The notes under the pieces: generated by a model
Databases searched by the model: none
What the model was told of the DNA's origin: nothing
What the model saw: the letters and a program-made list of their open reading frames with translations, nothing else
NCBI GenBank assembly: GCA_050015375.1
Contig: JBEKBN010000003.1
Coordinates: 16,127-80,126, forward strand
Reading direction: 5' to 3'
DNA length: 64,000 bases
Source: Minisyncoccia bacterium
GTDB taxonomy: Bacteria; Patescibacteriota; Minisyncoccia; 2-02-FULL-40-12; IGHO2-01-FULL-4-A
Shown here: one piece after another, positions 1 to 64,000 of the stretch
Layout of the letters: each line of letters opens with the position of its first letter
Position numbering within the stretch: the stretch's first letter is position 1
Program-made: the position numbers and the translations under genes

Positions 1-791
1 TTGGCTTATGGATACCCTTAATCCAAATTCCACTTCCACTCGGATATTCAAATGAGCCGTAATAAAACGGACTACTGAAAACATGATAAAGCGTATTTCG
101 GCTCATCTCTTTTCCGGCTGGCCGTTTCTTTGTCGGCGGCATTTTGAATTTCCACTCTTCGTTGGCAATCTCGACTATTTTCGGAACGGTGTAGTTCCCC
201 GTGAGCATCATATCAAACATCCTTCTGACCGTATCAAATCGCTCCTGGTCAACCAAGATGGTTTTGGTGCCCCGTTCTGCATATTTGTCGTTTGTATAGC
301 CAACTGGTGCTGGTGCTGGATATATGCCCGCTTGAACCTTAGCCCTTAACCCTCTTTTTACATCCTCGCCCTTATTATCATTTTCGAGTTTGGCCTGACT
401 GCAGAAAAGGTTGAGCAGGAATTTGTCATTTGGCGTGTTACGGAATGTTTGGCCTGGCGTCCGGACTTCGTGCAATTTACCAATGTCGAAAAGATAAACG
501 ATTTTGCCTGTATCAACCGAATTTCGAGAAATACGGCTTGGATTCCAAACTAGCAGGCCATTGGCTTCTCCCTGCTCAATCCGTTCGACCATCTTATTGA
601 ATATCGGCCTGCCTGGGTATTTGGCCGAGTGAGATTCTTCCAAAATTTCAATTATATTCAGTCCTTCTCTCTTTGCCAGTTCGCCAAGTTCCGATTTCTG
701 GGAATCAATAGACGCAACCTGTCGGTCTTCTTGCTCCGAAGATTTGCGAGGATATTCAAAGTATTTAATTTTACCTGGTTCTTGTTTCATA
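1..791 (-). pseudogene. large serine recombinase, partial at window edge, apparently disrupted by a 1-nt insertion near 719-721
   Basis: A minus-strand ATG at 791-789 gives MKQEPGKIKYFEYPRKSSEQEDRQ, which carries the catalytic Ser motif RKSSEQ. That frame hits TGA at 707-705. The remaining 230+ codons read VASIDSQKSELGELAKREGL...GSGIWIKGIHKP without stops in the adjacent frame and run off position 1. This part is collinear with the 496-aa recombinase at 18519-20009. Confidence 0.6.
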
Positions 792-939
792 AACTAAAAG
801 GGGGCCCTGGTTGCCCAATCCACTTGCTCCCAAAGGAGTAGCCATACTGGCAGGGCCCCCGTTTAGGGGCACTATGGCTAATAAAAAACCTTTGGGAAAA
901 CTTATGGATTTAGGCAACATAACCATTATACCATATTGG

Positions 940-2142
940 TTACACTTGCCAATCATATTTATCAAATTTTTCCACAGTTATCTGTATGTCGCTTATTACA
1001 TGGCTGGGTGCTAATTCTTTCAAAATTCCAGCCGTCCTTTTGATTTTGAACGATAACCTTTGCCAGCTTTTCGGCGTCCAGTTTTTTTCGATTTTGTCTC
1101 TGAATTTCCGAGACCCGCACCTATTCACGAGAGTATAAATGGCGAAATCCTGCAATGCCTTATTCAGCGAATGGGCTTTTTTCTTACCTATTTCGATATA
1201 GCTTTTAATGATTGCATCAAAAATCTCATCTGCCGGACTGTCGATTTTCAGGGCGAGTTGGCTCGCCGGATTCTTTGTAATCTCACTCCAAACTTTTAAC
1301 ATAACCTTCCTGCACAAATCCTTATTGAAGATTTCCTCGAATGTTATGGCCTTAACCTTTTTGCCTATTATGTCCGAAATGAAAGCATTGAGCTTTTGCT
1401 GTTTTGCTAACCTAGCCTCGAATCGAAGTAGCTCTTGGTTATGAGCCCTGCTTTCGACAATCATCCTTTCCTGTTTGAATTTATCTTTATCTACTGCTTT
1501 ATTTTTTGGCGTTGCAATGTCTCTCAATTTATCGTAAAAGACAACCTGATATGACGAAGAATAGAAATATAGAGCTTGACCGCCGTTTTCATAATGTCGA
1601 ATACTGATGTGCTTGCCTCTGCCAATATCTGCCTTATATAGTTCAGAAATGGCGTCTTGGGATGTTATTGGACTTTGCAAAGGTATGTTTTTTCCGAAGT
1701 GAGCTTTGGTAACTATGGCCTGACGAATAGCGTTATCCGTTAAAACCACACTCATTTTTTGAAGTTGGAATTTTAATGTGCTAATAACTCGCTCGAAGTC
1801 GCTATTAGACAGTTCTTGCAAACTTTGTTTGAAAAGAAGTTTTGGAATTGAAAACTCAACGATAAGGTCAAAATATGGTTTATTCTCGTCATCGCATCTC
1901 ATGTAACCGGTCAGGCGGGGTTTATAATCTTCCAGTTGTTTATCGTGCAATGTCGGGTTTTGCTTGAATGTCTTGTAACGATTGAAACCAAAACTAAAGT
2001 AACTATCCTGGCTTAGTTTTTGAATATCAAAAGCCGGTGTGAAAAGATTCGGGTTTGAAACCTTGAAATCGGGGTATCTTATTCTTAATGCGACTGTATC
2101 AAGCATGTTATCTTTTATTTTTTGTTTGTTTGGAGTATTCAT
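940..2142 (-). CDS. hypothetical protein (possible replication/initiator-like protein of the recombinase-bounded segment)
   Basis: 400-aa ORF downstream of recombinase 1 on the same strand. It contains HISIRHYENGG (an HUH-like motif) and Tyr-rich segments. No confident family assignment. Confidence 0.35.
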   Translation of the reverse strand: MNTPNKQKIKDNMLDTVALRIRYPDFKVSNPNLFTPAFDIQKLSQDSYFSFGFNRYKTFKQNPTLHDKQLEDYKPRLTGYMRCDDENKPYFDLIVEFSIPKLLFKQSLQELSNSDFERVISTLKFQLQKMSVVLTDNAIRQAIVTKAHFGKNIPLQSPITSQDAISELYKADIGRGKHISIRHYENGGQALYFYSSSYQVVFYDKLRDIATPKNKAVDKDKFKQERMIVESRAHNQELLRFEARLAKQQKLNAFISDIIGKKVKAITFEEIFNKDLCRKVMLKVWSEITKNPASQLALKIDSPADEIFDAIIKSYIEIGKKKAHSLNKALQDFAIYTLVNRCGSRKFRDKIEKNWTPKSWQRLSFKIKRTAGILKELAPSHVISDIQITVEKFDKYDWQV

Positions 2143-2201
2143 TGTTGGTTTAATTAGCTAATTTTGTTGTCCAGAAATTTCTGGGAATACTCCAGCCAAT
2201 C

Positions 2202-2408
2202 TCATTCCGAGGGTTTTTCCTGTCTTTCTGTTGAGGGTTCCAATGCGTTTTTAATCGGGCCCGCTTCTTGCTCGCCGTAAACGATTTTGTAAAGATTGAC
2301 TAGGTTATTCGCACGAAAAGACGCCTCGGCATCAGTAAGCTGGATTTTGAACCTTTTTTGGTATAGATTCTTAAACTCTTCGATTGCTTCTTTGGGCAAC
2401 AGGCTCAT
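2202..2408 (-). CDS. small hypothetical protein
   Basis: 68-aa ORF with no recognisable motif. Confidence 0.3.
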   Translation of the reverse strand: MSLLPKEAIEEFKNLYQKRFKIQLTDAEASFRANNLVNLYKIVYGEQEAGPIKNALEPSTERQEKPSE

Positions 2409-2522
2409 ACTTCAATCGTATCTAGGCCGAGCCGTTGCCTGACATAATCTCAAGGTATTTTTAGGAACAAAAAAACGGCTATTTTAGCCGTTTTCAATTT
2501 GCGTTATTAACAGTAGCTTAGG

Positions 2523-3752
2523 TTATCTTGTGAGTATCTTTATCTTTATACCTGGGCTGATACGATAACCGCTTCCCTGTTTACCATCTAAAAGTTTTAA
2601 TTTGAGTTTGCGTTTTGTTATTCCGTTAATTTTTCCCTTCTCACTCCTAACATAATCAACATCTTTGCCAAGAGATATAGCAAGTTCCTTTGTCGGAAAA
2701 TAATCGCTTGTTTTAGCCTGGTGTTTAACCAATAATTTAATGATATTAAGTCTTTCTCGTGATTCCATCATCGGATAACAGTATTTACTTTTTGGCTCTC
2801 TCCATAAATCGCCGGATTTATCAAGGTTGAGAGCAAACTCCAATTTGTCGCTTTTCGTATCTTGAGTTTTCTCATCTTTCAGGGTCAGCTCCTTCAGAAG
2901 GTAAGTATGTGCTCTGGTTGCAAACCATCTAAATTTATCAATCGTTAAGTAATGAATAGCAGTTGATTGCGGATGATGGCCTAAACTCATTTCACTCATA
3001 ATCCTTAATTCCTCAATGGCAAATATGATATCAACCACTTCCTTTGTTTCCAGATAACTCCGGCTTTTTTCGGAAAACATTTTTATTGCCTCTGCAAAAG
3101 TAGTGTTTTTTGTTATTTCAGAAAACGCCTTTTGAAATATAAAAAATGCGTCAAAAGATGGCCACAATTCGAATCCCTTTTCCCTTTCAATAACTTGCGT
3201 CTTTTCCCATCTGCGGGGAAGAGTTTTAGAAAAAATAAAATTACCTCTTATATTGCGAAAAGCTATTGGGTGGTATTCACGATATTTGTCATCAGATACA
3301 ATGAATTGTTTTACTAATTCCCGATGACCTTGTTCACTGATACTAGCGGCAATTTCAAACAGGTAACCCTCTAAAGCGTCTGACTTAAAGTTGTGGCTAC
3401 TTATTTCTCCCTTTTCAAATCTTCTCAACTCATCAAGCAGATTTTCTGAATAACCAGGAACTGCTGGCCAATGAGGCTTAAATGAATCTGAAGGCATACC
3501 GTTGTCCTTGATGATTTTCAGTAATATATTTTTTGCCCCATTTAATTCCTCAAGAGATTTTTGTTCCAACTTATTTATCTCCTCATATTCTTCATGTTTT
3601 TTTTGTAATACTTTTTCGGCTATTTCCTTAAGTGCAGGAGTTTCCAAAATATAACCAATATAATCAGCTAATCCGGTAAAAAACTCCATCGGCAGATTTC
3701 GGTCAATGAATAACTTATAATATCTATCTAGGTTTTCAGATATTGAGGTCAT
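2523..3752 (-). CDS. hypothetical protein
   Basis: 409-aa ORF in the same orientation as the recombinase/Rep-like genes. No recognisable catalytic motif. Confidence 0.45.
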   Translation of the reverse strand: MTSISENLDRYYKLFIDRNLPMEFFTGLADYIGYILETPALKEIAEKVLQKKHEEYEEINKLEQKSLEELNGAKNILLKIIKDNGMPSDSFKPHWPAVPGYSENLLDELRRFEKGEISSHNFKSDALEGYLFEIAASISEQGHRELVKQFIVSDDKYREYHPIAFRNIRGNFIFSKTLPRRWEKTQVIEREKGFELWPSFDAFFIFQKAFSEITKNTTFAEAIKMFSEKSRSYLETKEVVDIIFAIEELRIMSEMSLGHHPQSTAIHYLTIDKFRWFATRAHTYLLKELTLKDEKTQDTKSDKLEFALNLDKSGDLWREPKSKYCYPMMESRERLNIIKLLVKHQAKTSDYFPTKELAISLGKDVDYVRSEKGKINGITKRKLKLKLLDGKQGSGYRISPGIKIKILTR

Positions 3753-3848
3753 TTTCTATACCCTAGCAATTTGTGGCTAATTTCTCAATGTTGTCCTTGA
3801 GAACTTGTAGTTGCTTTATTTTTGGTCAAATTTAGGTTATTTTATATT

Positions 3849-3986
3849 TGTGCACCCACAATTATAGATTTCCCTTGTTTTGGTCTCGGAGGGCTGTCCC
3901 TTCTGTCCGATTTGCGGACGGAAACGGGGCAGTTAACCTCCACAAATCGGAACCCTTCGGGCTAACGAGGAACAGTGGGTGCACAG
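3849..3986 (+). ncRNA. structured leader / candidate ncRNA upstream of the mod gene
   Basis: An 11-bp perfect inverted repeat tgtgcacccac (3849-3859) / gtgggtgcaca (3976-3986) encloses a 9-bp IR tccgatttg/caaatcgga and a C(UUCG)G-type hairpin cccttcggg (3953-3961). Three GTGCAC hexamers occur at 3850, 3979 and 4039, the last overlapping the mod start region. Confidence 0.35.
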
Positions 3987-4046
3987 GTTAGCTGTCCCTT
4001 TTTTGATATAAGCGAAAGGACAACTTAAAAAGCATAGCGTGCACCT

Positions 4047-5888
4047 ATGCCCAGATTACAGAAAAATGCCGTCAAGGATGAGGTCAATATTCAAAACCAG
4101 ACCAATGGCAGTTTTGTAGTTCCTGACGAGCCGGAGATTCCCGTTCAAGAAGAGTTTTATCAAATGCCGACAAGGTTCGGCAATGTGCCGGTAGATAAAG
4201 CTCCTCTTGGCTGGGATGAGCAAAGAAGATTTGAGAAAGTTTATCCCAGGGTCTCGCTGCCTTTTCAGCAAATTGAGAGGGTCTCTTTTGGTCATCCGGA
4301 GCTTGAACCAAACAAGCTTTTTTTTGGTGATAATTTACATGTAATGCGAATGTTGCCATCCAAGTCAATTGACCTTATTTATATTGACCCGCCGTTTTTC
4401 TCTGGCCGAAATTACAACATCCTCTATGGCGATAAAAATGAGCTTCGTTCTTTCAGAGATATTTGGGAGGGCGGTATGCCTGGCTATTTGATTTGGCTTA
4501 ATGCTCGGCTGTTCGAGATGAAGCGATTACTTAAAGATACCGGCTCAATTTATGTTCATCTCGATTGGCACGCAAGCCATTATGTGAAAATGGAGATGGA
4601 TAAGATATTCGGATACGATAATTTTAGAAATGAAATAATCTGGCGTTATCGAACTGGCAATATTTCTAAAAAGCAATTCCAAAGAAAGCACGACGCAATA
4701 CTACTTTATTCAAAATCACAAGATTGGAAATATAATATCCAGATGCTCAAGGAATATTATGTTCAAGTATTTGGCCCAGATAAGAAGATAAGTTTCAAGA
4801 GTGCGGGCGAACAAGAAGATAAATATGGAAAGTTTAGGATGAGTCAGGTTGATGATGTATGGGATATTTCGGCCGTCTTTACACTAGGAAAGGAGCACAT
4901 TGGTTATCCGACACAAAAACCAGAAGCACTTTTAGAGCGAATCATTAACGCCTCTTCAGATAAGGGCGATGTTGTTGCTGACTTCTTTTGCGGCGGTGGC
5001 ACTACTGCGGTTGTTGCCCAAAGATTGGGACGAAAATGGATTACTTCAGATATTTCCCGTGTCGCCATAGCCATAACCGCTGACCGATTATCTAACGCCG
5101 TCGTGGAGGGAGACAAGGATGGACAAAGAAAAATACAGCAATCTTTAATTGATGAAATTCCAGATTTTGTTATCGAGCACTGGGGTATATATGAAATTCA
5201 AAAACTGGGCAAAATGAAGCCGTTACAATTCAGAAAGTTTATCATCGAAGCATATAATGGCCGTCCCGATACGACGTCTGACAATATACACGGATATAAA
5301 AATGGCGAACCGCTTTTTGTTGGAGACCCAGAGCCGGATGACCGAATTTCCAAAGAGGAAGTTGTTGCTTTTGCCAAAACAATTCTTACCAAAAAAGGCA
5401 TACATAGAGGCACTATGCTTGGCTGGGCTTTCAGTCCGGATGCCAGAGTTGTAGCCGAAAAATTAGCGGCCAGAGAAGGTATCACTTTGGATTTTGTGAA
5501 GCTCAATTTGATACCCATAGATTCACCGGAATTTAAGAGCCATATCACCGATAAAAACCCGTCTTATGTTGATTTGGTTTCATTCATTTTACCGCCTTTG
5601 ATTAGATTTGGTTTCCATAAAACCGGAGCTTTGAAATACGAGTTTGATGTTTCCGAATCAACCTCGATGAACTCCAATGGCAGGATAATCAATGTCCAGT
5701 GGGATTTTGATTATAGAAACCGATTTAGCTCAACTCATGGCTACTCGTTTTTACGAGGTAAAAAGAATGAGTCTTTATTGAAAACAGAATACACTTTTTC
5801 ATCGGCTGGCAAGAGGAAAATAGCTTGCAGAGTTCAAGATGACTTGGGCGGTGAAGCAACCTTAATAAAAGAAATTGATGTTGAATAA
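4047..5888 (+). CDS. mod: Type III restriction-modification methyltransferase (Mod), beta-class N6A/N4C MTase
   Basis: Motif IV DLIYIDPPF lies N-terminal to motif I FFCGGGTTAV. The large region between the motifs is a probable TRD. The res-like helicase gene follows immediately. Confidence 0.8.
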   Translation: MPRLQKNAVKDEVNIQNQTNGSFVVPDEPEIPVQEEFYQMPTRFGNVPVDKAPLGWDEQRRFEKVYPRVSLPFQQIERVSFGHPELEPNKLFFGDNLHVMRMLPSKSIDLIYIDPPFFSGRNYNILYGDKNELRSFRDIWEGGMPGYLIWLNARLFEMKRLLKDTGSIYVHLDWHASHYVKMEMDKIFGYDNFRNEIIWRYRTGNISKKQFQRKHDAILLYSKSQDWKYNIQMLKEYYVQVFGPDKKISFKSAGEQEDKYGKFRMSQVDDVWDISAVFTLGKEHIGYPTQKPEALLERIINASSDKGDVVADFFCGGGTTAVVAQRLGRKWITSDISRVAIAITADRLSNAVVEGDKDGQRKIQQSLIDEIPDFVIEHWGIYEIQKLGKMKPLQFRKFIIEAYNGRPDTTSDNIHGYKNGEPLFVGDPEPDDRISKEEVVAFAKTILTKKGIHRGTMLGWAFSPDARVVAEKLAAREGITLDFVKLNLIPIDSPEFKSHITDKNPSYVDLVSFILPPLIRFGFHKTGALKYEFDVSESTSMNSNGRIINVQWDFDYRNRFSSTHGYSFLRGKKNESLLKTEYTFSSAGKRKIACRVQDDLGGEATLIKEIDVE

Positions 5889-5890
5889 AT

Positions 5891-7879
5891 ATGTTTAATT
5901 CATTTCTACCATACGAAAAACAATTCCGAACTTGGATTGATAACAAGTTCCAACACGAGAAAATCAAACCCGAAACTAGGGAGTTCATTTTGCATATCTT
6001 GAATCCGGAACGAGAAAGAAAGCTTTGGCCAAATCAACAGGAAGGAATTTTGCGGGCAATTTTTGCGTATGAGGTTCTCGGTAAGAAAACCCTGTTGCTC
6101 AACATAGTTACCGGTGGCGGTAAAACAGCAATCATTGCCGGTGTCATTGCTTGGCTTCGGATGGCTCATCAGATAAGACATTTCATCATCCTTAACCCGA
6201 ATGTAATCGTCAGGGACAGATTAGAGCAGGACTTTAGAAAGGCAAAGATTTTCAGAGATTTTAAGTTTTTCCCAGCCGTTTATTCAAATCTATTAGACGA
6301 CTTGGATTTGCATATTCTTGGCGACAAACAAGCTCCGCAAGGCATGCTTGAATCTGGTGTCGTTTTGGGTAACATACAACAGCTCTATAGCAGAGGCGGT
6401 AAGGTTAGCCGTAACCTTGCCTACATAATGAATTTTCTTGGCGACTTGGCCGTTTTCAATGATGAGGCTCACAATACGCCGGCTCCGGAATATACGAATA
6501 TCTTGATGCAGTTGGCAAAGAAATCAAAGTTTCGTCTTGATACAACAGCAACGCCGGATAGAGCTGACAATCAAAACCCAGATTCAGAAATGATTTATGA
6601 ATATGGCATCCAAGATGCCCTGGCTGATGACCTCGTTAAATCTGTTGTTGTATATCAGCCGGACATAAGACGAGTTGAGCTTACTTATACAGATGTGGAT
6701 ACTGGCAAGAAAGCGAAGGTTGAAGAGATTGACTGGGATGAAATAGATAAAAGAGGTATCAGCGCAACTCAATGGGTTACAGATGATAAGCCGTTAAAAC
6801 AACAAATCAAAATAGCCATCCAAAGGCTGGACGAGCAAAAAGAGAGGGCCAAAGGACGATATAAACCGGTTCTGTTTGTTGTGGCTGTTTGTATCAGGGA
6901 TGCCAAAAATGTTGTGAGTGTCATGGAAAAGAAATTTGGCCTAAAAACCCTCTTGGTTACAGAGGAATCCGAAGAAGCACAGAGGAGAGAGGCGGCTCAC
7001 ATTGGCCATCTGGATAGCCCCTACGATGCTGTGGTAAGCGTTTTAATGCTCCGTGAGGGTTGGGATGTGCCTCAAGTATCGGTTATCATATTATTGCGTA
7101 AATTCTCATCACGGGTCTACGGCCAACAGGTAATTGGCAGAGGTTTACGGAAGGTCATCAGAGAGGGCGATGAGCGGGAGATATTGGCGGTTGTTGACCA
7201 TCCAAAACTTGAACACGGCTGGTTGTGGAAATTGGTTGGAGCGAGAATTAAAAAGGATGTATCGGTTGATGATAAATTTGATGTTGAAGAAGATTTGCCG
7301 GAGAGACAACAGAAACAAGAGCTGATTGACCCAGATAAACTGATTGAGGTTCCGGAACTTGAAGGCGAAATTGAACCGAATTTTGATGATTTGTTGCAAG
7401 AGATAAAAGAAGTTCCGGTTACTGAAGATTGGCCAAAGATACTCGATGCTGTAGTTTATCCGAGAAACAAGGTTGAGATTACTGGTCTGAAATTACGAGG
7501 CATCAGAAAAATGGATTTGGGTGGTAAGCAATATGTTGAATACGAACCAACGGAAGATGAAGAAGAAAAAACAATCGAAACACAAGAACAGGAAACAACA
7601 TATTCACTCGATGACTTGCGGGAAGAACTGAAGGAAGAAGTTTTAGAACTTGGCTCTGAATTGCTTTTCATGATGGGTTTCGGTTCAATTTACAAAGAGC
7701 TACTTTACAACACGATAATGAATCACATTGATAAAAGATTATTTAATGGAAAGACACTCGGTTTAGCAGAACAAAAAGATTTGGAATTTGCTTTGTATAA
7801 ATTACCGGAAATAAGACGGGTATTTATGAGGCCTGGTTTAGTGCCGAGTATCATCCGTTATCCCAATGCAACAGAGTGA
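5891..7879 (+). CDS. res: Type III restriction enzyme Res subunit, SF2 helicase part
   Basis: Walker A VTGGGKTAIIAG, DEAH box FNDEAHN and motif VI QQVIGRGLR. Starts 3 nt after the mod stop. Lacks the C-terminal nuclease domain (see next ORF). Confidence 0.75.
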   Translation: MFNSFLPYEKQFRTWIDNKFQHEKIKPETREFILHILNPERERKLWPNQQEGILRAIFAYEVLGKKTLLLNIVTGGGKTAIIAGVIAWLRMAHQIRHFIILNPNVIVRDRLEQDFRKAKIFRDFKFFPAVYSNLLDDLDLHILGDKQAPQGMLESGVVLGNIQQLYSRGGKVSRNLAYIMNFLGDLAVFNDEAHNTPAPEYTNILMQLAKKSKFRLDTTATPDRADNQNPDSEMIYEYGIQDALADDLVKSVVVYQPDIRRVELTYTDVDTGKKAKVEEIDWDEIDKRGISATQWVTDDKPLKQQIKIAIQRLDEQKERAKGRYKPVLFVVAVCIRDAKNVVSVMEKKFGLKTLLVTEESEEAQRREAAHIGHLDSPYDAVVSVLMLREGWDVPQVSVIILLRKFSSRVYGQQVIGRGLRKVIREGDEREILAVVDHPKLEHGWLWKLVGARIKKDVSVDDKFDVEEDLPERQQKQELIDPDKLIEVPELEGEIEPNFDDLLQEIKEVPVTEDWPKILDAVVYPRNKVEITGLKLRGIRKMDLGGKQYVEYEPTEDEEEKTIETQEQETTYSLDDLREELKEEVLELGSELLFMMGFGSIYKELLYNTIMNHIDKRLFNGKTLGLAEQKDLEFALYKLPEIRRVFMRPGLVPSIIRYPNATE

Positions 7880-8213
7880 ACACGGCGTATTTGAACACCC
7901 AACAAAAAGTCCTTTCTCGCTGGAAAAATATGATTCTCGCTGGGAGCGGGAATATATGGATGAGCTGGAGTTATATTCTGATGTCGCTAAATGGACTAAA
8001 AGCCACAACATCAGGATTCCTTATGTGGACGATGCGGGATATAGGAAATTCTTTGAACCGGATTTCTTGGTTGAAAAAATTGACGGCACAAAGGAAATTC
8101 ATGAGATTAAAGGTAGCCATTTAATGAACCGAGAAACCGAATTGAAAGTGAATGCGGCCAAGCTGTTTTGCGAGGCAAGAAATATGAAATTTCGCCTGAT
8201 TACAAAGCAATGA
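7866..8213 (+). CDS. PD-(D/E)xK nuclease domain ORF, probable detached or frameshifted C-terminal endonuclease part of Res
   Basis: 115-aa ORF overlapping the res end by 14 nt in another frame. It contains VDDAG...EPDFLVEKIDGTKEIHEIKG (PD...EIK). Confidence 0.5.
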   Translation: MQQSEHGVFEHPTKSPFSLEKYDSRWEREYMDELELYSDVAKWTKSHNIRIPYVDDAGYRKFFEPDFLVEKIDGTKEIHEIKGSHLMNRETELKVNAAKLFCEARNMKFRLITKQ

Positions 8214-8458
8214 AAACCTTTGCTGAAGAACTTAAAGAACTCAACGAGCATGGTAATAAAATGACAGAAGAAATAAATCGGTTACTTTTCGTTATTAAAA
8301 ATACTCCCGATACTAATAAAGCAAAGGCCCTCATGTCCAAAGCTGATGAGCTTTTTACTTCATTTGACCAAAAAATGAAAGATTTTGATTCAAAACACGG
8401 CGATGAACTTAAAAGATTGGTGAAATATCTTGATGATAAAAAACGGAGCAGAAACTAA
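8168..8458 (+). CDS. hypothetical acidic coiled-coil protein
   Basis: 96-aa ORF. Confidence 0.3.
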   Translation: MRGKKYEISPDYKAMKTFAEELKELNEHGNKMTEEINRLLFVIKNTPDTNKAKALMSKADELFTSFDQKMKDFDSKHGDELKRLVKYLDDKKRSRN

Positions 8459-8681
8459 TTCAGAAATGATTTCAGAAGAGGCATTAGACGAATTTAAGAG
8501 CATTTGGAAAGAGGAATACAATGAGGACATTTCAGATGATTTTGCGATGGAAACAGCTACCGCACTGCTAACCATGATGAACCATATTTATAGACCAGTT
8601 AAGAAAAGCTGGCTCAAGGAGTTTGAAGAACAAAATGGTGAAACAAAAGTCGAAGAGAACAAAATCGAAAAAATAAAATGA
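8430..8681 (+). CDS. hypothetical protein
   Basis: 83-aa ORF. Confidence 0.3.
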   Translation: MMIKNGAETNSEMISEEALDEFKSIWKEEYNEDISDDFAMETATALLTMMNHIYRPVKKSWLKEFEEQNGETKVEENKIEKIK

Positions 8682-8815
8682 AACCCTTTATCAGATTAGT
8701 CATAGGATTAGCGGCGTTATTTTTCATAACAATTATGTCGGCCATTTTTGGCGTAGGCGGTTTTCTCTTTACGGTTGGACTATACGCCGTCATTTATTTT
8801 GCCTTTGCGAAATAG
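8678..8815 (+). CDS. small hydrophobic membrane peptide (45 aa)
   Basis: ATG 8678 to TAG 8813-8815, encoding MKPFIRLVIGLAALFFITIMSAIFGVGGFLFTVGLYAVIYFAFAK. Below the ORF-track size cutoff. Confidence 0.3.
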   Translation: MKPFIRLVIGLAALFFITIMSAIFGVGGFLFTVGLYAVIYFAFAK

Positions 8816-8902
8816 TGGATAGCAAGGTGGGGTAAATTGAGTATTTATAGCATTTTATGCTATTATGATTTTAGAAATGCAAAAACAATACTTCAGAAAC
8901 TA

Positions 8903-8957
8903 AAACCGCCCAACGAAGAACCGCATAATCTCTGCGGCTTCTTGGCGGTTTTTTGTT
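8903..8957 (+). terminator. imperfect long hairpin plus T-run
   Basis: aaaccgcc...ggcggttttttgtttg, directly upstream of tRNA-Phe. Confidence 0.4.
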
Positions 8958-8958
8958 T

Positions 8959-9030
8959 GCCTTTGTAGCTCAACGGCCAGAGCACGCCTCTGAAAAGGGC
9001 GGGAAAGAGGTTCAACTCCTCTCAAAGGCA
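8959..9030 (+). tRNA. tRNA-Phe (GAA)
   Basis: Acceptor GCCTTTG/CAAAGGC, D-arm GCTC..GAGC, anticodon stem CGCCT/GGGCG with loop CTGAAAA, T-arm AGAGG-TTCAACT-CCTCT. 72 nt, CCA not encoded. Confidence 0.85.
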
Positions 9031-9033
9031 CAC

Positions 9034-9106
9034 GCCCTCGTAGCTCAATGGACAGAGCGGGACGCTTCTATCGTCAAGGTTGCAGGTTCAAGTCCTGCCG
9101 AGGGCA
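9034..9106 (+). tRNA. tRNA-Arg (UCU)
   Basis: Acceptor GCCCTCG/CGAGGGC, D-arm GCTC..GAGC, anticodon loop CTTCTAT with a G-A mismatch at 27-43, T-arm GCAGG-TTCAAGT-CCTGC. Confidence 0.75.
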
Positions 9107-9341
9107 CTCTAATAAAATAATAAAATTGGACTCATACCAAAATCATAGCGGTATGTTACAAGGAGAAGACATTAGCCAAAATGGACATCTGGGGATAACT
9201 ATTTTGTTGGTAATTATGTCTCGTTTAGTATAAAATATAGGATAGCAATACTTCGTGATTTTTGTTCTATTTTTATGTGGGACATTGACATTTTTTATTC
9301 TCTTGCTAAATTAAAGCACTATTAGTTTAATGTAAGATATT

Positions 9342-9671
9342 ATGCCCACTAAATCAGCATCCATACAAGCTATTGACTTAACGAGAGCCGTTTTTGAGTC
9401 TATACACGGTAATATCGGGTTACTTAAGTTTAATGTTGAAGAACTTACCCCCAAGAACGGAAAGAACGGAGAGGATTCAAAAAAATGGGAAATAGTTTGT
9501 AGTTTTTTAGAAACCCTTGGAAGTTCATCACAATCTCGCTATAGGGTATTTGTCGATTTGAATGATAGAACCGTAACTATCAAGAAACTAAGCAGTGGGC
9601 AGGGAGAGGCTGGATTAAATGAGCCGGAGAAAAAGTTTGTTGTTACAGAAGAAAAAGAGGAGAAAAAATAA
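9342..9671 (+). CDS. hypothetical protein (possible antitoxin-like partner)
   Basis: 109-aa ORF whose stop overlaps the start of the next gene (ATGA-type overlap at 9671). Confidence 0.35.
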   Translation: MPTKSASIQAIDLTRAVFESIHGNIGLLKFNVEELTPKNGKNGEDSKKWEIVCSFLETLGSSSQSRYRVFVDLNDRTVTIKKLSSGQGEAGLNEPEKKFVVTEEKEEKK

Positions 9672-10225
9672 TGTTATTAGAAATCGGAAATATTACCAAT
9701 TACGATAGAGATATAATCCCATTTACAAAAAATGGGATTGTTATTGATACAAGCATAATAAAAATTCTCATAGACGGTATCATAGCCACAAGGATAAGCA
9801 AAAAGAATCTAAACGAACTACCAGAATACAAAAATCTATTAGATTTCCTTGCCCTAATCAAGATGAACAATAAATGGGAAAAACTTTTTGTTACCCCACA
9901 TATTCTATCGGAGGTATGTAGACATTTTCGAGATGACTATTCGGACTATAAAAATTATAGAAACATTGTAGGAGAGGTTTTCCCCTTATTAAAAATCATG
10001 GAAGAACACATGGTAAGCAAGGAAAACATCATTGGCCATATTGATTATGATAATCCCGTGATTGAGATAGGCGACATATCTATATTTGCAGTCGCACAGG
10101 ATTTCATTAGTGAAAAAAAGAAAACTGCCATATTGGCCAAGGATAAAAGGATAAATGATAAGTATAAGGACGACTCCTATATTATGGTTATGGACTATCA
10201 AGCAATAATGCTAAGCCTCTTATAG
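9671..10225 (+). CDS. PIN-domain-like protein (putative VapC-like nuclease)
   Basis: N-terminal GIVIDTSIIKILIDG resembles the PIN hhhDTShh motif. Translationally coupled to the upstream small ORF. Confidence 0.35.
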   Translation: MLLEIGNITNYDRDIIPFTKNGIVIDTSIIKILIDGIIATRISKKNLNELPEYKNLLDFLALIKMNNKWEKLFVTPHILSEVCRHFRDDYSDYKNYRNIVGEVFPLLKIMEEHMVSKENIIGHIDYDNPVIEIGDISIFAVAQDFISEKKKTAILAKDKRINDKYKDDSYIMVMDYQAIMLSLL

Positions 10226-10572
10226 TCTTACCAGTTCTTGACGATTCCAAACGGCGAAGAGCCAGTTATGGCCATTAAAGCGGTTCTGACTTGGTTCAAC
10301 GCCCAGAGCTTTGGGGTTTTGTTCAAAACGACCGTGCCCTGTCACGGTTGGATGTTCAAAAAATACCCGAAAAAGGGTGTTTTTTGATTTTCAAGATCCA
10401 GCCGACTTAGTTCGAGTCCGTTTCCCATGAGGATCGAGATAAGTCCGCTGGTCTCCTGAAATTGATACCAAGTTGGTTACTTGTTTATAAGTTTTTAAAC
10501 AAACAAATACACCTATGATATAATAAAAACGGTCGTTTCTATTAAAACAATAACTAAGTAGTTATATTTATT

Positions 10573-11214
10573 ATGAATTATTTAGTATTTTTCTTCTTTT
10601 TGCATAATGTTTTAGCCACGTTCGTTTTAGGTATGAAGTTCGTAAAGCGCACTAGTGGTGTTTTTAAGAACTTCGGTATTGCTTTATTGTTAGATGCTGT
10701 TGCTTTCCTGGTGTGGTTATTCGGAATAATGCAACAAGGCAGTTTATTGATAAGTGTCACAATAGGTGCAGTGGTTTTTCTTGTTTCCCTGGTCTTTATG
10801 TTACGTGCCGCTTTCGAAGATACGCAAGCAAGCACTCGTCGGTTGGCAACGATAATAGGCGCCATTGCGGTAGTCGGTATATTCTATGTTGGACACATTC
10901 AGCCAGAAACAGCATATATTTCCCAAGAGGGCTTCTTTTTCTTTAACTTAGGGCCGTTGATGCAGATGCTATATATTTTTGGATTGGCGTTTACTGCTCT
11001 CCCGGCAATTGATTTATTGACTGATAAATTTAAATCATCTTATGCCGTACTCGTCCGCTATGGTTTTATCGCTGAAGTGGTCACCGGCATTATGCTTATT
11101 ACAAGCAAAAACACCCAGGTCCTCTATATTTCCGGGTGGATCTCTGGACTTATGTATCTTCTTCTCTGGACAACACTTCTCTTCAGTCGAAAAGCTTGGG
11201 CAAGCACTAGCTAA
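10573..11214 (+). CDS. multi-pass membrane protein
   Basis: 213-aa ORF with about 6 hydrophobic helices. Confidence 0.5.
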   Translation: MNYLVFFFFLHNVLATFVLGMKFVKRTSGVFKNFGIALLLDAVAFLVWLFGIMQQGSLLISVTIGAVVFLVSLVFMLRAAFEDTQASTRRLATIIGAIAVVGIFYVGHIQPETAYISQEGFFFFNLGPLMQMLYIFGLAFTALPAIDLLTDKFKSSYAVLVRYGFIAEVVTGIMLITSKNTQVLYISGWISGLMYLLLWTTLLFSRKAWASTS

Positions 11215-11302
11215 CCCCGTCATAATAAAGTAGGATTTATTTAGAACTTTAGTGTTAAAGTGTGTTTAGATTTAAAGAAAACTAGAGGGTAAAATAAGTC
11301 CA

Positions 11303-12412
11303 ATGGATAAACAAATTATAAATTATAGTAACTGTTGGGAGGATTCGGATGTATTGACTAAAGCGCTTAATATAAATTCTGGCGATGACATCTTGTCTAT
11401 TACTTCAGGGGGGTGCAATACTCTTGCACTTTTATTACAAAATCCAAGAAGCATTGTCGCGGTGGATTTTAATTCAGCGCAAAATTACCTTTTAGAATTA
11501 AAGGTTGCATCTTTTCGCATTCTTTCATACGACGAATGTCTTGCTTTTTTTGGAATAACGAAATCAGATGAGCGTTTACAAATATTTGACCGCTTGAAGA
11601 ATGGAATTACTCACGAAGCGCGACAGTGGTGGATGAAAAACACGGATTTGATAAATAAAGGGATTATTAATGTTGGGAAATTTGAACACTACCTCTCAAT
11701 ATTTAGAACAAAAATTATGCCGCTTATTCATTCAAAAAAGACTATCCGAAATTTATTTTTGTCCGATTCTCTAGCTAATCAAAAGAAATTTTATGATGAG
11801 ATATGGAATACATGGTTATGGAGGTTCGCATTTAGAATATTTTTTAGTCGCATGATAATGGATCGATTTGGCCGAAGAAAAGGTTCGTTTGCCCATACTC
11901 AAATTGATAATGTAGCAAACCATTATTTTGAACGAGCGAGGCATGGTCTTATAGAGATATCAATCCAGAATAATTATTTAATAAATTATATTTTTACCGG
12001 CACATTTAATAGAAACAATATGCCCCCGTATTTGCAGAGGAATAATTATAATACTTTGAAGACCCGTCTTGGTAGATTAAAAATTGTAACCGCGGGTATT
12101 AATGAATTTCTTCAAACATCCAAAGATAATGCTTTTTCAAAGTTCAATTTATCTGATATTTTTGAAACCATGAATCAAGATGAGGCAGATTCTGTATTTG
12201 AAGAAATCGTCAGAGTAGGCAGGAATAATAGTATTTTTGCATTTTGGAATAACTTGGTAGATCGCAAGCCCCCGGATACCTTAAAGGCCTCCGTATTTGA
12301 AAATCGTGAAATTTCTAATAAATTATTCAGCGTTGACAGAGGATTTATGTACAGTGATTTTTTAGTATATTTTATAAATAAAGACATTGAAAAACCTCAA
12401 TATGCCTTATAA
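11303..12412 (+). CDS. BtaA-like (DUF3419) S-adenosylmethionine-dependent 3-amino-3-carboxypropyl transferase family protein
   Basis: N-terminal YSNCWEDSDVL...GDDILSITSGGCNTLALLL...VAVDFNSAQNYLLELK matches the characteristic DUF3419/BtaA N-terminal block (CWED, SxxSGGCN, AVDxNxxQ). Confidence 0.55.
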   Translation: MDKQIINYSNCWEDSDVLTKALNINSGDDILSITSGGCNTLALLLQNPRSIVAVDFNSAQNYLLELKVASFRILSYDECLAFFGITKSDERLQIFDRLKNGITHEARQWWMKNTDLINKGIINVGKFEHYLSIFRTKIMPLIHSKKTIRNLFLSDSLANQKKFYDEIWNTWLWRFAFRIFFSRMIMDRFGRRKGSFAHTQIDNVANHYFERARHGLIEISIQNNYLINYIFTGTFNRNNMPPYLQRNNYNTLKTRLGRLKIVTAGINEFLQTSKDNAFSKFNLSDIFETMNQDEADSVFEEIVRVGRNNSIFAFWNNLVDRKPPDTLKASVFENREISNKLFSVDRGFMYSDFLVYFINKDIEKPQYAL

Positions 12413-13562
12413 AAATTTGTCCGATTTAACAAAGGGTATTTACCTTTTACCATGGAATAGAAGCGACAATCCTAACGGATGGGTTGAGCCCTCCACTTTT
12501 TGCCAGTTAAAATGCCCGGGATGTTATCGTGCTTTGAATAAGGACGGTGCCGTTCGTGTCCATGAGGATTTGTCAGACATGAAAAAACAAATTGATATGT
12601 TCGTAAAAACTCGTAATGTTCAGACAATATCAATTTCGGGCGGAGAACCGTTGCTATATCCCAAACTCAAAGAACTTTTATCGTACATAAAATTGAAAGG
12701 ATTAAAGACTAAAATCTTTACTAACGGAATTGCTTTAGACGAGAAGAATCTCCGGGAACTAAAAAATCACGGGGCTAATGAATTTATAATTCACATCGAC
12801 AAATCTCAAGGCAGACAAGGTTATCATAATGAAAACGAACTTAATAAATTAAGAAGATATTATTGTGATTTATTCAGAAAAATCGGCGGTGTTAATTTAA
12901 GCTTTATCATGCCGATTTCGAAAGAAACATTGTCAGATATAAAGCCGGTATTATCTTTTTGCAGAGAAAATGCTGATATTGTTGGCCTAATTGTTTTTAC
13001 ATTGTATAGCGATGTTGTCTGGAATGAAAGTGAAAAGAAGAACATTAACACAGACCTCGCCATTTTGGATATTGTAAATCAGATACAGGAGAATTTTAAA
13101 TTCAAACCATGTGCATATCTTGGAAGCACAGAAAACTTGGCTTATCCATCTTGGCTTTTTTCAATGTCGATTGGTTTAAAGGACAAAATACTTGGTTTTT
13201 TTGACGGCAGAGTATACAAAGCAATTCAAGAAAAACATCATTCTCAACACGGTACGTATCTATATACCAAAATTAATAAACCAATTCTTGCCCGGCAATT
13301 GATAAAACTTCTTGGTTTCAGCTCAATTCGCCGCATTCTGGCTAATTATTCAAAAAATGTAATTATAAATCCTAAAAAAAGAGAAAAGTTATATATGCAA
13401 ACCTTGCTAATACTTCGCGGCCCAAAATTTGCCTCTGACGGCAGTAGGAATCTCTGTGCCGGCTGTCCCGATGCAATGTACTACAATGGTAAACTGGTTC
13501 CTTCATGTATTTTAGAAGAAGTTAAGCAGGGTGAACATAAAAATACAGAATTTACACTATGA
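12387..13562 (+). CDS. radical SAM enzyme (possibly with a C-terminal SPASM/twitch-like Cys cluster)
   Basis: CQLKCPGC (CX3CX2C) and SISGGEPLLYP. C-terminal CAGCPDAMYYNGKLVPSC. Overlaps the upstream gene by 26 nt. Confidence 0.8.
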   Translation: MKNLNMPYKNLSDLTKGIYLLPWNRSDNPNGWVEPSTFCQLKCPGCYRALNKDGAVRVHEDLSDMKKQIDMFVKTRNVQTISISGGEPLLYPKLKELLSYIKLKGLKTKIFTNGIALDEKNLRELKNHGANEFIIHIDKSQGRQGYHNENELNKLRRYYCDLFRKIGGVNLSFIMPISKETLSDIKPVLSFCRENADIVGLIVFTLYSDVVWNESEKKNINTDLAILDIVNQIQENFKFKPCAYLGSTENLAYPSWLFSMSIGLKDKILGFFDGRVYKAIQEKHHSQHGTYLYTKINKPILARQLIKLLGFSSIRRILANYSKNVIINPKKREKLYMQTLLILRGPKFASDGSRNLCAGCPDAMYYNGKLVPSCILEEVKQGEHKNTEFTL

Positions 13563-14443
13563 TTCTGGAAAACTATTCCTTAGTTAAGCGAATAATAAAA
13601 TATAGTAATGAGCGTTTTCCAATAATACTATGTTTAACCACAGCGTCGGTAGTTTTTAGTTCATTTGTTATTTCAACAGGAAAACTAGTACCGGAAATAA
13701 ATACAAATTTTGTCGTAGGATTTGTAACTGGATTGCTATATTTATTTCACATTAGGTTATTCGATGAATTAAAGGATTTTGAGCATGACTCTAAATACTA
13801 TCCGAAAAGACCTGTAATAAGAGGGCTGCTTTCATTAAATGAAATAAAGAACATCGCAATTGTTGCAATATTATTTGAATTTATCGCAAATCTGTTTGTT
13901 CCGACTAAAGTTTTCCTTTTTTTTCTAATCCTATTTGCCTATTCCGCTGTATGCAGATATGAGTTTTTTATCAGTGATTTGTTGAGACGTAACTTTTTCG
14001 TCTACAATATACTTCATTATTTCCAGATGTCATTGGTGGTCGTTTATCTTTATATTCTCGCCGGGGTGGATCTGCGTCATCTGGATAAATTGTTAATTCT
14101 ACATTTTATTTTTACTAATCTGACTTTTACTCTCATAGAATGGGCGCGAAAAATGAGGATTATTTCAGAAGAAAATGAGAGCAAGGACACATATTCAGCC
14201 CGCTTGGGTATAAGAGGAGTTTCTTTAGTATTTCTTATAATGGCGGCATCGACTTTTATTTGCTTCGGTTTTATCAAGGCAATGGTTGGATCATTCGGAC
14301 ATTCTATGTTTCTTTCTATATTGGGATTCATTCTCGTAATAACAGCAACACTTCTTTATGCTATAAAAAGGACAAAACTTTCAACAAATGCGCTTCAAAT
14401 ATCCTCTATTATATTTTTTGTGCTACTTCATTTTTCGGTTTAA
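13559..14443 (+). CDS. UbiA-family prenyltransferase-like membrane protein
   Basis: FDELKDFEHD (Asp-rich motif) and YPKRPVIRG (UbiA R-P-x-x-x-G motif). About 8 TM helices. 4-nt overlap with the upstream gene. Confidence 0.5.
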   Translation: MILENYSLVKRIIKYSNERFPIILCLTTASVVFSSFVISTGKLVPEINTNFVVGFVTGLLYLFHIRLFDELKDFEHDSKYYPKRPVIRGLLSLNEIKNIAIVAILFEFIANLFVPTKVFLFFLILFAYSAVCRYEFFISDLLRRNFFVYNILHYFQMSLVVVYLYILAGVDLRHLDKLLILHFIFTNLTFTLIEWARKMRIISEENESKDTYSARLGIRGVSLVFLIMAASTFICFGFIKAMVGSFGHSMFLSILGFILVITATLLYAIKRTKLSTNALQISSIIFFVLLHFSV

Positions 14444-14452
14444 ATAATAATC

Positions 14453-16888
14453 ATGCTATACACGCTTTCCAATATTATCGATAAGGACCTGGTTAAATTG
14501 GGTGGCAAAGGACTTAATCTGTACCTTCTTACAAAAGAGGGGCTACCGATTCCAGAATGGTTCATAATCCCGGCGGATGCAGATCTAAAAGAAATAGAAC
14601 CTCAAATCATGGCTCACTACAACCGATTAGCAAAAGATGGAGGTGTCGCGGTTAGATCATCTGCCAATGTGGAAGATGCGAAAGATATGTCTTTCGCAGG
14701 CCAATTCAGTAGTTACCTTAACATAAATACCTTTGAAGATTTGCACGAAGCGATTCAAAAAGTAAGAGAATCGGTAAATTCAAAAGTTGTTTCGAAATAT
14801 TTAAAAAATAATAATCTTCAGAAGGAGTCGATTAAAATGTCAGTTATTGTTCAAAAAATGATTTGTAGCGATATTTCCGGCGTTATGTTTACTGCCAATC
14901 CTATAACTGCCAATACCGACGAACTTATAATAAACTCTGCAACTGGTGTAGATTCTGTTGTGAAAGGAATAAAAGCAAATGTTCATATTTTTAATAAACG
15001 CAAGGGTTTAATTTTGGATACTGGATCTAAAATTCAAAACGGACTTAATAATGGACTTCTTGATAAACTGTTTAAAATTGGTATAAAAATTGAAAATATA
15101 TTTAACTCCCCGCAAGATATTGAATGGGCGATCAAAGACAAAGAAATATTTATTCTACAAAGCAGACCCATAACAAAGCTGAACAAATTTGAGGAACAGC
15201 TTTGGGATAATTCTAATATTTCCGAAAGTTATAGCGGGGTTACGATGCCCTTAACGATATCTTTTGCCAGGCGAATTTATTCGACCGTATACCGGGAAGT
15301 TGCCTTAACTTCAGGTGTTTCTAGACAGGTTATTGAGGATAACAAGCAACTTTTTGATAATATGCTTGGTTTTTTTAGAGGCAGATTTTTTTATAACATG
15401 GATAATTGGTATCGTTTGCTTTTATTTTTCCCAGCATTCGGTTTTACCAAAGGTTCCATGGAACAGATGATGAGCGTAAAAGAATTTCATAACTTTGATA
15501 AAACGATAAACAATTCATGGTTTTTTAATGTTAGATATATTCTTAGGGCAACTTACAGGTTTTTTAATTTTAACCATGAAATTAAGTCTTTTAAAGAAAT
15601 ATTCCATCAAACTTACGACCCTTTAAAAACCCTTGACCTATCGACCCTAACGGAGTTGGAATTATTGGCTTTATATAATAAAGTCGAGAGCAAAATTCTT
15701 CGACCATGGCACACGGCAATAGATAATGATTTTCTGGCAATGATCTTTTATGGACTTCTCCGGAAATTAACCGATCGTTGGGGACTTAATAAAATAAACC
15801 CGTCAATTTATAACGATCTTCTTTCGGGTATGAATAATGTCGCAAGTGCGGAACAAACCGAACAATTGTTAAAAATTACATCTCTCATCCGGGATAATAA
15901 AAAAGTACTAGAACTCTTTAATCAGGCAAACAGTGGGGTTTTGTATAATAAATATAAGCAAAAAGAATTTAATCCAGAGCTTCTAGGAGCAATCGATATT
16001 TATTTAGACAGATTTGGCGACCGTTTTGCTAATGAACTTAAATTGGAAGAACCAAATATAAAAGAGTCACCGGAAAAACTATTTAGTTTGATTAGGGTGT
16101 ATTTATCTATATTGCCCGAGAAGTTTGATGAGAAAATCAAAGGAAGAAATTCAATAAAATTACAGGCTATCGAATATCTTAAATCCAATTTAAACCCAAT
16201 AAAAAAGTTATTAATATTTTATGTTCTAAAACAATCTGAACGGTTCTTGAAAAATCGAGAACAGATGAGGTTAATGAGAGCAAAAATTTTCGGGTTTATC
16301 AGAAATATTTTCAAGGAAATTGGAACTAAATTTGAGATGAATAATATCATTGATAAATCAGATGATATATTTTTTCTGGAAATTGACGAAATTGCTAGAT
16401 TTATTGAAGGTTCTTCGTGCTGCTCAAACCTTAAAGATTTAATAAAGATTAGAGAAAAAGAATTTGATATTTATAAGCGCGAAAACATGGATGACAGATT
16501 TTATACTCACGGTGTCCCGTATTTAGATATTCCTTTATCAAAACCTGATTATGAGGTGGGGCAACAACCTAGAGTACTAAAGGGATTGCCAAGCTCTCCC
16601 GGAAAAGCTTGGGGTAAGGTTCAACTCATGGAAGAATTCAGCTATGAAATTGACGGGGGCGCAAGAATATTGATAACAAAGCATACAGATCCCGGCTGGA
16701 CGCCTATATTCAGTCGTTTCAGTGGAATTATCGTCGAAAATGGCGGGCAGCTTTCGCATGCCTCCATCGTATCACGAGAACTCGGCATTCCTTGCATTGT
16801 CGGAATTAAAGACGTGACGAGGATTATTAAAAATGGCGCCATGATAACCATGGATGGATCAAGAGGAGAATTGATAATTGGAAAATAA
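14453..16888 (+). CDS. PEP-utilizing enzyme family phosphotransferase (PEP synthase / rifampin-phosphotransferase-like three-domain architecture)
   Basis: N-terminal ATP-grasp KLGGKGLNLYLLTKEGLPIPEWFII. C-terminal phosphohistidine mobile domain GGQLSHASIVSRELGIPCIVG. 811 aa. Confidence 0.75.
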   Translation: MLYTLSNIIDKDLVKLGGKGLNLYLLTKEGLPIPEWFIIPADADLKEIEPQIMAHYNRLAKDGGVAVRSSANVEDAKDMSFAGQFSSYLNINTFEDLHEAIQKVRESVNSKVVSKYLKNNNLQKESIKMSVIVQKMICSDISGVMFTANPITANTDELIINSATGVDSVVKGIKANVHIFNKRKGLILDTGSKIQNGLNNGLLDKLFKIGIKIENIFNSPQDIEWAIKDKEIFILQSRPITKLNKFEEQLWDNSNISESYSGVTMPLTISFARRIYSTVYREVALTSGVSRQVIEDNKQLFDNMLGFFRGRFFYNMDNWYRLLLFFPAFGFTKGSMEQMMSVKEFHNFDKTINNSWFFNVRYILRATYRFFNFNHEIKSFKEIFHQTYDPLKTLDLSTLTELELLALYNKVESKILRPWHTAIDNDFLAMIFYGLLRKLTDRWGLNKINPSIYNDLLSGMNNVASAEQTEQLLKITSLIRDNKKVLELFNQANSGVLYNKYKQKEFNPELLGAIDIYLDRFGDRFANELKLEEPNIKESPEKLFSLIRVYLSILPEKFDEKIKGRNSIKLQAIEYLKSNLNPIKKLLIFYVLKQSERFLKNREQMRLMRAKIFGFIRNIFKEIGTKFEMNNIIDKSDDIFFLEIDEIARFIEGSSCCSNLKDLIKIREKEFDIYKRENMDDRFYTHGVPYLDIPLSKPDYEVGQQPRVLKGLPSSPGKAWGKVQLMEEFSYEIDGGARILITKHTDPGWTPIFSRFSGIIVENGGQLSHASIVSRELGIPCIVGIKDVTRIIKNGAMITMDGSRGELIIGK

Positions 16889-16890
16889 AC

Positions 16891-17904
16891 ATGAAAATTC
16901 AGAAATATAATTTTGATGTGAAACAGGTTAACTCCTTTTTGAAATTAATTGATATATTATACTTGAAAAACCAGAATACAAATCTATACAAAAATTTCAT
17001 TTTGGATTCTCTTAAACCTAAAAATCATTTTTATAAATTTGCTGATATCCAGAATTTCTTTGCTTTGGAACACGATTCTCCCCAGGGTCATATCTCCGCA
17101 ATGATTGATAACAGACTTCCTGGAGTCGGGCTCGTTGGTTTTTTTGAATCCTCAAACGCCGAAATTGCTGATAAACTGATAGATTTATCTATTGAATATT
17201 TTCGGGAAAAAGGTGTCACAACTATAAGAGGACCAATTGATTTATCAATTTGGCACAGATATAGATTTGCAAATCCGGCAGATACAGGAAATATATTTTT
17301 ATTCGAACCCTTTAATAAACCCAAATACCCGGAATATTTCTCAAATTATGGATTTAAAATTGCCGAAAAATATTTTTCAGGCTTACGCACTGATTTTAAT
17401 GACATTATCAATTATACGAAAGACGGATACGATAAAGCTTGTCAGAAAGGATTTAAAATAAGAACCATTAAACTCAATGAGTTTAATGAAGAATTAAAAA
17501 TAATTCACAGGCTATCCCTAGAAATATTTAAGGAAAGTTGGTCATTTGTTCCAATATCATTTGAAGAATTTAGTTCAATTTATAAAGGCATTGAGAAAAA
17601 AATTAACCCGCGTTTTTGCGAGTTTATTTGTGACGGAAAAAAGGAAATAGGCTTTTGTTTTAGTATTCCGGATTTTACGAGCCGTGAAAAAAAGTTGATT
17701 ATTAAAACGATAGGCGTACTGCCTGAATACCAGGGTCAAAATTTAGGCTTGGCCTTGATTTACGATCAGCATGTTAAAGCCAAAGCGGACAATTTTGAAA
17801 CAATAGTGTATGCACTTATGAAATATGGCAACAGGGCCTCACAGATTAATCCTTACGGAGCAAAAATATTTCGGGATTACGAGATATACGAATTAGAAAT
17901 ATGA
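16891..17904 (+). CDS. GNAT-fold acetyltransferase-like protein
   Basis: C-terminal VLPEYQGQNLGLALI (Q/RxxGxG/A acetyl-CoA motif). Starts 3 nt after the upstream stop. Confidence 0.4.
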   Translation: MKIQKYNFDVKQVNSFLKLIDILYLKNQNTNLYKNFILDSLKPKNHFYKFADIQNFFALEHDSPQGHISAMIDNRLPGVGLVGFFESSNAEIADKLIDLSIEYFREKGVTTIRGPIDLSIWHRYRFANPADTGNIFLFEPFNKPKYPEYFSNYGFKIAEKYFSGLRTDFNDIINYTKDGYDKACQKGFKIRTIKLNEFNEELKIIHRLSLEIFKESWSFVPISFEEFSSIYKGIEKKINPRFCEFICDGKKEIGFCFSIPDFTSREKKLIIKTIGVLPEYQGQNLGLALIYDQHVKAKADNFETIVYALMKYGNRASQINPYGAKIFRDYEIYELEI

Positions 17905-18530
17905 ATACAATCTTAACATCTTTGGTTTTTCTAGCATCTTTCGTTTTAGTCGAAGCAATTCAGCGAAAAACCAAATTAGAAAACGAATATTCCAGAAAAA
18001 TAGTTCATATAACCTCTGCGATTATCGTTTTTTTAATGCCTTATTATTTGAATCGCCTCGACATTATCGGGTTATCATTATTTTTCATCATTTTTTTATT
18101 AGTAACCAAGAAGTTAGGTTTTTTACAAAGCATTCACAGAGTCGGGCGGCACAGTCTGGGAGAAATATATTTTCCGCTTGGAGTTGGTTTAACAGCTTTT
18201 TTCTTTCTGCCGAATAACATTATTTCATTTCAGTTCGGCTTTTTAATTCTGGGGTTTTCAGATGCCATCGGGGGTCTAGTAGGATACTCACTCGGTAATC
18301 GTAAAACAATATTGCTTGGAAACAAAAGCATTGAGGGAACTGCCACCTTTTTCCTGACAACATTTCTGATATTTATATTTTTCATTTACTCAAAAACGAG
18401 CACAAATCTAATCTCTGCCTTTCCTGTTGTCTTGTTGATCACCCTTACAGAACTTATATTTACTGGCGGTTTAGATAATCTCTTCTTGCCAATTTTATCA
18501 GCAGTCCTTATTAAAGTGCTATTGAGTTGA
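17901..18530 (+). CDS. CTP_transf_1 (CdsA/CarS/dolichol-phytol kinase) superfamily membrane protein
   Basis: GYSLGNRKTILLGNKSIEGTATFF resembles the KxSxEGTxA motif of polyprenol/phytol kinases. About 6 TM helices. 4-nt overlap with the upstream gene. Confidence 0.4.
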   Translation: MNTILTSLVFLASFVLVEAIQRKTKLENEYSRKIVHITSAIIVFLMPYYLNRLDIIGLSLFFIIFLLVTKKLGFLQSIHRVGRHSLGEIYFPLGVGLTAFFFLPNNIISFQFGFLILGFSDAIGGLVGYSLGNRKTILLGNKSIEGTATFFLTTFLIFIFFIYSKTSTNLISAFPVVLLITLTELIFTGGLDNLFLPILSAVLIKVLLS

Positions 18531-20009
18531 TCGGGTAACTATGAACTTTTTCAAATATATCTTCCTGTCCTTTATAAATATCTCATCTTTCAGGCAAGAC
18601 AGCAGCTCTCTCTTCTCCTCTCGCGATCCTTCCTTGAGGATATACTTAGCATAGTTTTTTATATTCACTTCATTGATATTCGCTTCATTCTGATACTTCT
18701 GTCCAAGGACATTACCTATAAATTGCCGGTGTCGTGCCAGTTCTCTTTCAAGCTTCTCTTTCGCTCCGATCTTATCTATCGAAATTTCATCAATTAATTC
18801 CAGGAGCTGGCCGACCAGCTCCTCTTCACGTATGTATTTCTGTCCGCAATATTTGTCGTGGTATTTAGTACAGTGATAATAAATATATTTGGTTATACCT
18901 CCGTTAGCCAGCTTTTTATACTTCTCCGTTGCCGTGATGCCTGATCCGCAAGCTCCGCATTTGAATATTCTTACAAAATTAAATTCTTTTGTTCCCGGTC
19001 TTAACTTCGGAGTGGCTACTATTGCTGTCTGAACCTTGTTGAACAGATCCTGATCTATAATTGGCTCATGGGAACCGTTATAGAATATTCCGCTTCCTTC
19101 AGGATATTCGAACTTACCATAATAATAGTGGCGCTTAAGAGTGCAGTAAATCATACTGAGGGTTATTCTCTTTCCGGTTCGTGTCCTAAAGCTTGTTTCA
19201 TTATTAAGCCAGGCAAGTAAATCCCGTCCGCTGTATCCCTGATATGCGACCTTTTCGAACATCTGTTTTATAAACGGCGCTCTTATCGGGTCCAAAATAA
19301 CTATTTTCTGTCCCTTTTTTGCTGTTGTATCGTGTATATAGCCCAATGGAGGAACTCCCGGCCGCCAGCCCATTTCGCATTTGGTTCGCAATCCGCGTTT
19401 CACATTCTCGCCTTTGTGGTCGTTCTCCAGTTTCGCTTGTGAACACAAGATCATAAGAAGGAACTTCTCGTTCGGTGAATTAGTGAATCGCTGACCATGC
19501 GTCCGAATTTCTTTCAGGACCCCAGCATCCATAAGGTCAACAACTTTACCCAGATCTCCGGCATTTCTTGATATACGGCTCGGATCCCAGGCAATGATGC
19601 CATCGAACTTTCCGTTTCCGATATCTTTTAATAATTCATTGAAGACCGGCCGTAAGCCAGAATCCTTTGCTGAATGGCTTTCCTGTTTAATCTCAGAGAC
19701 GGTCAAACCATCCCGATTTGCCATCTGGATCATCTCCTTTATCTGAGACTCAATAGAGAGCGCCTGACGCTCGTCCTGCTCGCTTGATTTGCGGGCATAG
19801 AGGCAATACCTCAAAGACCCCTTCAAAGTCTTGCGAAAGATGGTTAGAGACCTGCTTGGGGAGCTTACAAAACAAAACAACCCAGTTGGGTTGTTTTGTT
19901 TTGTAAGATTCCGTCGGGGAGAAAGCCGACTTCTCGGCTTTCGTTCGGACTCGAAGGGCGCAAACGATATTTTTTCAGCAGAAAAAATCGTGCGCCCGTG
20001 GTCAGACAA
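18519..20009 (-). CDS. large serine recombinase (true start probably near 19821, not 20009)
   Basis: Catalytic LRYCLYARKSSEQDERQ, resolvase core, and a large C-terminal recombinase domain with a Zn-ribbon-like CGACGSG...CTKYHDKYC. The ORF-track start is a TTG at 20009, and the ORF reads through a 44-bp palindrome. A TTG giving MKGSLRYCLY lies just downstream of the palindrome. Confidence 0.85.
   Translation of the reverse strand: MSDHGRTIFSAEKISFAPFESERKPRSRLSPRRNLTKQNNPTGLFCFVSSPSRSLTIFRKTLKGSLRYCLYARKSSEQDERQALSIESQIKEMIQMANRDGLTVSEIKQESHSAKDSGLRPVFNELLKDIGNGKFDGIIAWDPSRISRNAGDLGKVVDLMDAGVLKEIRTHGQRFTNSPNEKFLLMILCSQAKLENDHKGENVKRGLRTKCEMGWRPGVPPLGYIHDTTAKKGQKIVILDPIRAPFIKQMFEKVAYQGYSGRDLLAWLNNETSFRTRTGKRITLSMIYCTLKRHYYYGKFEYPEGSGIFYNGSHEPIIDQDLFNKVQTAIVATPKLRPGTKEFNFVRIFKCGACGSGITATEKYKKLANGGITKYIYYHCTKYHDKYCGQKYIREEELVGQLLELIDEISIDKIGAKEKLERELARHRQFIGNVLGQKYQNEANINEVNIKNYAKYILKEGSREEKRELLSCLKDEIFIKDRKIYLKKFIVTRSTQ
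19864..19907. repeat. 44-bp element: perfect 21-bp inverted repeats flanking a central non-palindromic GT (candidate serine-recombinase crossover/att or res site)
   Basis: cttacaaaacaaaacaaccca GT tgggttgttttgttttgtaag. Located immediately 5' of the recombinase catalytic domain coding region. Confidence 0.6.
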
Positions 20010-20035
20010 AACCAGCTGACCGAGCGGGTTTTAGC

Positions 20036-20060
20036 CGCGACCGAGTCCTACCCGTGGAGC
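20036..20060. repeat. 25-bp direct repeat, copy 1 (gcgaccgagtcctacccgtggagc)
   Basis: Recurs at 21085-21109 with one mismatch (T/C). Confidence 0.7.
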
Positions 20061-20169
20061 TAGATAGCAAACAATATAGCGTTTTTTCATCGATTCACTG
20101 CATTGATTTTGATAAAAAAGCCCACTTTGTGTGGGCATGCAGATTGTCAGCTATATTGTTTTTCTATAT

Positions 20170-20958
20170 TTATTTCTTCAAAAAATTATATTCCAGAAAG
20201 ACCTGAATAATCGGCAGCTGCTGATTAGAAGGATATTGTAAACCAACAATGTTTGCATCGGCATAGTTTCGCCTAAAAGCTAAACCACCACTAAAGCCCA
20301 GCATTCCCCGACCTTCTTTTGTGTCGCAATCGCTTACGCAGATCTTGAAACCACCAAGCAAAGTCATCGGCACACGATAGTAGGCGACTTGTTTTTTTAA
20401 TAAGGTCTCATCGCCACCATACTCGCTATAACCTTGCCTAAGAGAAACATTCATCCAGAATGGAAATGATGTGTAGGCCTCACTTGTAAGCCAGAACCGG
20501 CCCCCTAAACGAACCGATGTTTCACCAAATGCACCGAGACGTACGGGCGAGCTTTTTAATTCGAAATAAGTAACCGTGCTCCCGATACAATAACACCCAT
20601 ATTGAACTTCGTTTGAATGGTCGCCGTTAAAAATTATCATCCCTCCGGCAGCTAGTTCAAGGCGATTTCCAAAATTCAGAGTCGGTCCAAACTCTCCGGG
20701 TATCATAATCATTCCCGAATGCAACTTAATCCGATCAATCGCATATATGCTTAAATACCCCGATGGGTATTGGACAGTTCTAAGAACTTCGGGAAAGTTA
20801 CTATATGAAGTGATCCTCCAAGGGTTAGGCGCGTATCCACCTTTAAACTTAAAGCCCAGGATAACGCCATGCGGTTTATCATTTTGTTGGGCATTTTGCG
20901 CCCAAGCAACTGGCGCCAATAGACAAAAAAGTAAAACAGCCACGGCACGTTTTAGCAT
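20170..20958 (-). CDS. secreted protein with N-terminal signal peptide (beta-rich, OMP-like composition)
   Basis: MLKRAVAVLLFCLLAPVAWAQNAQQ signal peptide. Gly/aromatic-rich alternating pattern. Sits between the two 25-bp direct repeats. Confidence 0.5.
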   Translation of the reverse strand: MLKRAVAVLLFCLLAPVAWAQNAQQNDKPHGVILGFKFKGGYAPNPWRITSYSNFPEVLRTVQYPSGYLSIYAIDRIKLHSGMIMIPGEFGPTLNFGNRLELAAGGMIIFNGDHSNEVQYGCYCIGSTVTYFELKSSPVRLGAFGETSVRLGGRFWLTSEAYTSFPFWMNVSLRQGYSEYGGDETLLKKQVAYYRVPMTLLGGFKICVSDCDTKEGRGMLGFSGGLAFRRNYADANIVGLQYPSNQQLPIIQVFLEYNFLKK

Positions 20959-21084
20959 TTTCCTACCTCTCTTCCTTTGTTAAAGATAAGCCAATACTAC
21001 CCTTACTTTTTCGGGTAGTCAAGGCGTTCATTACCCACACCTTAAAACTTGAAAATCCATGGAAATAAGTGCAAGGTGAGAGTC

Positions 21085-21109
21085 GCGACCGAGTCCTACC
21101 CGCGGAGCC
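21085..21109. repeat. 25-bp direct repeat, copy 2
   Basis: cgcgaccgagtcctacccgcggagc. Confidence 0.7.
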
Positions 21110-21163
21110 CTAATTTGACAAATACCACAGTGATGTGGTAGTATTGTTGTAAAAGGAGGGGGT

Positions 21164-21442
21164 ATGGCAAAGGTACCTAAGTCGTATCTTAATAAACGTC
21201 GTCCGCCGATTCAAGAAGCAGTGTTTCTGGAAGGGGACATTAGCTTGATCGACGCAATAAAGTCACTCGAAAAAAAGGGGTATTTCACCCCTCGCCCAAG
21301 ACCGTGGAAGCCAGGGTTCAACAATCGTGGGATGGGTCACGGCGATTATGCCATCCTTGATCGTTTTGGGGACATCGTGGCAGAAAAAGTCAGCAAAGAA
21401 GACGCCGGATTCATCATCTCTGCGGTCAATGCAAAGAAGTAG
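21164..21442 (+). CDS. hypothetical protein
   Basis: 92-aa ORF preceded by aaaggaggggg RBS-like purine tract. Confidence 0.45.
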   Translation: MAKVPKSYLNKRRPPIQEAVFLEGDISLIDAIKSLEKKGYFTPRPRPWKPGFNNRGMGHGDYAILDRFGDIVAEKVSKEDAGFIISAVNAKK

Positions 21443-21446
21443 TGGC

Positions 21447-21512
21447 ATCTCGTCGTTACACAAGAAGTCGTCCATTGGGCGCACTTCCCAGTGTGACGAC
21501 TTTTTTATTTCA
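21447..21512 (+). terminator. rho-independent terminator
   Basis: aagtcgtcc...gacgacttttttatttc hairpin followed by a T-run. Confidence 0.55.
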
Positions 21513-21688
21513 AAAAGCTAAAGCATATTTTAATAATTGAAAATCTATAACAGCTTTAGCCCAATCCGGTGTTCTGAACTTGTCTAGGTTGCGGAGCATT
21601 TATTTCAGCATTGTTTTTCTGTGCATATTTTGATACTCTTTTATGGGGTTCTTTTTTTATGGTTTTTTAAAAAGAAAGGGATTTAGCA

Positions 21689-22072
21689 ATGAGCCGCGAT
21701 ATAAAGATTTTGTCAGCATTTAATGGACGGCTGCATGAATCGACAATCCATAGAGCGGAAGCACTTATATGTATTGAGGTAGACGGCAATGCTTTCTATT
21801 TCGACAAGAAAGAAGCAAAAGAGTATGGCGTGACGATTGAAGGAGGTTCTAAAAATAACCCAGAAGAACTTATTTCCCCCCTCTTGGTTATTGCTGCCGA
21901 CGGGCTCGCTATGTCTGTTAACAAATTGGTTAAGGAGGGATTCCTTGACTCCCGCTCTGACGCGGCTGACCGGTTACTCAATTACGCTTCTATGCGTTTT
22001 GGCGACAGAGATCCCATTGGTGACCTAGAAAAAAGTGTGACCGAATATGAGAATCGACCCGCAAAAGCATGA
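21689..22072 (+). CDS. hypothetical protein
   Basis: 127-aa ORF. Confidence 0.4.
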   Translation: MSRDIKILSAFNGRLHESTIHRAEALICIEVDGNAFYFDKKEAKEYGVTIEGGSKNNPEELISPLLVIAADGLAMSVNKLVKEGFLDSRSDAADRLLNYASMRFGDRDPIGDLEKSVTEYENRPAKA

Positions 22073-22478
22073 GAGCCCAACCGGCTCTTTTTATTTTTTC
22101 AATAGGTTCTGACATCAATGCTTCCCCGGAGCAGAGAGAATTTTGAAATGACTTTATGATTAAAAAATGATATAATTATTGAAGGGTCGATATATTTAAT
22201 TAACCTAATTATATCCTATATAAGCTCCTCGGCTCGGAAATGAAAACTTAAGACAGTTTTCATTTCTCTCGCTCTACGTCGCTTATAAAACTATGGTAAA
22301 AGGAAACTTCATTGGTGCGGCGATTGTTGCAATAATCTACACCGTCTATATTGTATGGAATCCTCTTGCATCGCGCTCGCAAACAGCAATATTATTAGTG
22401 GTTCTTAACGCTTTGACCATCGTGTTGATGGCTTTTGCATTCAGATAAAAAAGAGAAATAAGAATTTACCGCTAAAAT

Positions 22479-23222
22479 ATGAAAAAGAATCTTGTATTTA
22501 TTTTTCTGATAATAATTATTCTTGTATGCGCGGGAGTTTGGTATGTCAATAAAAAGGAAAACAAAGGTTTGTCTACTTCGCCATCCCCGTCTCCCATAGC
22601 TCAAGCCACTTATATTTGTAATGGCGGCAAAACAATAAACGCCGCATTTTATAAGGGAGAGCCCAAACCGGTAGAATCGGGTCAACCGCCGATTCCTACG
22701 GGAAGCGTAAAGATCGTTTTGAGCGACGGGCGAAGTTTTGATTTGCCCCAAACCATTTCCGCTGACGGGAGCCGCTATGCCAATAGCGATGAATCATTCG
22801 TTTTTTGGAGTAAAGGAGATGGCGCGATCGTGCTGGAAAACAATGTCGAAAAAAATTATACAGGATGCGTTGTGTCCGCCAATAATACCGGAGTTCAGGG
22901 TATAAAAGTCATTTCGCCCAATGGCGGAGAGATCTGGTCAAAGAACCAAAAAGTCCAAATATCGTGGAGCGCGGCAAAAGAAATAAAATCCGTAAATATT
23001 CGGCTGGCAATTTCGGGAAGCGCAGACAGCCAAAATTTCAACGCCGCCATCGCCTCGAATGTTCCCAACACCGGCAGCTACGACTGGACCGTACAGGATT
23101 TGTATGCGGAGGTATTAGGCATAAAAGCTTTGCCCGCATCAAACAAATATCTCGTTACCGTGGAAGATAATGAGCACAACAATATATTCGATACGAGCGA
23201 CGCGACTCTTACTATTAAATAA
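22479..23222 (+). CDS. lipoprotein with MliC-like (lysozyme-inhibitor fold) N-terminal domain
   Basis: Signal/lipobox-like N-terminus (LVCAG). ATYICNGGKTINAAFY...VLSDGRSFDLPQTISADGSRYANSDESFVFWSKGDGAIV matches the MliC pattern (YxC, SGSGARY-like, WxKGDEA). Confidence 0.55.
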   Translation: MKKNLVFIFLIIIILVCAGVWYVNKKENKGLSTSPSPSPIAQATYICNGGKTINAAFYKGEPKPVESGQPPIPTGSVKIVLSDGRSFDLPQTISADGSRYANSDESFVFWSKGDGAIVLENNVEKNYTGCVVSANNTGVQGIKVISPNGGEIWSKNQKVQISWSAAKEIKSVNIRLAISGSADSQNFNAAIASNVPNTGSYDWTVQDLYAEVLGIKALPASNKYLVTVEDNEHNNIFDTSDATLTIK

Positions 23223-23374
23223 TCCCATCACGCCCTCTAATTTCCCGAATAAAACAGAACTTGTTCCAGAGATTCTGCATGTATTCAGCATCTGATATTC
23301 ATCAAACAAAGACCGGCATTCAAATTTGAGGCCGGCCTTTTTCATTTCAGGCAGTTTTTTGCTAGGATGATAAA

Positions 23375-24001
23375 ATGTTGGTCACGAAAGGCAAAACCAA
23401 CTGGAAATATTTGCTGACGGTGGTAATACTTGCCGGAGCGGTCCTCGCAATTTTATTGCCGGTTCAGATCAACTTGTTGAACAATGACCTATCGGCAGAA
23501 ATTTCGGCTTCTATGCAGGGTTTTGTTCCGCGGGCGACGGGGCTTGACCCGAATTTTGCGAAACAGGTCAGCGAGTGTCTTATTCCTGTAGCCGGTATCT
23601 ACGGTTACACATTGCGGGTCGTGTCGGGTTTTCGGAGTATTTCCGACCAGCAAGCCATCTATCAATCGGGCCGGACTGTGGACGGCCACATCGTCAGCTG
23701 GGCCGAACCCGGGCGGAGTTTGCATAATTATGGTTTCGCCGTGGACATCGTGGACAGGTGGCGGGGTTATGATATTGATTTTGACAAGCTCGCCAAGATC
23801 GGCAAATATTGCGGGCTGGAACAAGTTGACCCTCCGCACTTCGAACACCGGGCTGGGCTCACCACGGGCCAATTTGAGGCCGGCAAGAGGCCGCCGCCAC
23901 TTACTCTACCGTGCGCGGTCATGGACGAACGCGCAAAAACCAGTCAGACATTAACGCTGGCCGATTTGAAAAATAACAACTGCGGCACGCCGGAATTTTA
24001 A
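23375..24001 (+). CDS. peptidase M15 (VanY / D-Ala-D-Ala carboxypeptidase-like) family protein
   Basis: SGFRS...SLHNYGFAVDI zinc-binding motifs. N-terminal TM anchor. Confidence 0.7.
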   Translation: MLVTKGKTNWKYLLTVVILAGAVLAILLPVQINLLNNDLSAEISASMQGFVPRATGLDPNFAKQVSECLIPVAGIYGYTLRVVSGFRSISDQQAIYQSGRTVDGHIVSWAEPGRSLHNYGFAVDIVDRWRGYDIDFDKLAKIGKYCGLEQVDPPHFEHRAGLTTGQFEAGKRPPPLTLPCAVMDERAKTSQTLTLADLKNNNCGTPEF

Positions 24002-24016
24002 ATTGCAGGGAGAAGA

Positions 24017-24931
24017 TTATAGACGAACTCTTCCGCCCATTCTGAAGAAGGATTGCCAGTAAAAAACTATCGAACGCGCCGGACGGGTGTTTTTTGGTGT
24101 CGGATTAAAACCCTGAACGCCGACCGCGACTCTCAAAGTTCTGATTCGGGCAACATTCGGTTGTCTGGCGGCGATAGGCGAAATGGCGGCATTGTTCCTG
24201 GTGACGCTAAAACTTGCTCCATCAATTCCAAGAGAAGAAACACCGGCCAGGACCTGATTATTGCCGGTTTCCATGGTGATCGGGTCGGCGCCTGCTTGCA
24301 ATAAATTGAACGTCTGGCCGTTTTCAACGATTGAACAATTGGAGAAATTGATGGTTCCGAAATTATCCAAAGGAATGAAACTTCGGGTGGAATCCAAAAT
24401 GGGCATTTCCTCGATCCATTCGGCCGATGATTCGGACGAAGAATATTGAACCGTAGTTTGATAATTTTGGCCGGTGGTGTTGTCGGTGAGCGAGACCAGC
24501 CATTGATTTCCAGATTGGTTCGTAATGACGGCGGAAATAGAATCACCCGGATGAACCGCCAGCGACAACGGCCGTAAGGAACTCGGCAAACTTTCTATCC
24601 AGGCCTGATAAACCATTTGGCCATTGGAGCCGGTGATCGCCTGGGTGCCGATCTGCAACAAATCGCTTCCACTCACTCCGCCGATGCCGACCCAGGTGGC
24701 ATCTGAAGCCAAAGAAGCCGACGGGTTGCTGACCGACGGAATGACCCAGCTTCCCATAACGGAGGTGATCAAACTTCCAGTTGCGGCATAACCTGACCAA
24801 TTGAGAGAGGCATTCGGATTTCCGGCTGCGGAAAACGGCGATTGTTCAGCAAATACCCGAGAGATATTCGCCAGCAAAAAACCCGGAATTACGGTCAAAA
24901 ACAAGAGCAAATATAATATGGTTTTTTTCAT
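24017..24931 (-). CDS. peptidase G1 (eqolisin / glutamic peptidase)-like secreted protein
   Basis: Signal peptide. NWSGYA, ATWVGIGG, QAWIE and AEWIEE resemble G1-family blocks around the catalytic Gln and Glu. Confidence 0.55.
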   Translation of the reverse strand: MKKTILYLLLFLTVIPGFLLANISRVFAEQSPFSAAGNPNASLNWSGYAATGSLITSVMGSWVIPSVSNPSASLASDATWVGIGGVSGSDLLQIGTQAITGSNGQMVYQAWIESLPSSLRPLSLAVHPGDSISAVITNQSGNQWLVSLTDNTTGQNYQTTVQYSSSESSAEWIEEMPILDSTRSFIPLDNFGTINFSNCSIVENGQTFNLLQAGADPITMETGNNQVLAGVSSLGIDGASFSVTRNNAAISPIAARQPNVARIRTLRVAVGVQGFNPTPKNTRPARSIVFYWQSFFRMGGRVRL

Positions 24932-25047
24932 GTTGTTGATGAATTAAATTCAACGTTTTAGAAATTCCGCTGATTTTGCATACTACAACTAATACGATAT
25001 AAATGTCAAAAATGGTGCGCCTTGCCATGATTTGGTATAATTAAAAT

Positions 25048-25245
25048 GTGGATGGGCTAGAACCAAAAATCGAAGAACTGGAACAAAAAATGGATAAGCT
25101 CCAGAAGTCCATTGACCGGATGAACAAGATTTTTTTGTGGACGCTGATACTCGGCATCGCTTTTATTGTCATCCCGTTGATTGGCCTGGCGTTCGTCTTG
25201 CCCTCTTTCATGAACAATTATGTTAACACACTCCAATTGCCGTGA
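25048..25245 (+). CDS. small membrane protein
   Basis: 65-aa ORF with a coiled N-terminus and one TM helix. Confidence 0.3.
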   Translation: MDGLEPKIEELEQKMDKLQKSIDRMNKIFLWTLILGIAFIVIPLIGLAFVLPSFMNNYVNTLQLP

Positions 25246-25322
25246 TGCTTTGTCCGGGAAAGAACATCCGACAAAAAACTTCCGCCTCGCGGAAGTTTTT
25301 TGTCGGACCCATCGGCAAGAAA

Positions 25323-26126
25323 TTAGAAACCAAATAATTTAGAAAAGAAATTGCCGATCCTGCCGAAGAAACCGAGATTTTGATTTGGTTTGGCGCCCGG
25401 TTGGGAAGTGGCCGTGGTTGTCGGCGCGTGCTGGTCAATGATCGAGGAAGCCGTGACCGAGGTGCCGTTGACCGTGCCTTGGATGACCACTGAATCACCG
25501 ACGCTGATACTCGAGATCGTAATAGTGTTTTGACCCTGGACAATTTTAGCATTGGTGGCGTCAACTGTGTAGGTGATATTGCTCTTATTGGTAACAGTGA
25601 GAGTCGAGCCGCTGATTGCCGAAATAGTGCCCGCGATAACTGGTTGGCCATTGCCGGTGATCGGAAGCGGAACGGGCGTTTGTCCGGGTTTGCCGATTCG
25701 GCCGCCCATTATGCCATCATGGATCATCGTAGCGGTGACGGACGTACCACTGACCGTTCCCTGAACCATTATTGTATCTCCCACAGCTATGCTCGCAATT
25801 GTACCCGCTGCGTTGTTCTTTGTTATCTTGGCGTTTGTCGCGTCAACTGTGTAAATTGTAGCCACCGGAGTCGCGGTTGGCGTCGGGTTAGGGCTCGTGC
25901 GTGGCCCGCGATTGAAACCTCGGTTTTCGCTGACCGTGATCGTATCGCCGCTAATCGCCGTAACCGTGCCGAAAACCGCCGGTATCGCTCTATTGGCCGC
26001 CATATTCACGCCGTTTTTTGAAACCGTCTGACTTGAGCTTGCATGGGCCACCAAAGTTAAAACCGTGTAAAACACAGAACTTACTACCGTAAAACTCACC
26101 AACCCCAACAAAATTTTGTTCTTCAT
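25323..26126 (-). CDS. secreted repeat protein
   Basis: Signal peptide and an internal duplicated ~90-aa module (TYTVDATNAKI...VGD.V.VQGTV.GTSVTA). Confidence 0.5.
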   Translation of the reverse strand: MKNKILLGLVSFTVVSSVFYTVLTLVAHASSSQTVSKNGVNMAANRAIPAVFGTVTAISGDTITVSENRGFNRGPRTSPNPTPTATPVATIYTVDATNAKITKNNAAGTIASIAVGDTIMVQGTVSGTSVTATMIHDGIMGGRIGKPGQTPVPLPITGNGQPVIAGTISAISGSTLTVTNKSNITYTVDATNAKIVQGQNTITISSISVGDSVVIQGTVNGTSVTASSIIDQHAPTTTATSQPGAKPNQNLGFFGRIGNFFSKLFGF

Positions 26127-26232
26127 GAATTTTCATTAAGTCGGATTTCGCTTCGTAAAGCAAAATGCGACTTGTTATGTTACTAAATAATACGGCCAAA
26201 ATATGACAAAGGTGCACCCTTTAATTGACTCC

Positions 26233-26323
26233 GTCCCGATTTTCTTCCCGCCGAAAGCGGGATTAGAAAATCGAGGATCCTCGATTTGTAACCCACCGAC
26301 TTTGTCGGTGGACAAATCGGGAC
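26233..26323. other. 91-nt cloverleaf-like (four-way junction) inverted-repeat element
   Basis: Outer 10-bp stem gtcccgattt/aaatcgggac encloses three hairpins: cccgc-cgaaa-gcggg, the 20-nt perfect palindrome aaatcgaggatcctcgattt, and ccaccgac-ttt-gtcggtgg. Confidence 0.4.
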
Positions 26324-26363
26324 AATATATGATAAACTAGTCAAGTCGCGTCAACACCAAACA

Positions 26364-26960
26364 ATGAATTCTCTCTCATCTTTTTTCTTTTTCTCGTGGC
26401 TTCTCAAATATCGTTATCTGGCGATCTTTCCGATAGCGGTTTTTGAAGGGCCGATCTTGACGGTCATTGTCGGTTTTTTGGCTTCGCTGGGCATTTTTAA
26501 TTTGCTCATTTCCTATACGGTCATTGTCCTTGGCGATCTGACCGGAGATTCATTACACTATGCCGTCGGCCGCTATGGCGGCAGAAAATTCATTGAAAAA
26601 TGGGGCCGTTACGTCGGCTTGTCTTTTGAAAAGATCGAGCCGATCGAAAGACAATTTGAAAAAAGAGGCAATACGTTGCTCTTTTGGGGTAAAGCCATGC
26701 ACGGTCTTGGCGGCGCTTTTCTCATTGCTGCCGGTTTGATCCACATGCCGTTCAGAAAATTCATTCTTTCTAATTTTTGGCCGACGCTTCTTAAGTCGGC
26801 GATTCTATTGATGGTCGGCTTCTTTTTCGGCCAATCCATCACCCACATCAAATCGATCTTGGATTTCATAGCTTACGCCGTTGCCGGTGCTGTCGCTCTG
26901 GCTGTGGCAATTTATTTTTTCTATGTCCGAGGCAAAACAAAAACCGATGAACTCAAATGA
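26364..26960 (+). CDS. DedA / SNARE-associated (TVP38) family membrane protein
   Basis: FPIAVFEGP...GRYGGRKFIEKWGRY typical DedA blocks. Confidence 0.65.
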   Translation: MNSLSSFFFFSWLLKYRYLAIFPIAVFEGPILTVIVGFLASLGIFNLLISYTVIVLGDLTGDSLHYAVGRYGGRKFIEKWGRYVGLSFEKIEPIERQFEKRGNTLLFWGKAMHGLGGAFLIAAGLIHMPFRKFILSNFWPTLLKSAILLMVGFFFGQSITHIKSILDFIAYAVAGAVALAVAIYFFYVRGKTKTDELK

Positions 26961-27816
26961 TTTGAAATTCGTCGAAACGGGAAAGGGGAGGATATATTAT
27001 AAATTTATTGCGGGCGCGATTTCGCGCTCGCGCGAAATCGCGCCCGCGGCCGAGCCAATTTTCGCGAAACCGACTCTCATTTTTCTCCATGGCCTTTCGG
27101 CTAATCATACGACCTGGACGGCGGTTGCGGAACAATTCAACCGCCTGGGCTACGATTGTTTATTGCCCGATATGCGCGGACACGGATACTCTGACAAGAC
27201 AAAATCCCGCTCGCTCTACCATCTGCCGGTTTTCGCCGATGACCTTGACCTGATTTTTAAAAAAGAAAACCTTTCGGAAGTTGTTTTGATCGGCTATTCT
27301 TTCGGCGGTTCAGTAGCGCTCCGGTACGCTGTTGATCATCCCGGATCGGTCAAAAATTTAGTCCTCATCAGCACTAATTTCGTCAGCCCGCTGGATTATC
27401 ACGGTCTTGGTTTTTTGAACTTTTTGGCCTATACTTTTGTGAACGGTTTTGCTTGGTCAATGTTTTGGCAAGGCCGCCGAAATTACTATTATTACGACCA
27501 TGCCACCGCCAAGGGTTATTGGCACAGCACATTCACAGGTTGGACGGCAATGCCCGTTTGCGTCAATCATTGGCTCTTAGCCGAATTGTTAAAAGTCGAT
27601 TTTTCCGCCGATCTGGGAAAAATCAAATGTCCGGTCTTGATCGTCCGCGGCGGCAACGACCCGTTCCTGACCAAAAAAGAAGCCGTGAAAATGGCGGAGG
27701 GCATTTCCAGTTCGAAGCTCGTCCAGCTTGATGACTCCAGCCACTTCCTGGCTTCAAAAAATCAAGAGCAAATTTTCCAAGTTATCAGCGGATATCTTAA
27801 CGAACAAAAAAAATGA
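26947..27816 (+). CDS. alpha/beta hydrolase
   Basis: LIFLHGLSANHTTW, GYSFGG (GxSxG) and a C-terminal His region. The track start at 26881 is probably an upstream extension, so MNSNDLKF at 26947 was used. Confidence 0.65.
   Translation: MNSNDLKFVETGKGRIYYKFIAGAISRSREIAPAAEPIFAKPTLIFLHGLSANHTTWTAVAEQFNRLGYDCLLPDMRGHGYSDKTKSRSLYHLPVFADDLDLIFKKENLSEVVLIGYSFGGSVALRYAVDHPGSVKNLVLISTNFVSPLDYHGLGFLNFLAYTFVNGFAWSMFWQGRRNYYYYDHATAKGYWHSTFTGWTAMPVCVNHWLLAELLKVDFSADLGKIKCPVLIVRGGNDPFLTKKEAVKMAEGISSSKLVQLDDSSHFLASKNQEQIFQVISGYLNEQKK
27010..27047. repeat. 38-nt GC-rich perfect palindrome inside the hydrolase CDS
   Basis: gcgggcgcgatttcgcgc tc gcgcgaaatcgcgcccgc, in frame, encoding AISRSREIAPA. Confidence 0.8.
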
Positions 27817-28985
27817 AAATAGCCATTTTCAGCGATTCATTCTATCCAGACATCAACGGCGTCGCCAACACCGTTCTTGAGTCAGCTCAGAATCTTTCCG
27901 ATGCCGGCCACTCGGTCTTGGTTTGCGCGCCGTCAAGTTGCACGAAAGAACAGCTTACAGACCGTTTCGGAGAAAAATTCGAGGTTCGGAAAATTCCTTC
28001 AGTGCCGTTTTTCGGCTACTCCGATGTCCGGATGGCGTTTCCTAACGGCTCGGCTTTTTTCCGTTTCATCAAAAATAAATTCCGTCCCGATATAATCCAC
28101 TCCCACACTTTTTTCGGGGTCGGCTGGGAAGCCGTCGCCCACGCCAAGCTTTTGAAAATTCCTCTCATCGGCACCCACCACACTTTTTACGACCATTATC
28201 TGAAGCATGTGAAATTGGATTATTCTTGGGCTAAAAAACTTTCTTGGCGGGTCACGGTTGCTTATTACAATCTTTGTGATTCGATAATCAGTCCGTCCAG
28301 AGCTTTGGGCAAAGAACTCAACAGCCGCGGTTTGAAAAAAAATATCGAATTCATCCCCAATTCCATTAATGAACTTTTTTTCAAACCGATGCCAAGCGCT
28401 GGCGAGAAAAAAGAATTGGCGAAGAAGCTCGGTTTAAACCGGCCGGTGGTGGTTTATATGGGACGGGTCAGCTACGAAAAAAGCATTGACCAAGTTCTTA
28501 AGGCCTTCGCCATATTTTCAAAACGGATTCCGAAAGCGATACTGATGATCATCGGCGACGGTCCGGAGAAAAAAAATTTGGAAAAATTGGCAAAACGGCT
28601 CTGCATCGAATCAAAAACCAAATTCACCGGATTTCTCAATGGCCAAGAATTGCTCAAGGCCATGCAAGCAAGCGATATTTTCGTGACCGCCAGCAAAAGC
28701 GAGAACATGCCTTTGTCGGTCCTGGAAGCCATGGCCGCGGGTTTGCCGGTGGTGGCGGCAGCCGAGAAAGGACTGCCCGAGATCGTCAAGGATGGCGTCA
28801 ACGGTTTTCTAGTTGAAGCCGATCGGCCGGATTTGATGGCTCATAAATTATATAAGCTCGCCAGCCAACCGAAGTTGATGTTAAAATTCGCTATGGCATC
28901 GCAAACTGAAGCCCGCCAATATTCAAAGGAAGCCGTAACCCAAAAATTGGTCAACACCTATAACCAATTGATAAAAACCATATGA
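27813..28985 (+). CDS. GT4 family glycosyltransferase
   Basis: GT-B fold with C-terminal EX7E motif (ENMPLSVLEAMAAGLPVV). Confidence 0.8.
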   Translation: MKIAIFSDSFYPDINGVANTVLESAQNLSDAGHSVLVCAPSSCTKEQLTDRFGEKFEVRKIPSVPFFGYSDVRMAFPNGSAFFRFIKNKFRPDIIHSHTFFGVGWEAVAHAKLLKIPLIGTHHTFYDHYLKHVKLDYSWAKKLSWRVTVAYYNLCDSIISPSRALGKELNSRGLKKNIEFIPNSINELFFKPMPSAGEKKELAKKLGLNRPVVVYMGRVSYEKSIDQVLKAFAIFSKRIPKAILMIIGDGPEKKNLEKLAKRLCIESKTKFTGFLNGQELLKAMQASDIFVTASKSENMPLSVLEAMAAGLPVVAAAEKGLPEIVKDGVNGFLVEADRPDLMAHKLYKLASQPKLMLKFAMASQTEARQYSKEAVTQKLVNTYNQLIKTI

Positions 28986-29983
28986 AAGTTTGTTTGTATC
29001 TTGAATTTCTTTATTTTTGGGACGGATTTTTATACAAAAAGATCGGCACCGGACTTTTGTCATCCTATAAAAATCAGAAGATCATGCTCGAGAGGATGGG
29101 TATTGAATATGTTGAAAAATGGGATGACTCTTGCGACATCCTGCAGATAAATACTCCCTGGCCGAAATCGCTTTGGCTGATGAAAAGAGCCAGGAGAAAA
29201 GGTAAGAAAATAATCGTCTGGTCGCATGTTACAGCCGAGGACACTCAAGGCGTGTTCAAGATAACCAAATATATTTTCGGACTGATAAAATGGTATCTCA
29301 AACACGCCTACGATTCAGCCGATTTGATATTGGCGCCAAGCGAATACACCAAATCGCTTTTGGTCGCCTACGGCATCAGCCCTGATAAAATTGTCGCCCA
29401 GTCGAACGGCGTTGACCTGAAAAAATATTATCCCGACCGCGAGCGTGGTCTGAAAACACGGGAACAATTCGGTTTGAACAAGACGGTCGTCGGCACTGTC
29501 GGCTTGGTCATTCCCAGGAAGGGGATAGATATTTTCATTGAGCTGGCGAAAAAATTTCCTGATTGCCAATTCATTTGGTTCGGGAAAATTTACAGCACAG
29601 CGCTGGTGAGATCATTGCCCAAAGAAATTCCCGCCAATTGCCGATTTACCGGTTATGTTGACGATATTCTGGGTGCGTTCAATGCTATTGATATTTTCAT
29701 ATTTCCATCGGTCGAGGAGAATCAGGGAATGGTCATTCTGGAAGCGGCGGCCGTCGGTTTGCCGATCTTGGTGCGGGATATTCCCGTTTATCGGGGCTGG
29801 CTGGAGCACGAGAAAAATTGCCTTAAGGCCAATAACGACGGCGATTTCCAAAACGAATTGGCTCGTCTTATCGCCGGCAAAGAGTTTCGCCAACAGCTGG
29901 TAAATGGCGAAAAAGATCTGGTTTACCAAAACGACATTGACCGGTTAGGCGAAAAAATGATGATATTGTACCAAAACTTTTAG
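28982..29983 (+). CDS. GT4 family glycosyltransferase
   Basis: EENQGMVILEAAAVGLPIL EX7E motif. 4-nt overlap with the upstream GT gene. Confidence 0.75.
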   Translation: MKVCLYLEFLYFWDGFLYKKIGTGLLSSYKNQKIMLERMGIEYVEKWDDSCDILQINTPWPKSLWLMKRARRKGKKIIVWSHVTAEDTQGVFKITKYIFGLIKWYLKHAYDSADLILAPSEYTKSLLVAYGISPDKIVAQSNGVDLKKYYPDRERGLKTREQFGLNKTVVGTVGLVIPRKGIDIFIELAKKFPDCQFIWFGKIYSTALVRSLPKEIPANCRFTGYVDDILGAFNAIDIFIFPSVEENQGMVILEAAAVGLPILVRDIPVYRGWLEHEKNCLKANNDGDFQNELARLIAGKEFRQQLVNGEKDLVYQNDIDRLGEKMMILYQNF

Positions 29984-30645
29984 CCCTCTTCGCGGGAGAG
30001 TTTGAAGTCGCGGGAGAAAAAGTAAATCGCAAGAGAATAAATGCTATAAGCCATGAACGGAGCGGCGAAGACATCGATCGAATAATGGATGCGGGCGATG
30101 AGCATACTGGCGCCGAAAAACACAGTGGCCAAAAGATAAAGATAACGCCATATCTTTTCCGGCCAAAATATCAGCGCCATCAGGAAGGGAACGCCGGTAT
30201 GGGCCGAAAAGAAATAGTCGTTGCTGGTATTGTAAAGAATATTGTAAAGCCAATAGCCCCAGTCATTGTGATTTAAAACCAACTGATTGGGATATGCGCC
30301 CAAGTGGGTCAAACTTATCAGAACCGCCCGGATAACCAGAAAAAGGGCGTATGATTTTAGAACAAAACTAAGATACTTCGGTTTGTATAAACAAAGAAAG
30401 ACAGTCAGGAAGGTTATGAACAGCGTGCTTTGGATGATCAAACTATCAATATCCAGTATCGGCAAACGACTCAATAGGATATCGCCGGCAGGAGCTGCGG
30501 GGACATGGCTGACATAGCGGTCGGCGAAGCCCTGGATGACCAAGGCAATAGCTAAAAGGCAAACGCCAACCAACAACGACCCGGCATTCTTCCAGGTCCA
30601 GAACTTCTTGTGATATTCGTGAACTTTTCTGACTGATCTGTGCAT
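29980..30645 (-). CDS. PAP2 / sphingomyelin-synthase-like membrane protein
   Basis: SAHTGV and RIHYSIDV correspond to the SGHT / HYTxDV motifs. Multi-TM. Confidence 0.5.
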   Translation of the reverse strand: MHRSVRKVHEYHKKFWTWKNAGSLLVGVCLLAIALVIQGFADRYVSHVPAAPAGDILLSRLPILDIDSLIIQSTLFITFLTVFLCLYKPKYLSFVLKSYALFLVIRAVLISLTHLGAYPNQLVLNHNDWGYWLYNILYNTSNDYFFSAHTGVPFLMALIFWPEKIWRYLYLLATVFFGASMLIARIHYSIDVFAAPFMAYSIYSLAIYFFSRDFKLSREEG

Positions 30646-30691
30646 AAGCGATCTTATTATGGTATCTTAATTGTAAAAAAGAATAAATATA

Positions 30692-31450
30692 ATGTCAAAA
30701 TACTACACTCCCAACAAACAACGGAATCTCTATAACCCCGCCTCGGCCGTGCCCTTTCGATTAAGTCGGAGCCGGATAGACAAATTTCTCAATTGTCCGA
30801 GATGTTTTTATATTGACCGGCGCCTGGGCGTTGATTGGCCTCCCGGCTATCCTTTCAGTTTGAACTCGGCCGTGGATGCGCTTTTGAAAAAGGAATTCGA
30901 CATCCACCGCGCCAAAGGCACGGCCCACCCGTTGATGAAAAAATACGGCATTGACGCGGTGCCATACGATCACGAGAAGATCGAGGAGTGGCGGGATTCG
31001 TTGAAAAGAGGAATAACTTATCATTTCGGTAAAACGAATCTGATGATCACCGGAGGAGTGGATGATGTTTGGGTCAACCCGAAAGGGGAATTGCACATCG
31101 TTGATTACAAAGCCACTTCCAAAAAAGATGAAGTTAATCTGGATGCCGAGTGGCAGATCGGTTATAAGCGGCAGATGGAAATTTACCAGTGGCTTTTTCG
31201 GAAGAACGGTTTCAATGTCTCCAAAATCGGTTATTTCGTCTATTGCAACGGCAATAGCGACAAAGAGGCCTTCGACGGCAAACTGGAATTCGATATCAAA
31301 GTTATTCCCTATGAAGGCGATGATTCCTGGGTTGAGAAAACCCTACAAGACATCCACAAATGCCTTAACAGCGACAAACTGCCGGCTTCCGGCCCTGATT
31401 GTGACTATTGCAAATACCGCTCGGCGGTGAGAAAACTTGGCGTGGAGTAG
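30692..31450 (+). CDS. Cas4-like PD-(D/E)xK nuclease (DUF83-type, 4-Cys)
   Basis: N-terminal CPRC, core LHIVDYKATSKK (D..K), QxxxY-like EIYQW, C-terminal CDYCKY. No CRISPR array or cas genes in the window. Confidence 0.55.
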   Translation: MSKYYTPNKQRNLYNPASAVPFRLSRSRIDKFLNCPRCFYIDRRLGVDWPPGYPFSLNSAVDALLKKEFDIHRAKGTAHPLMKKYGIDAVPYDHEKIEEWRDSLKRGITYHFGKTNLMITGGVDDVWVNPKGELHIVDYKATSKKDEVNLDAEWQIGYKRQMEIYQWLFRKNGFNVSKIGYFVYCNGNSDKEAFDGKLEFDIKVIPYEGDDSWVEKTLQDIHKCLNSDKLPASGPDCDYCKYRSAVRKLGVE

Positions 31451-31453
31451 ATT

Positions 31454-32188
31454 TTAGATTTCGATTTCGGCGGAAATCTTATCAATGAAAGAAAAGAAAT
31501 GTTCCGAACGCATGTCGCGGGGACGAGTTAAATTTATCTCGTGGATTTGTTTGACACTGGAAGGGCGTTTCGAGACAACCACCACTCGGTCCGACATTTG
31601 AAGGGCTTCTTCGATGAGATGGGTGACCATAACGATAGTCATGCCGTATTTTTCCCAGATGTTCAGAAGATCGGTCCGTAATTTTTGGGCGGTGAAAGTG
31701 TCCAAACTGGAGAACGGCTCGTCCATCAAAAGTAATTCCGGACTGACGGCTAGAGCCCGGGCTAAACCGACGCGTTGGCGCATGCCGCCGGAAAGTTCCT
31801 TGGGCAACTTCTTTTCAAAACCGGCCAGGCCAACTTCGGCGACTTTTTCGTCAACGATCATTCGCCGTTGTTTTGTCGGCATACCGGCCATTTTCAATCC
31901 AAACTCGATATTCTCCGAAACCGTCAGCCACGGAAAAATAGCGAAGTTCTGGAAAACCATCGCCATCTTTTTCACGTTTATTTCCAATCTGCCATGAGTC
32001 GGTTTCAATAATCCGGAAATGATCCGGAGCAAAGTTGATTTTCCGCAACCGGACGGACCGACGATTGATAAGAATTCACCCTTGCCGACATCGAACGAAA
32101 TATTTTTAAGGATTTCAAAATCCTTGCGATTTTCCTCTTTGACGCGATACGACAGATCCTCGATTTTTAGAACCGTTTCATTCGGCAT
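31454..32188 (-). CDS. ABC transporter ATP-binding protein (NitT/TauT-like)
   Basis: Walker A GPSGCGKST, signature LSGGMRQRV, Walker B LLLMDEPFSSLD. Confidence 0.85.
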   Translation of the reverse strand: MPNETVLKIEDLSYRVKEENRKDFEILKNISFDVGKGEFLSIVGPSGCGKSTLLRIISGLLKPTHGRLEINVKKMAMVFQNFAIFPWLTVSENIEFGLKMAGMPTKQRRMIVDEKVAEVGLAGFEKKLPKELSGGMRQRVGLARALAVSPELLLMDEPFSSLDTFTAQKLRTDLLNIWEKYGMTIVMVTHLIEEALQMSDRVVVVSKRPSSVKQIHEINLTRPRDMRSEHFFSFIDKISAEIEI

Positions 32189-32915
32189 AATTTTGAGATT
32201 TTTTAAGCAAAGGCATCCAAATCAACTTGTTTATTGAAAACACGAGCAGGAGCAAGGCCACTACTCCAAAGATAAGGGTTCCTTTATTTACGCCGGCGGC
32301 GGAATTGAGGAAGGCGCCGATGCCATTGGAAAGACCGATTATCTCGATGCCGATGATCGCTTCCCAACCGATACTGATGCCGACGATCGAACCGGTGATT
32401 ATCGCCGGGAAACTCAAGGGAATGAGGTAATTAAAAACCCGTTTGGCGCCGACAGCTCCGAAAACCGTGGCCGCTTCGTTTAGATCGCTTTTGGCCGTTC
32501 GGAAAGCGCTTAAGATGCTGAACAATATCGGCCAAAGAATGGATGAGGTGGCAAATAGTATCGCCATCTGATTTGTGTAACCGAACGCAAGCACGAAAAT
32601 AGGAATGAGCGCGAACGAAGGCAAGTTTTGGAGAAGATCAAAAACCGGCACGAAGAAATCGCCGACTTTGCCATGGCCCAGAAGCACCGCCAAAATTATG
32701 GCGGCAACCAGTGAGATAATGTAAGCGACAAGCAGGCGGTACAGCGACAGACCCAAACCGATGGCCAAAGCCGCGGAAGAAACTTGGCTGACCCGGCCGA
32801 TCAGCAAAATAAAAACTATCGGCAAAATAATAACGCCAAAGGCGATCAAAACATGAGCTCGTTTTTTGTAGACCCTGAATCCGTGCGATGAATGAACCAC
32901 GGTACTATTATACAA
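32178..32915 (-). CDS. ABC transporter permease (NitT/TauT-like)
   Basis: 6-TM permease. Overlaps the ATPase gene by 11 nt. Confidence 0.7.
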   Translation of the reverse strand: MYNSTVVHSSHGFRVYKKRAHVLIAFGVIILPIVFILLIGRVSQVSSAALAIGLGLSLYRLLVAYIISLVAAIILAVLLGHGKVGDFFVPVFDLLQNLPSFALIPIFVLAFGYTNQMAILFATSSILWPILFSILSAFRTAKSDLNEAATVFGAVGAKRVFNYLIPLSFPAIITGSIVGISIGWEAIIGIEIIGLSNGIGAFLNSAAGVNKGTLIFGVVALLLLVFSINKLIWMPLLKKSQNYAE

Positions 32916-32970
32916 TTATCCGAAATCACAAACAATTGTCTTTTTGCGATTCGCAATCTATAATTAAAAA

Positions 32971-33513
32971 ATGCTTCCGCCCGGACACATCGCCGCCGGC
33001 TATCTGGCGGCCTATGCTTTGATAAAAATCACCAAGCCGGTTCTCACCACTGGTCAGATCGATCAGCTTTTGTGGTTTGGGGCGCTGATGGGGTTTGTTC
33101 CCGATTTGGATACTTTTTTTAGTTTCACGCGAGTCGGCTCTTTTACTTTTAACGCCGACAAAACTGATCATAGGAAATATTTTACCCATGCGCCGATCTT
33201 TTGGCTGGTTGTCGGTTTGTCGATCTTTTTCACAGCGCCATCTTTGTTCATAAAATACGTCGGACTTATTATTTGGCTCGGACCGTGGTCGCATTTTTTT
33301 TGGGATTCACTACAATACGGTATCCCGTGGCTTTGGCCTTTCAAAAAAGATATTTACGCTTTCAGGGACAAAGAAATGAATTATGAAGGGCCGCCGGAAC
33401 CGTTTTTCAAATACTGGTTCTCGTTTTTAAAATTATATATCACTAAAGCCAAAATGACGTTTTACACCGAGATAATCTTGATCGTCTTGGCGCTAATTTC
33501 TCTGGTGAAATAG
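32971..33513 (+). CDS. membrane protein (possible DUF457 metal-dependent hydrolase-like)
   Basis: MLPPGHIAAGYLAAYAL. Hydrophobic. Confidence 0.3.
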   Translation: MLPPGHIAAGYLAAYALIKITKPVLTTGQIDQLLWFGALMGFVPDLDTFFSFTRVGSFTFNADKTDHRKYFTHAPIFWLVVGLSIFFTAPSLFIKYVGLIIWLGPWSHFFWDSLQYGIPWLWPFKKDIYAFRDKEMNYEGPPEPFFKYWFSFLKLYITKAKMTFYTEIILIVLALISLVK

Positions 33514-33522
33514 AAAAACCCC

Positions 33523-33933
33523 ATGGTCATCAAAAAAATATCCGTTTTCGGCAATCCGGACCTGAAATCGGATTCTTTACCCCTTGGAATTTTGCCGCGA
33601 CTCCAGAAAAAATTTCCGGAAATCGAATTTTTGGTTGAAGATCCGAATGAGTTGAATTTACCGGCGTCCGATACATGGATAATTGTTGACACCGTGGCCG
33701 GCATAAAACAAGTTCAACTGCTCGCCCCCGAAAATATCAAATCCTTCGCGAAAAGCCGGGTCTCAATGCATGATTTTGATTTGAAAACCCATCTGTTCTG
33801 GATAAAAAAAATAAAGAAGAATTTAAAAATAAAGATCATCGGTATTCCGCCGATGATCTCGGAAAAGCTAGCGCTCAAAGAAGCGTCCAATATCATTGCC
33901 ACTTTATTTCCAGAAAATGGGCGGCGCAACTGA
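33523..33933 (+). CDS. hydrogenase maturation protease (HycI/HyaD-like)
   Basis: VFGNPDLKSDSLPLGILP...WIIVDTVAG...SMHDFDL...IIGIPP. Confidence 0.6.
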   Translation: MVIKKISVFGNPDLKSDSLPLGILPRLQKKFPEIEFLVEDPNELNLPASDTWIIVDTVAGIKQVQLLAPENIKSFAKSRVSMHDFDLKTHLFWIKKIKKNLKIKIIGIPPMISEKLALKEASNIIATLFPENGRRN

Positions 33934-35212
33934 TGCAGGGATCATAAGCTCGGATCAATTTCTCGATCTCATGCTGGATCTCGCCTTTTAACTCGCCGAA
34001 GTTTTTAACGGAGGTGGCTTTTAGGTTTTCATTAATCATTGATTCAACCAGCCGGGCGATATCCTCCTCGATGTTCAACTGATTTTGGCCCGTCGGGACG
34101 ATGATGGCGCCATCTTTGACGATACCGTCCGCGCCGACGACGACTTTGTGGTAGAGCGTGCCCCGCGGCGCTTCAATGACACCAACGCCGATACCGGCGG
34201 CGATCGGTTTAGTCACGATTGGTTCATTGACAAATTTATTTGTTCTTAAAATATCTAAAGCGTCGTCAATGGAATGCAGGATCTCGATCGCTTGAGCGAG
34301 ATTATTCAAATAAATATCGGTTGATGGGAAAAGATCAAGCAACGCGCCGAGAGTTTCTTTTGTTTTCGGATTCAACAGATCCTTCGCCAGATTCATGCGG
34401 GCCAACGCGCCGACCATATAAGAATCGCCTTCGTGTTTGTAGGCCGAGGCCTGGGAGTAGGGAAGAACAACGCGCTCAAGATAGGACGCGTAGTTTTCTT
34501 CACTGATCTCTTCGCCGTCGCTGTTCTTAATAACACCATTCAAAAAGCCATACCTTTCCGGAACCAGAGCCATGAAGCCCGTCTTGCGGTCGAAATGCCA
34601 GGGGGCATTTTTGAAAATATCGATCAGCCGCAAAACCGCCGGCCGGATCTCCTCCAATTTTTTGATGGCACCGTCAATTCCGGCTTGATCCGGAAAATGA
34701 GTGAAACCACCAATGGTCGGATAGGGCGCGTGAACCGAACGACCGGCGATCAGCATTGAGAGAAAATTACCGGCGGCTTTGATGTCAAAAGCGTCGTGAA
34801 GGATCTGATGTTCGGTTTCGATATTTTCGTCAAAATCAAGGAACGAATCTTTGTTATAGAGGTCGGGCATCACGAACAAATATAGATGCAAAGCGTGATC
34901 GCGGATCATCAAACCGTACATGGTCAGCGTCCTCAACAAAACCGTCTGGGATGACGGCGTGATGCCCAGCGCTTTCTCGCAGGCCTCAATGGAGACCATG
35001 ATGTGGGCGTTCGAACAGGTGCCACAAATCCGCGATAACAACTGAGGCAGGGCGGCAATGGGTTTGCCTTTCATGGCTTCGGTGTAGAACCTTTTATATT
35101 CGCTGATGATGAATTCAACTTTCTCGACTTTGCCGTCGTTGATTTTCACGTTCAAAGACGCCTCGCCCTCGATCTTGGTCAACGATTCGATTGTGATGTC
35201 GGTTGTGTGCAT
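33893..35212 (-). CDS. [NiFe]-hydrogenase large subunit (group 3-like, 439 aa)
   Basis: N-terminal RICGTCSNAH and C-terminal DPCISCAAH nickel-binding motifs. Confidence 0.85.
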   Translation of the reverse strand: MHTTDITIESLTKIEGEASLNVKINDGKVEKVEFIISEYKRFYTEAMKGKPIAALPQLLSRICGTCSNAHIMVSIEACEKALGITPSSQTVLLRTLTMYGLMIRDHALHLYLFVMPDLYNKDSFLDFDENIETEHQILHDAFDIKAAGNFLSMLIAGRSVHAPYPTIGGFTHFPDQAGIDGAIKKLEEIRPAVLRLIDIFKNAPWHFDRKTGFMALVPERYGFLNGVIKNSDGEEISEENYASYLERVVLPYSQASAYKHEGDSYMVGALARMNLAKDLLNPKTKETLGALLDLFPSTDIYLNNLAQAIEILHSIDDALDILRTNKFVNEPIVTKPIAAGIGVGVIEAPRGTLYHKVVVGADGIVKDGAIIVPTGQNQLNIEEDIARLVESMINENLKATSVKNFGELKGEIQHEIEKLIRAYDPCISCAAHFLEIKWQ

Positions 35213-35692
35213 TTATTTTCTTAATTCGGTTATCAACGCGGTGGCTTTATTAACAAAATCCTCCGGGTCCATTGGACATCCCGGAACTTCGGCATCAACT
35301 TTGACAATGTCCGAGACCTTCAGAACTTTCGGCAGTGCGGCGAATTGATCCAAAAACGGCTGGATGCTTTGTTTTTGTTCGACGTTGAAAAAATTCCTTT
35401 GGCCTGACGGCATTCCGACTACGGCGCAGGCGCCGACGGCGACAAGTTTTTTCGATAGGTCGCGGATCTGTTTAAGTTTGTCGATTTGTTTTTGGGAGGC
35501 GATAGAACCTTCAATGAAAGCGATGTCGAACGGTTCCATTGTATTTTTGGTTTTCAAGGCCCGGAAATTCTTAAATTCCAAAATTTTGCTCCATTCTAAC
35601 CAATGGTCGTTCAAAAGCTCAGTCATCACGATCGTGTTGTCTTCGCAGCAGGAAAATGTGAACCAAGCGCATTTTAGTTTTTGGTCGGCCAT
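35213..35692 (-). CDS. [NiFe]-hydrogenase small subunit (group 3-type, 159 aa)
   Basis: FSCCEDNT, GACAVVG and PGCPM Cys motifs of the proximal FeS cluster. Abuts the large subunit gene. Confidence 0.75.
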   Translation of the reverse strand: MADQKLKCAWFTFSCCEDNTIVMTELLNDHWLEWSKILEFKNFRALKTKNTMEPFDIAFIEGSIASQKQIDKLKQIRDLSKKLVAVGACAVVGMPSGQRNFFNVEQKQSIQPFLDQFAALPKVLKVSDIVKVDAEVPGCPMDPEDFVNKATALITELRK

Positions 35693-35702
35693 AATTTTGT
35701 TT

Positions 35703-35872
35703 GACGGATGATACCTCCTATCACCACTTGAATCCCCAGCGAGGATTCTACGTTCTCTCGAAGTTTGTGGATTCTGGCGAGAGAAAAAATGATTATTGAA
35801 ATATTATATCATTTTTTCTCTCGCCAGACCGTGCAATCCACAACTTCGAGAGTGCTAGGAAGTATCATCCGT
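35703..35872. repeat. intergenic imperfect-palindrome element, copy 1 (family with conserved CCCAGCGAG and GACCGTGCAATCCACAA bulges)
   Basis: Arms gacggatgatac/gtatcatccgtc. ~90% identical to copy 2, with compensatory stem changes. Confidence 0.8.
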
Positions 35873-36669
35873 CAAGCCCTATCGTTATTTGCAAATCTAG
35901 TACTCATTCTAGTATATTTTTCCAAATATTTCACTTGACGATTTGTTAATATCTCGCAGGGCTGGTCCCAGTGGATCGAAATCATGTCTCCTGGCTTCAC
36001 CTCTTCCATAAAATCGTCATGCAATTTCCGGTGAATGATTTTGTCATATTCTGACCCGAAAGTAAAACCGGCAGGTTCAGAAAAAACCAGTGACTGAGTT
36101 TTTACGGTTAGCGCCGGCCCGTCAATTTTGATGATTTTTCCCCAGCTAACTCGGCAATGGTCGACATCGTCATAAGTTTTCAGTTCCATGAAATCCTGTT
36201 TTTTCTTCCAAATGTTATAAACATGAAAAGTGTGGTGCATTCTTGCCCCCACACCAAACAAGGATTGTTTGAACCCTGCGCTTGAAGCGCTTATCCTTGT
36301 TTGGTGTGGGGGTGAACCCCCTAGTTTATCTCTTAATATTTTAAATTCCTTTGGGCTTAATTTTTTATCAACTTGTGTCTCGATCAAGTGTTCATAAAAA
36401 TTTTTTTTGCCGATATTTTCCAGAAGTTCATTGCCCAGCCAGTATGCCTCAACAACTTTGTCGTCAAAGGGGTCTTTGATCTTATTGGCTTCGGCGATCT
36501 TTTGTAAATACGGATACATGGTTTTGAATTGTTTTAATAATAAAACCAATCCCTTGTCGGGACTTTGTTCGGTGATGTAACTCAAAACTTCTTTATTCGC
36601 TTCCGGCCCGCAAAGATGCAACCGGTTGGGTCCGAAAGCATAGCGGACGCAGCGCTGGAGGCCGTCCAT
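35872..36669 (-). CDS. hypothetical protein with an in-frame palindromic insertion
   Basis: 265-aa ORF. The 36246-36312 palindrome encodes ...GSPPHQTRISASSAGFKQSLFGVG... Confidence 0.4.
   Translation of the reverse strand: MDGLQRCVRYAFGPNRLHLCGPEANKEVLSYITEQSPDKGLVLLLKQFKTMYPYLQKIAEANKIKDPFDDKVVEAYWLGNELLENIGKKNFYEHLIETQVDKKLSPKEFKILRDKLGGSPPHQTRISASSAGFKQSLFGVGARMHHTFHVYNIWKKKQDFMELKTYDDVDHCRVSWGKIIKIDGPALTVKTQSLVFSEPAGFTFGSEYDKIIHRKLHDDFMEEVKPGDMISIHWDQPCEILTNRQVKYLEKYTRMSTRFANNDRA
36246..36312. repeat. GC-rich perfect inverted repeat (20-bp arms cccccacaccaaacaaggat / atccttgtttggtgtggggg) inside a CDS
   Basis: Arms are exact reverse complements. The spacer contains gcgcttgaagcgc. Confidence 0.8.
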
Positions 36670-37965
36670 TTATGTTTTTGGTAAAAGGGTTTTTAAATCA
36701 AAATTGGGATTAGCCAAATCCGGTTCCAAGCCGATGACTTTGGTGTCTTTTTCAATCAATTTTGATATAGTGGTCAATTCGTCCATGCCATTGATGGCCG
36801 TGGCGCCCACAAGTTCGCCGTACTGGATCAAGAGGCGAACATGGCTTTTTTCGATCGGCTCATCTCGTTCGACAATGATCCGATCGGGCTTAATCCCAAC
36901 GTCACCGACAAAAGCGATATTAATACCAAAGCCGGAAGTATTGTAGGAAGAGACGAGTTTGAATGGAATTTTCTTGCCGGCCATGTTCAAACCGGCGGTT
37001 TTGCCCTGGACTTGGGCATTGACCCAATTGCCCAACTGAACTTTTTCTTCCAAAATCACGTCGCTGTATTCGCTGGAGTCACCGGCCGTCCAGACATCAG
37101 GCAGATTGGTTTCCAAATATTCATTGGCCAGAATTCCGCGATTGACCTCAAGTCCGGAATTTTTCAGCCAGTCCATCTGGCAGAAGTTGCCGATGCCGAT
37201 AATGATCAGATCGCAGGGGATAGTCGTGCCATCCTTTAATTTTACATTTTCAACTTTTTCTGTGCCAAGCACCTCGTCCACTTCCGAATTGAGCATAACC
37301 TTCGCTCCACCTTTATCGATCGCTTCCGTAACCATCCGGCCCGAAATCGGGTCTAATATCGGATCCCAGAAATGCGGTTCGCGGATGATCATCGTAACCG
37401 GCAAGCCAAACGTCCTCAAAATATCGCACATTTCAAAACCAATGAAACCTCCGCCGACAATGACGGCGCTCTTGGTTGTTTTCAAACCTTCTTTTATTTC
37501 TTTGTAATCATCAATCGTCCGCAAAGAAAAAACACCGGCCTTGTCGGCGCCTTTGACTGGCCATTTCCGGGGTGTGCTACCCAAAGCCAAAAGCAGTTTT
37601 TCATACTGGATCTGCTGACTTGCCCCGTTAAAAATCTGATTCGCTTGCGAATCAGTGGCTTCATTTCTAATGGGGCCGTCATTGAGCGTGATGGTTTTGG
37701 TTTTCGGATCAAGCGCGGTCGCAACCTTGCCGCCTAAAAAAACGATGCCTTGTTGCTGATACCATTCCGGCGTTTTCAAAAATGCTTTTTCGGAACCGAT
37801 CTTATCTAAAAAATAATTCGGTTTGGAAAGCATGACCTTGGAATATAAAACATAATTTTCGTCATTGACGATGGCGATGCTTCCGGCCGGGTCAGTGGTC
37901 TTGATGCTTTCCGCGGCAGAAGTGCCGGCCACCCCACCCCCGATGATTAAATATTTGAAGTTCAT
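36670..37965 (-). CDS. FAD-dependent pyridine nucleotide-disulfide oxidoreductase (NADH oxidase / ferredoxin-NAD(P) reductase-like)
   Basis: N-terminal IIGGGVAGTSAAE, a second Rossmann VIVGGGFIGFEMCD, TAGD. Confidence 0.75.
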   Translation of the reverse strand: MNFKYLIIGGGVAGTSAAESIKTTDPAGSIAIVNDENYVLYSKVMLSKPNYFLDKIGSEKAFLKTPEWYQQQGIVFLGGKVATALDPKTKTITLNDGPIRNEATDSQANQIFNGASQQIQYEKLLLALGSTPRKWPVKGADKAGVFSLRTIDDYKEIKEGLKTTKSAVIVGGGFIGFEMCDILRTFGLPVTMIIREPHFWDPILDPISGRMVTEAIDKGGAKVMLNSEVDEVLGTEKVENVKLKDGTTIPCDLIIIGIGNFCQMDWLKNSGLEVNRGILANEYLETNLPDVWTAGDSSEYSDVILEEKVQLGNWVNAQVQGKTAGLNMAGKKIPFKLVSSYNTSGFGINIAFVGDVGIKPDRIIVERDEPIEKSHVRLLIQYGELVGATAINGMDELTTISKLIEKDTKVIGLEPDLANPNFDLKTLLPKT

Positions 37966-38213
37966 GGAAATATTTGTTTTCCCGTCTTGTCGAAAAGAAT
38001 TATCGCCTGAGTCGGACAGGATTGAGCGGCCATTGTGATAAGCTGGTCGTCAGTCAGGTCGGGATTGATGACAATTACTTTGTGCTCGTCATCCAATTTG
38101 AACATTTCCGGATCAACCGAAACGCACGACGCCACGCCAATGCACAAGTCGCGGTCTATTACTATTTTCCCGATATTCGACCCTTCTTTGTTCCTGACGT
38201 ATTCTATTCGCAT
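37962..38213 (-). CDS. single-cluster ferredoxin (Pyrococcus Fd-like)
   Basis: DRDLCIGVASCVSVDP...AAQSCPTQAI cysteine pattern. 83 aa. 4-nt overlap with the oxidoreductase gene. Confidence 0.6.
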   Translation of the reverse strand: MRIEYVRNKEGSNIGKIVIDRDLCIGVASCVSVDPEMFKLDDEHKVIVINPDLTDDQLITMAAQSCPTQAIILFDKTGKQIFP

Positions 38214-38264
38214 ATATTTTAATTATATAATAATTTTAAAAAAATTTAATGTAAAATTGATCTT

Positions 38265-38813
38265 TTACCAATAAAAAGTCTGCATAACTAATTCAATTTC
38301 TGAATATTTTTTCAATTTATTTACCCATTCCTGCTCCGTCCCAACAGGTACTTCTACACCCACGGTTAATACGGCCTTGATATCCAGTGACATATTACCG
38401 ATTTCCGATACGGCTGTTTCTATAGCTTGCAAAGGCATAGTTGGATTTAATTCACATTCAATCCAAAAAGCAGATGATATTTTGCATTTGCTAACTATAT
38501 TTTTAGTTGATAATTGTTTGATATAATAATTTAAATTCGGTGGCGAGCTGTTAGGAGCATCATCGCTTAATATTTTAAATATGCGGCTATTATAAATTTC
38601 AGATGTAGGTTTGAGGTTATTTTTTGATAAAAATGAAACCATATCATTAATACTAAGGGTTTTTTTGAATTGTATTGTTAATTCTCCATCAACAAGTTTG
38701 TGAACGTTACTGAAATTAGACATTCGCAGTCTCAAAAATATTATGATTCCCACAATGACAACCAGCGAGATAATTATTATAAATATAGGTATTTTTCGTT
38801 TAAAGATAGCCAT
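38265..38813 (-). CDS. membrane-anchored hypothetical protein
   Basis: N-terminal TM helix. 182 aa. Confidence 0.4.
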   Translation of the reverse strand: MAIFKRKIPIFIIIISLVVIVGIIIFLRLRMSNFSNVHKLVDGELTIQFKKTLSINDMVSFLSKNNLKPTSEIYNSRIFKILSDDAPNSSPPNLNYYIKQLSTKNIVSKCKISSAFWIECELNPTMPLQAIETAVSEIGNMSLDIKAVLTVGVEVPVGTEQEWVNKLKKYSEIELVMQTFYW

Positions 38814-38872
38814 TATTTAATTATAAAGCATTTGTTATACTTTTAAAACAACGGCCTGGTCCGGGTTTTTGA

Positions 38873-39526
38873 TTATTTAGAATATTTCTCTGAATAAAAT
38901 CGAATTAGTTCCTCGACTTCTGGGAGACAGGTGGGATTGCCGATGCCGACTTTGGTTCGTTTTTGGACGTCTTCAAGAGTCCGCGCGCCCTCGATGACCG
39001 CCGTTTCGATATCAGCTTCGGTGACTTTGGTTTGGGAGTCGATGACTTTTCCGCCGTCAACGATTATCCGGTCGTATTGGCCGGTTTTTTTAAACCAATC
39101 ATTGACCGCGCCTCTCAACGCCTTGTCGCCAAGGACCGAACAATGTATTTTTCTGTCAGGCAAACCGCCGAGACGCTTGGTTATATCTTGGGCTTTAATG
39201 GCCATGGCCTTATCCAATTTCATTCCGCCTTTTTCGGTGGCCATGACTGATAGCATCGAAGTCGCCGCGATTGCCGAAGCACAACCGAAGGTTCGCCATT
39301 TGAATTTCTTTATCCTTTCGGTTTTGGGGTCGATTTTCAGCCAAATTCTCATGACATCACCGCAAGCCGGCGAACCGATGATACCTTCGGCGTCAAAACC
39401 GGTGGTCTTAGAATCATCAGACAAAAAATTCCGCGGTTTGAAAAAATGTTTGCGGACATTTTTCGAGTAAACCCAGCTTTTGCCGAGGAATTGGTTGATT
39501 ATGTCGGGTTTCTTCACTGAACTCAT
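38873..39526 (-). CDS. NifU/IscU-like Fe-S cluster scaffold protein with C-terminal extension
   Basis: GSPACGDVMRIWLKID...RTFGCASAIAATS IscU Cys motifs. Confidence 0.75.
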   Translation of the reverse strand: MSSVKKPDIINQFLGKSWVYSKNVRKHFFKPRNFLSDDSKTTGFDAEGIIGSPACGDVMRIWLKIDPKTERIKKFKWRTFGCASAIAATSMLSVMATEKGGMKLDKAMAIKAQDITKRLGGLPDRKIHCSVLGDKALRGAVNDWFKKTGQYDRIIVDGGKVIDSQTKVTEADIETAVIEGARTLEDVQKRTKVGIGNPTCLPEVEELIRFYSEKYSK

Positions 39527-39545
39527 GGTAATAAAATAAATAATA

Positions 39546-39695
39546 TCTTCCCATCACCACTTGAATCCCCAGCGAGGATTCTGCGTTCCCTTGAAGATTG
39601 TGGATTCTGTCGAGAGAAAAAATGATTATGAAATATTATATCATTTTTTCTCTCGACAGACCGTGCAATCCACAACTTCAAGGGTGCTGGGAAGA
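39546..39695. repeat. intergenic imperfect-palindrome element, copy 2
   Basis: Same conserved bulges as copy 1. Stem differences are compensatory (tctgtcgagag/ctctcgacaga versus tctggcgagag/ctctcgccaga). Confidence 0.8.
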
Positions 39696-39701
39696 CATTA
39701 T

Positions 39702-41009
39702 TTATTTTTTCGCAAAAAAATGCGGGGTTTGGTCACCGACAAACGCTTTCGGCTGGGAAGTTTTTTCAGAAAAATTAGGATTGAGATTGATGGGCGACAT
39801 TTGGCGGAGTTTTCGGACGACTAACGGCAATTTTTTCAAGACATAATCAACATCGGCAATCGTTGTATATTTTCCGAGAGTGAAACGGACACTACCGTGG
39901 GCGAATTCATAAGGCCGGCCGAGGGCCGTCAAAATATGCGACGGCTCCAGCAATTGGGAATTGCAAGCCGAACCGGTGTTGACGATGATATTTTCTTTAT
40001 CCAGATACAAAACTGCCGCTTCGCCTTCAATGTCTAAAATGGAAACATTCAAAAAATTCGGCAGGCGATTTGTCGGATGGCCGTTCAAAATGACTTTCTG
40101 AATTTTGGAGAAAATACCCATGGTCAATCGGTCACGAAGTTTGGCAACTCGGGCGCACTCGGAATCTTTTTCATTGTGAACGAGCCACAGCGCCTCGCCA
40201 AAGCCGACAATACCGGGAACATTTTCAGTGCCGGAACGTACTCCGCTTTGCTGACCGCCGCCGAAAATTATTGGCCGGATCACCGTTCCTCTCCTTATAT
40301 ATAAACCGCCGATGCCCTTGGGTCCGCAAATCTTGTGAGCCGAAAGAGTCAACAAGTCAACGCCCAGTTTTTGAACATCCAGATCAAGATAACCGGCGAT
40401 CTGCGAAGCATCGGTATGAAAATATGGAATTCGTGATTCATGATTCATGATTCGTGATTCTCTGGTAGTTTTTACTAGTTTGGCGATCGGTTGGATCGTG
40501 CCGGTTTCATTATCGGCTGAAGTTATTGAGATCAAAATCGTCTTTTCATCGATCAATTTTGCCAGATCTTCCGGGTAAATTAACCCATCGGGTCTAACCT
40601 TAACTTCGACAATTTCAAAACCTTCTCTGGCAAGCTGTTCCGCGGCGGCAATGATGCCTTTATGCTCAATGTTGGAAATAATTATTTTGTTGCCATATTT
40701 TTTGTTGGCGCGGGCAGTTCCCAGAATCGCCAAATTATCAGCTTCGGTCGCCGAACCGGTGAAAACGAATTCACTTGCCCCCACACTCAAGGATTGAGTG
40801 TGGGGGTGAACCCGGCAATTCAAAACCGCTGAAATTTTATCAAGCGAATCATTGATGGCAATCTTTGAACGGTGGCCGAGAGCGTCAAGGTTGGAAGGAT
40901 TGCCGAAACTCTCGCTGAAGAACGGCATCATCAATTTCAAAACCTCCCGCCTGACCGGCGTCGTCGCGGCGCAGTCGAAATAATGGATGGATTGTCCTTT
41001 TCCCTTCAT
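39702..41009 (-). CDS. cysteine desulfurase (NifS/IscS class) with two short in-frame insertions
   Basis: PLP-Lys motif SAHKICGPKGIGGLYIRRG, class V aminotransferase fold. Insertions: the palindrome 40778-40806 (encoding HPHTQSLSVGAS) and the heptamer repeat 40433-40460 (encoding ESRIMNHESRI). Confidence 0.85.
   Translation of the reverse strand: MKGKGQSIHYFDCAATTPVRREVLKLMMPFFSESFGNPSNLDALGHRSKIAINDSLDKISAVLNCRVHPHTQSLSVGASEFVFTGSATEADNLAILGTARANKKYGNKIIISNIEHKGIIAAAEQLAREGFEIVEVKVRPDGLIYPEDLAKLIDEKTILISITSADNETGTIQPIAKLVKTTRESRIMNHESRIPYFHTDASQIAGYLDLDVQKLGVDLLTLSAHKICGPKGIGGLYIRRGTVIRPIIFGGGQQSGVRSGTENVPGIVGFGEALWLVHNEKDSECARVAKLRDRLTMGIFSKIQKVILNGHPTNRLPNFLNVSILDIEGEAAVLYLDKENIIVNTGSACNSQLLEPSHILTALGRPYEFAHGSVRFTLGKYTTIADVDYVLKKLPLVVRKLRQMSPINLNPNFSEKTSQPKAFVGDQTPHFFAKK
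40433..40460. repeat. 4 x 7-nt tandem repeat RTGATTC inside the cysteine desulfurase CDS
   Basis: gtgattc atgattc atgattc gtgattc. Confidence 0.8.
40778..40806. repeat. 29-nt GC-rich perfect palindrome cccccacactcaa-gga-ttgagtgtggggg inside the cysteine desulfurase CDS
   Basis: 13-bp exact arms. Confidence 0.85.
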
Positions 41010-41050
41010 ATGTCATATAATATATCAGTAAATCAAAGTTATTCAATATA

Positions 41051-42262
41051 ATGGAAAGATTTCCGAATTTCGAAAATTCTCCCAGTAAAGAAACACCCGA
41101 ACAAAAGAACAAGAGATATGCAGGGGGCCAAATAACGGAATCAGAGATTTTTGAGTATCAAAAAAACCCGGACAGTACTCTTTTTGAACACGAGCTGTCA
41201 AAAAAAATGGCATCTGGCGCGGAATACAAAATCAAGTTTCAGGTTAAGAGCCTTACAAAAAACTCGCTTGAAAAAACACTAGAGGGCGTTAGTGATTCGT
41301 GGGACGATGTATCGTTTGAGAACCTAAAGGAAACCCTGAAGCTTTATTTTGAACAAAAAGAATCAGGGATTCCCGGTCTTTTGAACGCGGAGTACTACAT
41401 TGCGGTTGACGGGGATGACATGCCAATAGCGATGACCGGTCTTTATTCTGTCGACATCCAAGGCACATCAGGATTCGCAACAAGGAACGAGCTTGATCCA
41501 AAAAAACATAATATGATTTTAGGCCTCGGCTGGTTCTCGGTCAGTAAAAAAATTGAAAGCCCGGGAATGGGCAAATATCTGCTTGATTGGACCGAAAACT
41601 TAGCGCGAACAAGAGGTGCCAATTTCATGGAGATCGAAACAGATGATTGGGATAATTCAAAAATGGCCGTGGCGCTCTACAGAAGATCGGGTTATCAGGA
41701 GGGCCATCCAGTGAAAGACTATTATGGGGCAGGCCGCGATCTAAATGCCTATTATTTTGATGCCGCAGGAGAACTGGAAAGCGAGCCAGTGGCGCCATCT
41801 GAAATAACCCGACAAGATGTTGGCGATTTGCTTAAAATTGCGGCCAAGATTAATTCCCCGGATCGGGTCGAGGAGTTTAAGGTTTGTCTTGAGCTTTTCT
41901 TGAAACAGCAGGAGGATAAAAGTGCTATTCTTAGTGGAAAATCGCTGGTTCTCCGAGACGCATCGGGCCATCCTGAGAGTTTCGCTATTTATTCGGACGG
42001 CATATATGATAATGAGCTTTTGATCTTTTGGGAGGGCGCCGATCCCGAGAGAGATGGCGCCCGAGAAAGATTGATTTCCAAACTGAAAGAAACCGCAAAA
42101 AGTTGCGACCAAAATGTCGTAGTCATTATGAAGGACAAGGAAGACCCCAAACTTATCAATCTTGGTTTTACATCGGCTGGCCAGGGAATCCCGGGGGTTT
42201 TTGGCAAAGATGATCCAACAAAATTACTCCATTTCATAAAACCATTAAATCCTGTAAAATAA
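41051..42262 (+). CDS. GNAT-fold-containing hypothetical protein
   Basis: LGLGWFSVSKKIESPGMGKYLL motif A-like. 403 aa. Confidence 0.4.
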   Translation: MERFPNFENSPSKETPEQKNKRYAGGQITESEIFEYQKNPDSTLFEHELSKKMASGAEYKIKFQVKSLTKNSLEKTLEGVSDSWDDVSFENLKETLKLYFEQKESGIPGLLNAEYYIAVDGDDMPIAMTGLYSVDIQGTSGFATRNELDPKKHNMILGLGWFSVSKKIESPGMGKYLLDWTENLARTRGANFMEIETDDWDNSKMAVALYRRSGYQEGHPVKDYYGAGRDLNAYYFDAAGELESEPVAPSEITRQDVGDLLKIAAKINSPDRVEEFKVCLELFLKQQEDKSAILSGKSLVLRDASGHPESFAIYSDGIYDNELLIFWEGADPERDGARERLISKLKETAKSCDQNVVVIMKDKEDPKLINLGFTSAGQGIPGVFGKDDPTKLLHFIKPLNPVK

Positions 42263-42267
42263 ATACC

Positions 42268-43338
42268 ATGGAAAAGATGCCAACAATTGGAAGCCGAATG
42301 GAAGAGCAAGCATGCAAACATGGCGTTGTGAAGGGCGAATTATGCGATGCATGCGAATTGGAAAAACAACCATCTTGGAACACGATCGAAAATCTCAGAA
42401 AGAAGAGTCATTTCAAGCGTTCGAACGAAGTTTTCCCAAACTGTTTCATTGAGATTGAAAACAAAAAGTTTAAGATTGAAATAATTGAAAACGGCAAAGA
42501 CCCATCGTTAAGCGATGTCCAGGCATTGTTTGAAAATACTTTTGGAAAAGAAGAGGTTGATCCGGAAGAAATTTTGCGTTCAGCGGTTGACGGCATAACT
42601 CCCTGGGAGACGGAAGACACAAAGTACAGAGTAGTTACTATCCGCGATGACGAGGGAAAACTGGTTACGACTGTTGCCGGCGCATCGCTGGATCTATTTG
42701 ATGAAAAAGGTGAACCAACTGGCGAATGTGCCTACTATGTCGGTTACGCCGTAACAGATCCCAATACTAGACAGGGCGGACTGGCTCGAGAGGCCTACAT
42801 TTCTGCTCTCTTGGATGTTGCCAGAGAAGCTCAGAAAAAAAATAAAGTTCTGAAGTTTGCCGTTGGCGAGTGTACTTACACTTCAGAAAAATTTTGGAAC
42901 AATGTCGGATGGAAGCGGGTTTATGCCCAAACAGGCGATAAGCGGGAATATACTGAGCTGAAATATATTCAACCCGCCCTGGAATTCGATGAGGATACCG
43001 GCGAGATTGCTGAAGGATCAGGCGAAGCACCCGAACACCTTATGATTGATGCTTTCGGACCCAAAACTCCCGGGAAAGAGGATGTCATGAGAGCGTATGA
43101 ATCGCTAATCTATTTTTGTAATGATTGGCCGCGCGAAGCCTTCAATAATGATCGAGCCGAAAAAAAGAAGACGGAATATCTGAACGGAATTAAAACAAAT
43201 TTTAAAGATTTTATGGATTCTAATGGCCAGCTGATCTATCTTGATGCCGATAACCGTGAAAAAGCGGTTAAGGAAGGTGTGGCCGTTATCGGATACACCG
43301 AAGCTGACCGCGGACAAGCCGGCGAAGAAGATTTCTAA
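42268..43338 (+). CDS. GNAT-fold-containing hypothetical protein (paralog-like to the preceding gene)
   Basis: TRQGGLAREAYISALLDVA motif A-like. 356 aa. Confidence 0.4.
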   Translation: MEKMPTIGSRMEEQACKHGVVKGELCDACELEKQPSWNTIENLRKKSHFKRSNEVFPNCFIEIENKKFKIEIIENGKDPSLSDVQALFENTFGKEEVDPEEILRSAVDGITPWETEDTKYRVVTIRDDEGKLVTTVAGASLDLFDEKGEPTGECAYYVGYAVTDPNTRQGGLAREAYISALLDVAREAQKKNKVLKFAVGECTYTSEKFWNNVGWKRVYAQTGDKREYTELKYIQPALEFDEDTGEIAEGSGEAPEHLMIDAFGPKTPGKEDVMRAYESLIYFCNDWPREAFNNDRAEKKKTEYLNGIKTNFKDFMDSNGQLIYLDADNREKAVKEGVAVIGYTEADRGQAGEEDF

Positions 43339-43568
43339 AATATTCTAAACAAAAATCCGTGTTCGAGCACGGATTTTTGTTTAGACGCGGTATCCTTAAT
43401 CATAACTTCAAGATAATATTATAACTTCCGTAAAGTTATCCACTTTTTTGTTAAAAAATATTTTTTAAGTGGTATAATTAAAGTATAAAATAATTCCTAA
43501 TAAATATTTTTCTAAACAAAAATTAATTTCTTGAAAAATCGGCAAAGAATTTTTTAAGAAAATATAGA

Positions 43569-44792
43569 TTGAAAAAATTTGACTATTTAATTCTCGGTGC
43601 GAGCGGAATGCAAGGCAGAATAGTCGCCCGAGATCTTCTAGAAAAAGGCAATGAGGTCTTATTGACCGATATCTACAAGGAAAACTCGCGGAAAAATTTG
43701 AAAATATTTCCAAGAGCAGCTTTTAGGTATCTGGATGTCCGGGAATTTCGCCGAATGATAGATCTGATCCGTGAGTCCGGAACAGACATCGTCATCAATT
43801 GCGCCGAATCGGACTGGAATCTTAGTGTTCACCGAGCTTGTCTGATCGCGGGCGTTCACGTGGTTGATATGGATTCCGACGTTGCCACGACCGAAAAACA
43901 ACTGGCCCTGGACGGCCAATTCAAGAAAAAAGGACTGACGGCGATCACCGGTTGCGGTTCAACTCCGGGCATCAACAATCTGATGCTGAATCACGCCGCC
44001 CAGTTTTTTGATACTCTGGAATCTGTCAATGCCGGTTTTGTCTGGGATTCAAACATGGATATTTTTGTCGCTCCGTTCTCGATCCCGAGCATCGTTTGGG
44101 AATTTACCCATCCGGCGACCGTCATTGAAAACGGAATTGTCCGCTTCAAGAAACCGCTGTCCGAAACGATCACGGTTGATCTGAGGGTGGTCGGCCGTCA
44201 GACCGGCTATCTTGTGGAACACGCCGAGGTCGCCACCTTCAATCATTATTTCAAAAACAAAGGTCTGAAAAATATTCATTTTTACGCCGGCTTTCCGAAA
44301 TACTCCGCCGATGTTTTTGAAAAATTAATTTATCTTGGATTGGCGAAAAGTGAAAAGATTGCCGTTGACGGAGGATTAAAAGTTTCTCCTCTTGATCTGG
44401 TGACCCAAGTCATCAAACGAATTGACTATCCGGAAAATTATTTTGAAAAAGAAAATCTTTGGGTGGAAATCATTGGCAAAAAAGACGGCCAGCCAAAAAA
44501 AATTCTCATGGAATGCATTGTGCCGCCGCTGGAGGGTTGGGAAGACGCCGGTTGCAATATTGATACCGGTTTTCCCGCTTCCATCATCGCCCAAATGATA
44601 AAAGACGGGCGGATCTCGGAACGGGGCAGTTTTTCGCCCGAGGCCGGCATCGTGCCTGAAGAAGATTTTTTCCGCGAACTTCGCTTGAAAGGCATGACCG
44701 TTTATCGGGGCGGCATCGCTATAAATTTGTTGAAGAACGAGATCACCATGCCCAAGCGAGCAAAGACCGAGCGAGTGGAGACGTATATTTAG
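43569..44792 (+). CDS. saccharopine dehydrogenase-like NAD(P)-binding oxidoreductase
   Basis: N-terminal Rossmann LILGASGMQGRIVARDL. 407 aa. Confidence 0.6.
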   Translation: MKKFDYLILGASGMQGRIVARDLLEKGNEVLLTDIYKENSRKNLKIFPRAAFRYLDVREFRRMIDLIRESGTDIVINCAESDWNLSVHRACLIAGVHVVDMDSDVATTEKQLALDGQFKKKGLTAITGCGSTPGINNLMLNHAAQFFDTLESVNAGFVWDSNMDIFVAPFSIPSIVWEFTHPATVIENGIVRFKKPLSETITVDLRVVGRQTGYLVEHAEVATFNHYFKNKGLKNIHFYAGFPKYSADVFEKLIYLGLAKSEKIAVDGGLKVSPLDLVTQVIKRIDYPENYFEKENLWVEIIGKKDGQPKKILMECIVPPLEGWEDAGCNIDTGFPASIIAQMIKDGRISERGSFSPEAGIVPEEDFFRELRLKGMTVYRGGIAINLLKNEITMPKRAKTERVETYI

Positions 44793-44793
44793 A

Positions 44794-45138
44794 ATGGATA
44801 AGACAATAGAAATGATTACCTACGACGATTTCGCCAAAGTTGAACTCAAAATCGCCAAAGTATCGGAAGCCGAGAGAATTGAAGGTTCAGAAAAACTATT
44901 GAAATTGCAAATTGACATCGGCGAACCGGAGAAGCGCCAGATCATTGCCGGCATCGGCAAGATTTATTCGCCGGAAGAACTTATCGGCAAAGAAATCGTC
45001 ATTGTCGCCAACTTGGAACCCAAGTCATTGATGGGTTTGGAAAGCAGTGGTATGCTTTTGGCGGCGACAGACGGCGAAGGCCGACCGATATTGCTTACGC
45101 CTGACAAAGAAATCGCGCCCGGAAGCAAGATCAAGTGA
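44794..45138 (+). CDS. tRNA-binding domain protein (CsaA/Trbp111/MetRS C-terminal-like)
   Basis: FAKVELKIAKV...LQIDIGEPEKRQIIAGI...VANLEPKSLMGLESSGMLLAA. Confidence 0.7.
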   Translation: MDKTIEMITYDDFAKVELKIAKVSEAERIEGSEKLLKLQIDIGEPEKRQIIAGIGKIYSPEELIGKEIVIVANLEPKSLMGLESSGMLLAATDGEGRPILLTPDKEIAPGSKIK

Positions 45139-45213
45139 TTAAAAAATATCGGAAAAATTAAAGTTTCAAAAACCTTGTTGTTCTTGAAACGTTGAAATTT
45201 ATCCGAAAGTATC

Positions 45214-45462
45214 ATGCAAGGTTATCCTAATTTTGTCGGTGTTCCCGGATACGGCTGGAATGCGCCGGCGTGGGTTGGCTGGCTTGTCGCGGTCGTTGTC
45301 ATCTGGTCGATAATTTGGAAGGGGATCGCTTTGTGGAAAGCGGCCGAAAAAAGAAGCAAGCCGTGGTTCATCATTTTACTTTTGGTCAACACCATCGGTA
45401 TTTTGGATATAATCTACATTTACGCCGTCAGCAAGAAATCGAAAGGGCAGGCGCAAGTTTAG
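45214..45462 (+). CDS. small membrane protein
   Basis: 82 aa, two TM helices. Confidence 0.35.
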   Translation: MQGYPNFVGVPGYGWNAPAWVGWLVAVVVIWSIIWKGIALWKAAEKRSKPWFIILLLVNTIGILDIIYIYAVSKKSKGQAQV

Positions 45463-45504
45463 CCCTCGCGCCATTTCCGAAATTCCAATTTTAATCTTCA
45501 GCTA

Positions 45505-45666
45505 GCTTCGGTGATCGCCTCTCTGATCACCACTCCAAAACCCAGCGAGTTTTGTTCGTTCCGTCAAAATTGTGGATTCAGCTTTTGGTTTGGCAGAACA
45601 TTATACCAAAAGCTGACCGTGCAATCACACAATTTTGACGGTGCTCCGAGAGGCGATCACCTCGCT
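45505..45666. repeat. intergenic imperfect-palindrome element, copy 3 (diverged)
   Basis: Retains CCCAGCGAG on the 5' side and GACCGTGCAATCACACA on the 3' side. Its own complementary stems: ggtgatcgcctctc/gagaggcgatcacc and ccgtcaaaattgtg/cacaattttgacgg. Confidence 0.65.
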
Positions 45667-45806
45667 TAATCGCCGGAATATTATTGAAGTTCGGAAATAG
45701 CTCAAATTGATTGTCAGGTACTTATCTGCGCGGTCGCTCGAAGAGGGTTGGCTTGCTCACCATCTCCCAATTTGTAAAATCCGCCAGCGGATGATTAAAT
45801 TGAGGT

Positions 45807-46478
45807 ATGAACATAAACGAAATATATCTGAAAATTGTTGCTCTGAACAAGGGTAAAATCACCGTTGCAATTGATGGCTATATTGGTTCGGGGAAAACAT
45901 TTATCGCGAATCAAATCATCAAAGATCATGAAAACGAGATTGTCTTGATTCACGGAGATGATTTTCTAGTTTCCGGCGCAGGAAGGAAAACCGCACTTGA
46001 AAAATATGGTCCGGATTTGGCGATGTCGGTATATGGAAATCGCTGGCAAGAAATTAGGCGTTTAGTGAAAGCATTCAAAAGAGGAGAAAATGAATTTAAA
46101 TTCAAGGGATTCGATCATGAGTCGGGTGAATGTAATATTGAGATGAGTTATAATTTCACGGGCAAGAAAATTTTAATTGCCGAAGGCGTATTTTTAATTC
46201 ACCCAAAAACAATTACCGATATTTGGGATTATAAAATTTATGTAAAAGGGGATATCGAGAAAATAGACAAACGGAGAATTGAAAGAGAAAAAGCCCGCTG
46301 GGGTGAAAAATATTTCCCCGAAACTCGCCCCGATTCCCACATGGGCATGGCCGTCCGCGCCTACAAAAAATTTATTGAGGAATACAATCCAGAACATCTC
46401 GCTGATTTGGTAATAGATAATTCCAATAAATTATGTCTTCGCGTAATTAATAAACTATTTGAAAACAAGAGTTTTTGA
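45807..46478 (+). CDS. P-loop kinase (uridine/cytidine kinase / PRK-like)
   Basis: Walker A IDGYIGSGKTFIA. Confidence 0.5.
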   Translation: MNINEIYLKIVALNKGKITVAIDGYIGSGKTFIANQIIKDHENEIVLIHGDDFLVSGAGRKTALEKYGPDLAMSVYGNRWQEIRRLVKAFKRGENEFKFKGFDHESGECNIEMSYNFTGKKILIAEGVFLIHPKTITDIWDYKIYVKGDIEKIDKRRIEREKARWGEKYFPETRPDSHMGMAVRAYKKFIEEYNPEHLADLVIDNSNKLCLRVINKLFENKSF

Positions 46479-46592
46479 GGGCTTGACGGCTGGTATTGAG
46501 GTTTGGTATAATGGAGGCATAGGTAAATTGAGCATCGTGCTTGCGAGCCATGAGTAGCGGAAGTTCTTTTAACTAGTTTACGGAGGAAAACT

Positions 46593-47030
46593 ATGCCGGA
46601 TTTGGAGAAAGAAGATTTGGATGCCTGGCTGGAAGCCATGAACGAAATGACAATTACTCGAGTGGAGATGTTGGGATTTTCGTCGAGTGCCATGACTCTT
46701 TCTCGAGCTGGTTTTTGCAGGATGGTGTCGAAAAACACCAAGTTTTGCGATGACCTCGAACTGCGAACACGAGTCCTCGAGTTGCTCGCCGATGAGGATG
46801 TCGATGTCAGAGCGGCAGCTTGTCAGACCGTTCTAGATCTAAATTTGGATGCTTCCGGTTACTGGGTGAGAATTCACAAGGACGAGACGCGAGACTGCAT
46901 CCGACCCAGTCGCATGTGGCAATTGGTATATAATCCTACCCTCACAGCCGAAGAAGAGAGGGCGCATATCAAATCATGTCGCTATTGCAAACGGTCTCTA
47001 AAATTCATGGAGGACGAGAAAACCACTTAA
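46593..47030 (+). CDS. hypothetical protein
   Basis: 145-aa ORF, locally GC-richer. Confidence 0.4.
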   Translation: MPDLEKEDLDAWLEAMNEMTITRVEMLGFSSSAMTLSRAGFCRMVSKNTKFCDDLELRTRVLELLADEDVDVRAAACQTVLDLNLDASGYWVRIHKDETRDCIRPSRMWQLVYNPTLTAEEERAHIKSCRYCKRSLKFMEDEKTT

Positions 47031-47094
47031 GTCTGACAGTTTTTGTCCCCGTTGATCTGTGATTCAAAGGAGAACCCAAGGGGAGCAGAACCTC

Positions 47095-47125
47095 AGCCGA
47101 TCTAGCAAGGGTCGGCTTTTTGTTT
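47095..47125 (+). terminator. rho-independent terminator
   Basis: agccga-tctagcaagg-gtcggct followed by ttttgttt. Confidence 0.6.
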
Positions 47126-47412
47126 GGAAGAAAATAATCGTCCGAAACGGATTAGTATTGAATCTTGAAACCTCAATAATTAATCAGCAACTAAGCGAGG
47201 CGATCGCGCCTCCAAGCAGTTCCAAAATTGAGAGCCGGCAAGGTCGGCTCAAGTGGCATAATGGTTGCCCGAAGGGCAACCCACCACGAGCCGCGTCTCC
47301 AATTTTGAAACAACGAGGCGAATCGCTGGTGAGCCGAGTGGTGACCAGAGGTACAATTGCCGAAGCTGGCAGAAATTAAAAATGGAATTTCAGAAATGAG
47401 ACGAGGCGAGCA

Positions 47413-48729
47413 TTATTTGCTGGTGACCAACTCATTGACCGCGTTGACCAGTGCGGGATAATTGAAATAAGCCAAAAGTTGTTTTTGCCAGTCCTTGTCA
47501 TTGATGTTGACGTCCGGATCCACGCCTCGGCCTTCGATGGGTAGGCCGTCGTCACGAAGAGTGATGCTGTTAACCAGAAACACTGAATATTTGTCGGTGT
47601 CGGTGAGCTGATTTTGAAGCGGCATATCCTGCTCGACCGTGCCCCAGCCCTTGGTCGTCGTGCCGACCAAAACCCCGACATGATATTTTTTCAATGTCGC
47701 CGCCATGACTTCGGCCGACGACTGGTCCTGATTGTTAATCAAGATGACGACTTTTTTGTATCTAACCAAACTGTCGAACCAGCCATACTGGGTTTTATAC
47801 GGCGTAGTGTTGCCCTGATGAAAAAAATCATAAGCATAATTATTCGGCCCGATGAACGGCCCCAAAAAATATTGCAAGATATCAATGTCTCCGCCGATGT
47901 TGCCCCGCAAATCAAAGATGAGCGAAGTCGGTCCGTTCTTTTCGTTCGGGTCTATCTTGTCGGCGGCTTTTTTCAATTCATCGAACGATTGCGGAGAAAA
48001 TTTGGATAATTTTATGTAATAAATATCGGGGCTGATCAATTTTGAAGTAACCGTTGGCTCGACGCCGGTCGCATCATAAATTATCTTGCTGTCCGTCGTT
48101 GAAAGAGCGTCATAAGCGCGCTGAACCGTCGCTAACTGCTGTTGGGCTGCTGCTGATTTATCGGTTTTCAATTCCTGTTCTTTTTTGGTGTAAGCGGTTT
48201 TGATGTCTTGGGTGGTGGCGTCCTTTGTTACGCCCAAAGCCGAATACAGGTCAGTATTCGGGTCTTTGTTTTGAACCGTGTTGGTCAGAGCTTGGGTCTG
48301 CTTCTCATTGTATAGCCGGCTCCGGCCGAATGGTTTCAAATTTGCCAAAACAATATCGGCTAACTGGGTCACAAACCCGACTTTTTTATCGTCTGGTTTA
48401 TCTTTGATGATTTGCTCGATAAGATTGCCGACATCGTCACGGGACTTTGGATCGAAAGAGGCCGAAGCGGTTACGATCTTTTGAGCGCCAAGTTTGTATA
48501 GATTCGCAAGGTCAGAATCCGAAATTTTGTCCCAGTAATTTTGTTTTATCTTATCCCAGACCTCAAAAGAAAAAGCCAGATATTTATCAGGTGTAGGCGT
48601 CGGTGAAACAGCGACCGCCTGATGGCGGAAGAATTTTTTACTGAGAGAAGAAGATGAATAGGTCAAACCCCCGACAATTACTACGCCGATCAACAATGCT
48701 AAAAATATGCTTTTCTTTGATAACTTCAT
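47413..48729 (-). CDS. S41 family C-terminal processing peptidase
   Basis: LIFDLRGNIGGDID, SAEVMAATLKKYHVGVLVGTTTKGWG. N-terminal TM anchor. Confidence 0.8.
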   Translation of the reverse strand: MKLSKKSIFLALLIGVVIVGGLTYSSSSLSKKFFRHQAVAVSPTPTPDKYLAFSFEVWDKIKQNYWDKISDSDLANLYKLGAQKIVTASASFDPKSRDDVGNLIEQIIKDKPDDKKVGFVTQLADIVLANLKPFGRSRLYNEKQTQALTNTVQNKDPNTDLYSALGVTKDATTQDIKTAYTKKEQELKTDKSAAAQQQLATVQRAYDALSTTDSKIIYDATGVEPTVTSKLISPDIYYIKLSKFSPQSFDELKKAADKIDPNEKNGPTSLIFDLRGNIGGDIDILQYFLGPFIGPNNYAYDFFHQGNTTPYKTQYGWFDSLVRYKKVVILINNQDQSSAEVMAATLKKYHVGVLVGTTTKGWGTVEQDMPLQNQLTDTDKYSVFLVNSITLRDDGLPIEGRGVDPDVNINDKDWQKQLLAYFNYPALVNAVNELVTSK

Positions 48730-48798
48730 GATAATATTTTTTTGCGACTAATTCAGTATATAAGAATTTTCGGAATGGTGAAGGGGATAAAGATTTTT

Positions 48799-48832
48799 GA
48801 GGGCCGCCCTCAAGCACTTGAGGGCGGCCCTC
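48799..48832. repeat. 34-nt GC-rich near-perfect palindrome (intergenic)
   Basis: gagggccgccctcaag-ca-cttgagggcggccctc. Confidence 0.8.
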
Positions 48833-48855
48833 GCCTATGTTATAATATTCACGTC

Positions 48856-50531
<1,676 letters not shown>

Positions 50532-50570
50532 ATTTGCAAAAGACGATTTTTCATGTTAGATTAAATTACC

Positions 50571-51293
50571 ATGCCGACTTCCGAAAAAATCCAACTTCAA
50601 GCCGAGCCCCGAACCATTATCGGCCGAAAAGTCAAAACCGTCAGAAAAAACGGTCTTTTACCGGCCGTGATTTACGGCCACGGTTTTGAGGCGCTCAATA
50701 TTCAGATCTCGCTCAAGGACTTTGAGAAGATTTATACCAAAGCCGGAGAATCAACTTTGGTTTATTTGAATGTTGGCGGTGAAACCTACCCGACTATTAT
50801 TCACGAGGTATCTCGCGACCCGCGGAGCGACAAACTCCAGCACGCTGATTTTTACAAAGTCCGGCTCGATGAAAAGATAAAAGCCGATATTCAATTGAAT
50901 TTCATCGGCGAGTCGCCGGCGGTCAAAGGAATGGCCGGAATTTTGGTTAAGAATATTTCTCAATTGGAAGTCGAGGGTTTCCCGCAAGATCTGCCGAATA
51001 AAGTAGATGTTGATATTTCCAAACTTGTGGATTTTAAATCCCAAATTTTGGTCAAGGATCTGCAGTTTTCGCCGAAAGTTGCCGTCAAAGCCAAGCCAGA
51101 AGAGATCGTTTGTCTGATCCAGGAACCGATCTCTGAAGAAGAACTCAAAGCCCAATTGGAAACCCCGGCCGCCGGCGCACCCGAGGAAGTTGAAGTCATC
51201 AAGAAAGAGAAACTGGAAACCGAACCCGCCGAAGGTGAGACCCCGGCGCCGGCGGCACCAGCTCAACCCGAGAAAAAACCCGAGAAAAAGTAA
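50571..51293 (+). CDS. rplY: ribosomal protein L25 / general stress protein Ctc form
   Basis: RKVKTVRKNGLLPAVIYGHG and a long acidic/Pro-Ala C-terminal tail. Confidence 0.85.
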   Translation: MPTSEKIQLQAEPRTIIGRKVKTVRKNGLLPAVIYGHGFEALNIQISLKDFEKIYTKAGESTLVYLNVGGETYPTIIHEVSRDPRSDKLQHADFYKVRLDEKIKADIQLNFIGESPAVKGMAGILVKNISQLEVEGFPQDLPNKVDVDISKLVDFKSQILVKDLQFSPKVAVKAKPEEIVCLIQEPISEEELKAQLETPAAGAPEEVEVIKKEKLETEPAEGETPAPAAPAQPEKKPEKK

Positions 51294-51305
51294 CTCAACT
51301 AACAG

Positions 51306-51851
51306 TTATCTGATACCGGCGGTTTTTGCATAGCCATCCCATTTGATGAGCTGACCGGCGGTGAGCTGTTTGGAGTCATCGAGAAGGGATTTGATTTTGT
51401 CGGAATTAAAAGTGATGGTATTGCCGATCTTGAATGTTGATTTATCGATCGTGGCGGCCAGAGCCGTTTCGGCATAAACCCGTTGTCCGGGCGTGGCCGT
51501 CTCAAGCGGATTTGATAATAAATAGGAAGCAATCGCTCGGCGGGTGATATTGATCATGCCATCGCCTTTGCCAACGACTTCGGAAATAGCAGTATTGTTC
51601 ACGGCAATCGGTGTCTCGGTAGGCGATATGCTTTCAGTCGGTTTTTGCCGGGTTGAAATCCCGTAAATTATCAGAGCTAAAATAATTATCGGGAGGACTA
51701 CTTTATAAAAATATTTACCCAACCATTTTTTAACTTTCATGCCCCAGCCCGGCCCTGATTCAAAAACAGGACCCTCGGATGATCTATTTTCCCTCGGCTC
51801 CCTTAATAATATCGGTTGTTGCTCGGACATAGTTTCCGAATCAAGAATCAC
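51306..51851 (-). CDS. membrane-anchored hypothetical protein
   Basis: Non-ATG (GTG) track start. One TM helix. 181 aa. Confidence 0.4.
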   Translation of the reverse strand: MILDSETMSEQQPILLREPRENRSSEGPVFESGPGWGMKVKKWLGKYFYKVVLPIIILALIIYGISTRQKPTESISPTETPIAVNNTAISEVVGKGDGMINITRRAIASYLLSNPLETATPGQRVYAETALAATIDKSTFKIGNTITFNSDKIKSLLDDSKQLTAGQLIKWDGYAKTAGIR

Positions 51852-51907
51852 GAATTATGAATCACGAATAACAATCCCGTGATTCATGATTCTTTTTTCA
51901 TGATTCA
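51843..51907. repeat. cluster of RTGATTC heptamers in both orientations (intergenic/5' region)
   Basis: gaatcacgaattatgaatcacgaat ... cgtgattcatgattc ... catgattc. Same heptamer as inside the cysteine desulfurase gene. Confidence 0.7.
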
Positions 51908-51910
51908 ATT

Positions 51911-52807
51911 TTACGATTGCTTAGAAAGTTCCTCAATTATCGACTCAAGATTTCCATCAAGTATTTTTGAAATGTTGCCCCAACTTTTTTTGACTCTGTG
52001 GTCGGTGATGCGGTCTTGGGGAAAATTGTAAGTTCTGATCTTCTCCGAACGGTCAGCGGTGCCGATCTGACGACGTCGCTCCGATGTCAGCGCGCCTTCC
52101 TCCTGATTTCTTTTTATATCTAACAACTTCGTCCGCAAAATTTCAAGAGCCCGTTCTTTGTTTCTGGCTTGGGATCTTTCCTCTTGAGAACTTACCACCA
52201 AACCTGACGGTTTGTGAACCAGCCGGACGGCAGTCGAGACCTTGTTGACATTTTGGCCGCCCGGGCCGCCGGAGCGGTAAAAAGAAATTTCAATGTCGTC
52301 GGGCTTGATCTCAATGTCGGTTTCTTTGGCTTTCGGCAAGACCGCCACCGAAACGGTGGAGGTGTGAACCCGGCCACCTTTCTCGGTATCGGGTATCCGT
52401 TGAACTCGGTGAACGCCGGATTCATATTTCATTTTTTCCAAAACGCCGTTGCCGCTAAGCTCGAAAACCATATTTTTGTAACCGCCAAGAGAAGATTGGC
52501 TATAATCCAAAATAGTCAAATGCCAACCCTGGATCGCGGCGTATTTTTTATACATTTCAAAAAGCGTTGCCCCGAATAATCCGGCTTCATCACCGCCGGC
52601 GCCGGCGCGGATCTCGACGATGGCTTCACTATAAATGGCGGCGCCCGACGGCGCGCCGTCGGGCGCCGCCAAAAGTCGTTCTATCTCGGCATATCTTTTT
52701 GACACTTCAGCCACCTTCTTATAATCTAAAACAAACCCAGGGTCGCTGAGCTGTTTCTGGATAGCGTCGAGTTCCTGTTTTAATTCCTCCTTGGAAGCCA
52801 TTGGCAT
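51911..52807 (-). CDS. prfA: peptide chain release factor 1 (short form, 298 aa)
   Basis: GGQ motif (SGGPGGQNVN) and a PxT-type tripeptide (RIPDTEKGGRVHTS). No SPF motif and no internal frameshift site. Confidence 0.75.
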   Translation of the reverse strand: MPMASKEELKQELDAIQKQLSDPGFVLDYKKVAEVSKRYAEIERLLAAPDGAPSGAAIYSEAIVEIRAGAGGDEAGLFGATLFEMYKKYAAIQGWHLTILDYSQSSLGGYKNMVFELSGNGVLEKMKYESGVHRVQRIPDTEKGGRVHTSTVSVAVLPKAKETDIEIKPDDIEISFYRSGGPGGQNVNKVSTAVRLVHKPSGLVVSSQEERSQARNKERALEILRTKLLDIKRNQEEGALTSERRRQIGTADRSEKIRTYNFPQDRITDHRVKKSWGNISKILDGNLESIIEELSKQS

Positions 52808-52813
52808 TAAGAT

Positions 52814-53074
52814 CTATTTGGAGGTCTTCTTTAAACGAGGTTTCTTAACCAATTTGTTCTTTATCTTTTCCTCCGATTTCGAGGCGCGTTTTTTGAATTT
52901 ATCCACTCGACCCCGAGTATCAACCAGTTTCTCCTTGCCGGTATAGAAAGGGTGGCACTTATCGCAGATTTCCACGCTAATTTCCGGCAACGTAGCGCCG
53001 GTCTTCCAGTGATTCCCGCAAGCGCAACGAACAGAGGCCTCGGGATAGTATTTGGGGTGAATGTCAGATTTCAT
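52814..53074 (-). CDS. rpmE: ribosomal protein L31
   Basis: MKSDIHPKY...CACGN...[11 protein letters not shown]. The track start at 53134 is likely an extension. Confidence 0.85.
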
Positions 53075-53153
53075 ATACGGTAGCTTATCATTAACTTCAA
53101 TGGATGACAAGGCGAACTTGCTCATTCTCTTCAATTTTGTTATGCTTTAACTT

Positions 53154-53843
53154 ATGTCAAAACCCGAATCACAAATGCCCGCTTACGAAGACATGATCAA
53201 AGCCGGTATGCATTTTGGCAGGAAAAAAACGATTTTCCATCCCCGCATGGAACCGTTTGTTTATACTCTGAAGGACAATATTTACATTATTGACCTTATC
53301 AAAACGACTGGCGCCCTTCTAAAAACCATTGATTTCCTTAAAAAATTAATAGCCGAGGGCAAGATGGTTTTATTTGTCGGCCAAACCAAGCAATCCACCG
53401 AGGCCATCAAGGCCACCGCCGAAGCGCTGGGCATGCCTTTCGTGATCGATCGCTGGCTGGGAGGCACATTCACGAATTTCAAAACCATCAACGCCCGGGT
53501 GAAATATCTCGAAGACCTGGAGAAAAAACAGGCCTCGGGCGATTTCGAGAAGTATACCAAACGGGAAAAAGCGATGAAAGAGAAAGAGATCGCCACTCTT
53601 CGCAAAAATTTTGACGGTATCAGAAAACTGACCCGAGTACCGGACGCGGTCTTCGTTTCCTCGCTCAAAGAAAGCCAATTGCCGGTCAGGGAAGCTAAGC
53701 TTTCCGGCGTTAAGATCATAGCTATCGTTAACACCGATAGCGACCCGAAGCAGGTTGATTATCCGATCCCGGCGAACGACAATTCAAAAAAAGCGGTTGA
53801 GATGATCCTAGAAACGATCAAAAACGCGCTTATAACCAACTAA
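53154..53843 (+). CDS. rpsB: ribosomal protein S2
   Basis: GMHFGRKKTIFHPRM..., VIDRWLGGTFTNF, IIAIVNTDSDP. Confidence 0.9.
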   Translation: MSKPESQMPAYEDMIKAGMHFGRKKTIFHPRMEPFVYTLKDNIYIIDLIKTTGALLKTIDFLKKLIAEGKMVLFVGQTKQSTEAIKATAEALGMPFVIDRWLGGTFTNFKTINARVKYLEDLEKKQASGDFEKYTKREKAMKEKEIATLRKNFDGIRKLTRVPDAVFVSSLKESQLPVREAKLSGVKIIAIVNTDSDPKQVDYPIPANDNSKKAVEMILETIKNALITN

Positions 53844-53846
53844 CCA

Positions 53847-54296
53847 ATGTCTGACATCGAAACGATCAAACAACTTCGCGATTCCACCGGTTTTTCTTTC
53901 AATGAGATTCGCAAAGCGTTGGAAGAAGCCGGCGGCGACAAAGCCAGAGCCATCGAGGTTTTGAAAGCCCACGGCGCCAGCATTGCCGAAAAAAAATCAA
54001 CCCGGACGACAAGCCAGGGAATAATCGAGGCCTACATCCATTCGACCAAAAAAGTCGGAGCGATGGTGGAAATTTTGTGCGAAACGGATTTTGTCGCCAG
54101 AAATCCCTTGTTCAGTGAACTGGCTCACGAGCTGGCAATGCATATCGCCGCCATGGATCCGGCGGACTCAAAAACCTTGATGGCCCAGCCATACATAAAA
54201 GATCCGGACCAAACCGTCGCCAATTTCATCCAAAATTATATTGCTAAGCTCGGAGAAAACATCAAGGTCGGCAAATTCGCAAGGTTTCAATTATAA
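53847..54296 (+). CDS. tsf: elongation factor Ts (short form)
   Basis: IKQLRDSTGFSFNEIRKALEEAGGDKARAIEVLK UBA-like N-terminus. rpsB-tsf synteny. Confidence 0.85.
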   Translation: MSDIETIKQLRDSTGFSFNEIRKALEEAGGDKARAIEVLKAHGASIAEKKSTRTTSQGIIEAYIHSTKKVGAMVEILCETDFVARNPLFSELAHELAMHIAAMDPADSKTLMAQPYIKDPDQTVANFIQNYIAKLGENIKVGKFARFQL

Positions 54297-54299
54297 TCC

Positions 54300-54932
54300 A
54301 TGTATCTTTATCTTCCCCTAGGCATTTTCGTGGTTTCAGTGGTTTTGATAATCTGGATCATTTCCCGTAAATTTGTGTACCTCAAAAAACTCACCCCCGA
54401 AGCCATTGAATCGGTCTCCGGCGAGCCCGGCTTTTGGAGCGAGATGTTTCCCGAAATATCAGATTATTTCAAAAAAACCAATTTTAGACAACACGGCGTC
54501 ACGCTTTTATCGGAATTTGAGAAAACACTTCGAAGGATCAGGTTGCTTTTCATGAAATTCGATACTTTCACAGGCAAAGTCATTCATTCGGTCAGAAAAA
54601 CTACCAAACAACAAGAGGCAGTGATCATCAAACAAGCCGAAAAAGCCGAAGAAGAAAAACCGCAAGAGATCGACCCCTTTGAGCTAGGCGAAGCGAGCCG
54701 TGAAGAATTGAAGCAAAAAGAACAATATCTTATCATTGAAATAGCCAAGAATCCCAAAGATGCTCCCTTGTACAAAGAACTCGGTTCGTTGTACATGCGG
54801 ACAGGCGAGCTGGAAGATGCCAAACAATCCTTTGAAAAAGTTTTGGAACTCAACCCCGAAGATGAAACCACAAAACGAAAACTCGGCCGTGTTCTGGCCA
54901 AGCTCGAAGAACAGAAGAGGGGAGAAAAGTAG
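54300..54932 (+). CDS. membrane-anchored TPR-like protein
   Basis: N-terminal TM, C-terminal TPR-like (LGSLYMRTGELEDAKQSFEKVLELNPED). Confidence 0.45.
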   Translation: MYLYLPLGIFVVSVVLIIWIISRKFVYLKKLTPEAIESVSGEPGFWSEMFPEISDYFKKTNFRQHGVTLLSEFEKTLRRIRLLFMKFDTFTGKVIHSVRKTTKQQEAVIIKQAEKAEEEKPQEIDPFELGEASREELKQKEQYLIIEIAKNPKDAPLYKELGSLYMRTGELEDAKQSFEKVLELNPEDETTKRKLGRVLAKLEEQKRGEK

Positions 54933-54936
54933 GATT

Positions 54937-55010
54937 GCCGGAGTAGCTCAACGGTAGAGCAGCACTTTTGTAAAGTGAAGGCTTGTCGGGTTCGAATCCC
55001 ACCTCCGGCT
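54937..55010 (+). tRNA. tRNA-Thr (UGU), with aberrant T-stem (1-nt bulge) and a 27-43 mismatch
   Basis: Acceptor GCCGGAG/CTCCGGC, D-arm GCTC-AACGGTA-GAGC, anticodon loop TTTGTAA. T-arm gtCggg-ttcgaat-cccac needs a bulged C. Confidence 0.6.
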
Positions 55011-55011
55011 C

Positions 55012-55656
55012 ATGTCTTACGATTTTTATAAATCCGAAGATTATAGACAAAGACAAAGTATATTAACAAAACTAAATTGGCAGAAAGGAGTTTTTGATCA
55101 TCGGATAAGGAATGAAAAGAGAATTTGTAAACGAAGGGGATGCCATAAAGTATTCTATGCCAAACCTAGCAATCCCAAAGTTTTTTGTTCCATATCCTGC
55201 GCTGCAATATACAATAATACAGGGCGGATTCGACGCAGAATAACTTATTGCTTAAATTGCAACAAAAAAACTCCACGCTCTGGCTATAAATATTGTAGTA
55301 ATGCGTGCCAAATCGGTTTTCAATACAAAACATACATTCAAAAATGGAAAGAAGGCAAAAAGAATGGATTAAACGAAAGTATCGGAGTCGTAAATAAGTA
55401 TGTTAAAAGATATTTAAGAGAAAAATATAAAAATGAATGTTGTTTGTGTGGTTGGTCACAAATAAATCCAAGAACAAATACAATTCCCTTATCAGCTGAT
55501 CATATAGATGGAAATTGGCGGAATAATCGAGAAGAAAATTTAAGATTACTTTGTCCAAATTGTGATTCTTTAACTCCAACCTATAAGAACCTAAATAAAG
55601 GTAGAGGAAGGAATATTAGATTGCTTGGACTAAAGAAAGTGAGTAAGTTAGTATAA
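55012..55656 (+). CDS. HNH endonuclease (free-standing, inserted within tRNA cluster)
   Basis: CCLCGW...ADHIDGNWRNNREENLRLLCPNCD HNH/Zn motif, plus N-terminal CxxC pairs. Starts 2 nt after the tRNA-Thr end. Confidence 0.75.
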   Translation: MSYDFYKSEDYRQRQSILTKLNWQKGVFDHRIRNEKRICKRRGCHKVFYAKPSNPKVFCSISCAAIYNNTGRIRRRITYCLNCNKKTPRSGYKYCSNACQIGFQYKTYIQKWKEGKKNGLNESIGVVNKYVKRYLREKYKNECCLCGWSQINPRTNTIPLSADHIDGNWRNNREENLRLLCPNCDSLTPTYKNLNKGRGRNIRLLGLKKVSKLV

Positions 55657-55670
55657 ATTTTATCAAATTT

Positions 55671-55753
55671 GGGCGGTTGGGTGAGTAGCAATACCAGCGC
55701 GCTGTAAACGCGCCGACCATCGGTCTTCGGGGGTGCAAGTCCCTCACCGCCCA
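55671..55753 (+). tRNA. tRNA-Tyr (GUA), class II with long variable arm. Unusual T-loop (TGCAAGT)
   Basis: Acceptor GGGCGGT/ACCGCCC, anticodon stem GCGCG/CGCGC with loop CTGTAAA, variable arm gacc-atc-ggtc, T-stem GGGGG/CCCTC. Confidence 0.6.
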
Positions 55754-55790
55754 CAAGAAATTTATATTATAACAACAGATGACATGATTA

Positions 55791-55862
55791 GCCGGGGTAG
55801 TTCAGTGGCAGAACGCTTTCTTGGTAAGAAAGAAGTCGTGAGTTCGATTCTCACCTCCGGCT
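55791..55862 (+). tRNA. tRNA-Thr (GGU)
   Basis: Acceptor GCCGGGG/CTCCGGC (one G-U), D GTTC/GAAC, anticodon stem CTTTC/GAAAG with loop TTGGTAA, T-arm GTGAG-TTCGATT-CTCAC. Confidence 0.85.
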
Positions 55863-55903
55863 CAGTAATTATTTGCAATTATAAATTTTCGATGATCATT
55901 TAT

Positions 55904-55933
55904 TTGAAAATTGAAAATTGAAAATTGAAAATT
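55904..55933. repeat. 4.3 x 7-nt tandem repeat TTGAAAA
   Basis: ttgaaaattgaaaattgaaaattgaaaatt, upstream of rpmG. Confidence 0.8.
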
Positions 55934-55939
55934 ATATTC

Positions 55940-56104
55940 ATGTCACAAGACAGCTTGATAAAATTAAGATGTTCAGTGTGTAAGAAGGGGATGAGCTTTA
56001 CAACAAAGAACAAGAAGTTGGTTACAAGAAAATTGGAATATAAAAAATATTGCAATGTTTGTCGGAAGCATAATCTATTTAAAGAAGTAAAACTCACCGC
56101 TTAG
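55940..56104 (+). CDS. rpmG: ribosomal protein L33 (zinc-ribbon form)
   Basis: MSQDSLIKLRCSVCKKGMSFTTKNKKLVTRKLEYKKYCNVCRKHNLFKEVKLTA. 54 aa, below the track cutoff. Confidence 0.85.
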   Translation: MSQDSLIKLRCSVCKKGMSFTTKNKKLVTRKLEYKKYCNVCRKHNLFKEVKLTA

Positions 56105-56113
56105 GTGAGCATC

Positions 56114-56149
56114 GGGGGCGTCGTTCAGTGGCAGGACGCTGGTCTCCAA
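56114..56149 (+). pseudogene. orphan 5' half of a canonical-type tRNA-Trp (acceptor, D-arm, anticodon stem, loop up to CTCCAA)
   Basis: gggggcgtcgttcagtggcaggacgctggtctccaa resembles typical bacterial tRNA-Trp 5' halves but has no complementary 3' half downstream. It shares only ggtctccaa with the intact tRNA-Trp 18 bp away. Confidence 0.6.
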
Positions 56150-56167
56150 TCCCATCACATTCAAAAT

Positions 56168-56238
56168 GGGGATGTCGGTTAACGGCAAACCAACGGTCTC
56201 CAAAACCGTGACTGTAGGTTCGATTCCTACCATCCCCG
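56168..56238 (+). tRNA. tRNA-Trp (CCA)
   Basis: Acceptor GGGGATG/CATCCCC, D GGTT/AACC, anticodon stem ACGGT/ACCGT with loop CTCCAAA, T-arm GTAGG-TTCGATT-CCTAC. Confidence 0.85.
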
Positions 56239-56256
56239 CGTTAAGAATGTGAGGGA

Positions 56257-56361
56257 CGATTCCTTGCGCCCCCGCAAAATCAAAAACAGCCCTGCGGCTG
56301 TTTTTGATTTGAGGAGCAAGGAATCGAACGTCGGAGCGATATTTCGTTAGAAGACGAAATC
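56257..56361 (+). other. nested long hairpins downstream of tRNA-Trp (possible terminator / element-end structure)
   Basis: Outer cgattccttgc/gcaaggaatcg and inner aaaatcaaaaacagcc-ctgc-ggctgtttttgatttg. A second hairpin cgatatttcg...cgaaatcg. Confidence 0.4.
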
Positions 56362-56490
56362 GCGAGATGGTGCCCAGACCGAGGCGAGAGACGGCAAGCC
56401 GAGAGTCGAGGGAGATTTCATTGCGCACCCCTTAAAACGATTAAATTAAAAAACCTCTTTAATGAGGCTTTTTAATTATAACAGTTTAAA

Positions 56491-56685
56491 TTATTTATTA
56501 ATGTTCACACTCACTTCGATTCTCTTCATGAGGTTTTCAACATCCTCAACTTTATAAAGCCGGTAGTTATTCACAGGGTTGCGGAATGCAACAAGCCGCC
56601 CTTTTTTGTCCCAATTGCGGACTGTCAAGGGCGTAACACCGAAAATTTTTGCGACTTCATTAACGGACAAATATCTCTTTGGCAT
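56491..56685 (-). CDS. excisionase/MerR-like helix-turn-helix DNA-binding protein
   Basis: YLSVNEVAKIFGVTPLTVRNWDKKGRLVAFRNPVNNYRLYKVEDV HTH_17-like. Confidence 0.55.
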   Translation of the reverse strand: MPKRYLSVNEVAKIFGVTPLTVRNWDKKGRLVAFRNPVNNYRLYKVEDVENLMKRIEVSVNINK

Positions 56686-57189
56686 GTTACAGGGTCATCA
56701 TAAATTATTAAAAACACCTAAATTTTGATGTAATGAACAAAAAAATTCGTTAATTTATGATAAATGTTTATCAAAAAAGTATTATCAATGTTTATTAATG
56801 TATACATATGATAGTATAACTTTCTTTTATTTTAAAGGCGAGGGGATAACTTTTTGATTTCCGGGAACATCCTAACATTATTTGAAGTAAAAAGATTTAC
56901 CAGGTATTAGAATCCCATTATAGAAGAAGAAAGTTATCAACAAATTTTAAAAACGATGCTCTATAATTAGTACATGATTTTATTATCGGATATCGCATCG
57001 GATTACGCATCCGATATATGAGAATAAATCAATGAATCCCAAGTTATTTATAAACATCCGATAACGCACAGCGACCCCGATAATATCGGGGTCGCCTGGA
57101 ACGCGCGTTTATGACTTTAGTGAGTCATAAACTATAACAATTTTACTAAAAATAAGTACCCGTGTAAACACTAAAAAAGAAGACGTCTG

Positions 57190-60100
57190 ATGCCAAAATA
57201 TTTCGAAGAAAAAAAATACATTTCTCTTCAAGAGGCCTCAAAACTTTGTTCGTATTCTCCGGAGTACCTTCGTCTTTTAGCGCGACAGAAAAAGATCATT
57301 TCAAAACGCATCGGTAGAAATTGGTACACAACCGAGGAAGCGGTTCAAAAATATGTCGCCAAACAAAGTTTGACGATTGTCATTCCGAAAAGTGTATTTA
57401 CCGGAACAAATGGGGAGGAAGAACAGAGTGCCGAAATCAAATTAACTTCGAATGGATCAGAGACCGGCCAAGAGGTGATAAAGTTGGTTTCTGAAGCTGA
57501 TCTTAAGGACACGATTGAAAAAGCAAAATATGAAGAAGAAATAAAAGAAAAAAAGACGGAAAGTATTCTGGAAAATATACACGCGGATCTTGCGAACATT
57601 TCAGAATATAATTTGAGTAGCAGACAAGAGTTAAATGAAATAAAAAGCGGAGTGAAACTTCAAGAAAAAGTAGCCGGTGATCTTGGAAGCATTTCCATGA
57701 GTCTGGAAAAACTCTCCGAACTTCAAAACCAACAGCTGTCGCATATCCAGAGAATGGAGATAGAACAGATCCATTCCCAAAAGGATAAAGAAATACCGGA
57801 GCAGATCGCTATTTCACTCGCGGCACTATCGGAAAATCTAAAACAGCTTTCTTCGATTCACGACCTGCAATTAAAACAGGTTGAAATGCAAAAAGAAATG
57901 ACGGATTCGAAAATGGCTGAAATGCCGAAGCTTATTGATGTTGAGAAAATTCAAAAATCAATCGACGGAACCAATGAAAGAACCGAAAAAATACTTGAAA
58001 AAATTAATCAGGGGTTATCGGGATTAATGGAAAAAAATAACGCTGAAAGGCCGGTTCAAATCATTGAGCATGAAACCGCGCCGAAAGTTATCAATGTTCA
58101 TTACGATACAAAATCGCAGGATGAAATAAAGGAATCGCTCGATAAAATAACCGAAAACCTGAAGCAGCTGTCGCTGATTCAGAATGTTCAATTAAAACAG
58201 ATTCAATTGCAACAGCAGTCGTTTGATAAAGCGATCATTCAAAATCTTGAATTAAAACAGGAGCAACTGCAAAGTCAAAACGCTCAGCCGGCAGTTCAAC
58301 CTGTTGCTTCAATGTTGCCACAAGTATTTAATCCCGAATTCATTTCTGAAAGAACTGACAGGATTCTCGAAAAAATCTACACTTCGGTGGACAGATTGGT
58401 TCAGGCGCAGGAAACGCAATTGCTTGAAAAAACAATTAGACCCGAACCCCAGATAATTCAAGTTCAAGTTCCCACTCCTTCGACTCCGGCTTACAGATTT
58501 CAGACGCCGATCTACGAATCAACTCCGCCAGTCGTCGCGCTTCCTCCGAAGCTTGAAGAATTTCTCGATGTCCAGGCCGGTAGCATTGATTACAAATTAA
58601 AAAAACTCGACAAGGAAGGTAAAAAAATATTCAGCGACCGGAAAAAAAGCATGGCTTTGGTTTTTTCTGTGGTCATTGTTATTTTTCTTCTCGTCGGCGG
58701 ATTCAGTTTTGGAAATTTCAACGGCATCGGCATGGCCATCAAAGGGGTTTTCAAGAACGCCGACACCATTCAGGGGCATTTTGCTGGCACTCATCCCAAC
58801 GAAGTTCTACTTCTTGACGCTAACGGTAACATCGCCATCGCCGGCCATGTCGAGACCACGGCCGTCCAGTTAGATTCCACCGACGGTTCAGCGCCGATCA
58901 TCGTTGACCAGAATTTTTTGAAGAATCTGAAAGGCGGAACGATAAACATCAATGGCGTGGATTCAGGCAAATTCACTCTGGCTTTTGTTACGGCTAACGG
59001 CAATGTAACTTATCAAGATGTGAAATTGGAGGGAAATATTGAGGTCGGAAAAACTCTGATGGTCAAAGGCGCGACCCAATTATTAGCTTCTCTGACAATT
59101 GCTAAGGGTGATCTGAATATCGCCAGCGGCAATTTGAATCTCGGCACCGGCACCATCACCACCAACAACAAAACGATGGTGAAAAACTTGAATGCCGAAT
59201 ATTTGCAGGGCAAGACGCCGGCGGATTTTGTTACTGGTGTGGCGAATACCGTGGCAAACACCGTTGCCGGCAGTCAAACCCTTGATTCCGTTGTCACTAA
59301 CGGCAATTCAACAAGCCACACCGCGTTTTTCAATGGCGGGCTATACGGCGGCGCCGGCAGTTTTGCAACCTTGGGCGTCGGCGGCGATGTCGGGTTGGGC
59401 AAGCAATCTGACCCGAGCAGTGTCACAATGACATCCTATTTCAAGAACTTTACTCTTGATTCGAGCGGTAATAGTTCATTTACTGGCAATGTCGGTGTTG
59501 GAGGAAACCTAAATATCTCCGGCACAACGACAACACAAAACTTGGATGTTAACGGCACAGCGGACATTAATATTGCATCTGTTTCGGCGTATTTTGGAAA
59601 TGGAATGCCGACATCCGATTGCAGTAGTGTTGGTCAGGCGTTATTGTGGAACAAAATTACCGGAAAATTTTCTTGCGGTATCGCCGGTACTGGTTCGGGT
59701 GGCGGCTGGGTAACCGTAAAATCAGGCAATACTGAAGTTTTAGCGTCATCATCAATCCTAAATTTTAATAGCGGCAAATTCACCGCAACGGCGAGCGGAG
59801 ATAGTGAAACATTACTAAACCTTAATTGGGGAAATGGAGGACCGGCATCGCGTTCGCAAGAAAATACCTGGACCGCCCTCAATACTTTTAGCAATATCAG
59901 CATGGGCACTGTGGTCAGCGGGTCTTGGCACGGAACAGCCATTGGCGCTCAATATGGCGGCACCGGATTATCCGCTATTACTAATAATCAGCTTTTGATC
60001 GGAGGCCCGGGCGATACAATTGTTCAAGTTGCCACATCTTCTTTGGGCTTGATTGGCGATAACGATTTTACCGCCAACGGTCTTATGGCCAGAACATCAG

Positions 60101-63100
60101 CCGGCGCATATACTTCGAGAACCATAACGGGAACAGACAATCAAATAGCAGTCGCGAATGGCAACGGCGTTTCTGGCAATCCGACGATAAGTTTACCGAG
60201 TGTTGTTTATTTGGGCTCATCTGGCAAGCTTGGCCGGGACGCTAATAATCTTTTGGACTTTTCAACCGACGGTCAGATAACTTTTCGCGCCAACTCCACC
60301 AATGAAATGGTTATGAATGGGACTGGCCTGTCGGTCAGCGGCACATTGGCTGCCGGCGCCACTACGCTTTCCGGCAATTTGGCGATGGGCGGTTATAAAA
60401 TAACTGGGCTGGCGATGCCCTCCGCTTCTCAAGAGGCAGCCACAAAAGGATATGTGGACGCGGTGGCGCAAGGCCTCCAGCCAAAAGACGCCGTCCGAGC
60501 GGCCACGATTGAAAATATTACTTTGAGCGGCGAACAAACGGTTGACACGGTAAGTTTAGTTGCCGGCGACAGAGTTCTGGTAAAAACCCAAAACGACGCG
60601 GCAACCGATGGCATTTATGTGGTTTCTGCCGGCGCCTGGTCTCGTTCCGCCGATGCCGATACGAGCGCGAAAGTAACTTCCGGCATGTACACATTCGTGG
60701 TTGAAGGAGACAAAGACATAGGAAACGGTTATGTATTGTTAACTCCCAATCCGATAGATCTTGGCGTCACCCCTCTTACATTCACTCAATTTTCTGGTGC
60801 GGGGCAGATCATCGCCGGCAACGGTCTCCTAAAATCCGATTCAAACACCATTGATGTCGTCGGCACAGCCAATAGGATCATTGCTTATCCCGATTCCATT
60901 GATATCGCGCCCACGTATGTTGGCCAAAGCTCAATTGCCACTGTCGGAACCCTTAACTCCGGTTCTATTATCCCGGGTTTCGGAGCCATCAATATCGGAA
61001 CCGAACCGCTGACTGCCGGTGTTGGCTCGTTCAGTTCGATCACCGCCTCCAGCACCTTAACGGTTAACAGCACAGCTACATTCAACGGAAATGTCGGTGT
61101 TTCCGGAACTTTGTCGGCGGCCACGGTTGCGCTTTCCGGTAATTTGGCAATGGGCAATCATTACATCACCGGCTTGGCCAGCCCTCTTAGTGCGCAGGAT
61201 GCCGCCACCAAAGGATATGTTGACGCGCTGGCCCAAGGCCTGACAGTTAAAGACGCCGTCCGGGTGGCGACGACCGGAGATATCACTTTGAGCGGTGAAC
61301 AAACAATTGATGGCGTAGCTGCGGTCGCCGGAGACAGAATTTTGGTGAAAAACGAAACAGATAAAAAAACCAATGGCATTTATGTGGTTAGCGCCGGCGC
61401 CTGGTCTCGTTCCGCCGATGCCGATACAAGCGCGAAAGTAACTTCCGGCATGTACACTTTTGTGACCGATGGAACAACCCAAGCCAACACCGGCTGGAGC
61501 TTGATCACTCCCAATCCCATTGCTTTGAATACAACCCCTCTTGATTTCACCCAATTTTCCGGCGCCGCCGAAATAATAGCCGGCAACGGCTTGGTCAAGA
61601 CAGGCAACACCATCAATGTCGTCGGTACCGCTGATAGGATCATCGCCAATGCCGATTCCATTGATATCGCGCCCACATATGTCGGCCAGAGTTCAATTAA
61701 TACCGTTGGTATTCTTAACACCGGTTCCATCACCTCCGGCTTCGGTTCGATCAACATTGGAACTAAACCTCTGACCGCCGGTATTGGCTCATTCAGTTCG
61801 GTTTTAAGTTCGGGTTCAGGTGTTTTTGATAGCCAGTTGACTGCCGCCTATTTTACGGCCACATCAACAACCGCCAGTTCCACTTTTCCGTACCTTGAAG
61901 TCAGCGGACGGTCCAAGCTGGGGACGGTAACCGGCGGAACCTGGAACGGTTCCATTGTCGGCGTTCCTTACGGCGGCACCGGCGTGTCGAGTTTTACCAC
62001 AAGAGGAATACTTTACGGAAATGGTACCGGTAACATCGCGGTAACTACGGCTGGAACCAACGGCGAGGTGCTTATGGCCGGCATCGGCGGCTTGCCTTCC
62101 TTTGTTGCCACTGCTTCTCTCGGACTTTTGGGCTCATCAATCACCAGTTCTCTGACCAGCAATTACATTCCCAAATGGACCGGTTCCGCTTTTGGCAACT
62201 CCCTGATTTACGACAATGGAACAAACGTCGGCATCGGCACCATTTCCCCCGATTCAGTCCTTGAAATCGCCTCCAATTCTGCCAAGTTCATCATCCGGTC
62301 AACCGGTTCAAACAACTCCACTCTTACTTTTGAACCCTCCAACCTCGGCTCGGCGAGTACCAATGACGGGATGTTCAGTGTCGTGGCAAGTGGTGGAGCG
62401 GGAAAAGACGATTTAATTATCAAAAACGCCACTAATACCAATCTTGTTACCGTTGCCTCCACCGGTTTTGTTGGCATCGGCAGTCCCTCCTCAACATTCG
62501 CCAAATTGGATGTTGCCGGCACGATCAGAGGCCAGAACTTCATGACTTCCGGCGGTTCTCCGGTTAACGATATCCTTCTTCCCCAAGATGTCCAGAATTA
62601 TTCCATCAACTCCCTCAAGGGCACAACCGGCCTTGATATGGCTGATATTCATCAAAAAGTCGCGGCTACTGATTTTACCGGCAACCATGAATCATACAAT
62701 GAATCCGCTACCGCCTTGGCCAATGGCAATGTCCTGATCGCTTACGAGGATGGCGGCAATTCCTGGCGCGGCACTTTTGTGATCTACGATTCAGCCGGAA
62801 ACCAGATCAAATCACCGACCGTGTTTTCCGGAACTCATGGAGTAACCCCCAAATCCGCCATCACCCTCACCAATGGCAATATCCTGATCGCTTACGAAGA
62901 TGGCGACAATTCAAACTATGGCACTTTTGTGATTTACGATTCAGCCGGCAATCTTGTCAAAGCCCCGACAGTGTTCTCCGGAAATCATGATACAGAATTT
63001 AGTTCCGCTGTCACCTTAACCAATGGCAATGTCCTAATTGTCTATGGGGATGCCGACAATTCAGTTTACGGTACTTTTGTGATCTATGATTCTGCCGGAA

Positions 63101-64000
63101 ACCGAGTCAAAGCCCCGACTGTATTTTCCGGAACCCATTCAATAAACTTTGACTCCGCTACCGCCTTGGCCAACGGCAATGCCATGATTACTTATCAAGA
63201 TATCCCCAATTCAACTCGCGGCACTTTTGTCATCTACGATTCAGCCGGCAATCAGATCAAAGCCCCGACCGTATTTTCCGGAAGTGATAGTGCGTATTTC
63301 GAATCTGCCACCACCTTGATCAATGGCAACATTCTGATCGCTTATCAAGATACCAGCAATTCAAATTATGGCACTTTTGTGATCTACGATTCAGCCGGTA
63401 ACCAGATCAAATCACCGACCGTATTTTCCGGAACTCATGAAGCTGACGCCAACTCCGCCGTCGCCTTAACTAACGGCAATGTCTTGATCGCTTATGAAGA
63501 TGCCGGCAATTCATATTATGGCACATTTGTAATTTATGATTCAGCCGGAAATCTTGTCAAAGCACCAACCGTGTTTGCCAGCGCGAATACATTTTGGGAC
63601 AAGTTATTCACCACCACCCTGACTAATGGCGATATTGCCATGGGTTATGGCACATACGCCGCCGGCGTGTCAAAAGAAAAATTCGTCATCTACGAAGGCA
63701 CCGGTTCATATTTTGCCCGCAACGTCGGCATCGGCACCACCACTCCCGCCACCCGTCTCCAAGTCGAAGGCACCGCCTCCGCCTCCTACCTCTTAACGGG
63801 TAATACCCTCCAAGTAGGCGGTTATTCCTCTGCCGCCTTTAATCGGTTTGGCACCGCTACCATAGCTCATTCCAACTATATGTCCTCTAACAACGATGTC
63901 ATGATAGGCGGCGACCTATATACCGTAGGTACCGTGTCTGCCAATATCGTCTCCGCCTCTGCCTTCTTTGGTCTGGGTCTACCCACAAGTGATTGCACCG
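57190..64000 (+). CDS. giant membrane-anchored surface protein (partial, >2270 aa, continues beyond window)
   Basis: A single frame with no stop from ATG 57190 to the window end. N-terminal excisionase/MerR-like HTH, about 450 aa of coiled coil, one TM helix (VFSVVIVIFLLVGGFSFGNF, near 58650-58720), then Gly/Thr/Asn-rich beta-helix-like sequence, two ~255-aa tail-fibre-like modules, and six to seven 50-aa tandem repeats. Confidence 0.8.
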   Translation, partial: MPKYFEEKKYISLQEASKLCSYSPEYLRLLARQKKIISKRIGRNWYTTEEAVQKYVAKQSLTIVIPKSVFTGTNGEEEQSAEIKLTSNGSETGQEVIKLVSEADLKDTIEKAKYEEEIKEKKTESILENIHADLANISEYNLSSRQELNEIKSGVKLQEKVAGDLGSISMSLEKLSELQNQQLSHIQRMEIEQIHSQKDKEIPEQIAISLAALSENLKQLSSIHDLQLKQVEMQKEMTDSKMAEMPKLIDVEKIQKSIDGTNERTEKILEKINQGLSGLMEKNNAERPVQIIEHETAPKVINVHYDTKSQDEIKESLDKITENLKQLSLIQNVQLKQIQLQQQSFDKAIIQNLELKQEQLQSQNAQPAVQPVASMLPQVFNPEFISERTDRILEKIYTSVDRLVQAQETQLLEKTIRPEPQIIQVQVPTPSTPAYRFQTPIYESTPPVVALPPKLEEFLDVQAGSIDYKLKKLDKEGKKIFSDRKKSMALVFSVVIVIFLLVGGFSFGNFNGIGMAIKGVFKNADTIQGHFAGTHPNEVLLLDANGNIAIAGHVETTAVQLDSTDGSAPIIVDQNFLKNLKGGTININGVDSGKFTLAFVTANGNVTYQDVKLEGNIEVGKTLMVKGATQLLASLTIAKGDLNIASGNLNLGTGTITTNNKTMVKNLNAEYLQGKTPADFVTGVANTVANTVAGSQTLDSVVTNGNSTSHTAFFNGGLYGGAGSFATLGVGGDVGLGKQSDPSSVTMTSYFKNFTLDSSGNSSFTGNVGVGGNLNISGTTTTQNLDVNGTADINIASVSAYFGNGMPTSDCSSVGQALLWNKITGKFSCGIAGTGSGGGWVTVKSGNTEVLASSSILNFNSGKFTATASGDSETLLNLNWGNGGPASRSQENTWTALNTFSNISMGTVVSGSWHGTAIGAQYGGTGLSAITNNQLLIGGPGDTIVQVATSSLGLIGDNDFTANGLMARTSAGAYTSRTITGTDNQIAVANGNGVSGNPTISLPSVVYLGSSGKLGRDANNLLDFSTDGQITFRANSTNEMVMNGTGLSVSGTLAAGATTLSGNLAMGGYKITGLAMPSASQEAATKGYVDAVAQGLQPKDAVRAATIENITLSGEQTVDTVSLVAGDRVLVKTQNDAATDGIYVVSAGAWSRSADADTSAKVTSGMYTFVVEGDKDIGNGYVLLTPNPIDLGVTPLTFTQFSGAGQIIAGNGLLKSDSNTIDVVGTANRIIAYPDSIDIAPTYVGQSSIATVGTLNSGSIIPGFGAINIGTEPLTAGVGSFSSITASSTLTVNSTATFNGNVGVSGTLSAATVALSGNLAMGNHYITGLASPLSAQDAATKGYVDALAQGLTVKDAVRVATTGDITLSGEQTIDGVAAVAGDRILVKNETDKKTNGIYVVSAGAWSRSADADTSAKVTSGMYTFVTDGTTQANTGWSLITPNPIALNTTPLDFTQFSGAAEIIAGNGLVKTGNTINVVGTADRIIANADSIDIAPTYVGQSSINTVGILNTGSITSGFGSINIGTKPLTAGIGSFSSVLSSGSGVFDSQLTAAYFTATSTTASSTFPYLEVSGRSKLGTVTGGTWNGSIVGVPYGGTGVSSFTTRGILYGNGTGNIAVTTAGTNGEVLMAGIGGLPSFVATASLGLLGSSITSSLTSNYIPKWTGSAFGNSLIYDNGTNVGIGTISPDSVLEIASNSAKFIIRSTGSNNSTLTFEPSNLGSASTNDGMFSVVASGGAGKDDLIIKNATNTNLVTVASTGFVGIGSPSSTFAKLDVAGTIRGQNFMTSGGSPVNDILLPQDVQNYSINSLKGTTGLDMADIHQKVAATDFTGNHESYNESATALANGNVLIAYEDGGNSWRGTFVIYDSAGNQIKSPTVFSGTHGVTPKSAITLTNGNILIAYEDGDNSNYGTFVIYDSAGNLVKAPTVFSGNHDTEFSSAVTLTNGNVLIVYGDADNSVYGTFVIYDSAGNRVKAPTVFSGTHSINFDSATALANGNAMITYQDIPNSTRGTFVIYDSAGNQIKAPTVFSGSDSAYFESATTLINGNILIAYQDTSNSNYGTFVIYDSAGNQIKSPTVFSGTHEADANSAVALTNGNVLIAYEDAGNSYYGTFVIYDSAGNLVKAPTVFASANTFWDKLFTTTLTNGDIAMGYGTYAAGVSKEKFVIYEGTGSYFARNVGIGTTTPATRLQVEGTASASYLLTGNTLQVGGYSSAAFNRFGTATIAHSNYMSSNNDVMIGGDLYTVGTVSANIVSASAFFGLGLPTSDCT
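60415..61840 (+). repeat. tandem duplication of a ~770-bp module inside the giant gene
   Basis: The two modules share KGYVDA.AQGL..KDAVR.AT...ITLSGEQT.D.V..VAGDR.LVK...D..T.GIYVVSAGAWSRSADADTSAKVTSGMYTFV. They contain a near-identical ~67-nt DNA stretch at 60627-60694 and 61393-61460. Confidence 0.8.
62704..63750 (+). repeat. 6 exact-period 150-bp (50-aa) tandem repeats plus a degenerate 7th, inside the giant gene
   Basis: Units SATALANGNVLIAYEDGGNSWRGTFVIYDSAGNQIKSPTVFSGTHGVTPK at 62704, 62854, 63004, 63154, 63304 and 63454. Confidence 0.85.

Follow-up and report, generated by a model that had tools for sequence, protein, structure and literature searches.

Three GC-rich perfect palindromes that interrupt unrelated, essential-looking genes of an uncultivated, ultra-small bacterium, a Minisyncoccia (Patescibacteria) MAG, are probably copies of very short, non-autonomous, MITE-like selfish mobile elements, each consisting of two terminal inverted repeats and a centre (E1, E2 and E3; Table 1). 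Their termini, CCCCCACACC...GGTGTGGGGG, are common to 46 species genomes and at least 120 metagenome contigs recovered by pattern scans, and the element family is apparently previously undescribed, no paper describing it having been found in a literature search by motif, peptide and topic. A preliminary description of the 64-kb stretch of DNA under analysis (the window) had reported the three palindromes as related, and as lying inside coding sequences with the reading frame kept. Translation of the window bears this out: each is a perfect repeat, no stop codon occurs across it, and each host ORF is read through.

Table 1. Palindromes, host genes and flanking bases in the 64-kb window
Feature	Position	Strand	Description
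E1	36246..36312	-	67-bp perfect palindrome; arms of 20 nt and a centre of 27 nt that itself forms a small hairpin; within DUF6390 gene
E2	40778..40806	-	29-bp perfect palindrome CCCCCACACTCAAGGATTGAGTGTGGGGG; 13-nt arms; within cysteine desulfurase gene
E3	50091..50119	+	29-bp perfect palindrome TCCCCACACCCAGAATCTGGGTGTGGGGA; 14-nt arms; within tgt
Host of E1	35872..36669	-	DUF6390-family protein, 265 aa; Pfam PF19927, 1.4e-45
Host of E2	39702..41009	-	IscS/NifS-like cysteine desulfurase, 435 aa; Pfam Aminotran_5, 9.7e-66; PDB cysteine desulfurases, 3e-102
Host of E3	49365..50531	+	tRNA-guanine transglycosylase Tgt, 388 aa; Pfam TGT, 1.3e-123; PDB Tgt, 4e-90
Extra bases of E1	36313..36317	-	TGAAC (+ strand) = GTTCA (coding strand), from frame arithmetic
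Extra bases of E2	40807..40810	-	TGAA (+ strand) = TTCA (coding strand); with E2, a 33-nt net insertion
Other flank of E2	40774..40777	-	CAAG (coding strand), CTTG on the + strand; probable native target sequence
TTCA flank of E3	50087..50090	+	with the palindrome, a 33-nt net insertion; alternatively palindrome + CAAG at 50120-50123

Within the window, CCCCACAC and GTGTGGGG occur three times each, always paired as E1, E2 and E3. The window contains eight perfect hairpins whose arms reach 13 nt or more and whose loops do not exceed 4 nt, and each of 20 shuffles contains none, which excludes a chance origin of the palindromes. The stems have a G+C content of 60-69%, against 33-52% for the window, a contrast with the host DNA that had already been pointed out, and the predicted RNA hairpins have energies of -47.6 (E1), -26.5 (E2) and -28.1 (E3) kcal/mol, with z-scores of -4.4 to -7.2. 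Rfam covariance models gave zero matches at the three sites, either at the gathering threshold or at E <= 1. On the coding strand the three copies share the flanks GGTTCA-palindrome-CAAG, a feature that the preliminary description had not noticed; a likeness of GGTTCA... to a tRNA T-arm or a CRISPR repeat was rejected, as each locus has a single match, arrays are absent and neither a tRNA nor an Rfam family was matched. Other perfect palindromes, unrelated to E1-E3, are present in ORFs of the window at 27010 (a hydrolase), 48799 and 52636; the last of these, the RF1 palindrome at 52636-52671, was considered as a further insertion and discarded, since it falls within a linker that is hypervariable and leaves the protein no longer than 119 homologues.

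The segments had been seen as additions to conserved enzymes, and comparison with orthologues agrees. The inserts of the desulfurase and of Tgt, earlier estimated at about 12 and 10 residues, respectively, both amount to 11 residues net (33 nt), and are absent from 119/119 of the closest desulfurase homologues and 119/119 Tgt homologues, as well as from the solved structures of IscS/NifS and of Tgt. E2 codes for part of VHPHTQSLSVG, and deletion of 40778-40810 yields ...CRASEF..., with a length equal to that of all homologues and a sequence identical there to that of homologue P0013. The CAAG that remains beside E2 is probably native target sequence, as suggested by the homologue alignment and by an enolase (locus L033) in which CAAG encodes conserved native residues. 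In Tgt, removal of TTCA plus palindrome gives EFGKDKK and removal of palindrome plus CAAG gives EFGSDKK, and homologues show both. The E1 insert is larger (22-24 residues net) and is absent from 18/18 of the closest DUF6390 homologues; 893 homologues of this protein occur in the library searched, and most of 150 matches align as two stretches that jump over the insert. Here, 67 + 4 = 71 nt would shift the frame, while 67 + 5 = 72 nt restores K-L-G-A-R-M-H-H, such that E1 takes five extra bases and not four.

AlphaFold2 models point to where such additions are accommodated. The mean pLDDT is 88 for the desulfurase and 87 for Tgt, and values fall below 50 exactly at the two inserts (residues 70-77 and 241-254, respectively), in coil between secondary-structure elements; the 11 extra residues of each enzyme are thus predicted to form flexible loops, the preliminary description having proposed a check for surface loops. 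The inserts recur unchanged in independent assemblies of this organism from JGI and Logan, one of which differs at four other residues, and are therefore not an assembly artefact; SAVLNCRVHPHTQSLSVGASEFVFTGSATEADNLAILGTAR is an example of a peptide that spans an insert. No empty-site alleles were found among members of the 90%-identity clusters, all of which carry the inserts, and the nearest relatives are only ~72% identical.

Further copies, sought beyond the three first described, proved to be numerous. Scanning of species genomes with the pattern GTTCANCCCCACACN{5,35}GTGTGGGG detected 46 genomes, in comparison with ~8 expected by chance according to a rough estimate that assumes uniform composition, and the positions that the pattern leaves free are also conserved among the matches; the metagenome pattern CCCCACACCAAN{2,32}TTGGTGTGGGG matched at least 120 contigs. 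Together, genomes and metagenomes contain more than 160 copies, spread over many uncultivated bacteria: Patescibacteria make up most of the hosts, the others being MAGs with labels such as Planctomycetota and Omnitrophota. Copies are dispersed, with three in unrelated genes within the 64 kb studied here, and two to three within a few kb in loci L021, L022, L183, L196, L214 and L228. Most copies have the consensus arms CCCCCACACCAAA / TTTGGTGTGGGGG, perfect over 13-14 bp (13-20 nt in E1-E3), which enclose a centre of 0-30 bp; among 118 copies whose flanks are unbiased, taken from the metagenome matches listed, lengths run from 26 to 56 bp and are most often 29 bp; E1 has 67 bp. All copies are perfectly palindromic despite differing inner stems, paired changes keeping the stems perfect, a state that would not be expected from simple MITE decay. 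ORFs of 100 aa or more enclose 27 of 57 well-flanked copies; enolase, KsgA and MurC are hosts confirmed by PDB matches, and from reading of the translations we take other host ORFs to be Der, XseA, Mfd, FtsZ-like, SerRS, RecJ, DprA, YbeY, LepA, DnaG, IleRS and PriA.

The flanks of these copies suggest how they arrive. An exact 4-bp direct repeat lies just outside the C...G pair in 48 of the 118 copies (shuffled pairings: mean 9.8, maximum 19), a further 26 have the repeat with one mismatch, and the exact repeat is missing from 70. The repeats follow the pattern YNNR, are mostly TAAA or TTTA, and comprise 14 distinct sequences around an identical core. A 5-bp repeat is present in one copy of 118, inverted flanks show no enrichment, and a register scan ruled out both a palindromic extension of the flanks and duplications of 2, 5 or 6 bp. 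The 4-bp repeat is a target-site duplication, such as is left when the target is cut in a staggered manner and the gaps are filled in.

Such a duplication also bears on the reading frame. Because 4 bp are duplicated, a 29-bp copy adds 33 bases, or 11 codons, and frame preservation is largely a matter of the arithmetic of 29 bp plus 4 bp. Copy lengths are biased towards 3n+2 (66/118, binomial p = 6e-7), a bias that is not significantly stronger within ORFs than outside (p = 0.42), and for nine of the 27 copies inside ORFs, length + 4 is not divisible by three. The consensus is free of stop codons in all six frames. The net insertion is usually the palindrome plus four bases, as in enolase (L033, 41 bp giving 15 aa) and KsgA (L007, 32 bp giving 12 aa), and MurC (L252), flanked by TTTA...TTTA, is consistent with a 33-nt insertion; net inserts measured, at 33, 33, 72, 45 and 36 nt, are all multiples of three.

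The duplication is seen at the level of the family and not in E1-E3 themselves, where TTCA faces CAAG, a pair that does not fit a simple duplication. At least nine other fetched loci (L020, L021, L022, L029, L033, L037, L235, L275 and L283) show this TTCA/CAAG pair. The subfamily to which E1-E3 belong carries in a fixed TTCA (GTTCA in E1) on one side, in place of the second copy of the target. Read as a duplicated 'CA' of 2 bp, the pair fails the frame test in the case of E2; a substitution in which 39 nt take the place of 6 nt and carry-over of a donor flank have both been considered as possible sources.

If E1-E3 are indeed mobile, they would be mobilised in trans by an enzyme, probably acting on an extruded hairpin or cruciform form, which is proposed because a 29-bp duplex is unable to bend its two ends together. 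Since a copy adds 33 bases, its frames are stop-free, copies lie in frame and the additions model as flexible loops, insertion into a gene need not be destructive; copies in tolerant loops of gene-dense genomes could persist and be translated, as selfish passengers rather than functional modules. The search for an autonomous partner, in which lone termini 150-6000 bp apart and enclosing a gene were sought in all fetched loci, yielded nothing but complete small elements in pairs. Neither an autonomous element nor a transposase bearing the family termini was found in the fetched loci, in plasmids or in the window, and BLAST of the consensus against plasmids gave no meaningful match. In viral contigs, the loose pattern CCCCCACAC...GTGTGGGGG was set aside: it gave more than 120 matches, nearly all of them terminator hairpins of phages, of the form AAAAAGG-stem-loop-stem-CCTTTTT, whose loops are not palindromic and which lack the family flanks; these are convergent and uninformative. 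The family-specific pattern gave only two viral matches, both terminator-like, and phages are thus not an evident vector. A broader reading, offered tentatively and with slightly less than even confidence, is that this is a cross-phylum family of the smallest known bacterial transposable elements (two abutted 13-bp inverted repeats, 29 bp), in which 3n+2 length, 4-bp duplication and openness in six frames make gene insertions survivable, seeding loops of 10-15 residues in core enzymes of Patescibacteria and other uncultivated phyla; the enzyme would act on hairpin DNA, and the fixed TTCA would record an unusual integration chemistry, such as donor-flank carry-over.

The parallel drawn in the preliminary description was with Rickettsia palindromic elements (RPE), palindromic selfish DNA of ~100-150 bp in Rickettsia and relatives (Ogata et al. 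2000, as summarised in PMC10969869). Both are in-frame insertions in unrelated housekeeping genes of small, gene-dense genomes; the RPE-encoded extra peptide segments are translated and thought compatible with the protein fold (PMC10969869), whereas here the inserts are in frame and stop-free and their translation is predicted. The family described here is about five times shorter (mode of 29 bp), shows a clear 4-bp target duplication, unlike RPE, and occurs in Patescibacteria, Planctomycetota and others, while RPE are limited to Rickettsia and relatives. E1-E3 fall outside the RPE families by length (29-67 bp) and by their Minisyncoccia host, and the likeness is one of kind, not of membership, with no relationship in sequence to be expected. 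Prokaryotic MITEs are 50-800 bp long and ~90% intergenic (PMC11602168). Bacterial MITEs (Correia/NEMIS, RUP, ERIC, Nezha and others) share with the present family terminal inverted repeats (about 10 bp or more; here 13-14 bp), target-site duplication, non-coding sequence, many copies dispersed at unrelated sites and presumed mobilisation in trans; the copies described here, however, at 26-56 bp, are essentially two abutted inverted repeats below the described size range, and about half lie within ORFs. REP/REPIN sequences are likewise short, highly repeated, GC-rich single hairpins of 20-40 nt with a fixed adjacent tetranucleotide, a feature found here in one subfamily. REPs lie outside genes, are associated with a RAYT gene and are not known to have target duplications, whereas copies here are intragenic in all of E1-E3 and 27/57 well-flanked metagenome cases and have the 4-bp duplication; no RAYT gene was noticed among annotated neighbours. 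Finally, the mobile GC clusters of yeast mitochondria and the byps of Magnusiomyces are GC-rich palindromes of 30-50 bp that invade coding regions of AT-richer genomes, in some cases between short direct repeats. The ribosome jumps over byps, and these are free to break the frame. In contrast to these organellar sequences, the present family is bacterial, frame-preserving and stop-free.

The resemblance to REPs raises the question of whether the palindromes could be REP/REPIN-like or IS200/IS605-derived hairpins, for which a single-strand HUH (Y1) transposase recognises a hairpin and an adjacent tetranucleotide without true duplication, the 'direct repeat' being the cleavage tetranucleotide seen at the left flank and right end. 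Size (27-56 nt) and single GC-rich hairpin would suit such an origin, as would the recurrent TTCA of the E1-E3 subfamily, which recalls the GTAG tetranucleotide beside the hairpin of REPs; a hairpin substrate would sidestep the bending of a 29-bp duplex, and perfect stems with compensatory changes suit recognition of a structure. It is nevertheless unlikely, since under a guide-sequence mechanism the tetranucleotide would go with the sequence of the element, while 14 different flanking 4-mers surround an identical core, which disfavours this HUH model; moreover, a REP is by definition extragenic, around half of the present copies are intragenic, and no Y1 transposase gene was noticed among annotated neighbours. 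Co-option of the palindromes, either as strong mRNA hairpins (in translation pausing or transcript stability) or as useful protein loops of the PHTK..FGVG type, appears still less probable. All three reading frames are used (PPHQ..WCG, PHTK..GVG and PTPK..VWG), roughly half of the copies fall in no ORF, neither the host genes nor the positions within them are related and the inserts model as disordered loops, against which stand very stable predicted RNA hairpins (-26 to -48 kcal/mol), paired changes that keep stems perfect, and inserts that are unchanged in strain variants differing elsewhere.

Two other explanations would dispense with mobility or with translation, and both are very improbable. 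Replication template-switching or fold-back repair could make palindromes locally, without a mobile element; perfect palindromy is its expected product, and unrelated perfect palindromes do exist in ORFs of the same window (27010, 48799 and 52636). But neither arm is native, the entire palindrome being extra in E2 and E3, G+C is far above that of the local sequence, a 4-bp duplication is present, and genes and phyla without relation to one another share the same termini of 9-13 nt; this recurrence of identical termini across genomes largely refutes a local origin. Removal of the segment from the mRNA, or its bypass by the ribosome as for the Magnusiomyces mitochondrial 'byp' or T4 gene 60, is suggested by the resemblance of GC-rich hairpins in AT-richer coding sequence to byps; yet every measured net insert is a multiple of three, and the inserts are stop-free with a consensus open in six frames, neither of which excised or bypassed DNA would need.

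As MITE-like elements shorter than the 50 bp at which the size range of prokaryotic MITEs begins (PMC11602168), these sequences have probably been missed by standard repeat surveys. A 29-bp element with a clean 4-bp duplication raises a mechanistic question, that of which enzyme moves it and whether this enzyme acts on a hairpin. The recognisable termini allow strains and lineages in metagenomes to be marked by presence or absence of the element. The inserts can mislead alignments and phylogenies. In the large radiation of ultra-small bacteria, the family is a concrete and recurring origin of new surface loops in essential enzymes, among them enolase, Tgt, IscS, MurC and aminoacyl-tRNA synthetases, and may account for some of the unexplained insertions in their proteins.

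The three palindromes lie exactly where the preliminary description placed them, and each (E1 in a DUF6390 gene, E2 in a gene for an IscS/NifS-like cysteine desulfurase, and E3 in tgt) sits inside a long ORF that reads through it. The words CCCCACAC and GTGTGGGG occur three times each in the 64 kb, solely as the E1-E3 pairs, and the window contains eight perfect hairpins whose arms are 13 nt or longer and whose loops do not exceed 4 nt, against none in 20 shuffles. The host is an uncultivated Minisyncoccia bacterium (Patescibacteria), represented here by a contig of 87 kb. The E1-E3 stems contain 60-69% G+C, as compared with 33-52% for the window. On the coding strand the elements share the arrangement GGTTCA-[C/T]CCCCACAC...GTGTGGGG[G/A]-CAAG, read in differing codon phases, E1 and E3 giving G-S-(P/S)-P-H... 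and E2 V-H-P-H-T...G-V-G-A. Inner stems vary from one element to another, yet every stem is perfect, so that changes have been compensated on both arms. Folding predictions for the RNA give highly stable hairpins (-26.5, -28.1 and -47.6 kcal/mol for E2, E3 and E1, respectively), and Rfam and tRNA searches at these sites matched no family.

Positions of the palindromes, their host ORFs and other features (window coordinates, except for the last row)
Feature	Position	Strand	Remarks
E1	36246-36312	minus	arms 20 nt, perfect; centre 27 nt
E2	40778-40806	minus	29-nt palindrome
E3	50091-50119	plus	29-nt palindrome
DUF6390 ORF (E1 host)	35872-36669	minus	strong family match
Class-V aminotransferase / cysteine desulfurase ORF (E2 host)	39702-41009	minus	strong family match
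Tgt ORF (E3 host)	49365-50531	plus	strong family match
Perfect GC-rich 38-nt palindrome	27010-27047		GCGGGCGCGATTTCGCGC TC GCGCGAAATCGCGCCCGC; in alpha/beta-hydrolase ORF (26881-27816, plus)
Perfect 34-nt palindrome	48799-48832		GAGGGCCGCCCTCAAG CA CTTGAGGGCGGCCCTC; close to 5' end of Gmad2-domain ORF (48742-49359, plus)
Loopless perfect 36-nt palindrome	52636-52671		in RF1 gene (51911-52807, minus)
AT-rich intergenic hairpin repeat, ~95 nt, two copies	35758-35850; 39583-39683
N6/N4 DNA methylase, ResIII helicase and small TnsA-like endonuclease ORFs	4047-8213		adjoining one another
Large serine recombinase	18519-20009
Giant protein gene	57175-64000		single ORF of >2275 codons, continues past window end
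GC-rich perfect palindrome in L287 (fetched locus, same contig)	17355-17385 of L287		TGAGGGGTGGCGA TTTCG TCGCCACCCCTCA; between called genes, ~5 kb past the window's left edge

The E1-E3 palindromes are insertions. The idea that orthologues might carry the same residues fails, because homologues of all three hosts lack the insert: the segment is absent from 119 of the 119 closest database homologues of the desulfurase and likewise from 119 of 119 for Tgt (the best being 71-73% identical), leaving a gap of 11 residues, while 22 residues are missing from all 18 aligned DUF6390 homologues. Most of the best 150 library matches to DUF6390 align as two stretches, skipping residues ~120-140, and alignment of the desulfurase and Tgt with solved structures leaves a clean 10-residue gap at each palindrome. 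Nor are the inserts an artefact. The same or a near-identical organism has also been assembled elsewhere (ENA, Logan, JGI), and in the 90%-identity clusters the members drawn from these assemblies carry identical inserts, including one desulfurase allele that differs by four substitutions at other positions and one Tgt allele that differs by a single substitution.

With homologue alignments as input, AlphaFold gives models of high overall confidence (pLDDT 88 for the desulfurase, 87 for Tgt), and the regions with pLDDT below 50 coincide exactly with the inserts, namely residues 70-77 of the desulfurase, in the coil that joins helix 43-63 to strand 81-84, and residues 241-254 of Tgt, between strand 233-237 and helix 253-266. 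These predictions fit the view that the E2 and E3 inserts are tolerated surface loops. Tgt also carries a second extra segment of ~26 residues (104-129) with respect to solved structures, modelled with low confidence at 112-116; it is common to Patescibacteria homologues, and is therefore a lineage-wide insert with no palindrome.

Related elements occur in other genomes. When one genome per species was scanned for the pattern GTTCANCCCCACACN{5,35}GTGTGGGG, 46 loci matched, chance expectation being roughly estimated at ~8. Their labels are Patescibacteria lineages (21), Planctomycetota (8), Omnitrophota (2), Bacteroidales (2, imperfect and probably chance), and Saganbacteria, Margulisiibacteriota, Elusimicrobia, Gammaproteobacteria and Syntrophobacter (one each), with 8 unclassified. 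The consensus of these loci, GTTCACCCCCACACCAAA-loop-TTTGGTGTGGGGG, is conserved also at positions that the pattern left free. In metagenome contigs, the flank-free pattern CCCCACACCAAN{2,32}TTGGTGTGGGG matched at least 120 loci, and the family was nearly absent from the viral contigs scanned. In many phage contigs (L047-L166) a bidirectional terminator, set between A-runs and T-runs, is built on a CCCCCACACC/GGTGTGGGGG stem; this is the stem of the mobile family, but it looks to have arisen independently.

Many copies are carried in frame by genes that can be recognised, including those for KsgA (L007), DnaG (L021), PCMT (L022), enolase (L033), PriA (L035), IleRS (L043) and TatD (L046), and one is antisense in TruA (L027); host names are readings of translations, with PDB matches confirming enolase, KsgA and MurC. 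Of 57 copies that have 600 bp or more on either side and belong to loci below 50% G+C, 27 fall within ORFs of 100 aa or longer; judged from their translations, these hosts include Der, XseA, Mfd, an FtsZ-like protein (two copies), enolase, SerRS, RtcA, RecJ, DprA, MurC, YbeY, LepA and PolX. Local copy density can be high, with two copies in one FtsZ-like ORF (L196) and three within a few kb (L214, L228).

Lengths and flanks were analysed for 118 non-redundant metagenome copies, among the matches listed, with flanks unconstrained. The element is the whole palindrome, of which the outermost C-G (sometimes T-A) pair forms part, and is most commonly 29 bp long (33 copies), 27 bp (19) or 28 bp (13); copies of 44-56 bp make up a class with longer centres. 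An exact 4-bp direct repeat lies directly outside 48 of the 118 copies, as compared with 9.8 on average, and never more than 19, in shuffled pairings; it is one base off in a further 26, a 5-bp repeat is found once, and inverted flanks are at chance level. Fourteen distinct repeat sequences of the pattern YNNR surround the same core (TAAA 14, TTTA 13, TTGA 5, TATA 4, ...). This 4-bp repeat is a target-site duplication. Wherever it is exactly measurable, the net insertion at the protein level equals the palindrome plus 4: 29 nt yield 33 in E2 and E3, 41 yield 45 in the L033 enolase (15-aa gap) and 32 yield 36 in the L007 KsgA (12-aa gap), while the L252 MurC, with TTTA on either side, is consistent with a 33-nt insertion. 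Lengths of 3n+2 account for 66 of the 118 copies (p = 6e-7), and the consensus is open in six frames (PPHQRFWCG, PHTKDFGVG, PTPKILVWG and their other-strand counterparts). The length bias, the 4-bp repeat and the six open frames together indicate that preservation of frame is mostly built into the element; the 3n+2 bias within ORFs (18/27) does not significantly exceed that elsewhere (16/30) in this small sample.

E1-E3 and at least nine other loci (L020, L021, L022, L029, L033, L037, L235, L275, L283) are flanked by TTCA and, at the opposite end, by CAAG in place of a matching repeat; the five informative labels are Minisyncoccales, Staskawiczbacteria (three) and Saccharibacteria MAGs. Removal of TTCA plus palindrome from the L033 enolase restores GGAH-A-R-N, keeping the alanine after the histidine, which is present in the aligned human enolase and which we take to be near-universal in enolases, so that CAAG is native and TTCA comes with the element. 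The same removal gives CRASEF in the desulfurase, where the homologue P0013 has ASEF, and EFGKDKK in Tgt, found in two homologues. E1, at 67 bp, is in frame only when five extra bases (GTTCA) are counted. An asymmetric 33-nt master copy inserted without duplication is one possible source of these flanks; another is the ligation of donor-flank bases into the 4-nt gap in place of fill-in. In the flank-unbiased metagenome set, TTCA also stands opposite TAAA, TTTA, CAAA and CATG. Neither a transposase nor a full-length parent was found in the fetched loci between lone termini or in a plasmid search with the consensus.

Other palindromes and repeats are present in the window. That at 27010, unrelated in sequence to the CCCCACAC family, encodes AGAISRSREIAPA directly upstream of the hydrolase domain, and that at 48799 is read through as EGRPQALEGGPR. 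The RF1 palindrome was rejected as added sequence: it sits in a hypervariable Ser/Gly/Pro-rich linker that is equally long in 119 homologues, and so adds no length. The ~95-nt repeat copies, each just 3' of a palindrome-bearing gene (DUF6390; desulfurase), are 88% identical by column in a 122-column alignment and ~94% over ~100 shared columns, with one compensatory change in both arms; they could represent either a terminator-like repeat or another small mobile family. A low-GC stretch (8-18 kb, 33-37% G+C) adjoins the methylase, helicase and endonuclease genes, which with the recombinase region may form a mobile or defence island.

The preliminary reading of in-frame inserted palindromes resembling Rickettsia palindromic elements (RPEs) was right in kind, and the finding is real. 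RPEs (about 150 bp, according to a review) are the closest analogue in behaviour, and MITEs, which in prokaryotes measure 50-800 bp and are about 90% intergenic (PMC11602168), in architecture; the present elements are smaller than both and extend across several phyla. Searches by motif, peptide and topic found no published description; most subscription journals lay outside their coverage, and a prior description is possible. With one flank anomaly remaining, the family is best placed among MITE/RPE-like selfish DNA, as a new and ultra-short variant.

Follow-up and report, generated by a model that had tools for sequence, protein, structure and literature searches.

The palindromic element studied here, copy 3 of four in a 64-kb stretch of DNA (hereafter the window), is a member of a previously undescribed family of non-coding interspersed hairpin repeats. 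In our scans, the family is confined to Patescibacteria, mostly to Paceibacteria/Minisyncoccia-type MAGs, and no earlier description of it was found in Rfam 15 or in the literature on CPR palindromic repeats, MITEs, and RAYTs. Its members may be non-autonomous repeats of a REPIN- or ERIC-like kind that are recognized as folded single strands, a reading to which we assign a probability of roughly 0.45. Patescibacteria are ultra-small bacteria with compact, very small genomes, whose non-coding elements and mobile DNA are poorly known.

Copy 3 and its relatives in the window

The covariance model of the family (R1, built from 13 sequences) matches copy 3 over model positions 1-165 with 141.6 bits (E ~1e-29), which bears out the initial annotation of this DNA, where copy 3 was taken for a diverged member of a palindromic family. 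Its claim of internal complementarity also holds: on the plus strand, 45510-45661 forms an interrupted inverted repeat in which three arm pairs are nested (Table 1), with predicted RNA folding energies of -75.8 kcal/mol (plus strand) and -83.6 kcal/mol (minus strand; z = -8.4 and -8.9, respectively; 0 of 200 dinucleotide-preserving shuffles folded as well). The extent first given, 45505-45666, is too short, as an outer pairing between 45470-45485 and 45686-45701 (inverted repeat I3) lengthens the hairpin to about 45468-45703. This extended stretch has a z score of -8.9 as RNA and -9.3 as DNA.

Scanned with R1 and with filters off, the window holds four copies of the family and no further ones in its 64 kb. 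Copies 1 and 2, to which the initial annotation referred, lie at 35701-35875 and 39533-39708, and the two conserved motifs that it had reported, ATCACCACT-N7-CCAGCGAG and GACCGTGCAATC, are present in copy 3 and exact in copies 1-3; for the former, 0.04 chance matches are expected in the window, even with up to three mismatches. When copy 3 is aligned structurally with copies 1 and 2, these motifs share alignment and model columns and are thus positionally equivalent, contrary to the refuting condition set in the initial annotation. Both had been described as bulges, which is right for the second and wrong for the first, a three-way junction with a 6-bp side hairpin and a 7-nt loop. Copy 4 sits between convergent genes and has outer arms in common with copy 3.

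The statement that nearly all stem sequence differs was too strong, since copy 3 matches copy 1 at 60 of 116 paired positions. Between these two, 27 of the 58 model pairs are unchanged, 22 show a double change that still pairs, and 2 are changed on one side only; against copies 1 and 2, 22-24 of the 58 pairs differ on both sides with pairing kept. The stem of the side hairpin has undergone a full compensatory swap, reading GAATCC/GGATTC in copies 1 and 2 and CAAAAC/GTTTTG in copy 3. That structure is conserved through compensatory change is thus well founded, but the accompanying view that sequence is not conserved needs qualifying: the largely unpaired core is near-invariant, and copies 1 and 3 have retained the sequence of one helix of ~10 bp (TTGTGGATTC/GCAATC(A)CACAA). 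All family motifs are in register in copy 3, namely TCACCACT, the P2 loop CCAGCGA, CGTT, GTGGATT, and ACC-TGCAATCCAC.

Table 1. Copies of the hairpin family in the window and component parts of copy 3.
Feature	Position	Strand	Remarks
Copy 1	35696-35880	+	135.5 bits
Copy 2	39528-39713	+	131.7 bits
Copy 3, whole model match	45502-45669	+	model R1
Copy 4, more diverged	47191-47369	-	62.8 bits, E ~1e-11
Copy 3, arm pair	45510-45531/45640-45661		22 nt, 91% complementarity
Copy 3, arm pair	45561-45574/45628-45641		14 nt, 100% complementarity
Copy 3, arm pair	45578-45589/45605-45616		12 nt, 100% complementarity
Copy 3, outer helix 5' strand and internal-loop motif CTAGCTTCGG	45468-45509	+	specific to the copy 3/4 subfamily; paired in extended folds
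Copy 3, P1 5' arm (GGTGATCGCCTCTCTGATCA)	45510-45529	+	P1 pairs covary across the family
Copy 3, junction strand J1/2, CCACT	45530-45534	+	exact in all window copies
Copy 3, P2 side hairpin, stem CAAAAC/GTTTTG, 7-nt loop CCAGCGA	45535-45554	+	
Copy 3, junction strand J2/3, TTCGTT, with conserved CGTT	45555-45560	+	
Copy 3, P3 5' strand (CCGTCAAAA), then sequence-conserved helix strand TTGTGGATTC	45561-45579	+	
Copy 3, P4 stem-loop, AGCTTTTGGT / ACCAAAAGCT	45580-45614	+	inverted repeat I6
Copy 3, conserved asymmetric bulge GACCGT, then helix strand GCAATCACACAA	45615-45632	+	exact in copies 1-3
Copy 3, P3 3' strand (TTTTGACGG) and P1 3' arm (TGCTCCGAGAGGCGATCACC)	45633-45661	+	
Copy 3, internal-loop motif CTCGCTTAATCGCC and outer helix 3' strand	45662-45703	+	

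Architecture and covariation

We describe the family on the strand read in the initial annotation (the reader's strand), which is plus for copies 1-3 and minus for copy 4. The core is a three-way junction, P1-[CCACU]-P2-[CGUU]-P3, in an element of 150-235 nt. P1 is an outer stem of ~20-27 bp that closes with AUCA/UGCU, including a conserved U.C mismatch. Junction strand J1/2 (CCACU) leads into P2, a side hairpin of 6 bp whose 7-nt loop, CCAGCGA, is invariant, and J2/3, (N)CGUU, leads into P3, of 8-10 bp. Covariation favors placing CC/GG in P3 over P1, with copy 1 having U-A at that pair. Beyond P3, a conserved helix pairs UUGUGGAUUC with G(C)AAUCCACAA (in short form, GUGGAUU/AAUCCAC) and carries the 5-nt bulge ACCGU on its 3' side. 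The variable stem-loop P4 has a loop that ends in AUUAU(A); in copy 3, this loop is 15 nt long and ends in the conserved ATTAT(A), and its 3' motif ATTATAC is present in almost all members, regardless of P4 length or nested hairpins.

Two subfamilies stand side by side in this one genome. In the subfamily of copies 3 and 4 and of loci L029 and L037, P1 runs through an internal loop (CUAGCUUCGG / CCUCGCYUARUCGC) into a helix of ~25 bp, the arms of which differ in sequence among these members while remaining complementary.

Across 44 distinct sequences, standard pairs fill 94.6% of cells. Shuffling lowers this share to 71.1%, with none of 500 shuffles reaching the observed value, and sliding the partners lowers it to 34-46%. 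Changes on both sides are seen in 51 of the 58 pairs, including 18 of 18 in helix 2 of the model and 6 of 6 in P2. Sequence conservation is concentrated elsewhere: conservation of at least 95% is reached in 19 of 49 unpaired columns, versus 16 of 116 paired ones, and more than half of the ~35 near-invariant positions are unpaired. J1/2 and the ATCA before it form the near-invariant block TCACCACT, at least 95% conserved in these 44 sequences, and ACC-TGCAATCCAC is near-invariant in the same set. The interior is the most conserved part of the element and the distal ends of P1 the most variable. P1 has a family-wide consensus, nRAGYTTGGYGARTAAYRCCTTCT, and the arms therefore belong to the element and not to its target. 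For the same reason, we rejected the idea that the P1 arms are copied from the target; a further reason is that the P4 of copies 1 and 2 is also conserved in another genome, at locus L016. Two further candidate pairings were discarded. Steric grounds speak against an intramolecular pairing of GCGAG in the P2 loop with the recurrent CTCGC motifs, whose position is not conserved; as for the ACCGU bulge, copies 1 and 2 do not retain its pairing with GACGGU.

Distribution and searches for known families

Pattern scans covered contigs of one genome per GTDB species as well as metagenome contigs. The GTDB contigs yielded 11 true relatives, all in Patescibacteria MAGs (labeled Yanofskybacteria, Paceibacteria, "Saccharibacteria", or Patescibacteria group), and one chance match, L011. 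From the metagenomes came 32 loci (groundwater, lake, and sediment), of which one, L015, was rejected by the model. R1 gave 48 matches in all, four in the window and 44 in Patescibacteria MAGs or metagenome contigs, and a copy at locus L059 was found later. Phage, plasmid, and IMG/VR collections held no true matches; seven viral pattern matches were, like L011 and L015, rejected by the model as chance. Few copies are known so far, a single-digit number for each contig set. Copies cluster, with four within 12 kb here and two within ~5 kb in each of L016 and L035, and in JACPNJ01 they occur on three contigs.

No known RNA family accounts for the element. An Rfam 15 scan of the whole window at gathering scores returned tRNAs only, and an E-value scan of 35000-46500 matched the elements to generic miRNA-precursor hairpin models alone, far below thresholds. 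ARAGORN found six ordinary tRNAs and no tRNA- or tmRNA-like gene at the element.

Nor did a partner enzyme emerge from the surrounding genes. The 139 proteins that flank 36 element sites in other loci matched 142 families; the 25 commonest of these are all housekeeping families and include no transposase, reverse transcriptase (RT), or integrase. Pfam annotation of nearly all window ORFs showed no HUH enzyme, RT, or transposase, and no RAYT (Y1 HUH transposase) was found in the 64-kb window or among the 25 most frequent neighbor families. A separate low-GC island at 1-20 kb contains two large serine recombinases, a type III restriction-modification system, and a TnsA-like ORF.

Placement in operons

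The copies fill entire intergenic spacers between housekeeping genes. Copy 1 takes up the whole interval that separates the genes for DUF6390 and the hydrogenase small subunit, and copy 2 the one that separates NifS from NifU; all four genes are on the minus strand. Taken together, the genes around the window copies encode hydrogenase subunits, DUF6390, ferredoxin, NifU, NifS, a tRNA-binding protein, DUF5652, and an S41 peptidase; the kinase-like gene downstream of copy 3 has homologs that are at most 45% identical and not syntenic. On the reader's strand, the 5' end of the element lies between -16 and +40 nt from the upstream stop codon, which in several cases is supplied by the element's own first bases (TAA, TAG, or TGA), and the next start codon often follows 1-14 nt past the 3' end. 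Orientation is mixed, with the reader's strand co-directional with the upstream gene at ~70% of loci (22:9 among unique loci, p = 0.03).

This placement, along with the retention at orthologous sites described below, gives real support to an alternative that we regard as possible but less likely, in which the element is a cis-acting RNA module of polycistronic mRNAs and provides a processing, stability, or decoupling signal. It could act as an RNase III-type cleavage site of the kind known between phage T7 cistrons, as a REP/ERIC-like 3' stabilizer, or as a fold that joins the upstream stop codon to the downstream start codon, and its core would bind a host RNA-binding protein or RNase. Every copy is in a likely transcribed spacer and abuts a stop codon, and often a start codon as well; the co-directional excess and the absence of the family from phage, plasmid, and viral collections also argue for such a role. 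However, ~30% of copies are reversed, and U-tracts are inconsistent: of 35 elements, only 5 are followed by a T-rich tail on one strand and only 8 on the other, so we rejected an intrinsic terminator. The organism, moreover, already has ordinary terminator-like hairpins elsewhere in the window.

A stand-alone structured ncRNA, present in several paralogous copies as an RNP scaffold, ribozyme, or regulatory sRNA, seems improbable to us. The three-way junction, the near-invariant positions, and the heavy covariation do resemble functional RNAs, and the lack of an Rfam 15 match would suit a new family. Against this, no conserved promoter or terminator was found flanking the copies, the ends of the element overlap the stop codons of neighboring genes, and neither the mixed orientation relative to genes nor the dispensability of copies at individual loci, described below, nor the scarcity of G.U pairs is what such an RNA would lead one to expect.

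Gain, loss, and persistence

Relatives differ in the presence of the element at the NifS-NifU site. Here, the NifS-NifU spacer is 175 nt long, all of it element, versus 3 nt in L049 (NifU 78% identical) and 22 nt in L048 (NifU 84% identical), neither of which has a model match; on the contig with NifU homolog P0004 (79% identical), NifS and NifU overlap. The 22-nt spacer of L048 (AAGACATTATTCATTTTTATAC) matches the family consensus for the P1 arm (arm AAGACATTATTCA), and from this resemblance we read it as a probable deletion scar that has left a solo P1 arm. The close relatives' NifS-NifU operon thus works without the element, which counts against the cis-acting module. For the repeat reading, in turn, speak this difference in presence and absence, the solo arm in L048, and the occurrence of several copies per genome at unrelated loci.

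Other sites have kept their copies. L003 and L014 share five syntenic genes with 47-85% protein identity and an element between the same two of them; the two elements are ~80% identical, with compensatory swaps in P1, P2, and P3. An ortholog of copy 1 is found at the same site in L059 (118.5 bits; DUF6390 70% identical), and in L008 and L040, the element is at a shared site after YqeY. An intact core, kept with compensatory changes at orthologous loci where flanking proteins are only 47-85% identical, weighs against the repeat reading, as it argues equally for a cis function at the level of the host. In L022 and L043, the element follows the same prepilin-peptidase stop codon in opposite orientations, which fits either in-situ inversion through the P1 arms or re-insertion, and which is hard to square with a cis-acting RNA module.

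Target-site duplications are not clear in the family, and none is evident at the window copies. TA on both sides is seen in ~6 of 20 well-defined members and is indistinguishable from an extension of the palindrome, and the termini are inverted repeats only trivially, the whole element being a palindrome. In ~350 kb of loci, we saw no parent element that shares these ends.

Folding strand and the origin of complementarity

The indicators of which strand folds disagree. Of 42 elements, 41 fold better on the reverse strand, with a mean difference of -8.2 kcal/mol. Among non-standard cells, the reader's strand has 58 A.C against 31 G.U and 57 pyrimidine-pyrimidine against 15 purine-purine, although the columns behind the A.C and G.U counts are about equal in number and few independent events may underlie the difference. 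Read from the opposite strand, these cells would become G.U and G.A, among them a tandem GA in P4 and a loop, AUAG/AUAG, in P1. Energies and mismatches therefore favor the reverse strand, whereas the orientation bias relative to genes and the cUUCGg-type motifs of the copy 3/4 subfamily favor the reader's strand. For the cis-acting module, these motifs are a point in favor and the thermodynamic preference for the opposite strand a point against. UNCG/GNRA loops and near-identical population variants are conflicting or underpowered for the choice of strand, and GC skew in the window simply follows gene orientation and does not reveal the direction of replication.

Very few pairs are G.U, and nearly every change is a double one. 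This is unusual for a selected RNA, and so weighs further against the cis-acting module; it fits a constraint on both strands or on DNA, and it also fits a one-step origin by replication template switching, a process that can create and maintain hairpins (PMC8794818). The same observation, together with the plentiful nested palindromes of these genomes, gives a slim chance to the view that the elements are inert palindromes, their complementarity produced by template switching or arm-to-arm correction and neither fold nor function under selection. Such a process leaves unexplained the near-invariant asymmetric core (side-hairpin loop, junction strands, and bulge) as well as the retention at orthologous loci, where substitutions in neutral DNA would be expected to have reached saturation.

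A minor rival, which we consider very unlikely, takes the better folding of the reverse strand at face value and sees the element as a single-strand DNA hairpin presenting a promoter-like or priming site. The apical loop of that strand reads T|ATAAT, in which T is the last base pair of P4 and ATAAT is unpaired, and this arrangement resembles the fork-junction geometry bound by sigma-70 RNA polymerase. The element would then be comparable to single-strand DNA promoters and single-strand origins, for example Frpo, ssoA, and M13 ori(-). Members retain the loop motif whatever the length of P4 or the number of extra loop hairpins, its variants TAAAAT, TACAAT, and CATAAT preserve the A at -11 and the T at -7, and TGn stands upstream of it in copies 1 and 3 and in L005. 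Yet there is no -35 box at a fixed distance, AU-rich loops are common, and a promoter here would fire antisense into the upstream gene at ~70% of loci. The family has no link to plasmids, phages, or transfer functions, and the remainder of the conserved core would be left without explanation.

Nested insertions and mini-palindromes

Palindromes are themselves inserted into some members, at CTCGC sites in P4 in L025, L032, and L034 and inside the ACCGTG^CAAT bulge in L022 and L039. Judging from these positions, single-stranded parts of the element appear to attract further palindromes.

The same genomes contain a second family, of mini-palindromes (CCCCACAC...GTGTGGGG) that lie in frame in conserved genes and are also nested within members of the large hairpin family. 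One adds 11 residues to NifS and is absent from the NifS of L048 and L049. Another adds 22 residues to DUF6390, is absent from all but the three closest homologs, and persists with compensatory changes in L059; one further copy is inside the TGT gene.

A repeat proposed to be recognized as a folded single strand

We favor the reading of the family as a non-autonomous, REPIN/ERIC-like repeat. Such a unit would have been copied into many intergenic spacers, presumably by way of a folded single strand, and its persistence would depend on the ability of one strand to fold into the long stem of P1, P3, and P4, with the three-way junction, P2, the ACCGU bulge, and the AUUAUA loop. The near-invariant, mostly unpaired nucleotides would serve as the docking site of an unlinked protein acting in trans, probably a nuclease or transposase specific for single strands, or else an RNA-binding protein, and the stems would need only to remain complementary. 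Since the copies sit inside operons, they are necessarily transcribed too, as very stable RNA hairpins. Besides the retention at orthologous loci, several observations count against this reading: no partner enzyme is adjacent, target-site duplications are not clear, known copy number is low, and the conserved interior and variable termini are the inverse of what is seen in REPINs and MITEs.

It is also conceivable, though we think it unlikely, that the family represents a CPR-specific new class of functional folded nucleic acid, whether a catalytic or protein-recruiting RNA (a ribozyme or RNP), an operon-processing signal, or the substrate of a single-strand-specific mobilization enzyme. If so, such an enzyme might also drive the in-frame mini-palindromes in essential genes. 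The large family and the in-frame mini-palindromes together suggest that sequence turnover through hairpins contributes significantly to shaping these reduced genomes.

Its distribution over MAGs makes the family a candidate for phylogenetic profiling, by which a protein that reads it might be found. Its entry as a new Rfam or repeat family would also improve annotation, as gene callers place spurious ORFs on the element (examples are the "gene" at 4756-4998 of L059 and the window ORF at 47059-47379). Short-read contigs of this organism end precisely at copies 1 and 2, and the family is a candidate explanation for assembly breaks in CPR metagenomes.

Comparison with known systems

Integron attC sites and retron msr-msd RNAs share some features with the family. 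Like attC sites, which are recognized as folded single strands, it conserves structure and a few extrahelical bases over stem sequence, a superficial likeness, and its order of outer stem, small hairpin, and long hairpin matches the a1-msr-msd-a2 topology of retrons. This reading is, however, effectively refuted by gene context: there is no integrase or RT in the window or among the 25 most frequent neighbor families, and copies are dispersed among housekeeping operons in both orientations. The variable ends have no R''/R' GTTRRRY core, and junction strand CCACU has no G where the branching G of a retron would sit. Terminal R boxes, one-orientation cassette arrays next to intI, and a length of 55-140 nt mark attC sites and not the family described here.

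The hairpins cut by RNase III in phage T7 are irregular, have conserved internal loops, and lie between cistrons of one transcript. The family resembles them in having irregular intercistronic hairpins with conserved internal loops, but the T7 hairpins are ~60 nt long, have one orientation, and are not dispersed repeats. Rickettsia palindromic elements (RPE) are repeats of a reduced genome that are tolerated beside or inside genes. The window's mini-palindromes, in frame in NifS, TGT, and DUF6390, are like them in this respect, whereas the large family is intergenic and at most gives the upstream gene its stop codon and last few codons.

ERIC/IRU and Correia/NEMIS MITEs are imperfect palindromes of 100-150 bp that occur in transcribed intergenic regions in either orientation, where their stable RNA hairpins can affect mRNA processing. 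They are conserved in sequence over their whole length and have defined terminal inverted repeats and TA duplications. Our family is similar in location, size, and occurrence in either orientation, and TA flanks some of its members; it differs in its covarying structure, variable termini, and conserved asymmetric core.

REPINs, doublets of inverted REP units that enclose a variable spacer and are mobilized by RAYT/TnpA-REP, are non-coding, multi-copy extragenic hairpins that are predicted to fold in single-stranded DNA or mRNA, with compensatory changes in their arms, local clusters, long vertical persistence, and, mostly, no adjacent transposase; REP singlets are read as REPIN remnants (PMC3116915). 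The family shares with them the hairpin fold, the compensatory changes, the clusters, the persistence, the probable solo remnants, and the lack of an adjacent transposase. The differences are equally plain, in that our family conserves its inner core and varies its outer arms, which is the reverse of REPINs, has a three-way junction with an asymmetric side hairpin, and lacks a GTAG/CGTC-tagged REP unit at its ends. It is also longer, at 150-235 nt versus ~90-110 nt, with few known copies per genome compared with dozens to hundreds for REPs, and its host phylum is the Patescibacteria.

Recurrent pentamers and nested palindromes

The pentamer GCGAG/CTCGC is strongly over-represented within and around the elements of the large hairpin family: about 9 instances per strand would be expected in 8.8 kb, and 43 and 57 were counted. 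Every member carries it in the loop of the side hairpin P2 (CCAGCGAG); it is also frequent on both arms of the apical stem-loop P4, at a tandem mismatch, and in the internal loop of the outer stem P1.

We also identified a second, smaller family of palindromes (mini-palindromes), 27-67 nt in length and following the pattern CCCCACAC...GTGTGGGG. Some of these are nested in the large elements of three other loci (L025, L032, and L034), with CTCGC as the nesting site. In two further large-family members (L022 and L039), a structured segment (TCCCGA...TCGGGA), 50-70 nt long, is inserted exactly in the conserved bulge, at ACCGTG^CAAT. Extra small hairpins are present in the P4 loop directly 5' of the conserved ATTATAC in L014, L017, L029, and copy 4 of the window.

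Coordinates of features (window positions unless a locus is named)
Feature	Position	Setting
Large serine recombinase	1-790	Low-GC island; truncated by window edge
Large serine recombinase	18519-20009	Low-GC island
Type III restriction-modification methylase	4047-5888	Low-GC island
Type III restriction-modification Res helicase	5891-7879	Low-GC island
TnsA-like endonuclease ORF	7866-8213	Low-GC island
tRNA-Phe and tRNA-Arg	8959-9107	Low-GC island
GCGAG/CTCGC examples	45542-45549, 45661-45666, 35738-35745	
Large-family members	L022:487-697, L039:3800-4033	With structured insertion in the bulge
ORF (+)	47059-47379	On copy 4
ORF	L059:4756-4998	On copy 1 orthologue
Mini-palindrome	40778-40806	Within NifS
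Mini-palindrome	50092-50118	Within TGT
Mini-palindrome	36246-36312	Within DUF6390
Further mini-palindromes	L016:5757, L032:6796	
Four tRNA genes and 214-residue ORF	55012-55656 and 54937-56239	
Giant ORF	57190-64000	Continues past window end

Effects on annotation and assembly

One ORF lies on copy 4 itself and another on the orthologue of copy 1 in the related locus L059, each either listed or called by gene finders. Both are almost certainly spurious, a mis-annotation caused by the large hairpin family. Short-read contigs are also broken at these hairpins, with L046 and L047 terminating at copies 1 and 2.

No copies of the large family were found in window positions 1-20000, a low-GC island (34-41% GC versus about 45% elsewhere) that is probably an integrated mobile element. 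Elsewhere in the window, four clustered tRNA genes (Thr, Tyr, Thr, Trp) are interleaved with an ORF weakly matching HNH_3 endonucleases, and the sole Pfam match of a giant ORF (>2270 residues) is a weak HTH_17 at its N-terminus.

Mini-palindromes within protein-coding genes

Conserved protein-coding genes host mini-palindromes in frame. The copy in NifS accounts for 11 extra residues (VHPHTQSLSVG) relative to the homologues in the relatives L048 and L049, and that in DUF6390 for 22 relative to 243-residue homologues, its hairpin being retained in the L059 orthologue via compensatory changes. In their behavior, these in-frame mini-palindromes resemble the Rickettsia palindromic elements.

Follow-up and report, generated by a model that had tools for sequence, protein, structure and literature searches.

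Homing-endonuclease genes in tRNA clusters are known experimentally from phages T4 and T5, and the locus described here would extend them to the chromosomes of ultrasmall Patescibacteria. The T4 enzyme SegB is encoded between tRNA genes, targets that region and drives its preferred inheritance (PMC2330249, PMC2988022); its 27-bp site has the conserved tRNA T-arm motif GGTTCRANTCC at its centre (PMC2330249). The HNH enzymes of the T5 tRNA cluster (F-TflI, F-TflII, F-TflIV; hegA, hegC, hegD) and the HNH genes of T5-like phages are also free-standing, lie between same-strand tRNA genes, and have ORFs that run up to or into the neighbouring tRNAs, as is the case here.

The locus lies in a 64,000-nt stretch (the window) of a Minisyncoccia chromosome. 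A preliminary description, made from the sequence alone, had proposed a homing-endonuclease-type insertion by which the 3' region of a tRNA-Thr(UGU) gene was damaged or remodelled. Our analysis keeps the insertion and gives up the damage: we put the probability at about 70% that ORF 55012-55656 is a free-standing homing-endonuclease-type HNH gene of a tRNA-adjacent clade and that the adjoining tRNA-Thr(UGU) is a working tRNA with inherited oddities.

Layout of the locus

The following features were identified, with the program or reading behind each in brackets.

54937-55010 (ARAGORN end 55011), + strand: tRNA-Thr(UGU), 74 nt up to discriminator U73 (ARAGORN, Rfam RF00005)
54985-55002, + strand: T-arm of tRNA-Thr(UGU), GTCGGG/TTCGAAT/CCCAC, bulged C at 54987 (Infernal, ARAGORN, RNAfold)
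55012-55656, + strand: HNH endonuclease ORF, 214 aa (ORF list, PHROG, AlphaFold2 model)
55012-55320, + strand: N-terminal module, aa 1-103, putative DNA-binding/targeting domain (alignments of homologues)
55438-55566, + strand: HNH (beta-beta-alpha-metal) core, aa 143-185, CxxC ... DH ... N ... CPNC (alignment and model)
55657-55670, + strand: 14-nt spacer from the HNH stop codon to tRNA-Tyr (read from the sequence)
55671-55753 (ARAGORN end 55754), + strand: tRNA-Tyr(GUA), right-hand limit of the insertion (ARAGORN, Rfam)
55791-55862 (ARAGORN end 55863), + strand: tRNA-Thr(GGU), canonical (ARAGORN, Infernal, RNAfold)
56168-56239: tRNA-Trp (ARAGORN)
56491-56685: HTH_17/MerR (excisionase-like) gene

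The single long ORF between tRNA-Thr(UGU) and tRNA-Tyr is the HNH gene on the + strand, wedged between the two as the preliminary description had it (ARAGORN, ORF list and PHROG HNH matches). Its ATG at 55012 likewise stands 2 nt past U73 (55010), as described, and 1 nt past C74 (55011), which directly follows U73; CCA is not encoded. A start codon that adjoins or overlaps the tRNA 3' end is the layout of the window and of at least ten relatives (designated here by L numbers), and relative to the tRNA end the ATG falls between -1 and +3 nt in the window, L006, L091, L092, L094, L127, L131 and L135. Family members with a spacer show TATAAT, about 6 nt, and then ATG. The family includes ORFs that share their start or stop codon with a tRNA end, and this gives rise to recurrent mis-annotated read-through ORFs ('...GSNPTSGSM...').

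Consensus scans from the TPR gene to tRNA-Thr(GGU) found no convincing promoter or + strand terminator. The missing ribosome-binding site of the HNH gene is not distinctive because the genome is generally poor in Shine-Dalgarno sequences (present at 4 of 47 ORFs). Across the family, the position of the start codon against the tRNA 3' end suggests that tRNA processing releases a leaderless mRNA: the gene would be transcribed within the tRNA operon, and cleavage at the tRNA 3' end would leave the HNH mRNA essentially leaderless.

The HNH protein and its family

The protein is a 'hypothetical protein' at NCBI (locus tag ABR875_01430, Minisyncoccia MAG), with an identical copy in public assemblies and 1318 homologues, some of which NCBI names HNH endonuclease. 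PHROG HNH families match it with E values of 7e-21, 1e-15 and 4e-13, and Pfam HNH_3 scores 20.0 bits, under the curated cut-off of 24.8; the sequence is divergent from the curated HNH models, though the motif is complete. Residues C143, C146, H164, N172, N176, C181, N183 and C184 are invariant in 38 homologues and D163 is nearly invariant, the two CxxC pairs that flank the HNH motif giving the pattern of a structural zinc site. An AlphaFold2 model (pLDDT 79.9) has a beta-beta-alpha element at residues 161-185 (strands 161-164 and 177-180, helix 182-185). Foldseek against the PDB returned local matches to the HNH domains of Cap5, McrA and Cas9 and weak matches of the N-terminal module to the YacG, DotN and MYND zinc fingers; neither Foldseek nor sequence search of the PDB gave a whole-protein match to a solved structure, and the sequence search gave no meaningful relative (sole match MDA5, E 0.21). 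As judged from motif and model, the protein is a member of the HNH (beta-beta-alpha-metal) superfamily with predicted nuclease activity. A candidate link to Zorya defence was dropped (NCBIfam ZorE, 14.7 bits against a cut-off of 600).

The N-terminal module consists of a conserved M-S-Y-x-F-Y..S..Y..QS helix followed by two C-x2/4-C...(F/Y)CSxxC zinc-finger-like motifs and has no Pfam family, its lone match being sub-threshold (zf-CGNR). At the same site, the module is fused to a T7-endonuclease-I-like (Phage_endo_I-like) domain in L014 and most of L091-L170, and paralogues at the tRNA-Thr site join it further to NUMOD3 and HNH_repeat modules; the family would be a compact natural case of nuclease-domain swapping on a fixed, putatively targeting module. 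Truncated family copies occur in L109, L111, L112, L137, L093, L133, L153-L155 and L167. Modularity and truncated copies are as expected for homing endonucleases.

Approximately 49 of 51 family members adjoin a tRNA-Thr gene. Among 56 distinct N-domain loci from metagenomes, tRNA-Thr lies no more than 100 nt upstream in 37, and four adjoin a downstream tRNA-Thr(GGU). Eight further loci were considered as exceptions to the tRNA-Thr rule with no tRNA upstream, and were rejected as such: in all eight, ARAGORN missed an upstream tRNA-Thr(UGU) whose D- and T-loops are non-canonical. A short-form HNH of about 150 aa is found immediately 5' of tRNA-Thr(CGU) in all six independent contexts, with its stop codon inside the tRNA gene in five. 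This tRNA-Thr(CGU) carries the short form in L012 and L174-L180 and is without it in L004, L006 and L173. Family members thus occur on either side of tRNA-Thr genes. For phage homologues, 8 of 11 in GenBank are within 76 nt of a tRNA-Thr gene and 24 of 35 in IMG/VR have a tRNA on the same strand no more than 200 nt away. Patescibacteria thus pair the gene with tRNA-Thr, and phages with tRNA-Thr plus other tRNAs; the HNH gene has no conserved partner gene besides the tRNA. These associations point to one lineage in Patescibacteria that is tied almost exclusively to tRNA-Thr genes. A literature search, incomplete in coverage and no proof of novelty, found no paper on tRNA-Thr-linked nucleases in Patescibacteria.

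Insertion and the adjoining tRNA

A scan of genome contigs with an EF-Ts alignment cast much too wide a net: 80 loci from many phyla were kept, of which only L011, L012 and L014 were informative. The comparison with an HNH-less relative that the preliminary description had called for supports insertion: L011, the nearest relative (EF-Ts 73%, S2 71% and TPR protein 55% identical), is an empty site in which tRNA-Thr(UGU) and tRNA-Tyr stand 12 nt apart without an HNH ORF. The aaattt that ends the 14-nt spacer of the window matches the end of the 12-nt spacer in L011, which is the one clean empty site among close relatives. The HNH gene has a G+C content of 31.9% (GC3 23.7%) versus 43-48% (GC3 48-58%) for rpsB, tsf and the TPR gene, is within the lowest 1.7% of 645-nt windows, and is below its flanks in G+C in five relatives as well. 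Mosaic tRNA alleles were seen in the cluster (L172, and L006 versus L012), partly from a 1.3-kb metagenomic contig that is possibly chimeric; they fit co-conversion, and chimeric assembly or ordinary recombination could also produce them.

For a gene that homes, the mechanism would run as follows. The protein would recognise DNA of the tRNA-Thr gene or its flank, a sequence that tRNA function would hold invariant; alleles without the gene would be cut, and recombinational repair would then copy the gene in.

A nuclease of homing-endonuclease descent may instead have been domesticated, being now a vertically inherited host gene that no longer homes and whose role could be the exclusion of related-strain DNA, DNA repair, or a tRNA-Thr-linked function. 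HNH identity to orthologues is 52-63% and tracks EF-Ts and S2 at 52-61%, a pattern that ongoing homing explains no better than a long history of vertical inheritance under purifying selection, and that leaves room for domestication. Ten orthologues (45-72% identical) have intact ORFs with every catalytic and zinc residue kept, and the gene order rpsB-tsf-TPR-tRNA-HNH-tRNA-Tyr is kept in L004, L006-L010, L012 and L173. Synonymous sites are saturated because orthologue pairs are all at most 72% identical or else identical. Domestication is nonetheless unlikely, since the closest relative is without the gene, low G+C persists, truncated family copies occur, phage homologues are polymorphic for presence and absence, and the tRNA is the sole conserved partner.

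The preferred reading, a homing-endonuclease-type gene beside a working tRNA, has to account for the irregular structure of tRNA-Thr(UGU), which the preliminary description had recognised correctly. An uninterrupted 5-bp T-stem is absent, and five pairs are possible only with C54987 bulged: the Infernal alignment puts an inserted base in the T-stem, ARAGORN draws just three pairs, and the RNAfold minimum-energy structure retains three G-C pairs and no more. Position 27:43 is G·A (54962, 54978), flagged by Infernal as a non-canonical pair, and the second tRNA-Thr, tRNA-Thr(GGU), is fully canonical by all three programs. Scored with Infernal against Rfam RF00005 (gathering score 29), tRNA-Thr(UGU) nevertheless reaches 54.3 bits (E 3e-10), above the threshold, and its neighbours reach 48.2 (tRNA-Tyr), 66.8 (tRNA-Thr(GGU)) and 63.3 bits (tRNA-Trp). 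By direct reading it has a TTCGAAT T-loop, the D-loop GG (G18-G19), U8, U33, G1-C72 and C2-G71, the last two being ThrRS identity pairs in E. coli. The codons ACA and ACG are in normal use (314 of 14,937 codons in the window).

The same bulged-C T-arm is present in L171, and an equivalent architecture with a bulged U in L092 and L172; the HNH proteins of these three loci are only 58-70% identical to the window protein, so the bulge has been inherited and kept through a long divergence. Perfectly paired T-stems stand beside orthologous HNH genes at the same junction in L004, L006-L010, L173, L012/L094 and L136. Mismatches at 27:43 (A·A, U·U or G·A) are found again in L004, L006, L171 and L173 and are common in the clade. 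The tRNA-Thr(UGU) is therefore probably a working tRNA, its bulge and mismatch being lineage traits unrelated to the insertion. The tRNA survey covered the 64-kb window, and a second tRNA-Thr(UGU) copy may exist elsewhere in the genome. The odd tRNA would then not be collateral damage and should not be called a pseudogene by annotation pipelines, and the conservation of a bulged T-stem in a tRNA that is apparently essential would be relevant to studies of EF-Tu and T-arm recognition.

Among CPR tRNA-Thr(UGU) genes beside these nucleases, the T-arm and variable loop are plastic (bulges, 5-9-nt variable loops, UGCAA T-loops), and tRNA-Tyr in those genomes likewise has a UGCAA T-loop. A wider reading would combine a tRNA-Thr-specific homing lineage common to phages and Patescibacteria, a leaderless mRNA made by tRNA processing, and a T-arm that escaped in an arms race with the tRNA still working; the combination as a whole is improbable. 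Also doubtful, and a little more so, is the proposal of immunity or escape, in which the bulged T-arm would be a variant of the site that the nuclease itself recognises. It draws on analogy with SegB, which recognises T-arm DNA (PMC2330249), and on the plasticity just described, but T-arms are canonical at many HNH-bearing loci, the tRNA of the HNH-less L011 shows no recognisable distinct 'sensitive' type, and the tRNA-Tyr T-loop indicates that plasticity may be a general CPR trait.

We consider it very improbable that tRNA-Thr(UGU) is a defective tRNA or pseudo-tRNA whose 3' region was damaged or remodelled when the HNH gene inserted, and this part of the preliminary description is not supported. 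The preliminary description had named a normal score plus the same T-stem in related genomes as the outcome that would refute it, and both were seen here, the score being that of Infernal/Rfam. The T-stem is truly weakened, the Rfam score is 12 bits under that of tRNA-Thr(GGU), and the ORF adjoins the tRNA. The bulge, however, affects the 5' strand of the T-stem and is 24 nt away from the HNH junction. Neither the acceptor 3' strand nor the T-loop is disrupted; the conserved bulge, the canonical T-stems at an identical junction, the clade-wide 27:43 mismatches and the normal codon use all argue the same way.

It is almost certain that the gene is not left over from a genomic island or integrase-type mobile element that had entered the tRNA-Thr 3' end: integration at tRNA gene 3' ends is classic, this 3' end recurs as a 23-nt direct repeat 852 nt downstream and the HTH_17 gene is excisionase-like, but the repeat is merely the 3' end of the second tRNA-Thr gene (last 23 nt 91% identical), no other target-site duplication or inverted repeat was found around the ORF, no integrase lies between or beside the tRNAs, the insertion is a lone 645-nt ORF with junctions of 1 nt (after C74) and 14 nt (before tRNA-Tyr), relatives keep the HTH_17 gene whatever the HNH details, and the family inserts on either side of tRNA-Thr genes.

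Comparison with known systems

Among the closest known systems are the HNH enzymes of T5 and T5-like phages. The window protein has its zinc-finger and HNH region in common with Tequintavirus HdH2 gp177 (37% identical, E 2e-27) and vB_Kpn_B01 gp61 (42% identical), whose genes adjoin tRNA-Thr(UGU). The gene for HdH2 gp177 lies between a T5.059 homologue and tRNA-Thr, where T5 is without the gene and has 10 nt. These homologues are on phage genomes, whereas the window gene is on a Patescibacteria chromosome and its protein has an extra N-terminal module that they lack. For T5 hegA the match to the window protein is confined to the HNH core (58% over 41 aa, E 4e-12), and hegC, hegD and hegE (F-TflV) have no significant match to it.

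SegB resembles the window gene in its placement within a tRNA cluster and in the mode of action proposed here. It is an analogue only, being a GIY-YIG phage enzyme with no homology to the window HNH protein, in which Pfam and PHROG searches found no GIY-YIG domain; unlike the window gene, segB is preceded by a promoter and ribosome-binding site of its own and does not directly follow a tRNA 3' end. Modular homing endonucleases of the I-TevI/I-HmuI type with NUMOD likewise pair a small DNA-binding module with interchangeable nuclease domains, but the window gene is not intron-encoded and its protein has no NUMOD match in Pfam.

In mitochondrial 'tRNA punctuation', excision of flanking tRNAs frees leaderless mRNAs. 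The shared layout is a start codon placed so close to the tRNA 3' end that a leader has no space; unlike in mitochondria, the gene is on a bacterial chromosome, the processing is proposed from the layout, and this layout is confined to the one gene family among the loci examined. If the proposal is true, processing-dependent leaderless expression would be a bacterial counterpart, open to test, of tRNA punctuation in mitochondria. Like T4 SegB and the HNH enzymes of T5, the window gene is putatively one of the homing endonucleases of tRNA clusters, in this case a bacterial one.

tRNA cluster and HNH gene

The window derives from a Minisyncoccia (Patescibacteria/CPR) metagenome-assembled genome and carries, in order, rpmE (minus strand), rpsB, tsf, a TPR protein gene, tRNA-Thr(UGU), an HNH ORF, tRNA-Tyr, tRNA-Thr(GGU), rpmG (L33), and tRNA-Trp. 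All four tRNAs of the cluster exceed the Rfam tRNA gathering score of 29 (Infernal):

54937-55010, tRNA-Thr(UGU), 54.3 bits (Infernal/Rfam)
55012-55656, HNH ORF, protein identical to NCBI ABR875_01430, there called "hypothetical protein"
55671-55753, tRNA-Tyr, 48.2 bits
55791-55862, tRNA-Thr(GGU), 66.8 bits
56168-56238, tRNA-Trp, intact, 63.3 bits

The window protein has 1318 homologues, and residues C143, C146, H164, N176, C181, N183, and C184 are invariant in an alignment of 38 of them. A beta-beta-alpha element spans residues 161-185 of an AlphaFold2 model (pLDDT 79.9), and PHROG HNH-endonuclease families match with an E value of 7e-21. Together with the homologues, motif, and model, this is stronger evidence for an HNH enzyme than the sub-threshold Pfam HNH_3 match. 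A fold search returned local matches only: the HNH domains of three proteins (Cap5, McrA, and Cas9) and some small zinc fingers. The N-terminal 103 residues (the N-module, a putative DNA-binding domain) contain a conserved helix followed by two C..C...(F/Y)CSxxC motifs.

A tRNA-Trp 5'-half relic (GGGGGCGTCGTTCAGTGGCAGGACGCTGGTCTCCAA) at 56114-56149, 18 nt upstream of the intact gene, was not detected by an Rfam search of the window; it differs in sequence from the intact gene and is closer to the tRNA-Trp of an HNH-bearing relative (L004; L numbers denote loci compared with the cluster), which suggests past replacement of a tRNA gene here. Four tandem copies of TTGAAAA (55904-55931), just 5' of the rpmG start at 55940, overlap the region's best promoter-like matches. 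The long, nearly perfect hairpin at 56256-56327, downstream of tRNA-Trp, is possibly a terminator or repeat element; its sub-threshold match to mir-1784 (22 bits vs 98) is spurious. A gene for a giant protein with a Peptidase_S74 domain (4596 aa per public gene call) starts ~1 kb 3' of the tRNA cluster and runs from ~57190 onward (L001 5179 to locus end).

Insertion, residence, and the state of tRNA-Thr(UGU)

The preliminary description read the gene as a homing-endonuclease-type insertion, and this is supported by an empty site, composition, tRNA-Thr adjacency, modularity, decay, and phage homologues. L011, the nearest relative by EF-Ts (73%), S2 (71%), and TPR protein (55%), has an empty site consisting of tRNA-Thr(UGU), a 12-nt spacer, and tRNA-Tyr. 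The HNH ORF has 31.9% GC (GC3 23.7%), within the lowest 1.7% of equal-sized windows, versus 43-48% (GC3 48-58%) in flanking genes, and the gene's GC is below its flanks in five relatives too. A metagenome scan with the N-module found 80 loci, among which 56 N-termini are distinct: a tRNA-Thr ends at most 100 nt upstream of the ORF at 37, eight more have an upstream tRNA-Thr(UGU) missed by ARAGORN, and four abut tRNA-Thr(GGU) downstream, so that 49 of 51 informative loci are tRNA-Thr-adjacent. Truncated copies occur among the family. HNH is present in only a minority of these proteins; in most, the C-terminal domain is a weak match to T7 endonuclease I (Pfam Phage_endo_I), accompanied by NUMOD3 or HNH_repeat modules, and such domain shuffling is typical of homing endonucleases. 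Fusions of the N-module to a non-HNH domain (L014 7344-8123 and most of L091-L170) lie 3' of tRNA-Thr(UGU), as does the HNH gene, and L096 and L127 have above-threshold NUMOD3 matches.

Within this clade, HNH identity to the window tracks EF-Ts and S2 (HNH/EF-Ts/S2 63/61/60% in L004, 61/56/61% in L173, 52/52/57% in L006), so the gene has the look of a long-standing resident, passed on vertically and kept by purifying selection. Domestication into a host gene is a less likely alternative that this parallel divergence allows. Mosaic tRNA alleles hint at recombination and would fit co-conversion. L172 (214-415) has a tRNA-Thr(CGU) identical to that of L004 and different from L092 at 25 positions, and a tRNA-Thr(UGU) identical to that of L092 and different from L004 at 19; L006 and L012 differ at 4 positions in tRNA-Tyr and 23 in tRNA-Thr(UGU). 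The evidence rests partly on the short L172 contig (1.3 kb), whose mosaic would come from recombination in the cluster or else from chimeric assembly.

As previously noted, the T-arm of the window tRNA-Thr(UGU) (GTCGGG/TTCGAAT/CCCAC) needs a bulged C54987 to form five pairs, and position 27:43 is a G·A mismatch; ARAGORN and RNAfold keep only three G-C T-stem pairs. Relatives found via the HNH protein have orthologous HNH genes (52-70% identical) at the same junction. Their T-stems are perfectly paired (GTCGG/CCGAC or GTGGG/CCCAC) in L004, L006-L010, L173, L012/L094, and L136; L171, the closest by HNH (70%), shares the bulged C (GTCGGG/CCCAC), and in L092 and L172 the bulged base of this architecture is U (GTTGGG/CCCAC). 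A 27:43 mismatch (A·A, U·U, or G·A) also occurs in L004, L006, L171, and L173. Since the bulge recurs in L171, L092, and L172 and paired stems stand beside orthologous HNH genes elsewhere, it is, on this comparison, an inherited trait kept across lineages with HNH proteins 30-40% diverged and independent of HNH gene presence. It looks like one pyrimidine inserted into a GTGGG/CCCAC stem. The proposal that the insertion damaged the tRNA does not hold, given 54.3 bits against a threshold of 29 and the same bulged T-stem in relatives. ACA and ACG make up 314 of 14,937 codons in the 64-kb window, which has no tRNA-Thr(CGU), so the UGU-anticodon tRNA is needed, barring a copy beyond the 64 kb.

In some CPR lineages tRNA-Thr(UGU) has the D-loop AGAAGUA (no G18-G19) and T-loop UGCAAAA (no U54-U55-C56). 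Such genes precede the nuclease ORF by ~40-130 nt in L138, L145, L151, L154, L160, L161, and L163, where ARAGORN misses them, and also occur in L105, L127, L162, and L166; the T-loop of the window tRNA-Tyr is UGCAAGU. These loops suggest that contacts between D-loop and T-loop (the elbow) are altered in these bacteria.

Expression and other nuclease genes of the cluster

The HNH ATG directly follows C74 of tRNA-Thr(UGU), 2 nt past the discriminator base, in agreement with the preliminary description. C74 is present in all six window tRNA genes (8959-9107, 54937-56239), none of which encodes a full CCA. Relative to the tRNA end, the start codon is at -1 to +3 nt in the window, L006, L091, L092, L094, L127, L131, and L135, and in several family members its A is the A of an encoded CCA (tRNA-Thr(UGU) of L006, L091, L092, and L135); database gene calls often run through the tRNA ("...VVGSNPTSGSM..."). 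No promoter or plus-strand terminator was predicted from the TPR gene to tRNA-Thr(GGU). The simplest reading, inferred from sequence, is that the HNH gene would be co-transcribed with tRNA-Thr(UGU) and that tRNA 3' processing would then release a leaderless mRNA.

Patescibacteria also carry a very large family (>1000 homologues) of short-form HNH genes of ~150 aa, including:

L012 7325-7723, short-form HNH
L174 and L176-L180 2501-2956/2971, short-form HNH

In all six independent contexts examined, the short form is immediately 5' of tRNA-Thr(CGU), and in five it runs into the tRNA gene, stopping at a TAG at positions 8-10 or in the D-loop; the exception, L012/L094, ends 3 nt before the tRNA. 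L174, L176, and L177 share a promoter-like TTGAC-17-TATAcT 6-8 nt before the ATG, which L012/L094 lacks, and spacer-bearing members of the window gene's family have TATAAT, ~6 nt, then ATG. Both arrangements have the layout of leaderless mRNAs. In only 4 of 47 long window ORFs does GGAG, GAGG, or AGGA precede the first start codon by 4-20 nt, a crude count in which some start codons are possibly wrong; for the most part, translation in this genome seems to start without reliance on Shine-Dalgarno sequences.

A small GIY-YIG-type ORF (...MKYFVYVLKS...YTGYSEDPVRRLKEHN...) lies directly 3' of tRNA-Tyr in L007 (6760-7146) and in L006 and L008-L010, and nuclease genes of two kinds thus occur in the tRNA cluster. 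No tRNA-Thr(GGU) was found between tRNA-Tyr and rpmG in L006-L010 (ARAGORN, Rfam).

Phage homologues and known systems

A tRNA-Thr gene is at most 76 nt away in 8 of 11 GenBank phage homologues examined: Tequintavirus HdH2, Sugarlandvirus vB_Kpn_B01, Streptomyces phage Jada, Enterococcus phage iF6, an Ochrobactrum phage, and the jumbo phages GAP32, XbC2, and WPEC5. In IMG/VR, 24 of 35 distinct homologues are at most 200 nt from a same-strand tRNA, many abutting tRNA-Ser(UGA), tRNA-Lys, or tRNA-Thr.

The best functional analogue would be T4 SegB, a free-standing GIY-YIG endonuclease encoded between tRNA genes, whose 27-bp site is centered on the T-arm motif GGTTCRANTCC (PMC2330249, PMC2988022). 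The nearest homologous setting is that of the HNH endonucleases in T5-like phage tRNA clusters (Akulenko 2004 as cited in PMC2330249). The HNH genes of the T5-like HdH2 and vB_Kpn_B01 show clear homology to the window protein; T5 hegA is homologous to it in the HNH core only, and the HdH2-type gene is missing from T5 at the same site. No paper on the Patescibacteria/tRNA-Thr branch turned up in an incomplete literature search. The window gene is a bacterial, tRNA-Thr-bound addition to an already known kind of gene.

Follow-up and report, generated by a model that had tools for sequence, protein, structure and literature searches.

Does the partial tRNA-Trp gene that follows rpmG at this patescibacterial locus mark the edge of an integrated element, or does it record what happened to the tRNA gene itself? 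An earlier note on this DNA had favoured the former, namely a large integrative element that crossed over in the 9-nt core GGTCTCCAA, brought a tRNA-Trp and an excisionase with it, and left the 3' half of the gene, the integrase and secE/nusG beyond the window, i.e. the whole 64-kb stretch of DNA that was analysed.

Two relics around an intact tRNA-Trp gene

The locus is anchored by rpmG (ribosomal protein L33; 55925-56104, + strand; Pfam PF00471, E=8e-13), and the gene order tRNA-Thr, tRNA-Tyr, tRNA-Thr, rpmG, tRNA-Trp is kept in relatives. Nine nucleotides after the rpmG stop codon lies the 5' relic of the resident tRNA-Trp gene (56114-56149, + strand), hereafter the outer gene. Its 36 nt correspond to standard positions 1-37 and comprise the acceptor strand, an intact D arm, the 5' strand of the anticodon stem and CTCCAA, stopping after CCA-A of the anticodon loop. 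The orphan 5' half seen in the earlier note is thus real, and it does sit in the native slot next to rpmG: relatives keep their tRNA-Trp there, 12-17 nt after the rpmG stop, and the relic is identical to the intact 5' halves of two of them (L091 and L042) at 32/36 positions, compared with 24/36 for the adjacent inner tRNA-Trp. The possibility that it is a common dispersed repeat falls away because the relic is present in a single copy within the window.

Eighteen bp after this fragment, as had been described, an intact tRNA-Trp(CCA) gene follows (the inner gene; 56168-56238, + strand), recognised by ARAGORN and by the Rfam tRNA model with 63.3 bits (gathering score 29). It has the cloverleaf, the CCA anticodon, the acceptor pair GGGGATG/CATCCCC and the discriminator G73, and is 84-86% identical to the tRNA-Trp of two relatives (L090 and L013). 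In L089, L090, L106 and L113 the resident tRNA-Trp immediately behind rpmG is of the inner type, and in L013 a gene of this type lies at a greater distance downstream of rpmG. Neither sequence type is unusual among related Patescibacteria, and the labels "canonical" for the fragment and "divergent" for the intact gene do not apply.

The displaced 3' half, placed outside the window by the earlier note, has a match much closer at hand. A 3' relic of the outer gene (56245-56274, + strand) begins 6 nt past the intact tRNA-Trp as a direct repeat in register with the inner 3' end. It is composed of the variable loop GAATG, a degenerate T arm TGAGG/GACGATT/CCTTG (T loop GACGATT versus TTCGATT), the acceptor strand CGCCCCC and the discriminator G, and the acceptor strands of both relics (3' CGCCCCC and 5' GGGGGCG) are complementary at 7/7 positions. 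The native tRNA-Trp terminator comes next, a hairpin (56276-56310, + strand) with a 15-bp, 100% complementary stem, the loop CTGC and a T run; a near-identical hairpin stands directly 3' of the intact tRNA-Trp of L156, and L149 has a similar one there. Since the 3' relic is about equally close to outer-type relatives (23-24/31 identical positions with L091, L060 and L078) and to the inner tRNA (23/31), what chiefly assigns it to the outer gene is its acceptor strand, together with the terminator that follows. Alternatively, only 56257-56274 (positions 56-73) may be tRNA-derived, like the direct copies in the R1 RNA family described below. A resemblance to the 3' end of R1 modules, namely GT(C)GAGGGA and then a direct copy from C56, is likewise seen in the stretch 56247-56275, so the relic may derive from a former first R1 module and not from a tRNA body; the R1 model gives a partial match of 3 bits over 56150-56275.

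Joined directly, the two relics yield no tRNA, while the addition of six bases of our own choosing (AACCAG) is enough for ARAGORN to report a tRNA-Trp. That so little suffices to rebuild the gene implies that an insert of about 96 nt with a whole tRNA-Trp replaced positions 38-43. The outer gene therefore reads as a tRNA pseudogene, with halves that belong to one gene and form no cloverleaf as they stand. A split or spliced outer tRNA was rejected because the 3' strand of the anticodon stem is absent. Judged by their predicted folds, the inner gene is the working tRNA-Trp and the outer pieces (positions 1-37 and 44-73) are dead.

The insert consists of the 71-nt tRNA and 24 nt of junction sequence. 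The left junction (56150-56167, + strand) is made of the arm TCCCATCACATTC (56150-56162) and AAAAT, and the right junction (56239-56244, + strand) reads directly as CGTTAA. A 12/13-bp inverted repeat brackets the insert, and its right arm coincides with 56245-56256 of the 3' relic. The same nested arrangement is identical in two more samples of the species (L001 and L002); a look-up of the downstream HTH protein beyond the window covered contigs of 2.7 kb and 1 kb, from the same species.

The inverted repeat has consequences at the RNA level. The leader/trailer duplex around the inner tRNA reaches -18.0 kcal/mol, rank 6 among 302 tRNA flank pairs, while 0.7% of mismatched leader/trailer controls reach -16, and it is part of the minimum-energy fold. 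One might thus picture a functional composite precursor, in which outer pieces and flanking helix persist because they serve as a scaffold that releases the inner tRNA from an rpmG co-transcript, e.g. as a site for a double-strand RNase. The region indeed folds far better than shuffled sequences (z = -5.5), the tRNA lying inside the helix, strong conserved leader/trailer helices occur at tRNA-Thr(tgt) in L037, L090, L003 and L149, and the arrangement is the same in three samples. However, such pairing is not general, given that the duplex energies of real and control pairs nearly overlap, relatives with an inner-type tRNA have no such helix, and the outer gene has a degenerate T loop; the three samples are so alike overall that their agreement is silent on constraint. 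We regard a retained scaffold as very unlikely.

Genes downstream of the tRNA

What speaks for an integrated element is that an intact tRNA stands behind a 5' relic and that, 250 nt further on, there is a small HTH gene of the excisionase fold with PHROG matches to excisionase/transposase-HTH families (E 5e-9 to 1e-7). This gene (56491-56685, - strand) encodes a 64-aa MerR/HTH_17 (BldC-like, excisionase-fold) DNA-binding protein and ends in a terminator-like hairpin found by a terminator scan (56444-56477, - strand). Of the Xis-like HTH gene proposed before, the HTH domain stands, with Pfam MerR at 39.1 bits and HTH_17 at 35 bits, both past cut-off. The excisionase does not: TIGR01764 reaches 21.7 bits where its cut-off is 28.8, the top-scoring NCBIfam model (BldC-like) likewise stays under its own, and the gene is conserved in relatives. 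It is followed by a giant ORF (57190-64000, + strand) of more than 2270 aa, which has an N-terminal HTH_17 match and runs off the window without a stop codon.

More than 20 relatives have copies of the HTH gene (77-85% identical) and of the N-terminus of the giant ORF (34-65%) on the downstream side of rpmG/tRNA-Trp. This N-terminus always lies beside the HTH gene (L042, L133, L060, L091, L003 and others), and the pair adjoins an intact tRNA-Trp in L042, L060, L091 and others; L042 and L060 share the gene order and have a single intact tRNA-Trp. Across relatives, the tRNA-Trp is followed either by this pair or by other genes. By their synteny, both genes are ordinary conserved chromosomal neighbours and not element cargo, and HTH genes of this kind are conserved neighbours in CPR genomes.

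The proposed crossover core does not help the element model either. GGTCTCCAA is present in 71/104 distinct tRNA-Trp genes; it is the anticodon stem-loop of most of them and therefore expected from common tRNA identity, not from an att core. Toward the far end, where an integrase had been anticipated, 56686-64000 holds intergenic DNA and the giant ORF, which fills 57190-64000 and leaves no room there for an integrase, and the serine recombinases in the window lie at least 36 kb upstream. ORFs at 9.1-11.3 kb look unrelated to secE/nusG by eye. A terminal integrase, a displaced part at kb-scale distance and cargo absent from uninterrupted relatives were all lacking within the window. With the 3' relic and native terminator directly behind the intact tRNA, a large integrative element is in our judgement extremely improbable. 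What survives of the earlier model is its core event: the anticodon loop of a resident tRNA-Trp was the site of a break, and the inserted DNA brought a replacement tRNA-Trp.

An RNA family trailing tRNA genes

Directly behind the terminator lies a member of an RNA family that we call R1 (56313-56431, + strand), a three-way junction of stems P1, P2 and P3 that its covariance model scores at 90.4 bits (E~1e-21). Members are about 100-130 nt long, trail tRNA-Trp, tRNA-Tyr, tRNA-Leu and tRNA-Thr genes, may occur in tandem (five copies in L052), and have a closing stem that copies the 3' end of the neighbouring tRNA. This stem pairs a strand complementary to the T loop and T stem with a copy of positions 56-73, and the copy often runs on into a CCA that is absent from the gene. 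Pairing is preserved in 92-97% of cells versus 30-55% in slid controls, and compensatory changes affect 8/20 pairs among 11 sequences and 14/20 pairs among 44 sequences. Searches of Rfam 15 with the window and seven related loci gave chance-level matches for R1, and Rfam as a whole (region at E<=10, whole window at gathering scores, seven related loci) returned tRNAs only; the literature search found no description of a nested tRNA or an R1-like motif. On the strength of its predicted pairing, R1 is a covariation-supported RNA family, previously undescribed and without a match in Rfam.

In the window, the 5' strand of P1 (GGAGCAAGGAATCG) is the complement of positions 56-69 of the outer relic and the 3' strand (GATTTCATTGCGCACCCC) a degenerate copy of the outer 3' end; the same stem can also be seen as an inverted repeat. 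It matches the dead outer gene (13/14) and not the live inner one. By analogy, the ends of R1 suggest either that they were copied from a mature tRNA, in the manner of a retroviral primer-binding site, or that they are a mimic of the tRNA 3' end maintained by selection. Taken further, R1 could be a tRNA-templated element at tRNA loci of Patescibacteria, with a stem that is rebuilt from the adjacent tRNA, and the nested tRNA-Trp, which would lie between one inverted and one direct copy of sequence from the outer tRNA, could be a product of the same templating, an idea that we hold as possible though rather doubtful.

R1 also bears on two other accounts of the nested tRNA. Tandem paralogues might have decayed, the upstream outer copy losing its 3' half while 56257-56274 is left from a former R1 module. 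There are precedents for each part: L063 carries a 36-nt 5' duplicate, 100% identical, upstream of its own tRNA-Trp, tandem R1 modules are known in L065, L025, L014 and L052, and the direct copies of R1 and the tRNA-like sequence at 56257 both start at C56. Yet the order is nested (outer 5', inner, outer 3'), an outer-type 3' copy with the native terminator stands directly after the inner gene, and the relics rebuild a tRNA with just 6 nt, which makes paralogue decay unlikely. The second account is a small mobile tRNA cassette (56150-56256) with 12-13-bp terminal inverted repeats, or cargo in a P3-like stem of a tRNA-inserting R1-type element. The 12/13-bp repeat around the tRNA would be its ends, its arms are similar to the P3 strands of the R1 subfamily that contains the module of the window, and R1 cores move between tRNA loci with ends re-matched to the neighbour. 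Against such mobility, there is no further copy of the repeat arm in 64 kb, no target-site duplication, no transposase and, among about 160 loci, no other tRNA flanked by these arms, and we consider a cassette improbable, somewhat more so than paralogue decay. A MITE-like repeat was rejected as the arms are found just at their own two sites in 64 kb, below chance expectation at 2 mismatches.

A probable gene replacement and known systems

The nested relics, the native terminator and the R1 stem that fits the outer gene all find a place if the locus is the scar of an in-place tRNA-Trp gene replacement and not the edge of a large integrated element, and this we think is probably the case. The starting state would have been an outer-type tRNA-Trp directly after rpmG, followed by the terminator and by an R1 RNA with a stem matching that tRNA. 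The resident gene would then have been broken in the anticodon loop or stem with a loss of six bases (positions 38-43), and the gap filled by about 96 nt with a complete tRNA-Trp of the type that related Patescibacteria keep at the same locus. We infer a double-strand break in the anticodon region that was repaired by capture of a tRNA-Trp-bearing fragment from a relative, while a snap-back or template switch might have copied 12-13 nt of the right end in inverted orientation, giving rise to the repeat on either side of the insert. Cells would have survived only if they recovered a working tRNA-Trp. As strong leader/trailer helices also occur at tRNA-Thr(tgt) of several relatives, the inverted repeat could instead be a selected processing stem and not a repair scar. 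Neither a pre-insertion allele nor a donor with the same flanks was present among the related loci from genome and metagenome scans, where the closest relative found by L33 is 85% identical.

The most likely source of such a break would be the homing-endonuclease genes that crowd the tRNA cluster. A free-standing HNH endonuclease ORF (55012-55656, + strand; phrog_1271, E=7e-21; weak Pfam HNH_3) lies between tRNA-Thr(tgt) and tRNA-Tyr, 0.46 kb upstream of the tRNA-Trp locus. Among related loci it has no homologue except on the same-species contig L001, and its slot is taken by a LAGLIDADG_3 ORF in L163. In L063, a GIY-YIG ORF (Pfam E=1e-15) separates a 5' relic from the intact gene. Another type of ORF, located between rpmG and tRNA-Trp in L005, has only an N-terminal HTH_23 in Pfam and is, at a guess, a candidate LAGLIDADG enzyme; a PDB sequence search gave no match for it or for the HNH ORF. 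Moreover, tRNA alleles are mosaic among close relatives. Gene content thus provides evidence for the tRNA cluster as a landing site for homing-endonuclease genes. Further 5' relics, ending at positions 40-43, occur just upstream of an intact tRNA-Trp in L004, L063 and L054, with palindromic fillers in the anticodon loop of L004 and L063 and a TCCA duplication in L063. With 5' relics in four lineages, endonuclease-driven tRNA replacement becomes testable. Faster evolution of tRNA-Trp was also considered and rejected, its mean pairwise identity of 0.71 differing only mildly from that of neighbouring tRNAs (0.76-0.83).

For annotation, a tRNA fragment and a small excisionase-fold gene are insufficient to call an integrated element in CPR genomes. 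The locus would record the turnover of an essential single-copy tRNA gene, with a whole replacement gene inserted into the old one, in a tRNA cluster crowded with homing-endonuclease genes. R1, a by-product of this analysis, may matter more than the nested tRNA: should it be a tRNA-templated element or a tRNA-end mimic, the most reduced bacterial genomes would contain a new kind of RNA.

When an element integrates classically at an att site in a tRNA gene, only the 3' part is duplicated, and the copy comes to lie at the far end of the kb-scale element. The tRNA gene fragments found at integration sites (reviewed in bioRxiv 10.1101/2022.07.05.498093) share with our locus a partial copy beside an intact tRNA of the same identity and a break in a tRNA loop. 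Here, in contrast, relics lie on both sides, 5' and 3', of a 96-nt insert made up of little more than a tRNA, integrase and cargo are lacking, and the neighbours are conserved chromosomal genes. Group I introns interrupt anticodon loops of tRNAs in Patescibacteria at nearly all loop positions except 37/38 (PMC13011429, where a text search found no mention of tRNA-Trp). The phylum, the interrupted anticodon loop and the need for host tRNA function to persist are the same, but our insert is a 71-nt tRNA plus 24 nt without a ribozyme. A group I intron was rejected given that Intron_gpI has no match at E<=10, the 96-nt insert is too short and positions 38-43 are missing; without these six exon bases splicing cannot restore the outer gene.

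Inheritance of tRNA gene regions driven by a homing endonuclease is known from SegB of phage T4 (PMC2330249). Likewise, free-standing HNH, GIY-YIG and LAGLIDADG ORFs lie within the tRNA cluster of Patescibacteria and the tRNA alleles are mosaic; unlike in T4, the endonucleases are known here from their genes alone and their link to the break in tRNA-Trp is our inference. The distal repeats of E. coli tyrT, known as rtT RNA, are units downstream of a tRNA that each end in a copy of the tRNA 3' end and can be tandemly amplified. R1 units, too, end with a copy of the neighbouring tRNA 3' end and can be tandem. They are unrelated to rtT in sequence, with no match to its Rfam family (RF00391), and differ by a conserved three-way-junction core, by the inverted complement of the T arm, and by their spread: in many genomes they follow genes of four tRNA species, their ends fitted to the tRNA in question.

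Nested tRNA-Trp copies behind rpmG

The locus belongs to a Patescibacteria (CPR, Paceibacteria/'Minisyncoccia') genome whose nearest L33 proteins come from Yanofskybacteria-like MAGs (85%, 78% and 74% identity), and is a nested tRNA-Trp replacement scar, with an intact inner gene lying between the two relics of a broken outer one. The orphan 5' half behind rpmG described in the earlier note is real and occurs once in the window (56114-56149, plus strand). It reads GGGGGCG TC GTTC AGTGGCA GGAC G CTGGT CTCCAA, covers tRNA-Trp from position 1 to A37 and starts 9 nt past the rpmG stop (12-17 nt for tRNA-Trp in relatives), with 32/36 positions identical to the intact 5' halves of the related loci L091 and L042 and 24/36 to the adjoining intact gene. 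This inner tRNA-Trp(cca), at 56168-56238 on the plus strand, follows after 18 nt and is complete, as first described (ARAGORN; Rfam 63.3 bits). The displaced 3' half had been placed beyond the window but instead lies 6 nt past the inner gene (56245-56274, plus strand; GAATG TGAGG GACGATT CCTTG CGCCCCC G), in exact register with the tRNA 3' end (direct repeat D6) and with an acceptor strand perfectly complementary to the GGGGGCG of the 5' relic. Restoring AACCAG between the relics yields 73 nt that ARAGORN calls as tRNA-Trp(cca), with a 7-bp acceptor stem, D arm, anticodon arm and 5-nt variable loop, while their direct join gave no tRNA with the same program. The outer T loop is GACGATT rather than TTCGATT and the T stem requires two G-U pairs, which is the appearance of a decaying pseudogene.

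Directly 3' of the second relic is a terminator hairpin (56276-56310, plus strand; inverted repeat I8), nearly the same as the one directly following intact tRNA-Trp in L156 and L149. The resident gene, its rpmG-proximal position and its terminator are therefore all still present, and the foreign DNA is ~96 nt: TCCCATCACATTC-AAAAT, the inner tRNA and CGTTAA, with positions 38-43 replaced. In identity the 3' relic matches the inner tRNA (23/31) about as well as it matches outer-type relatives (23-24/31), and what assigns it to the outer gene is its acceptor strand together with the terminator next to it.

A large element integrated by crossover in a shared 9-nt core had been proposed for this site. 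That core, GGTCTCCAA, is present in 71 of the 104 distinct tRNA-Trp sequences collected. The helix-turn-helix gene taken as excisionase-like exists (56491-56685, minus strand; 64 aa) and passes Pfam MerR and HTH_17, but fails the excisionase model TIGR01764 (21.7 bits vs 28.8), its best NCBIfam match being BldC-like. The protein is 77-85% identical across more than 20 related loci, always encoded divergently beside a giant ORF that shares its N-terminal HTH_17 domain with the window ORF at 57190. L042 and L060 show the window order without the insert, i.e. one intact outer-type tRNA-Trp, a terminator, the HTH gene (minus strand) and the giant ORF (plus strand); in L091, L003 and L005 the pair lies 0.6-4 kb further downstream. 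The frame is open from 57190 to the window end, leaving no room for an integrase. Given synteny, the failed excisionase model, the open frame and the commonness of GGTCTCCAA, a large integrated element is not supported; an anticodon-loop insertion that brought a replacement tRNA stands. Everything needed to explain the 5' relic lies within 160 nt.

A tRNA-matched RNA family trailing the scar

Many loci share a recurring module 3' of tRNA-Trp, here called R1. Its parts are a hairpin, a reverse-complemented copy of the T-loop and T-stem sequence of the tRNA, a GC-rich core and a second, direct copy running from C56 to the tRNA 3' end. In an alignment of 11 sequences, 97% of cells were paired (30-45% with partners slid) and eight pairs carried compensatory changes, with 0/500 shuffles as good, which supports a predicted three-way junction of stems P1, P2 and P3. 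Among about 160 loci the covariance model recovered 44 strong members, in which 92% of cells are paired and 14/20 pairs show compensatory changes. Folding favours the plus strand, and conserved G-U pairs settle the orientation. The window copy (56313-56431, plus strand) is a full member at 90 bits; others include L065 5720-5840, L096 2078-2198, L006 4537-4661 and about 40 more. Where a same-strand tRNA is upstream, members usually lie 11-105 nt 3' of tRNA-Trp, Tyr, Leu(caa) or Thr(ggt); tandem units and second modules are found further out, and several matches have no upstream tRNA in the locus. L052 carries five tandem units with a 149-nt period (4052-4742).

Both stem strands usually match the tRNA behind which the module sits, and the direct copy extends into CCA in 7 of about 19 cases without CCA in the tRNA gene. 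The cores are not grouped by tRNA type: Leu copies of L052 share 85-90% identity with Trp copies of L025, L082 and L073, and in L068 the Trp and Tyr copies are mutual best matches. As cores are common across tRNA types, they move and their ends are re-matched. Over 820 nt, the window differs from L001 and L002, the same species in other samples, only by three G-to-A changes (56330, 56334 and 56338) clustered within 9 nt, all in the conserved CGGAGCG part of R1. No match was obtained in Rfam and no description was found in the literature; R1 is probably a new tRNA-matched RNA family.

A weaker R1 match (32 bits; 19940-20060, plus strand) with a tRNA-like 3' end and no upstream tRNA is located upstream of a large serine recombinase gene (18519-19826, minus strand; YARKSS... 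catalytic motif), with a hairpin at 19862-19909 between them. A second serine recombinase, 46% identical, is cut by the window start (2-775, minus strand). Tandem R1 modules (55.9 bits) also occur at 2900-3319 of L164 (IMGVR_UViG_3300033463_005745, IMG/VR), which is classified as a viral contig; the available stretch has no tRNA. Several relatives possess a conserved GC-rich motif, CCTTCGC..CCGAAGCG..ACGGCGG..CCCGC, directly 3' of tRNA-Trp or the R1 direct copy (L004 626-700, L006 5259-5330, L010 632-700, L026 5495-5540), which may be another small structured RNA.

Origin of the scar and the resident copy

Allowing one bulge, the left spacer TCCCATCACATTC reverse-complements GAATGTGAGGGA, the 12 nt with which the right-hand relic opens (inverted repeat I7). 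The resulting leader/trailer duplex around the inner tRNA reaches -18 kcal/mol and ranks 6th among 302 pairs of tRNA flanks; just 0.7% of the mismatched control pairs reached -16 kcal/mol. Such an arrangement might have arisen from a break between positions 37 and 44 of the outer gene, where snap-back or template-switching during repair would leave an inverted copy, captured DNA and original sequence in that order. Alternatively, the 3' relic could be what is left of the 3' end of an earlier first R1 module, with the repeat arms left over from its P3 stem, given that 56247-56275 resembles the 3' end of the R1 subfamily represented in the window (GT(C)GAGGGA, then tRNA sequence copied from C56). 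The helix might also have a processing role, as strong covarying leader/trailer helices bracket tRNA-Thr(tgt) in several relatives. Neither caveat changes the explanation of the 5' relic within 160 nt.

Relics of the 5' part, directly 5' of an intact tRNA-Trp, are present in three other genomes. The L004 relic (489-552) covers positions 1-40 and is interrupted between C32 and T33 by a 20-nt palindrome; that of L063 (1961-2006, minus strand) covers positions 1-41, is 36/36 identical to the intact copy and has a 24-nt palindrome plus a TCCA duplication; that of L054 (about 5300-5360, minus strand) covers positions 1-43 and is diverged. Both palindromes are GC-rich and located in the anticodon loop. 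In L063 a GIY-YIG ORF (Pfam E=1e-15), with its stop codon inside the tRNA, separates relic and gene. What all four relics keep is the 5' side, with their ends falling at positions 37-43, a pattern that speaks for repeated breaks at the anticodon arm, not random decay.

The fragment had been regarded as canonical and the intact gene as divergent. In L089, L090, L106 and L113 the normal tRNA-Trp directly 3' of rpmG is of the inner type (D arm GGTTAAYGGCAAACC), which occurs further downstream of rpmG in L013; the normal gene of L006, L010, L042, L060, L091 and others is of the outer type, so neither label applies. The stem of the trailing RNA (56313-56431) matches the outer 3' end at 13/14 positions (inverted repeat I13), not the inner tRNA, which identifies the outer gene as the long-standing resident. 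In L096 the present tRNA-Trp is likewise mismatched with the copy kept in its own trailing RNA; tRNA-Trp replacement therefore happened more than once.

Endonuclease genes in the tRNA cluster and known parallels

The window order (S2, EF-Ts, TPR protein, tRNA-Thr(tgt), inserted ORF, tRNA-Tyr, tRNA-Thr(ggt), rpmG, tRNA-Trp) is common to relatives except for the inserted ORF, a phage-type HNH endonuclease (55012-55656, plus strand; phrog_1271, E=7e-21) without homologue in any relative among the related loci. L163 has a LAGLIDADG_3 ORF in the same slot. At least seven loci (L005, L084-L087, L094, L096) carry, between rpmG and tRNA-Trp, an unclassified ORF that is conserved, encodes about 217-225 aa and has an HTH_23 domain at its N-terminus (e.g. 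L005 5229-5879, L086 331-987, L094 6226-6903); no catalytic domain was recognised in it, and it is a possible free-standing homing endonuclease. The tRNA cluster is a landing pad for free-standing endonuclease genes, and we hypothesise a connection between these and the tRNA-Trp break.

Other structures were observed in the cluster. Imperfect long hairpins (130-210 nt) separate rpmG and tRNA-Trp in L013 (5160-5340), L009 (5175-5350), L012 (3345-3475) and L097 (640-850). GC-rich helices of -21 to -29 kcal/mol bracket tRNA-Thr(tgt) in L037 (446-518), L090 (4641-4713), L003 (3092-3164) and L149 (3195-3267), with apparently compensatory changes between genomes (GCACCTTAC/GTAAGGTGC vs GCACCTTTC/GAAAGGTGC). 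A GAAAATT tandem repeat of ~5 units (55899-55935), overlapping promoter-like hexamers, lies directly 5' of rpmG in the window.

The initial observation is confirmed and extended, its interpretation only partly supported. For R1, the nearest known analogue is the tyrT distal repeat/rtT RNA of E. coli. Endonuclease genes form a hot spot around the nested scar, and the scar itself is an uncommon form of the disruptions and fragments already known for tRNA genes.
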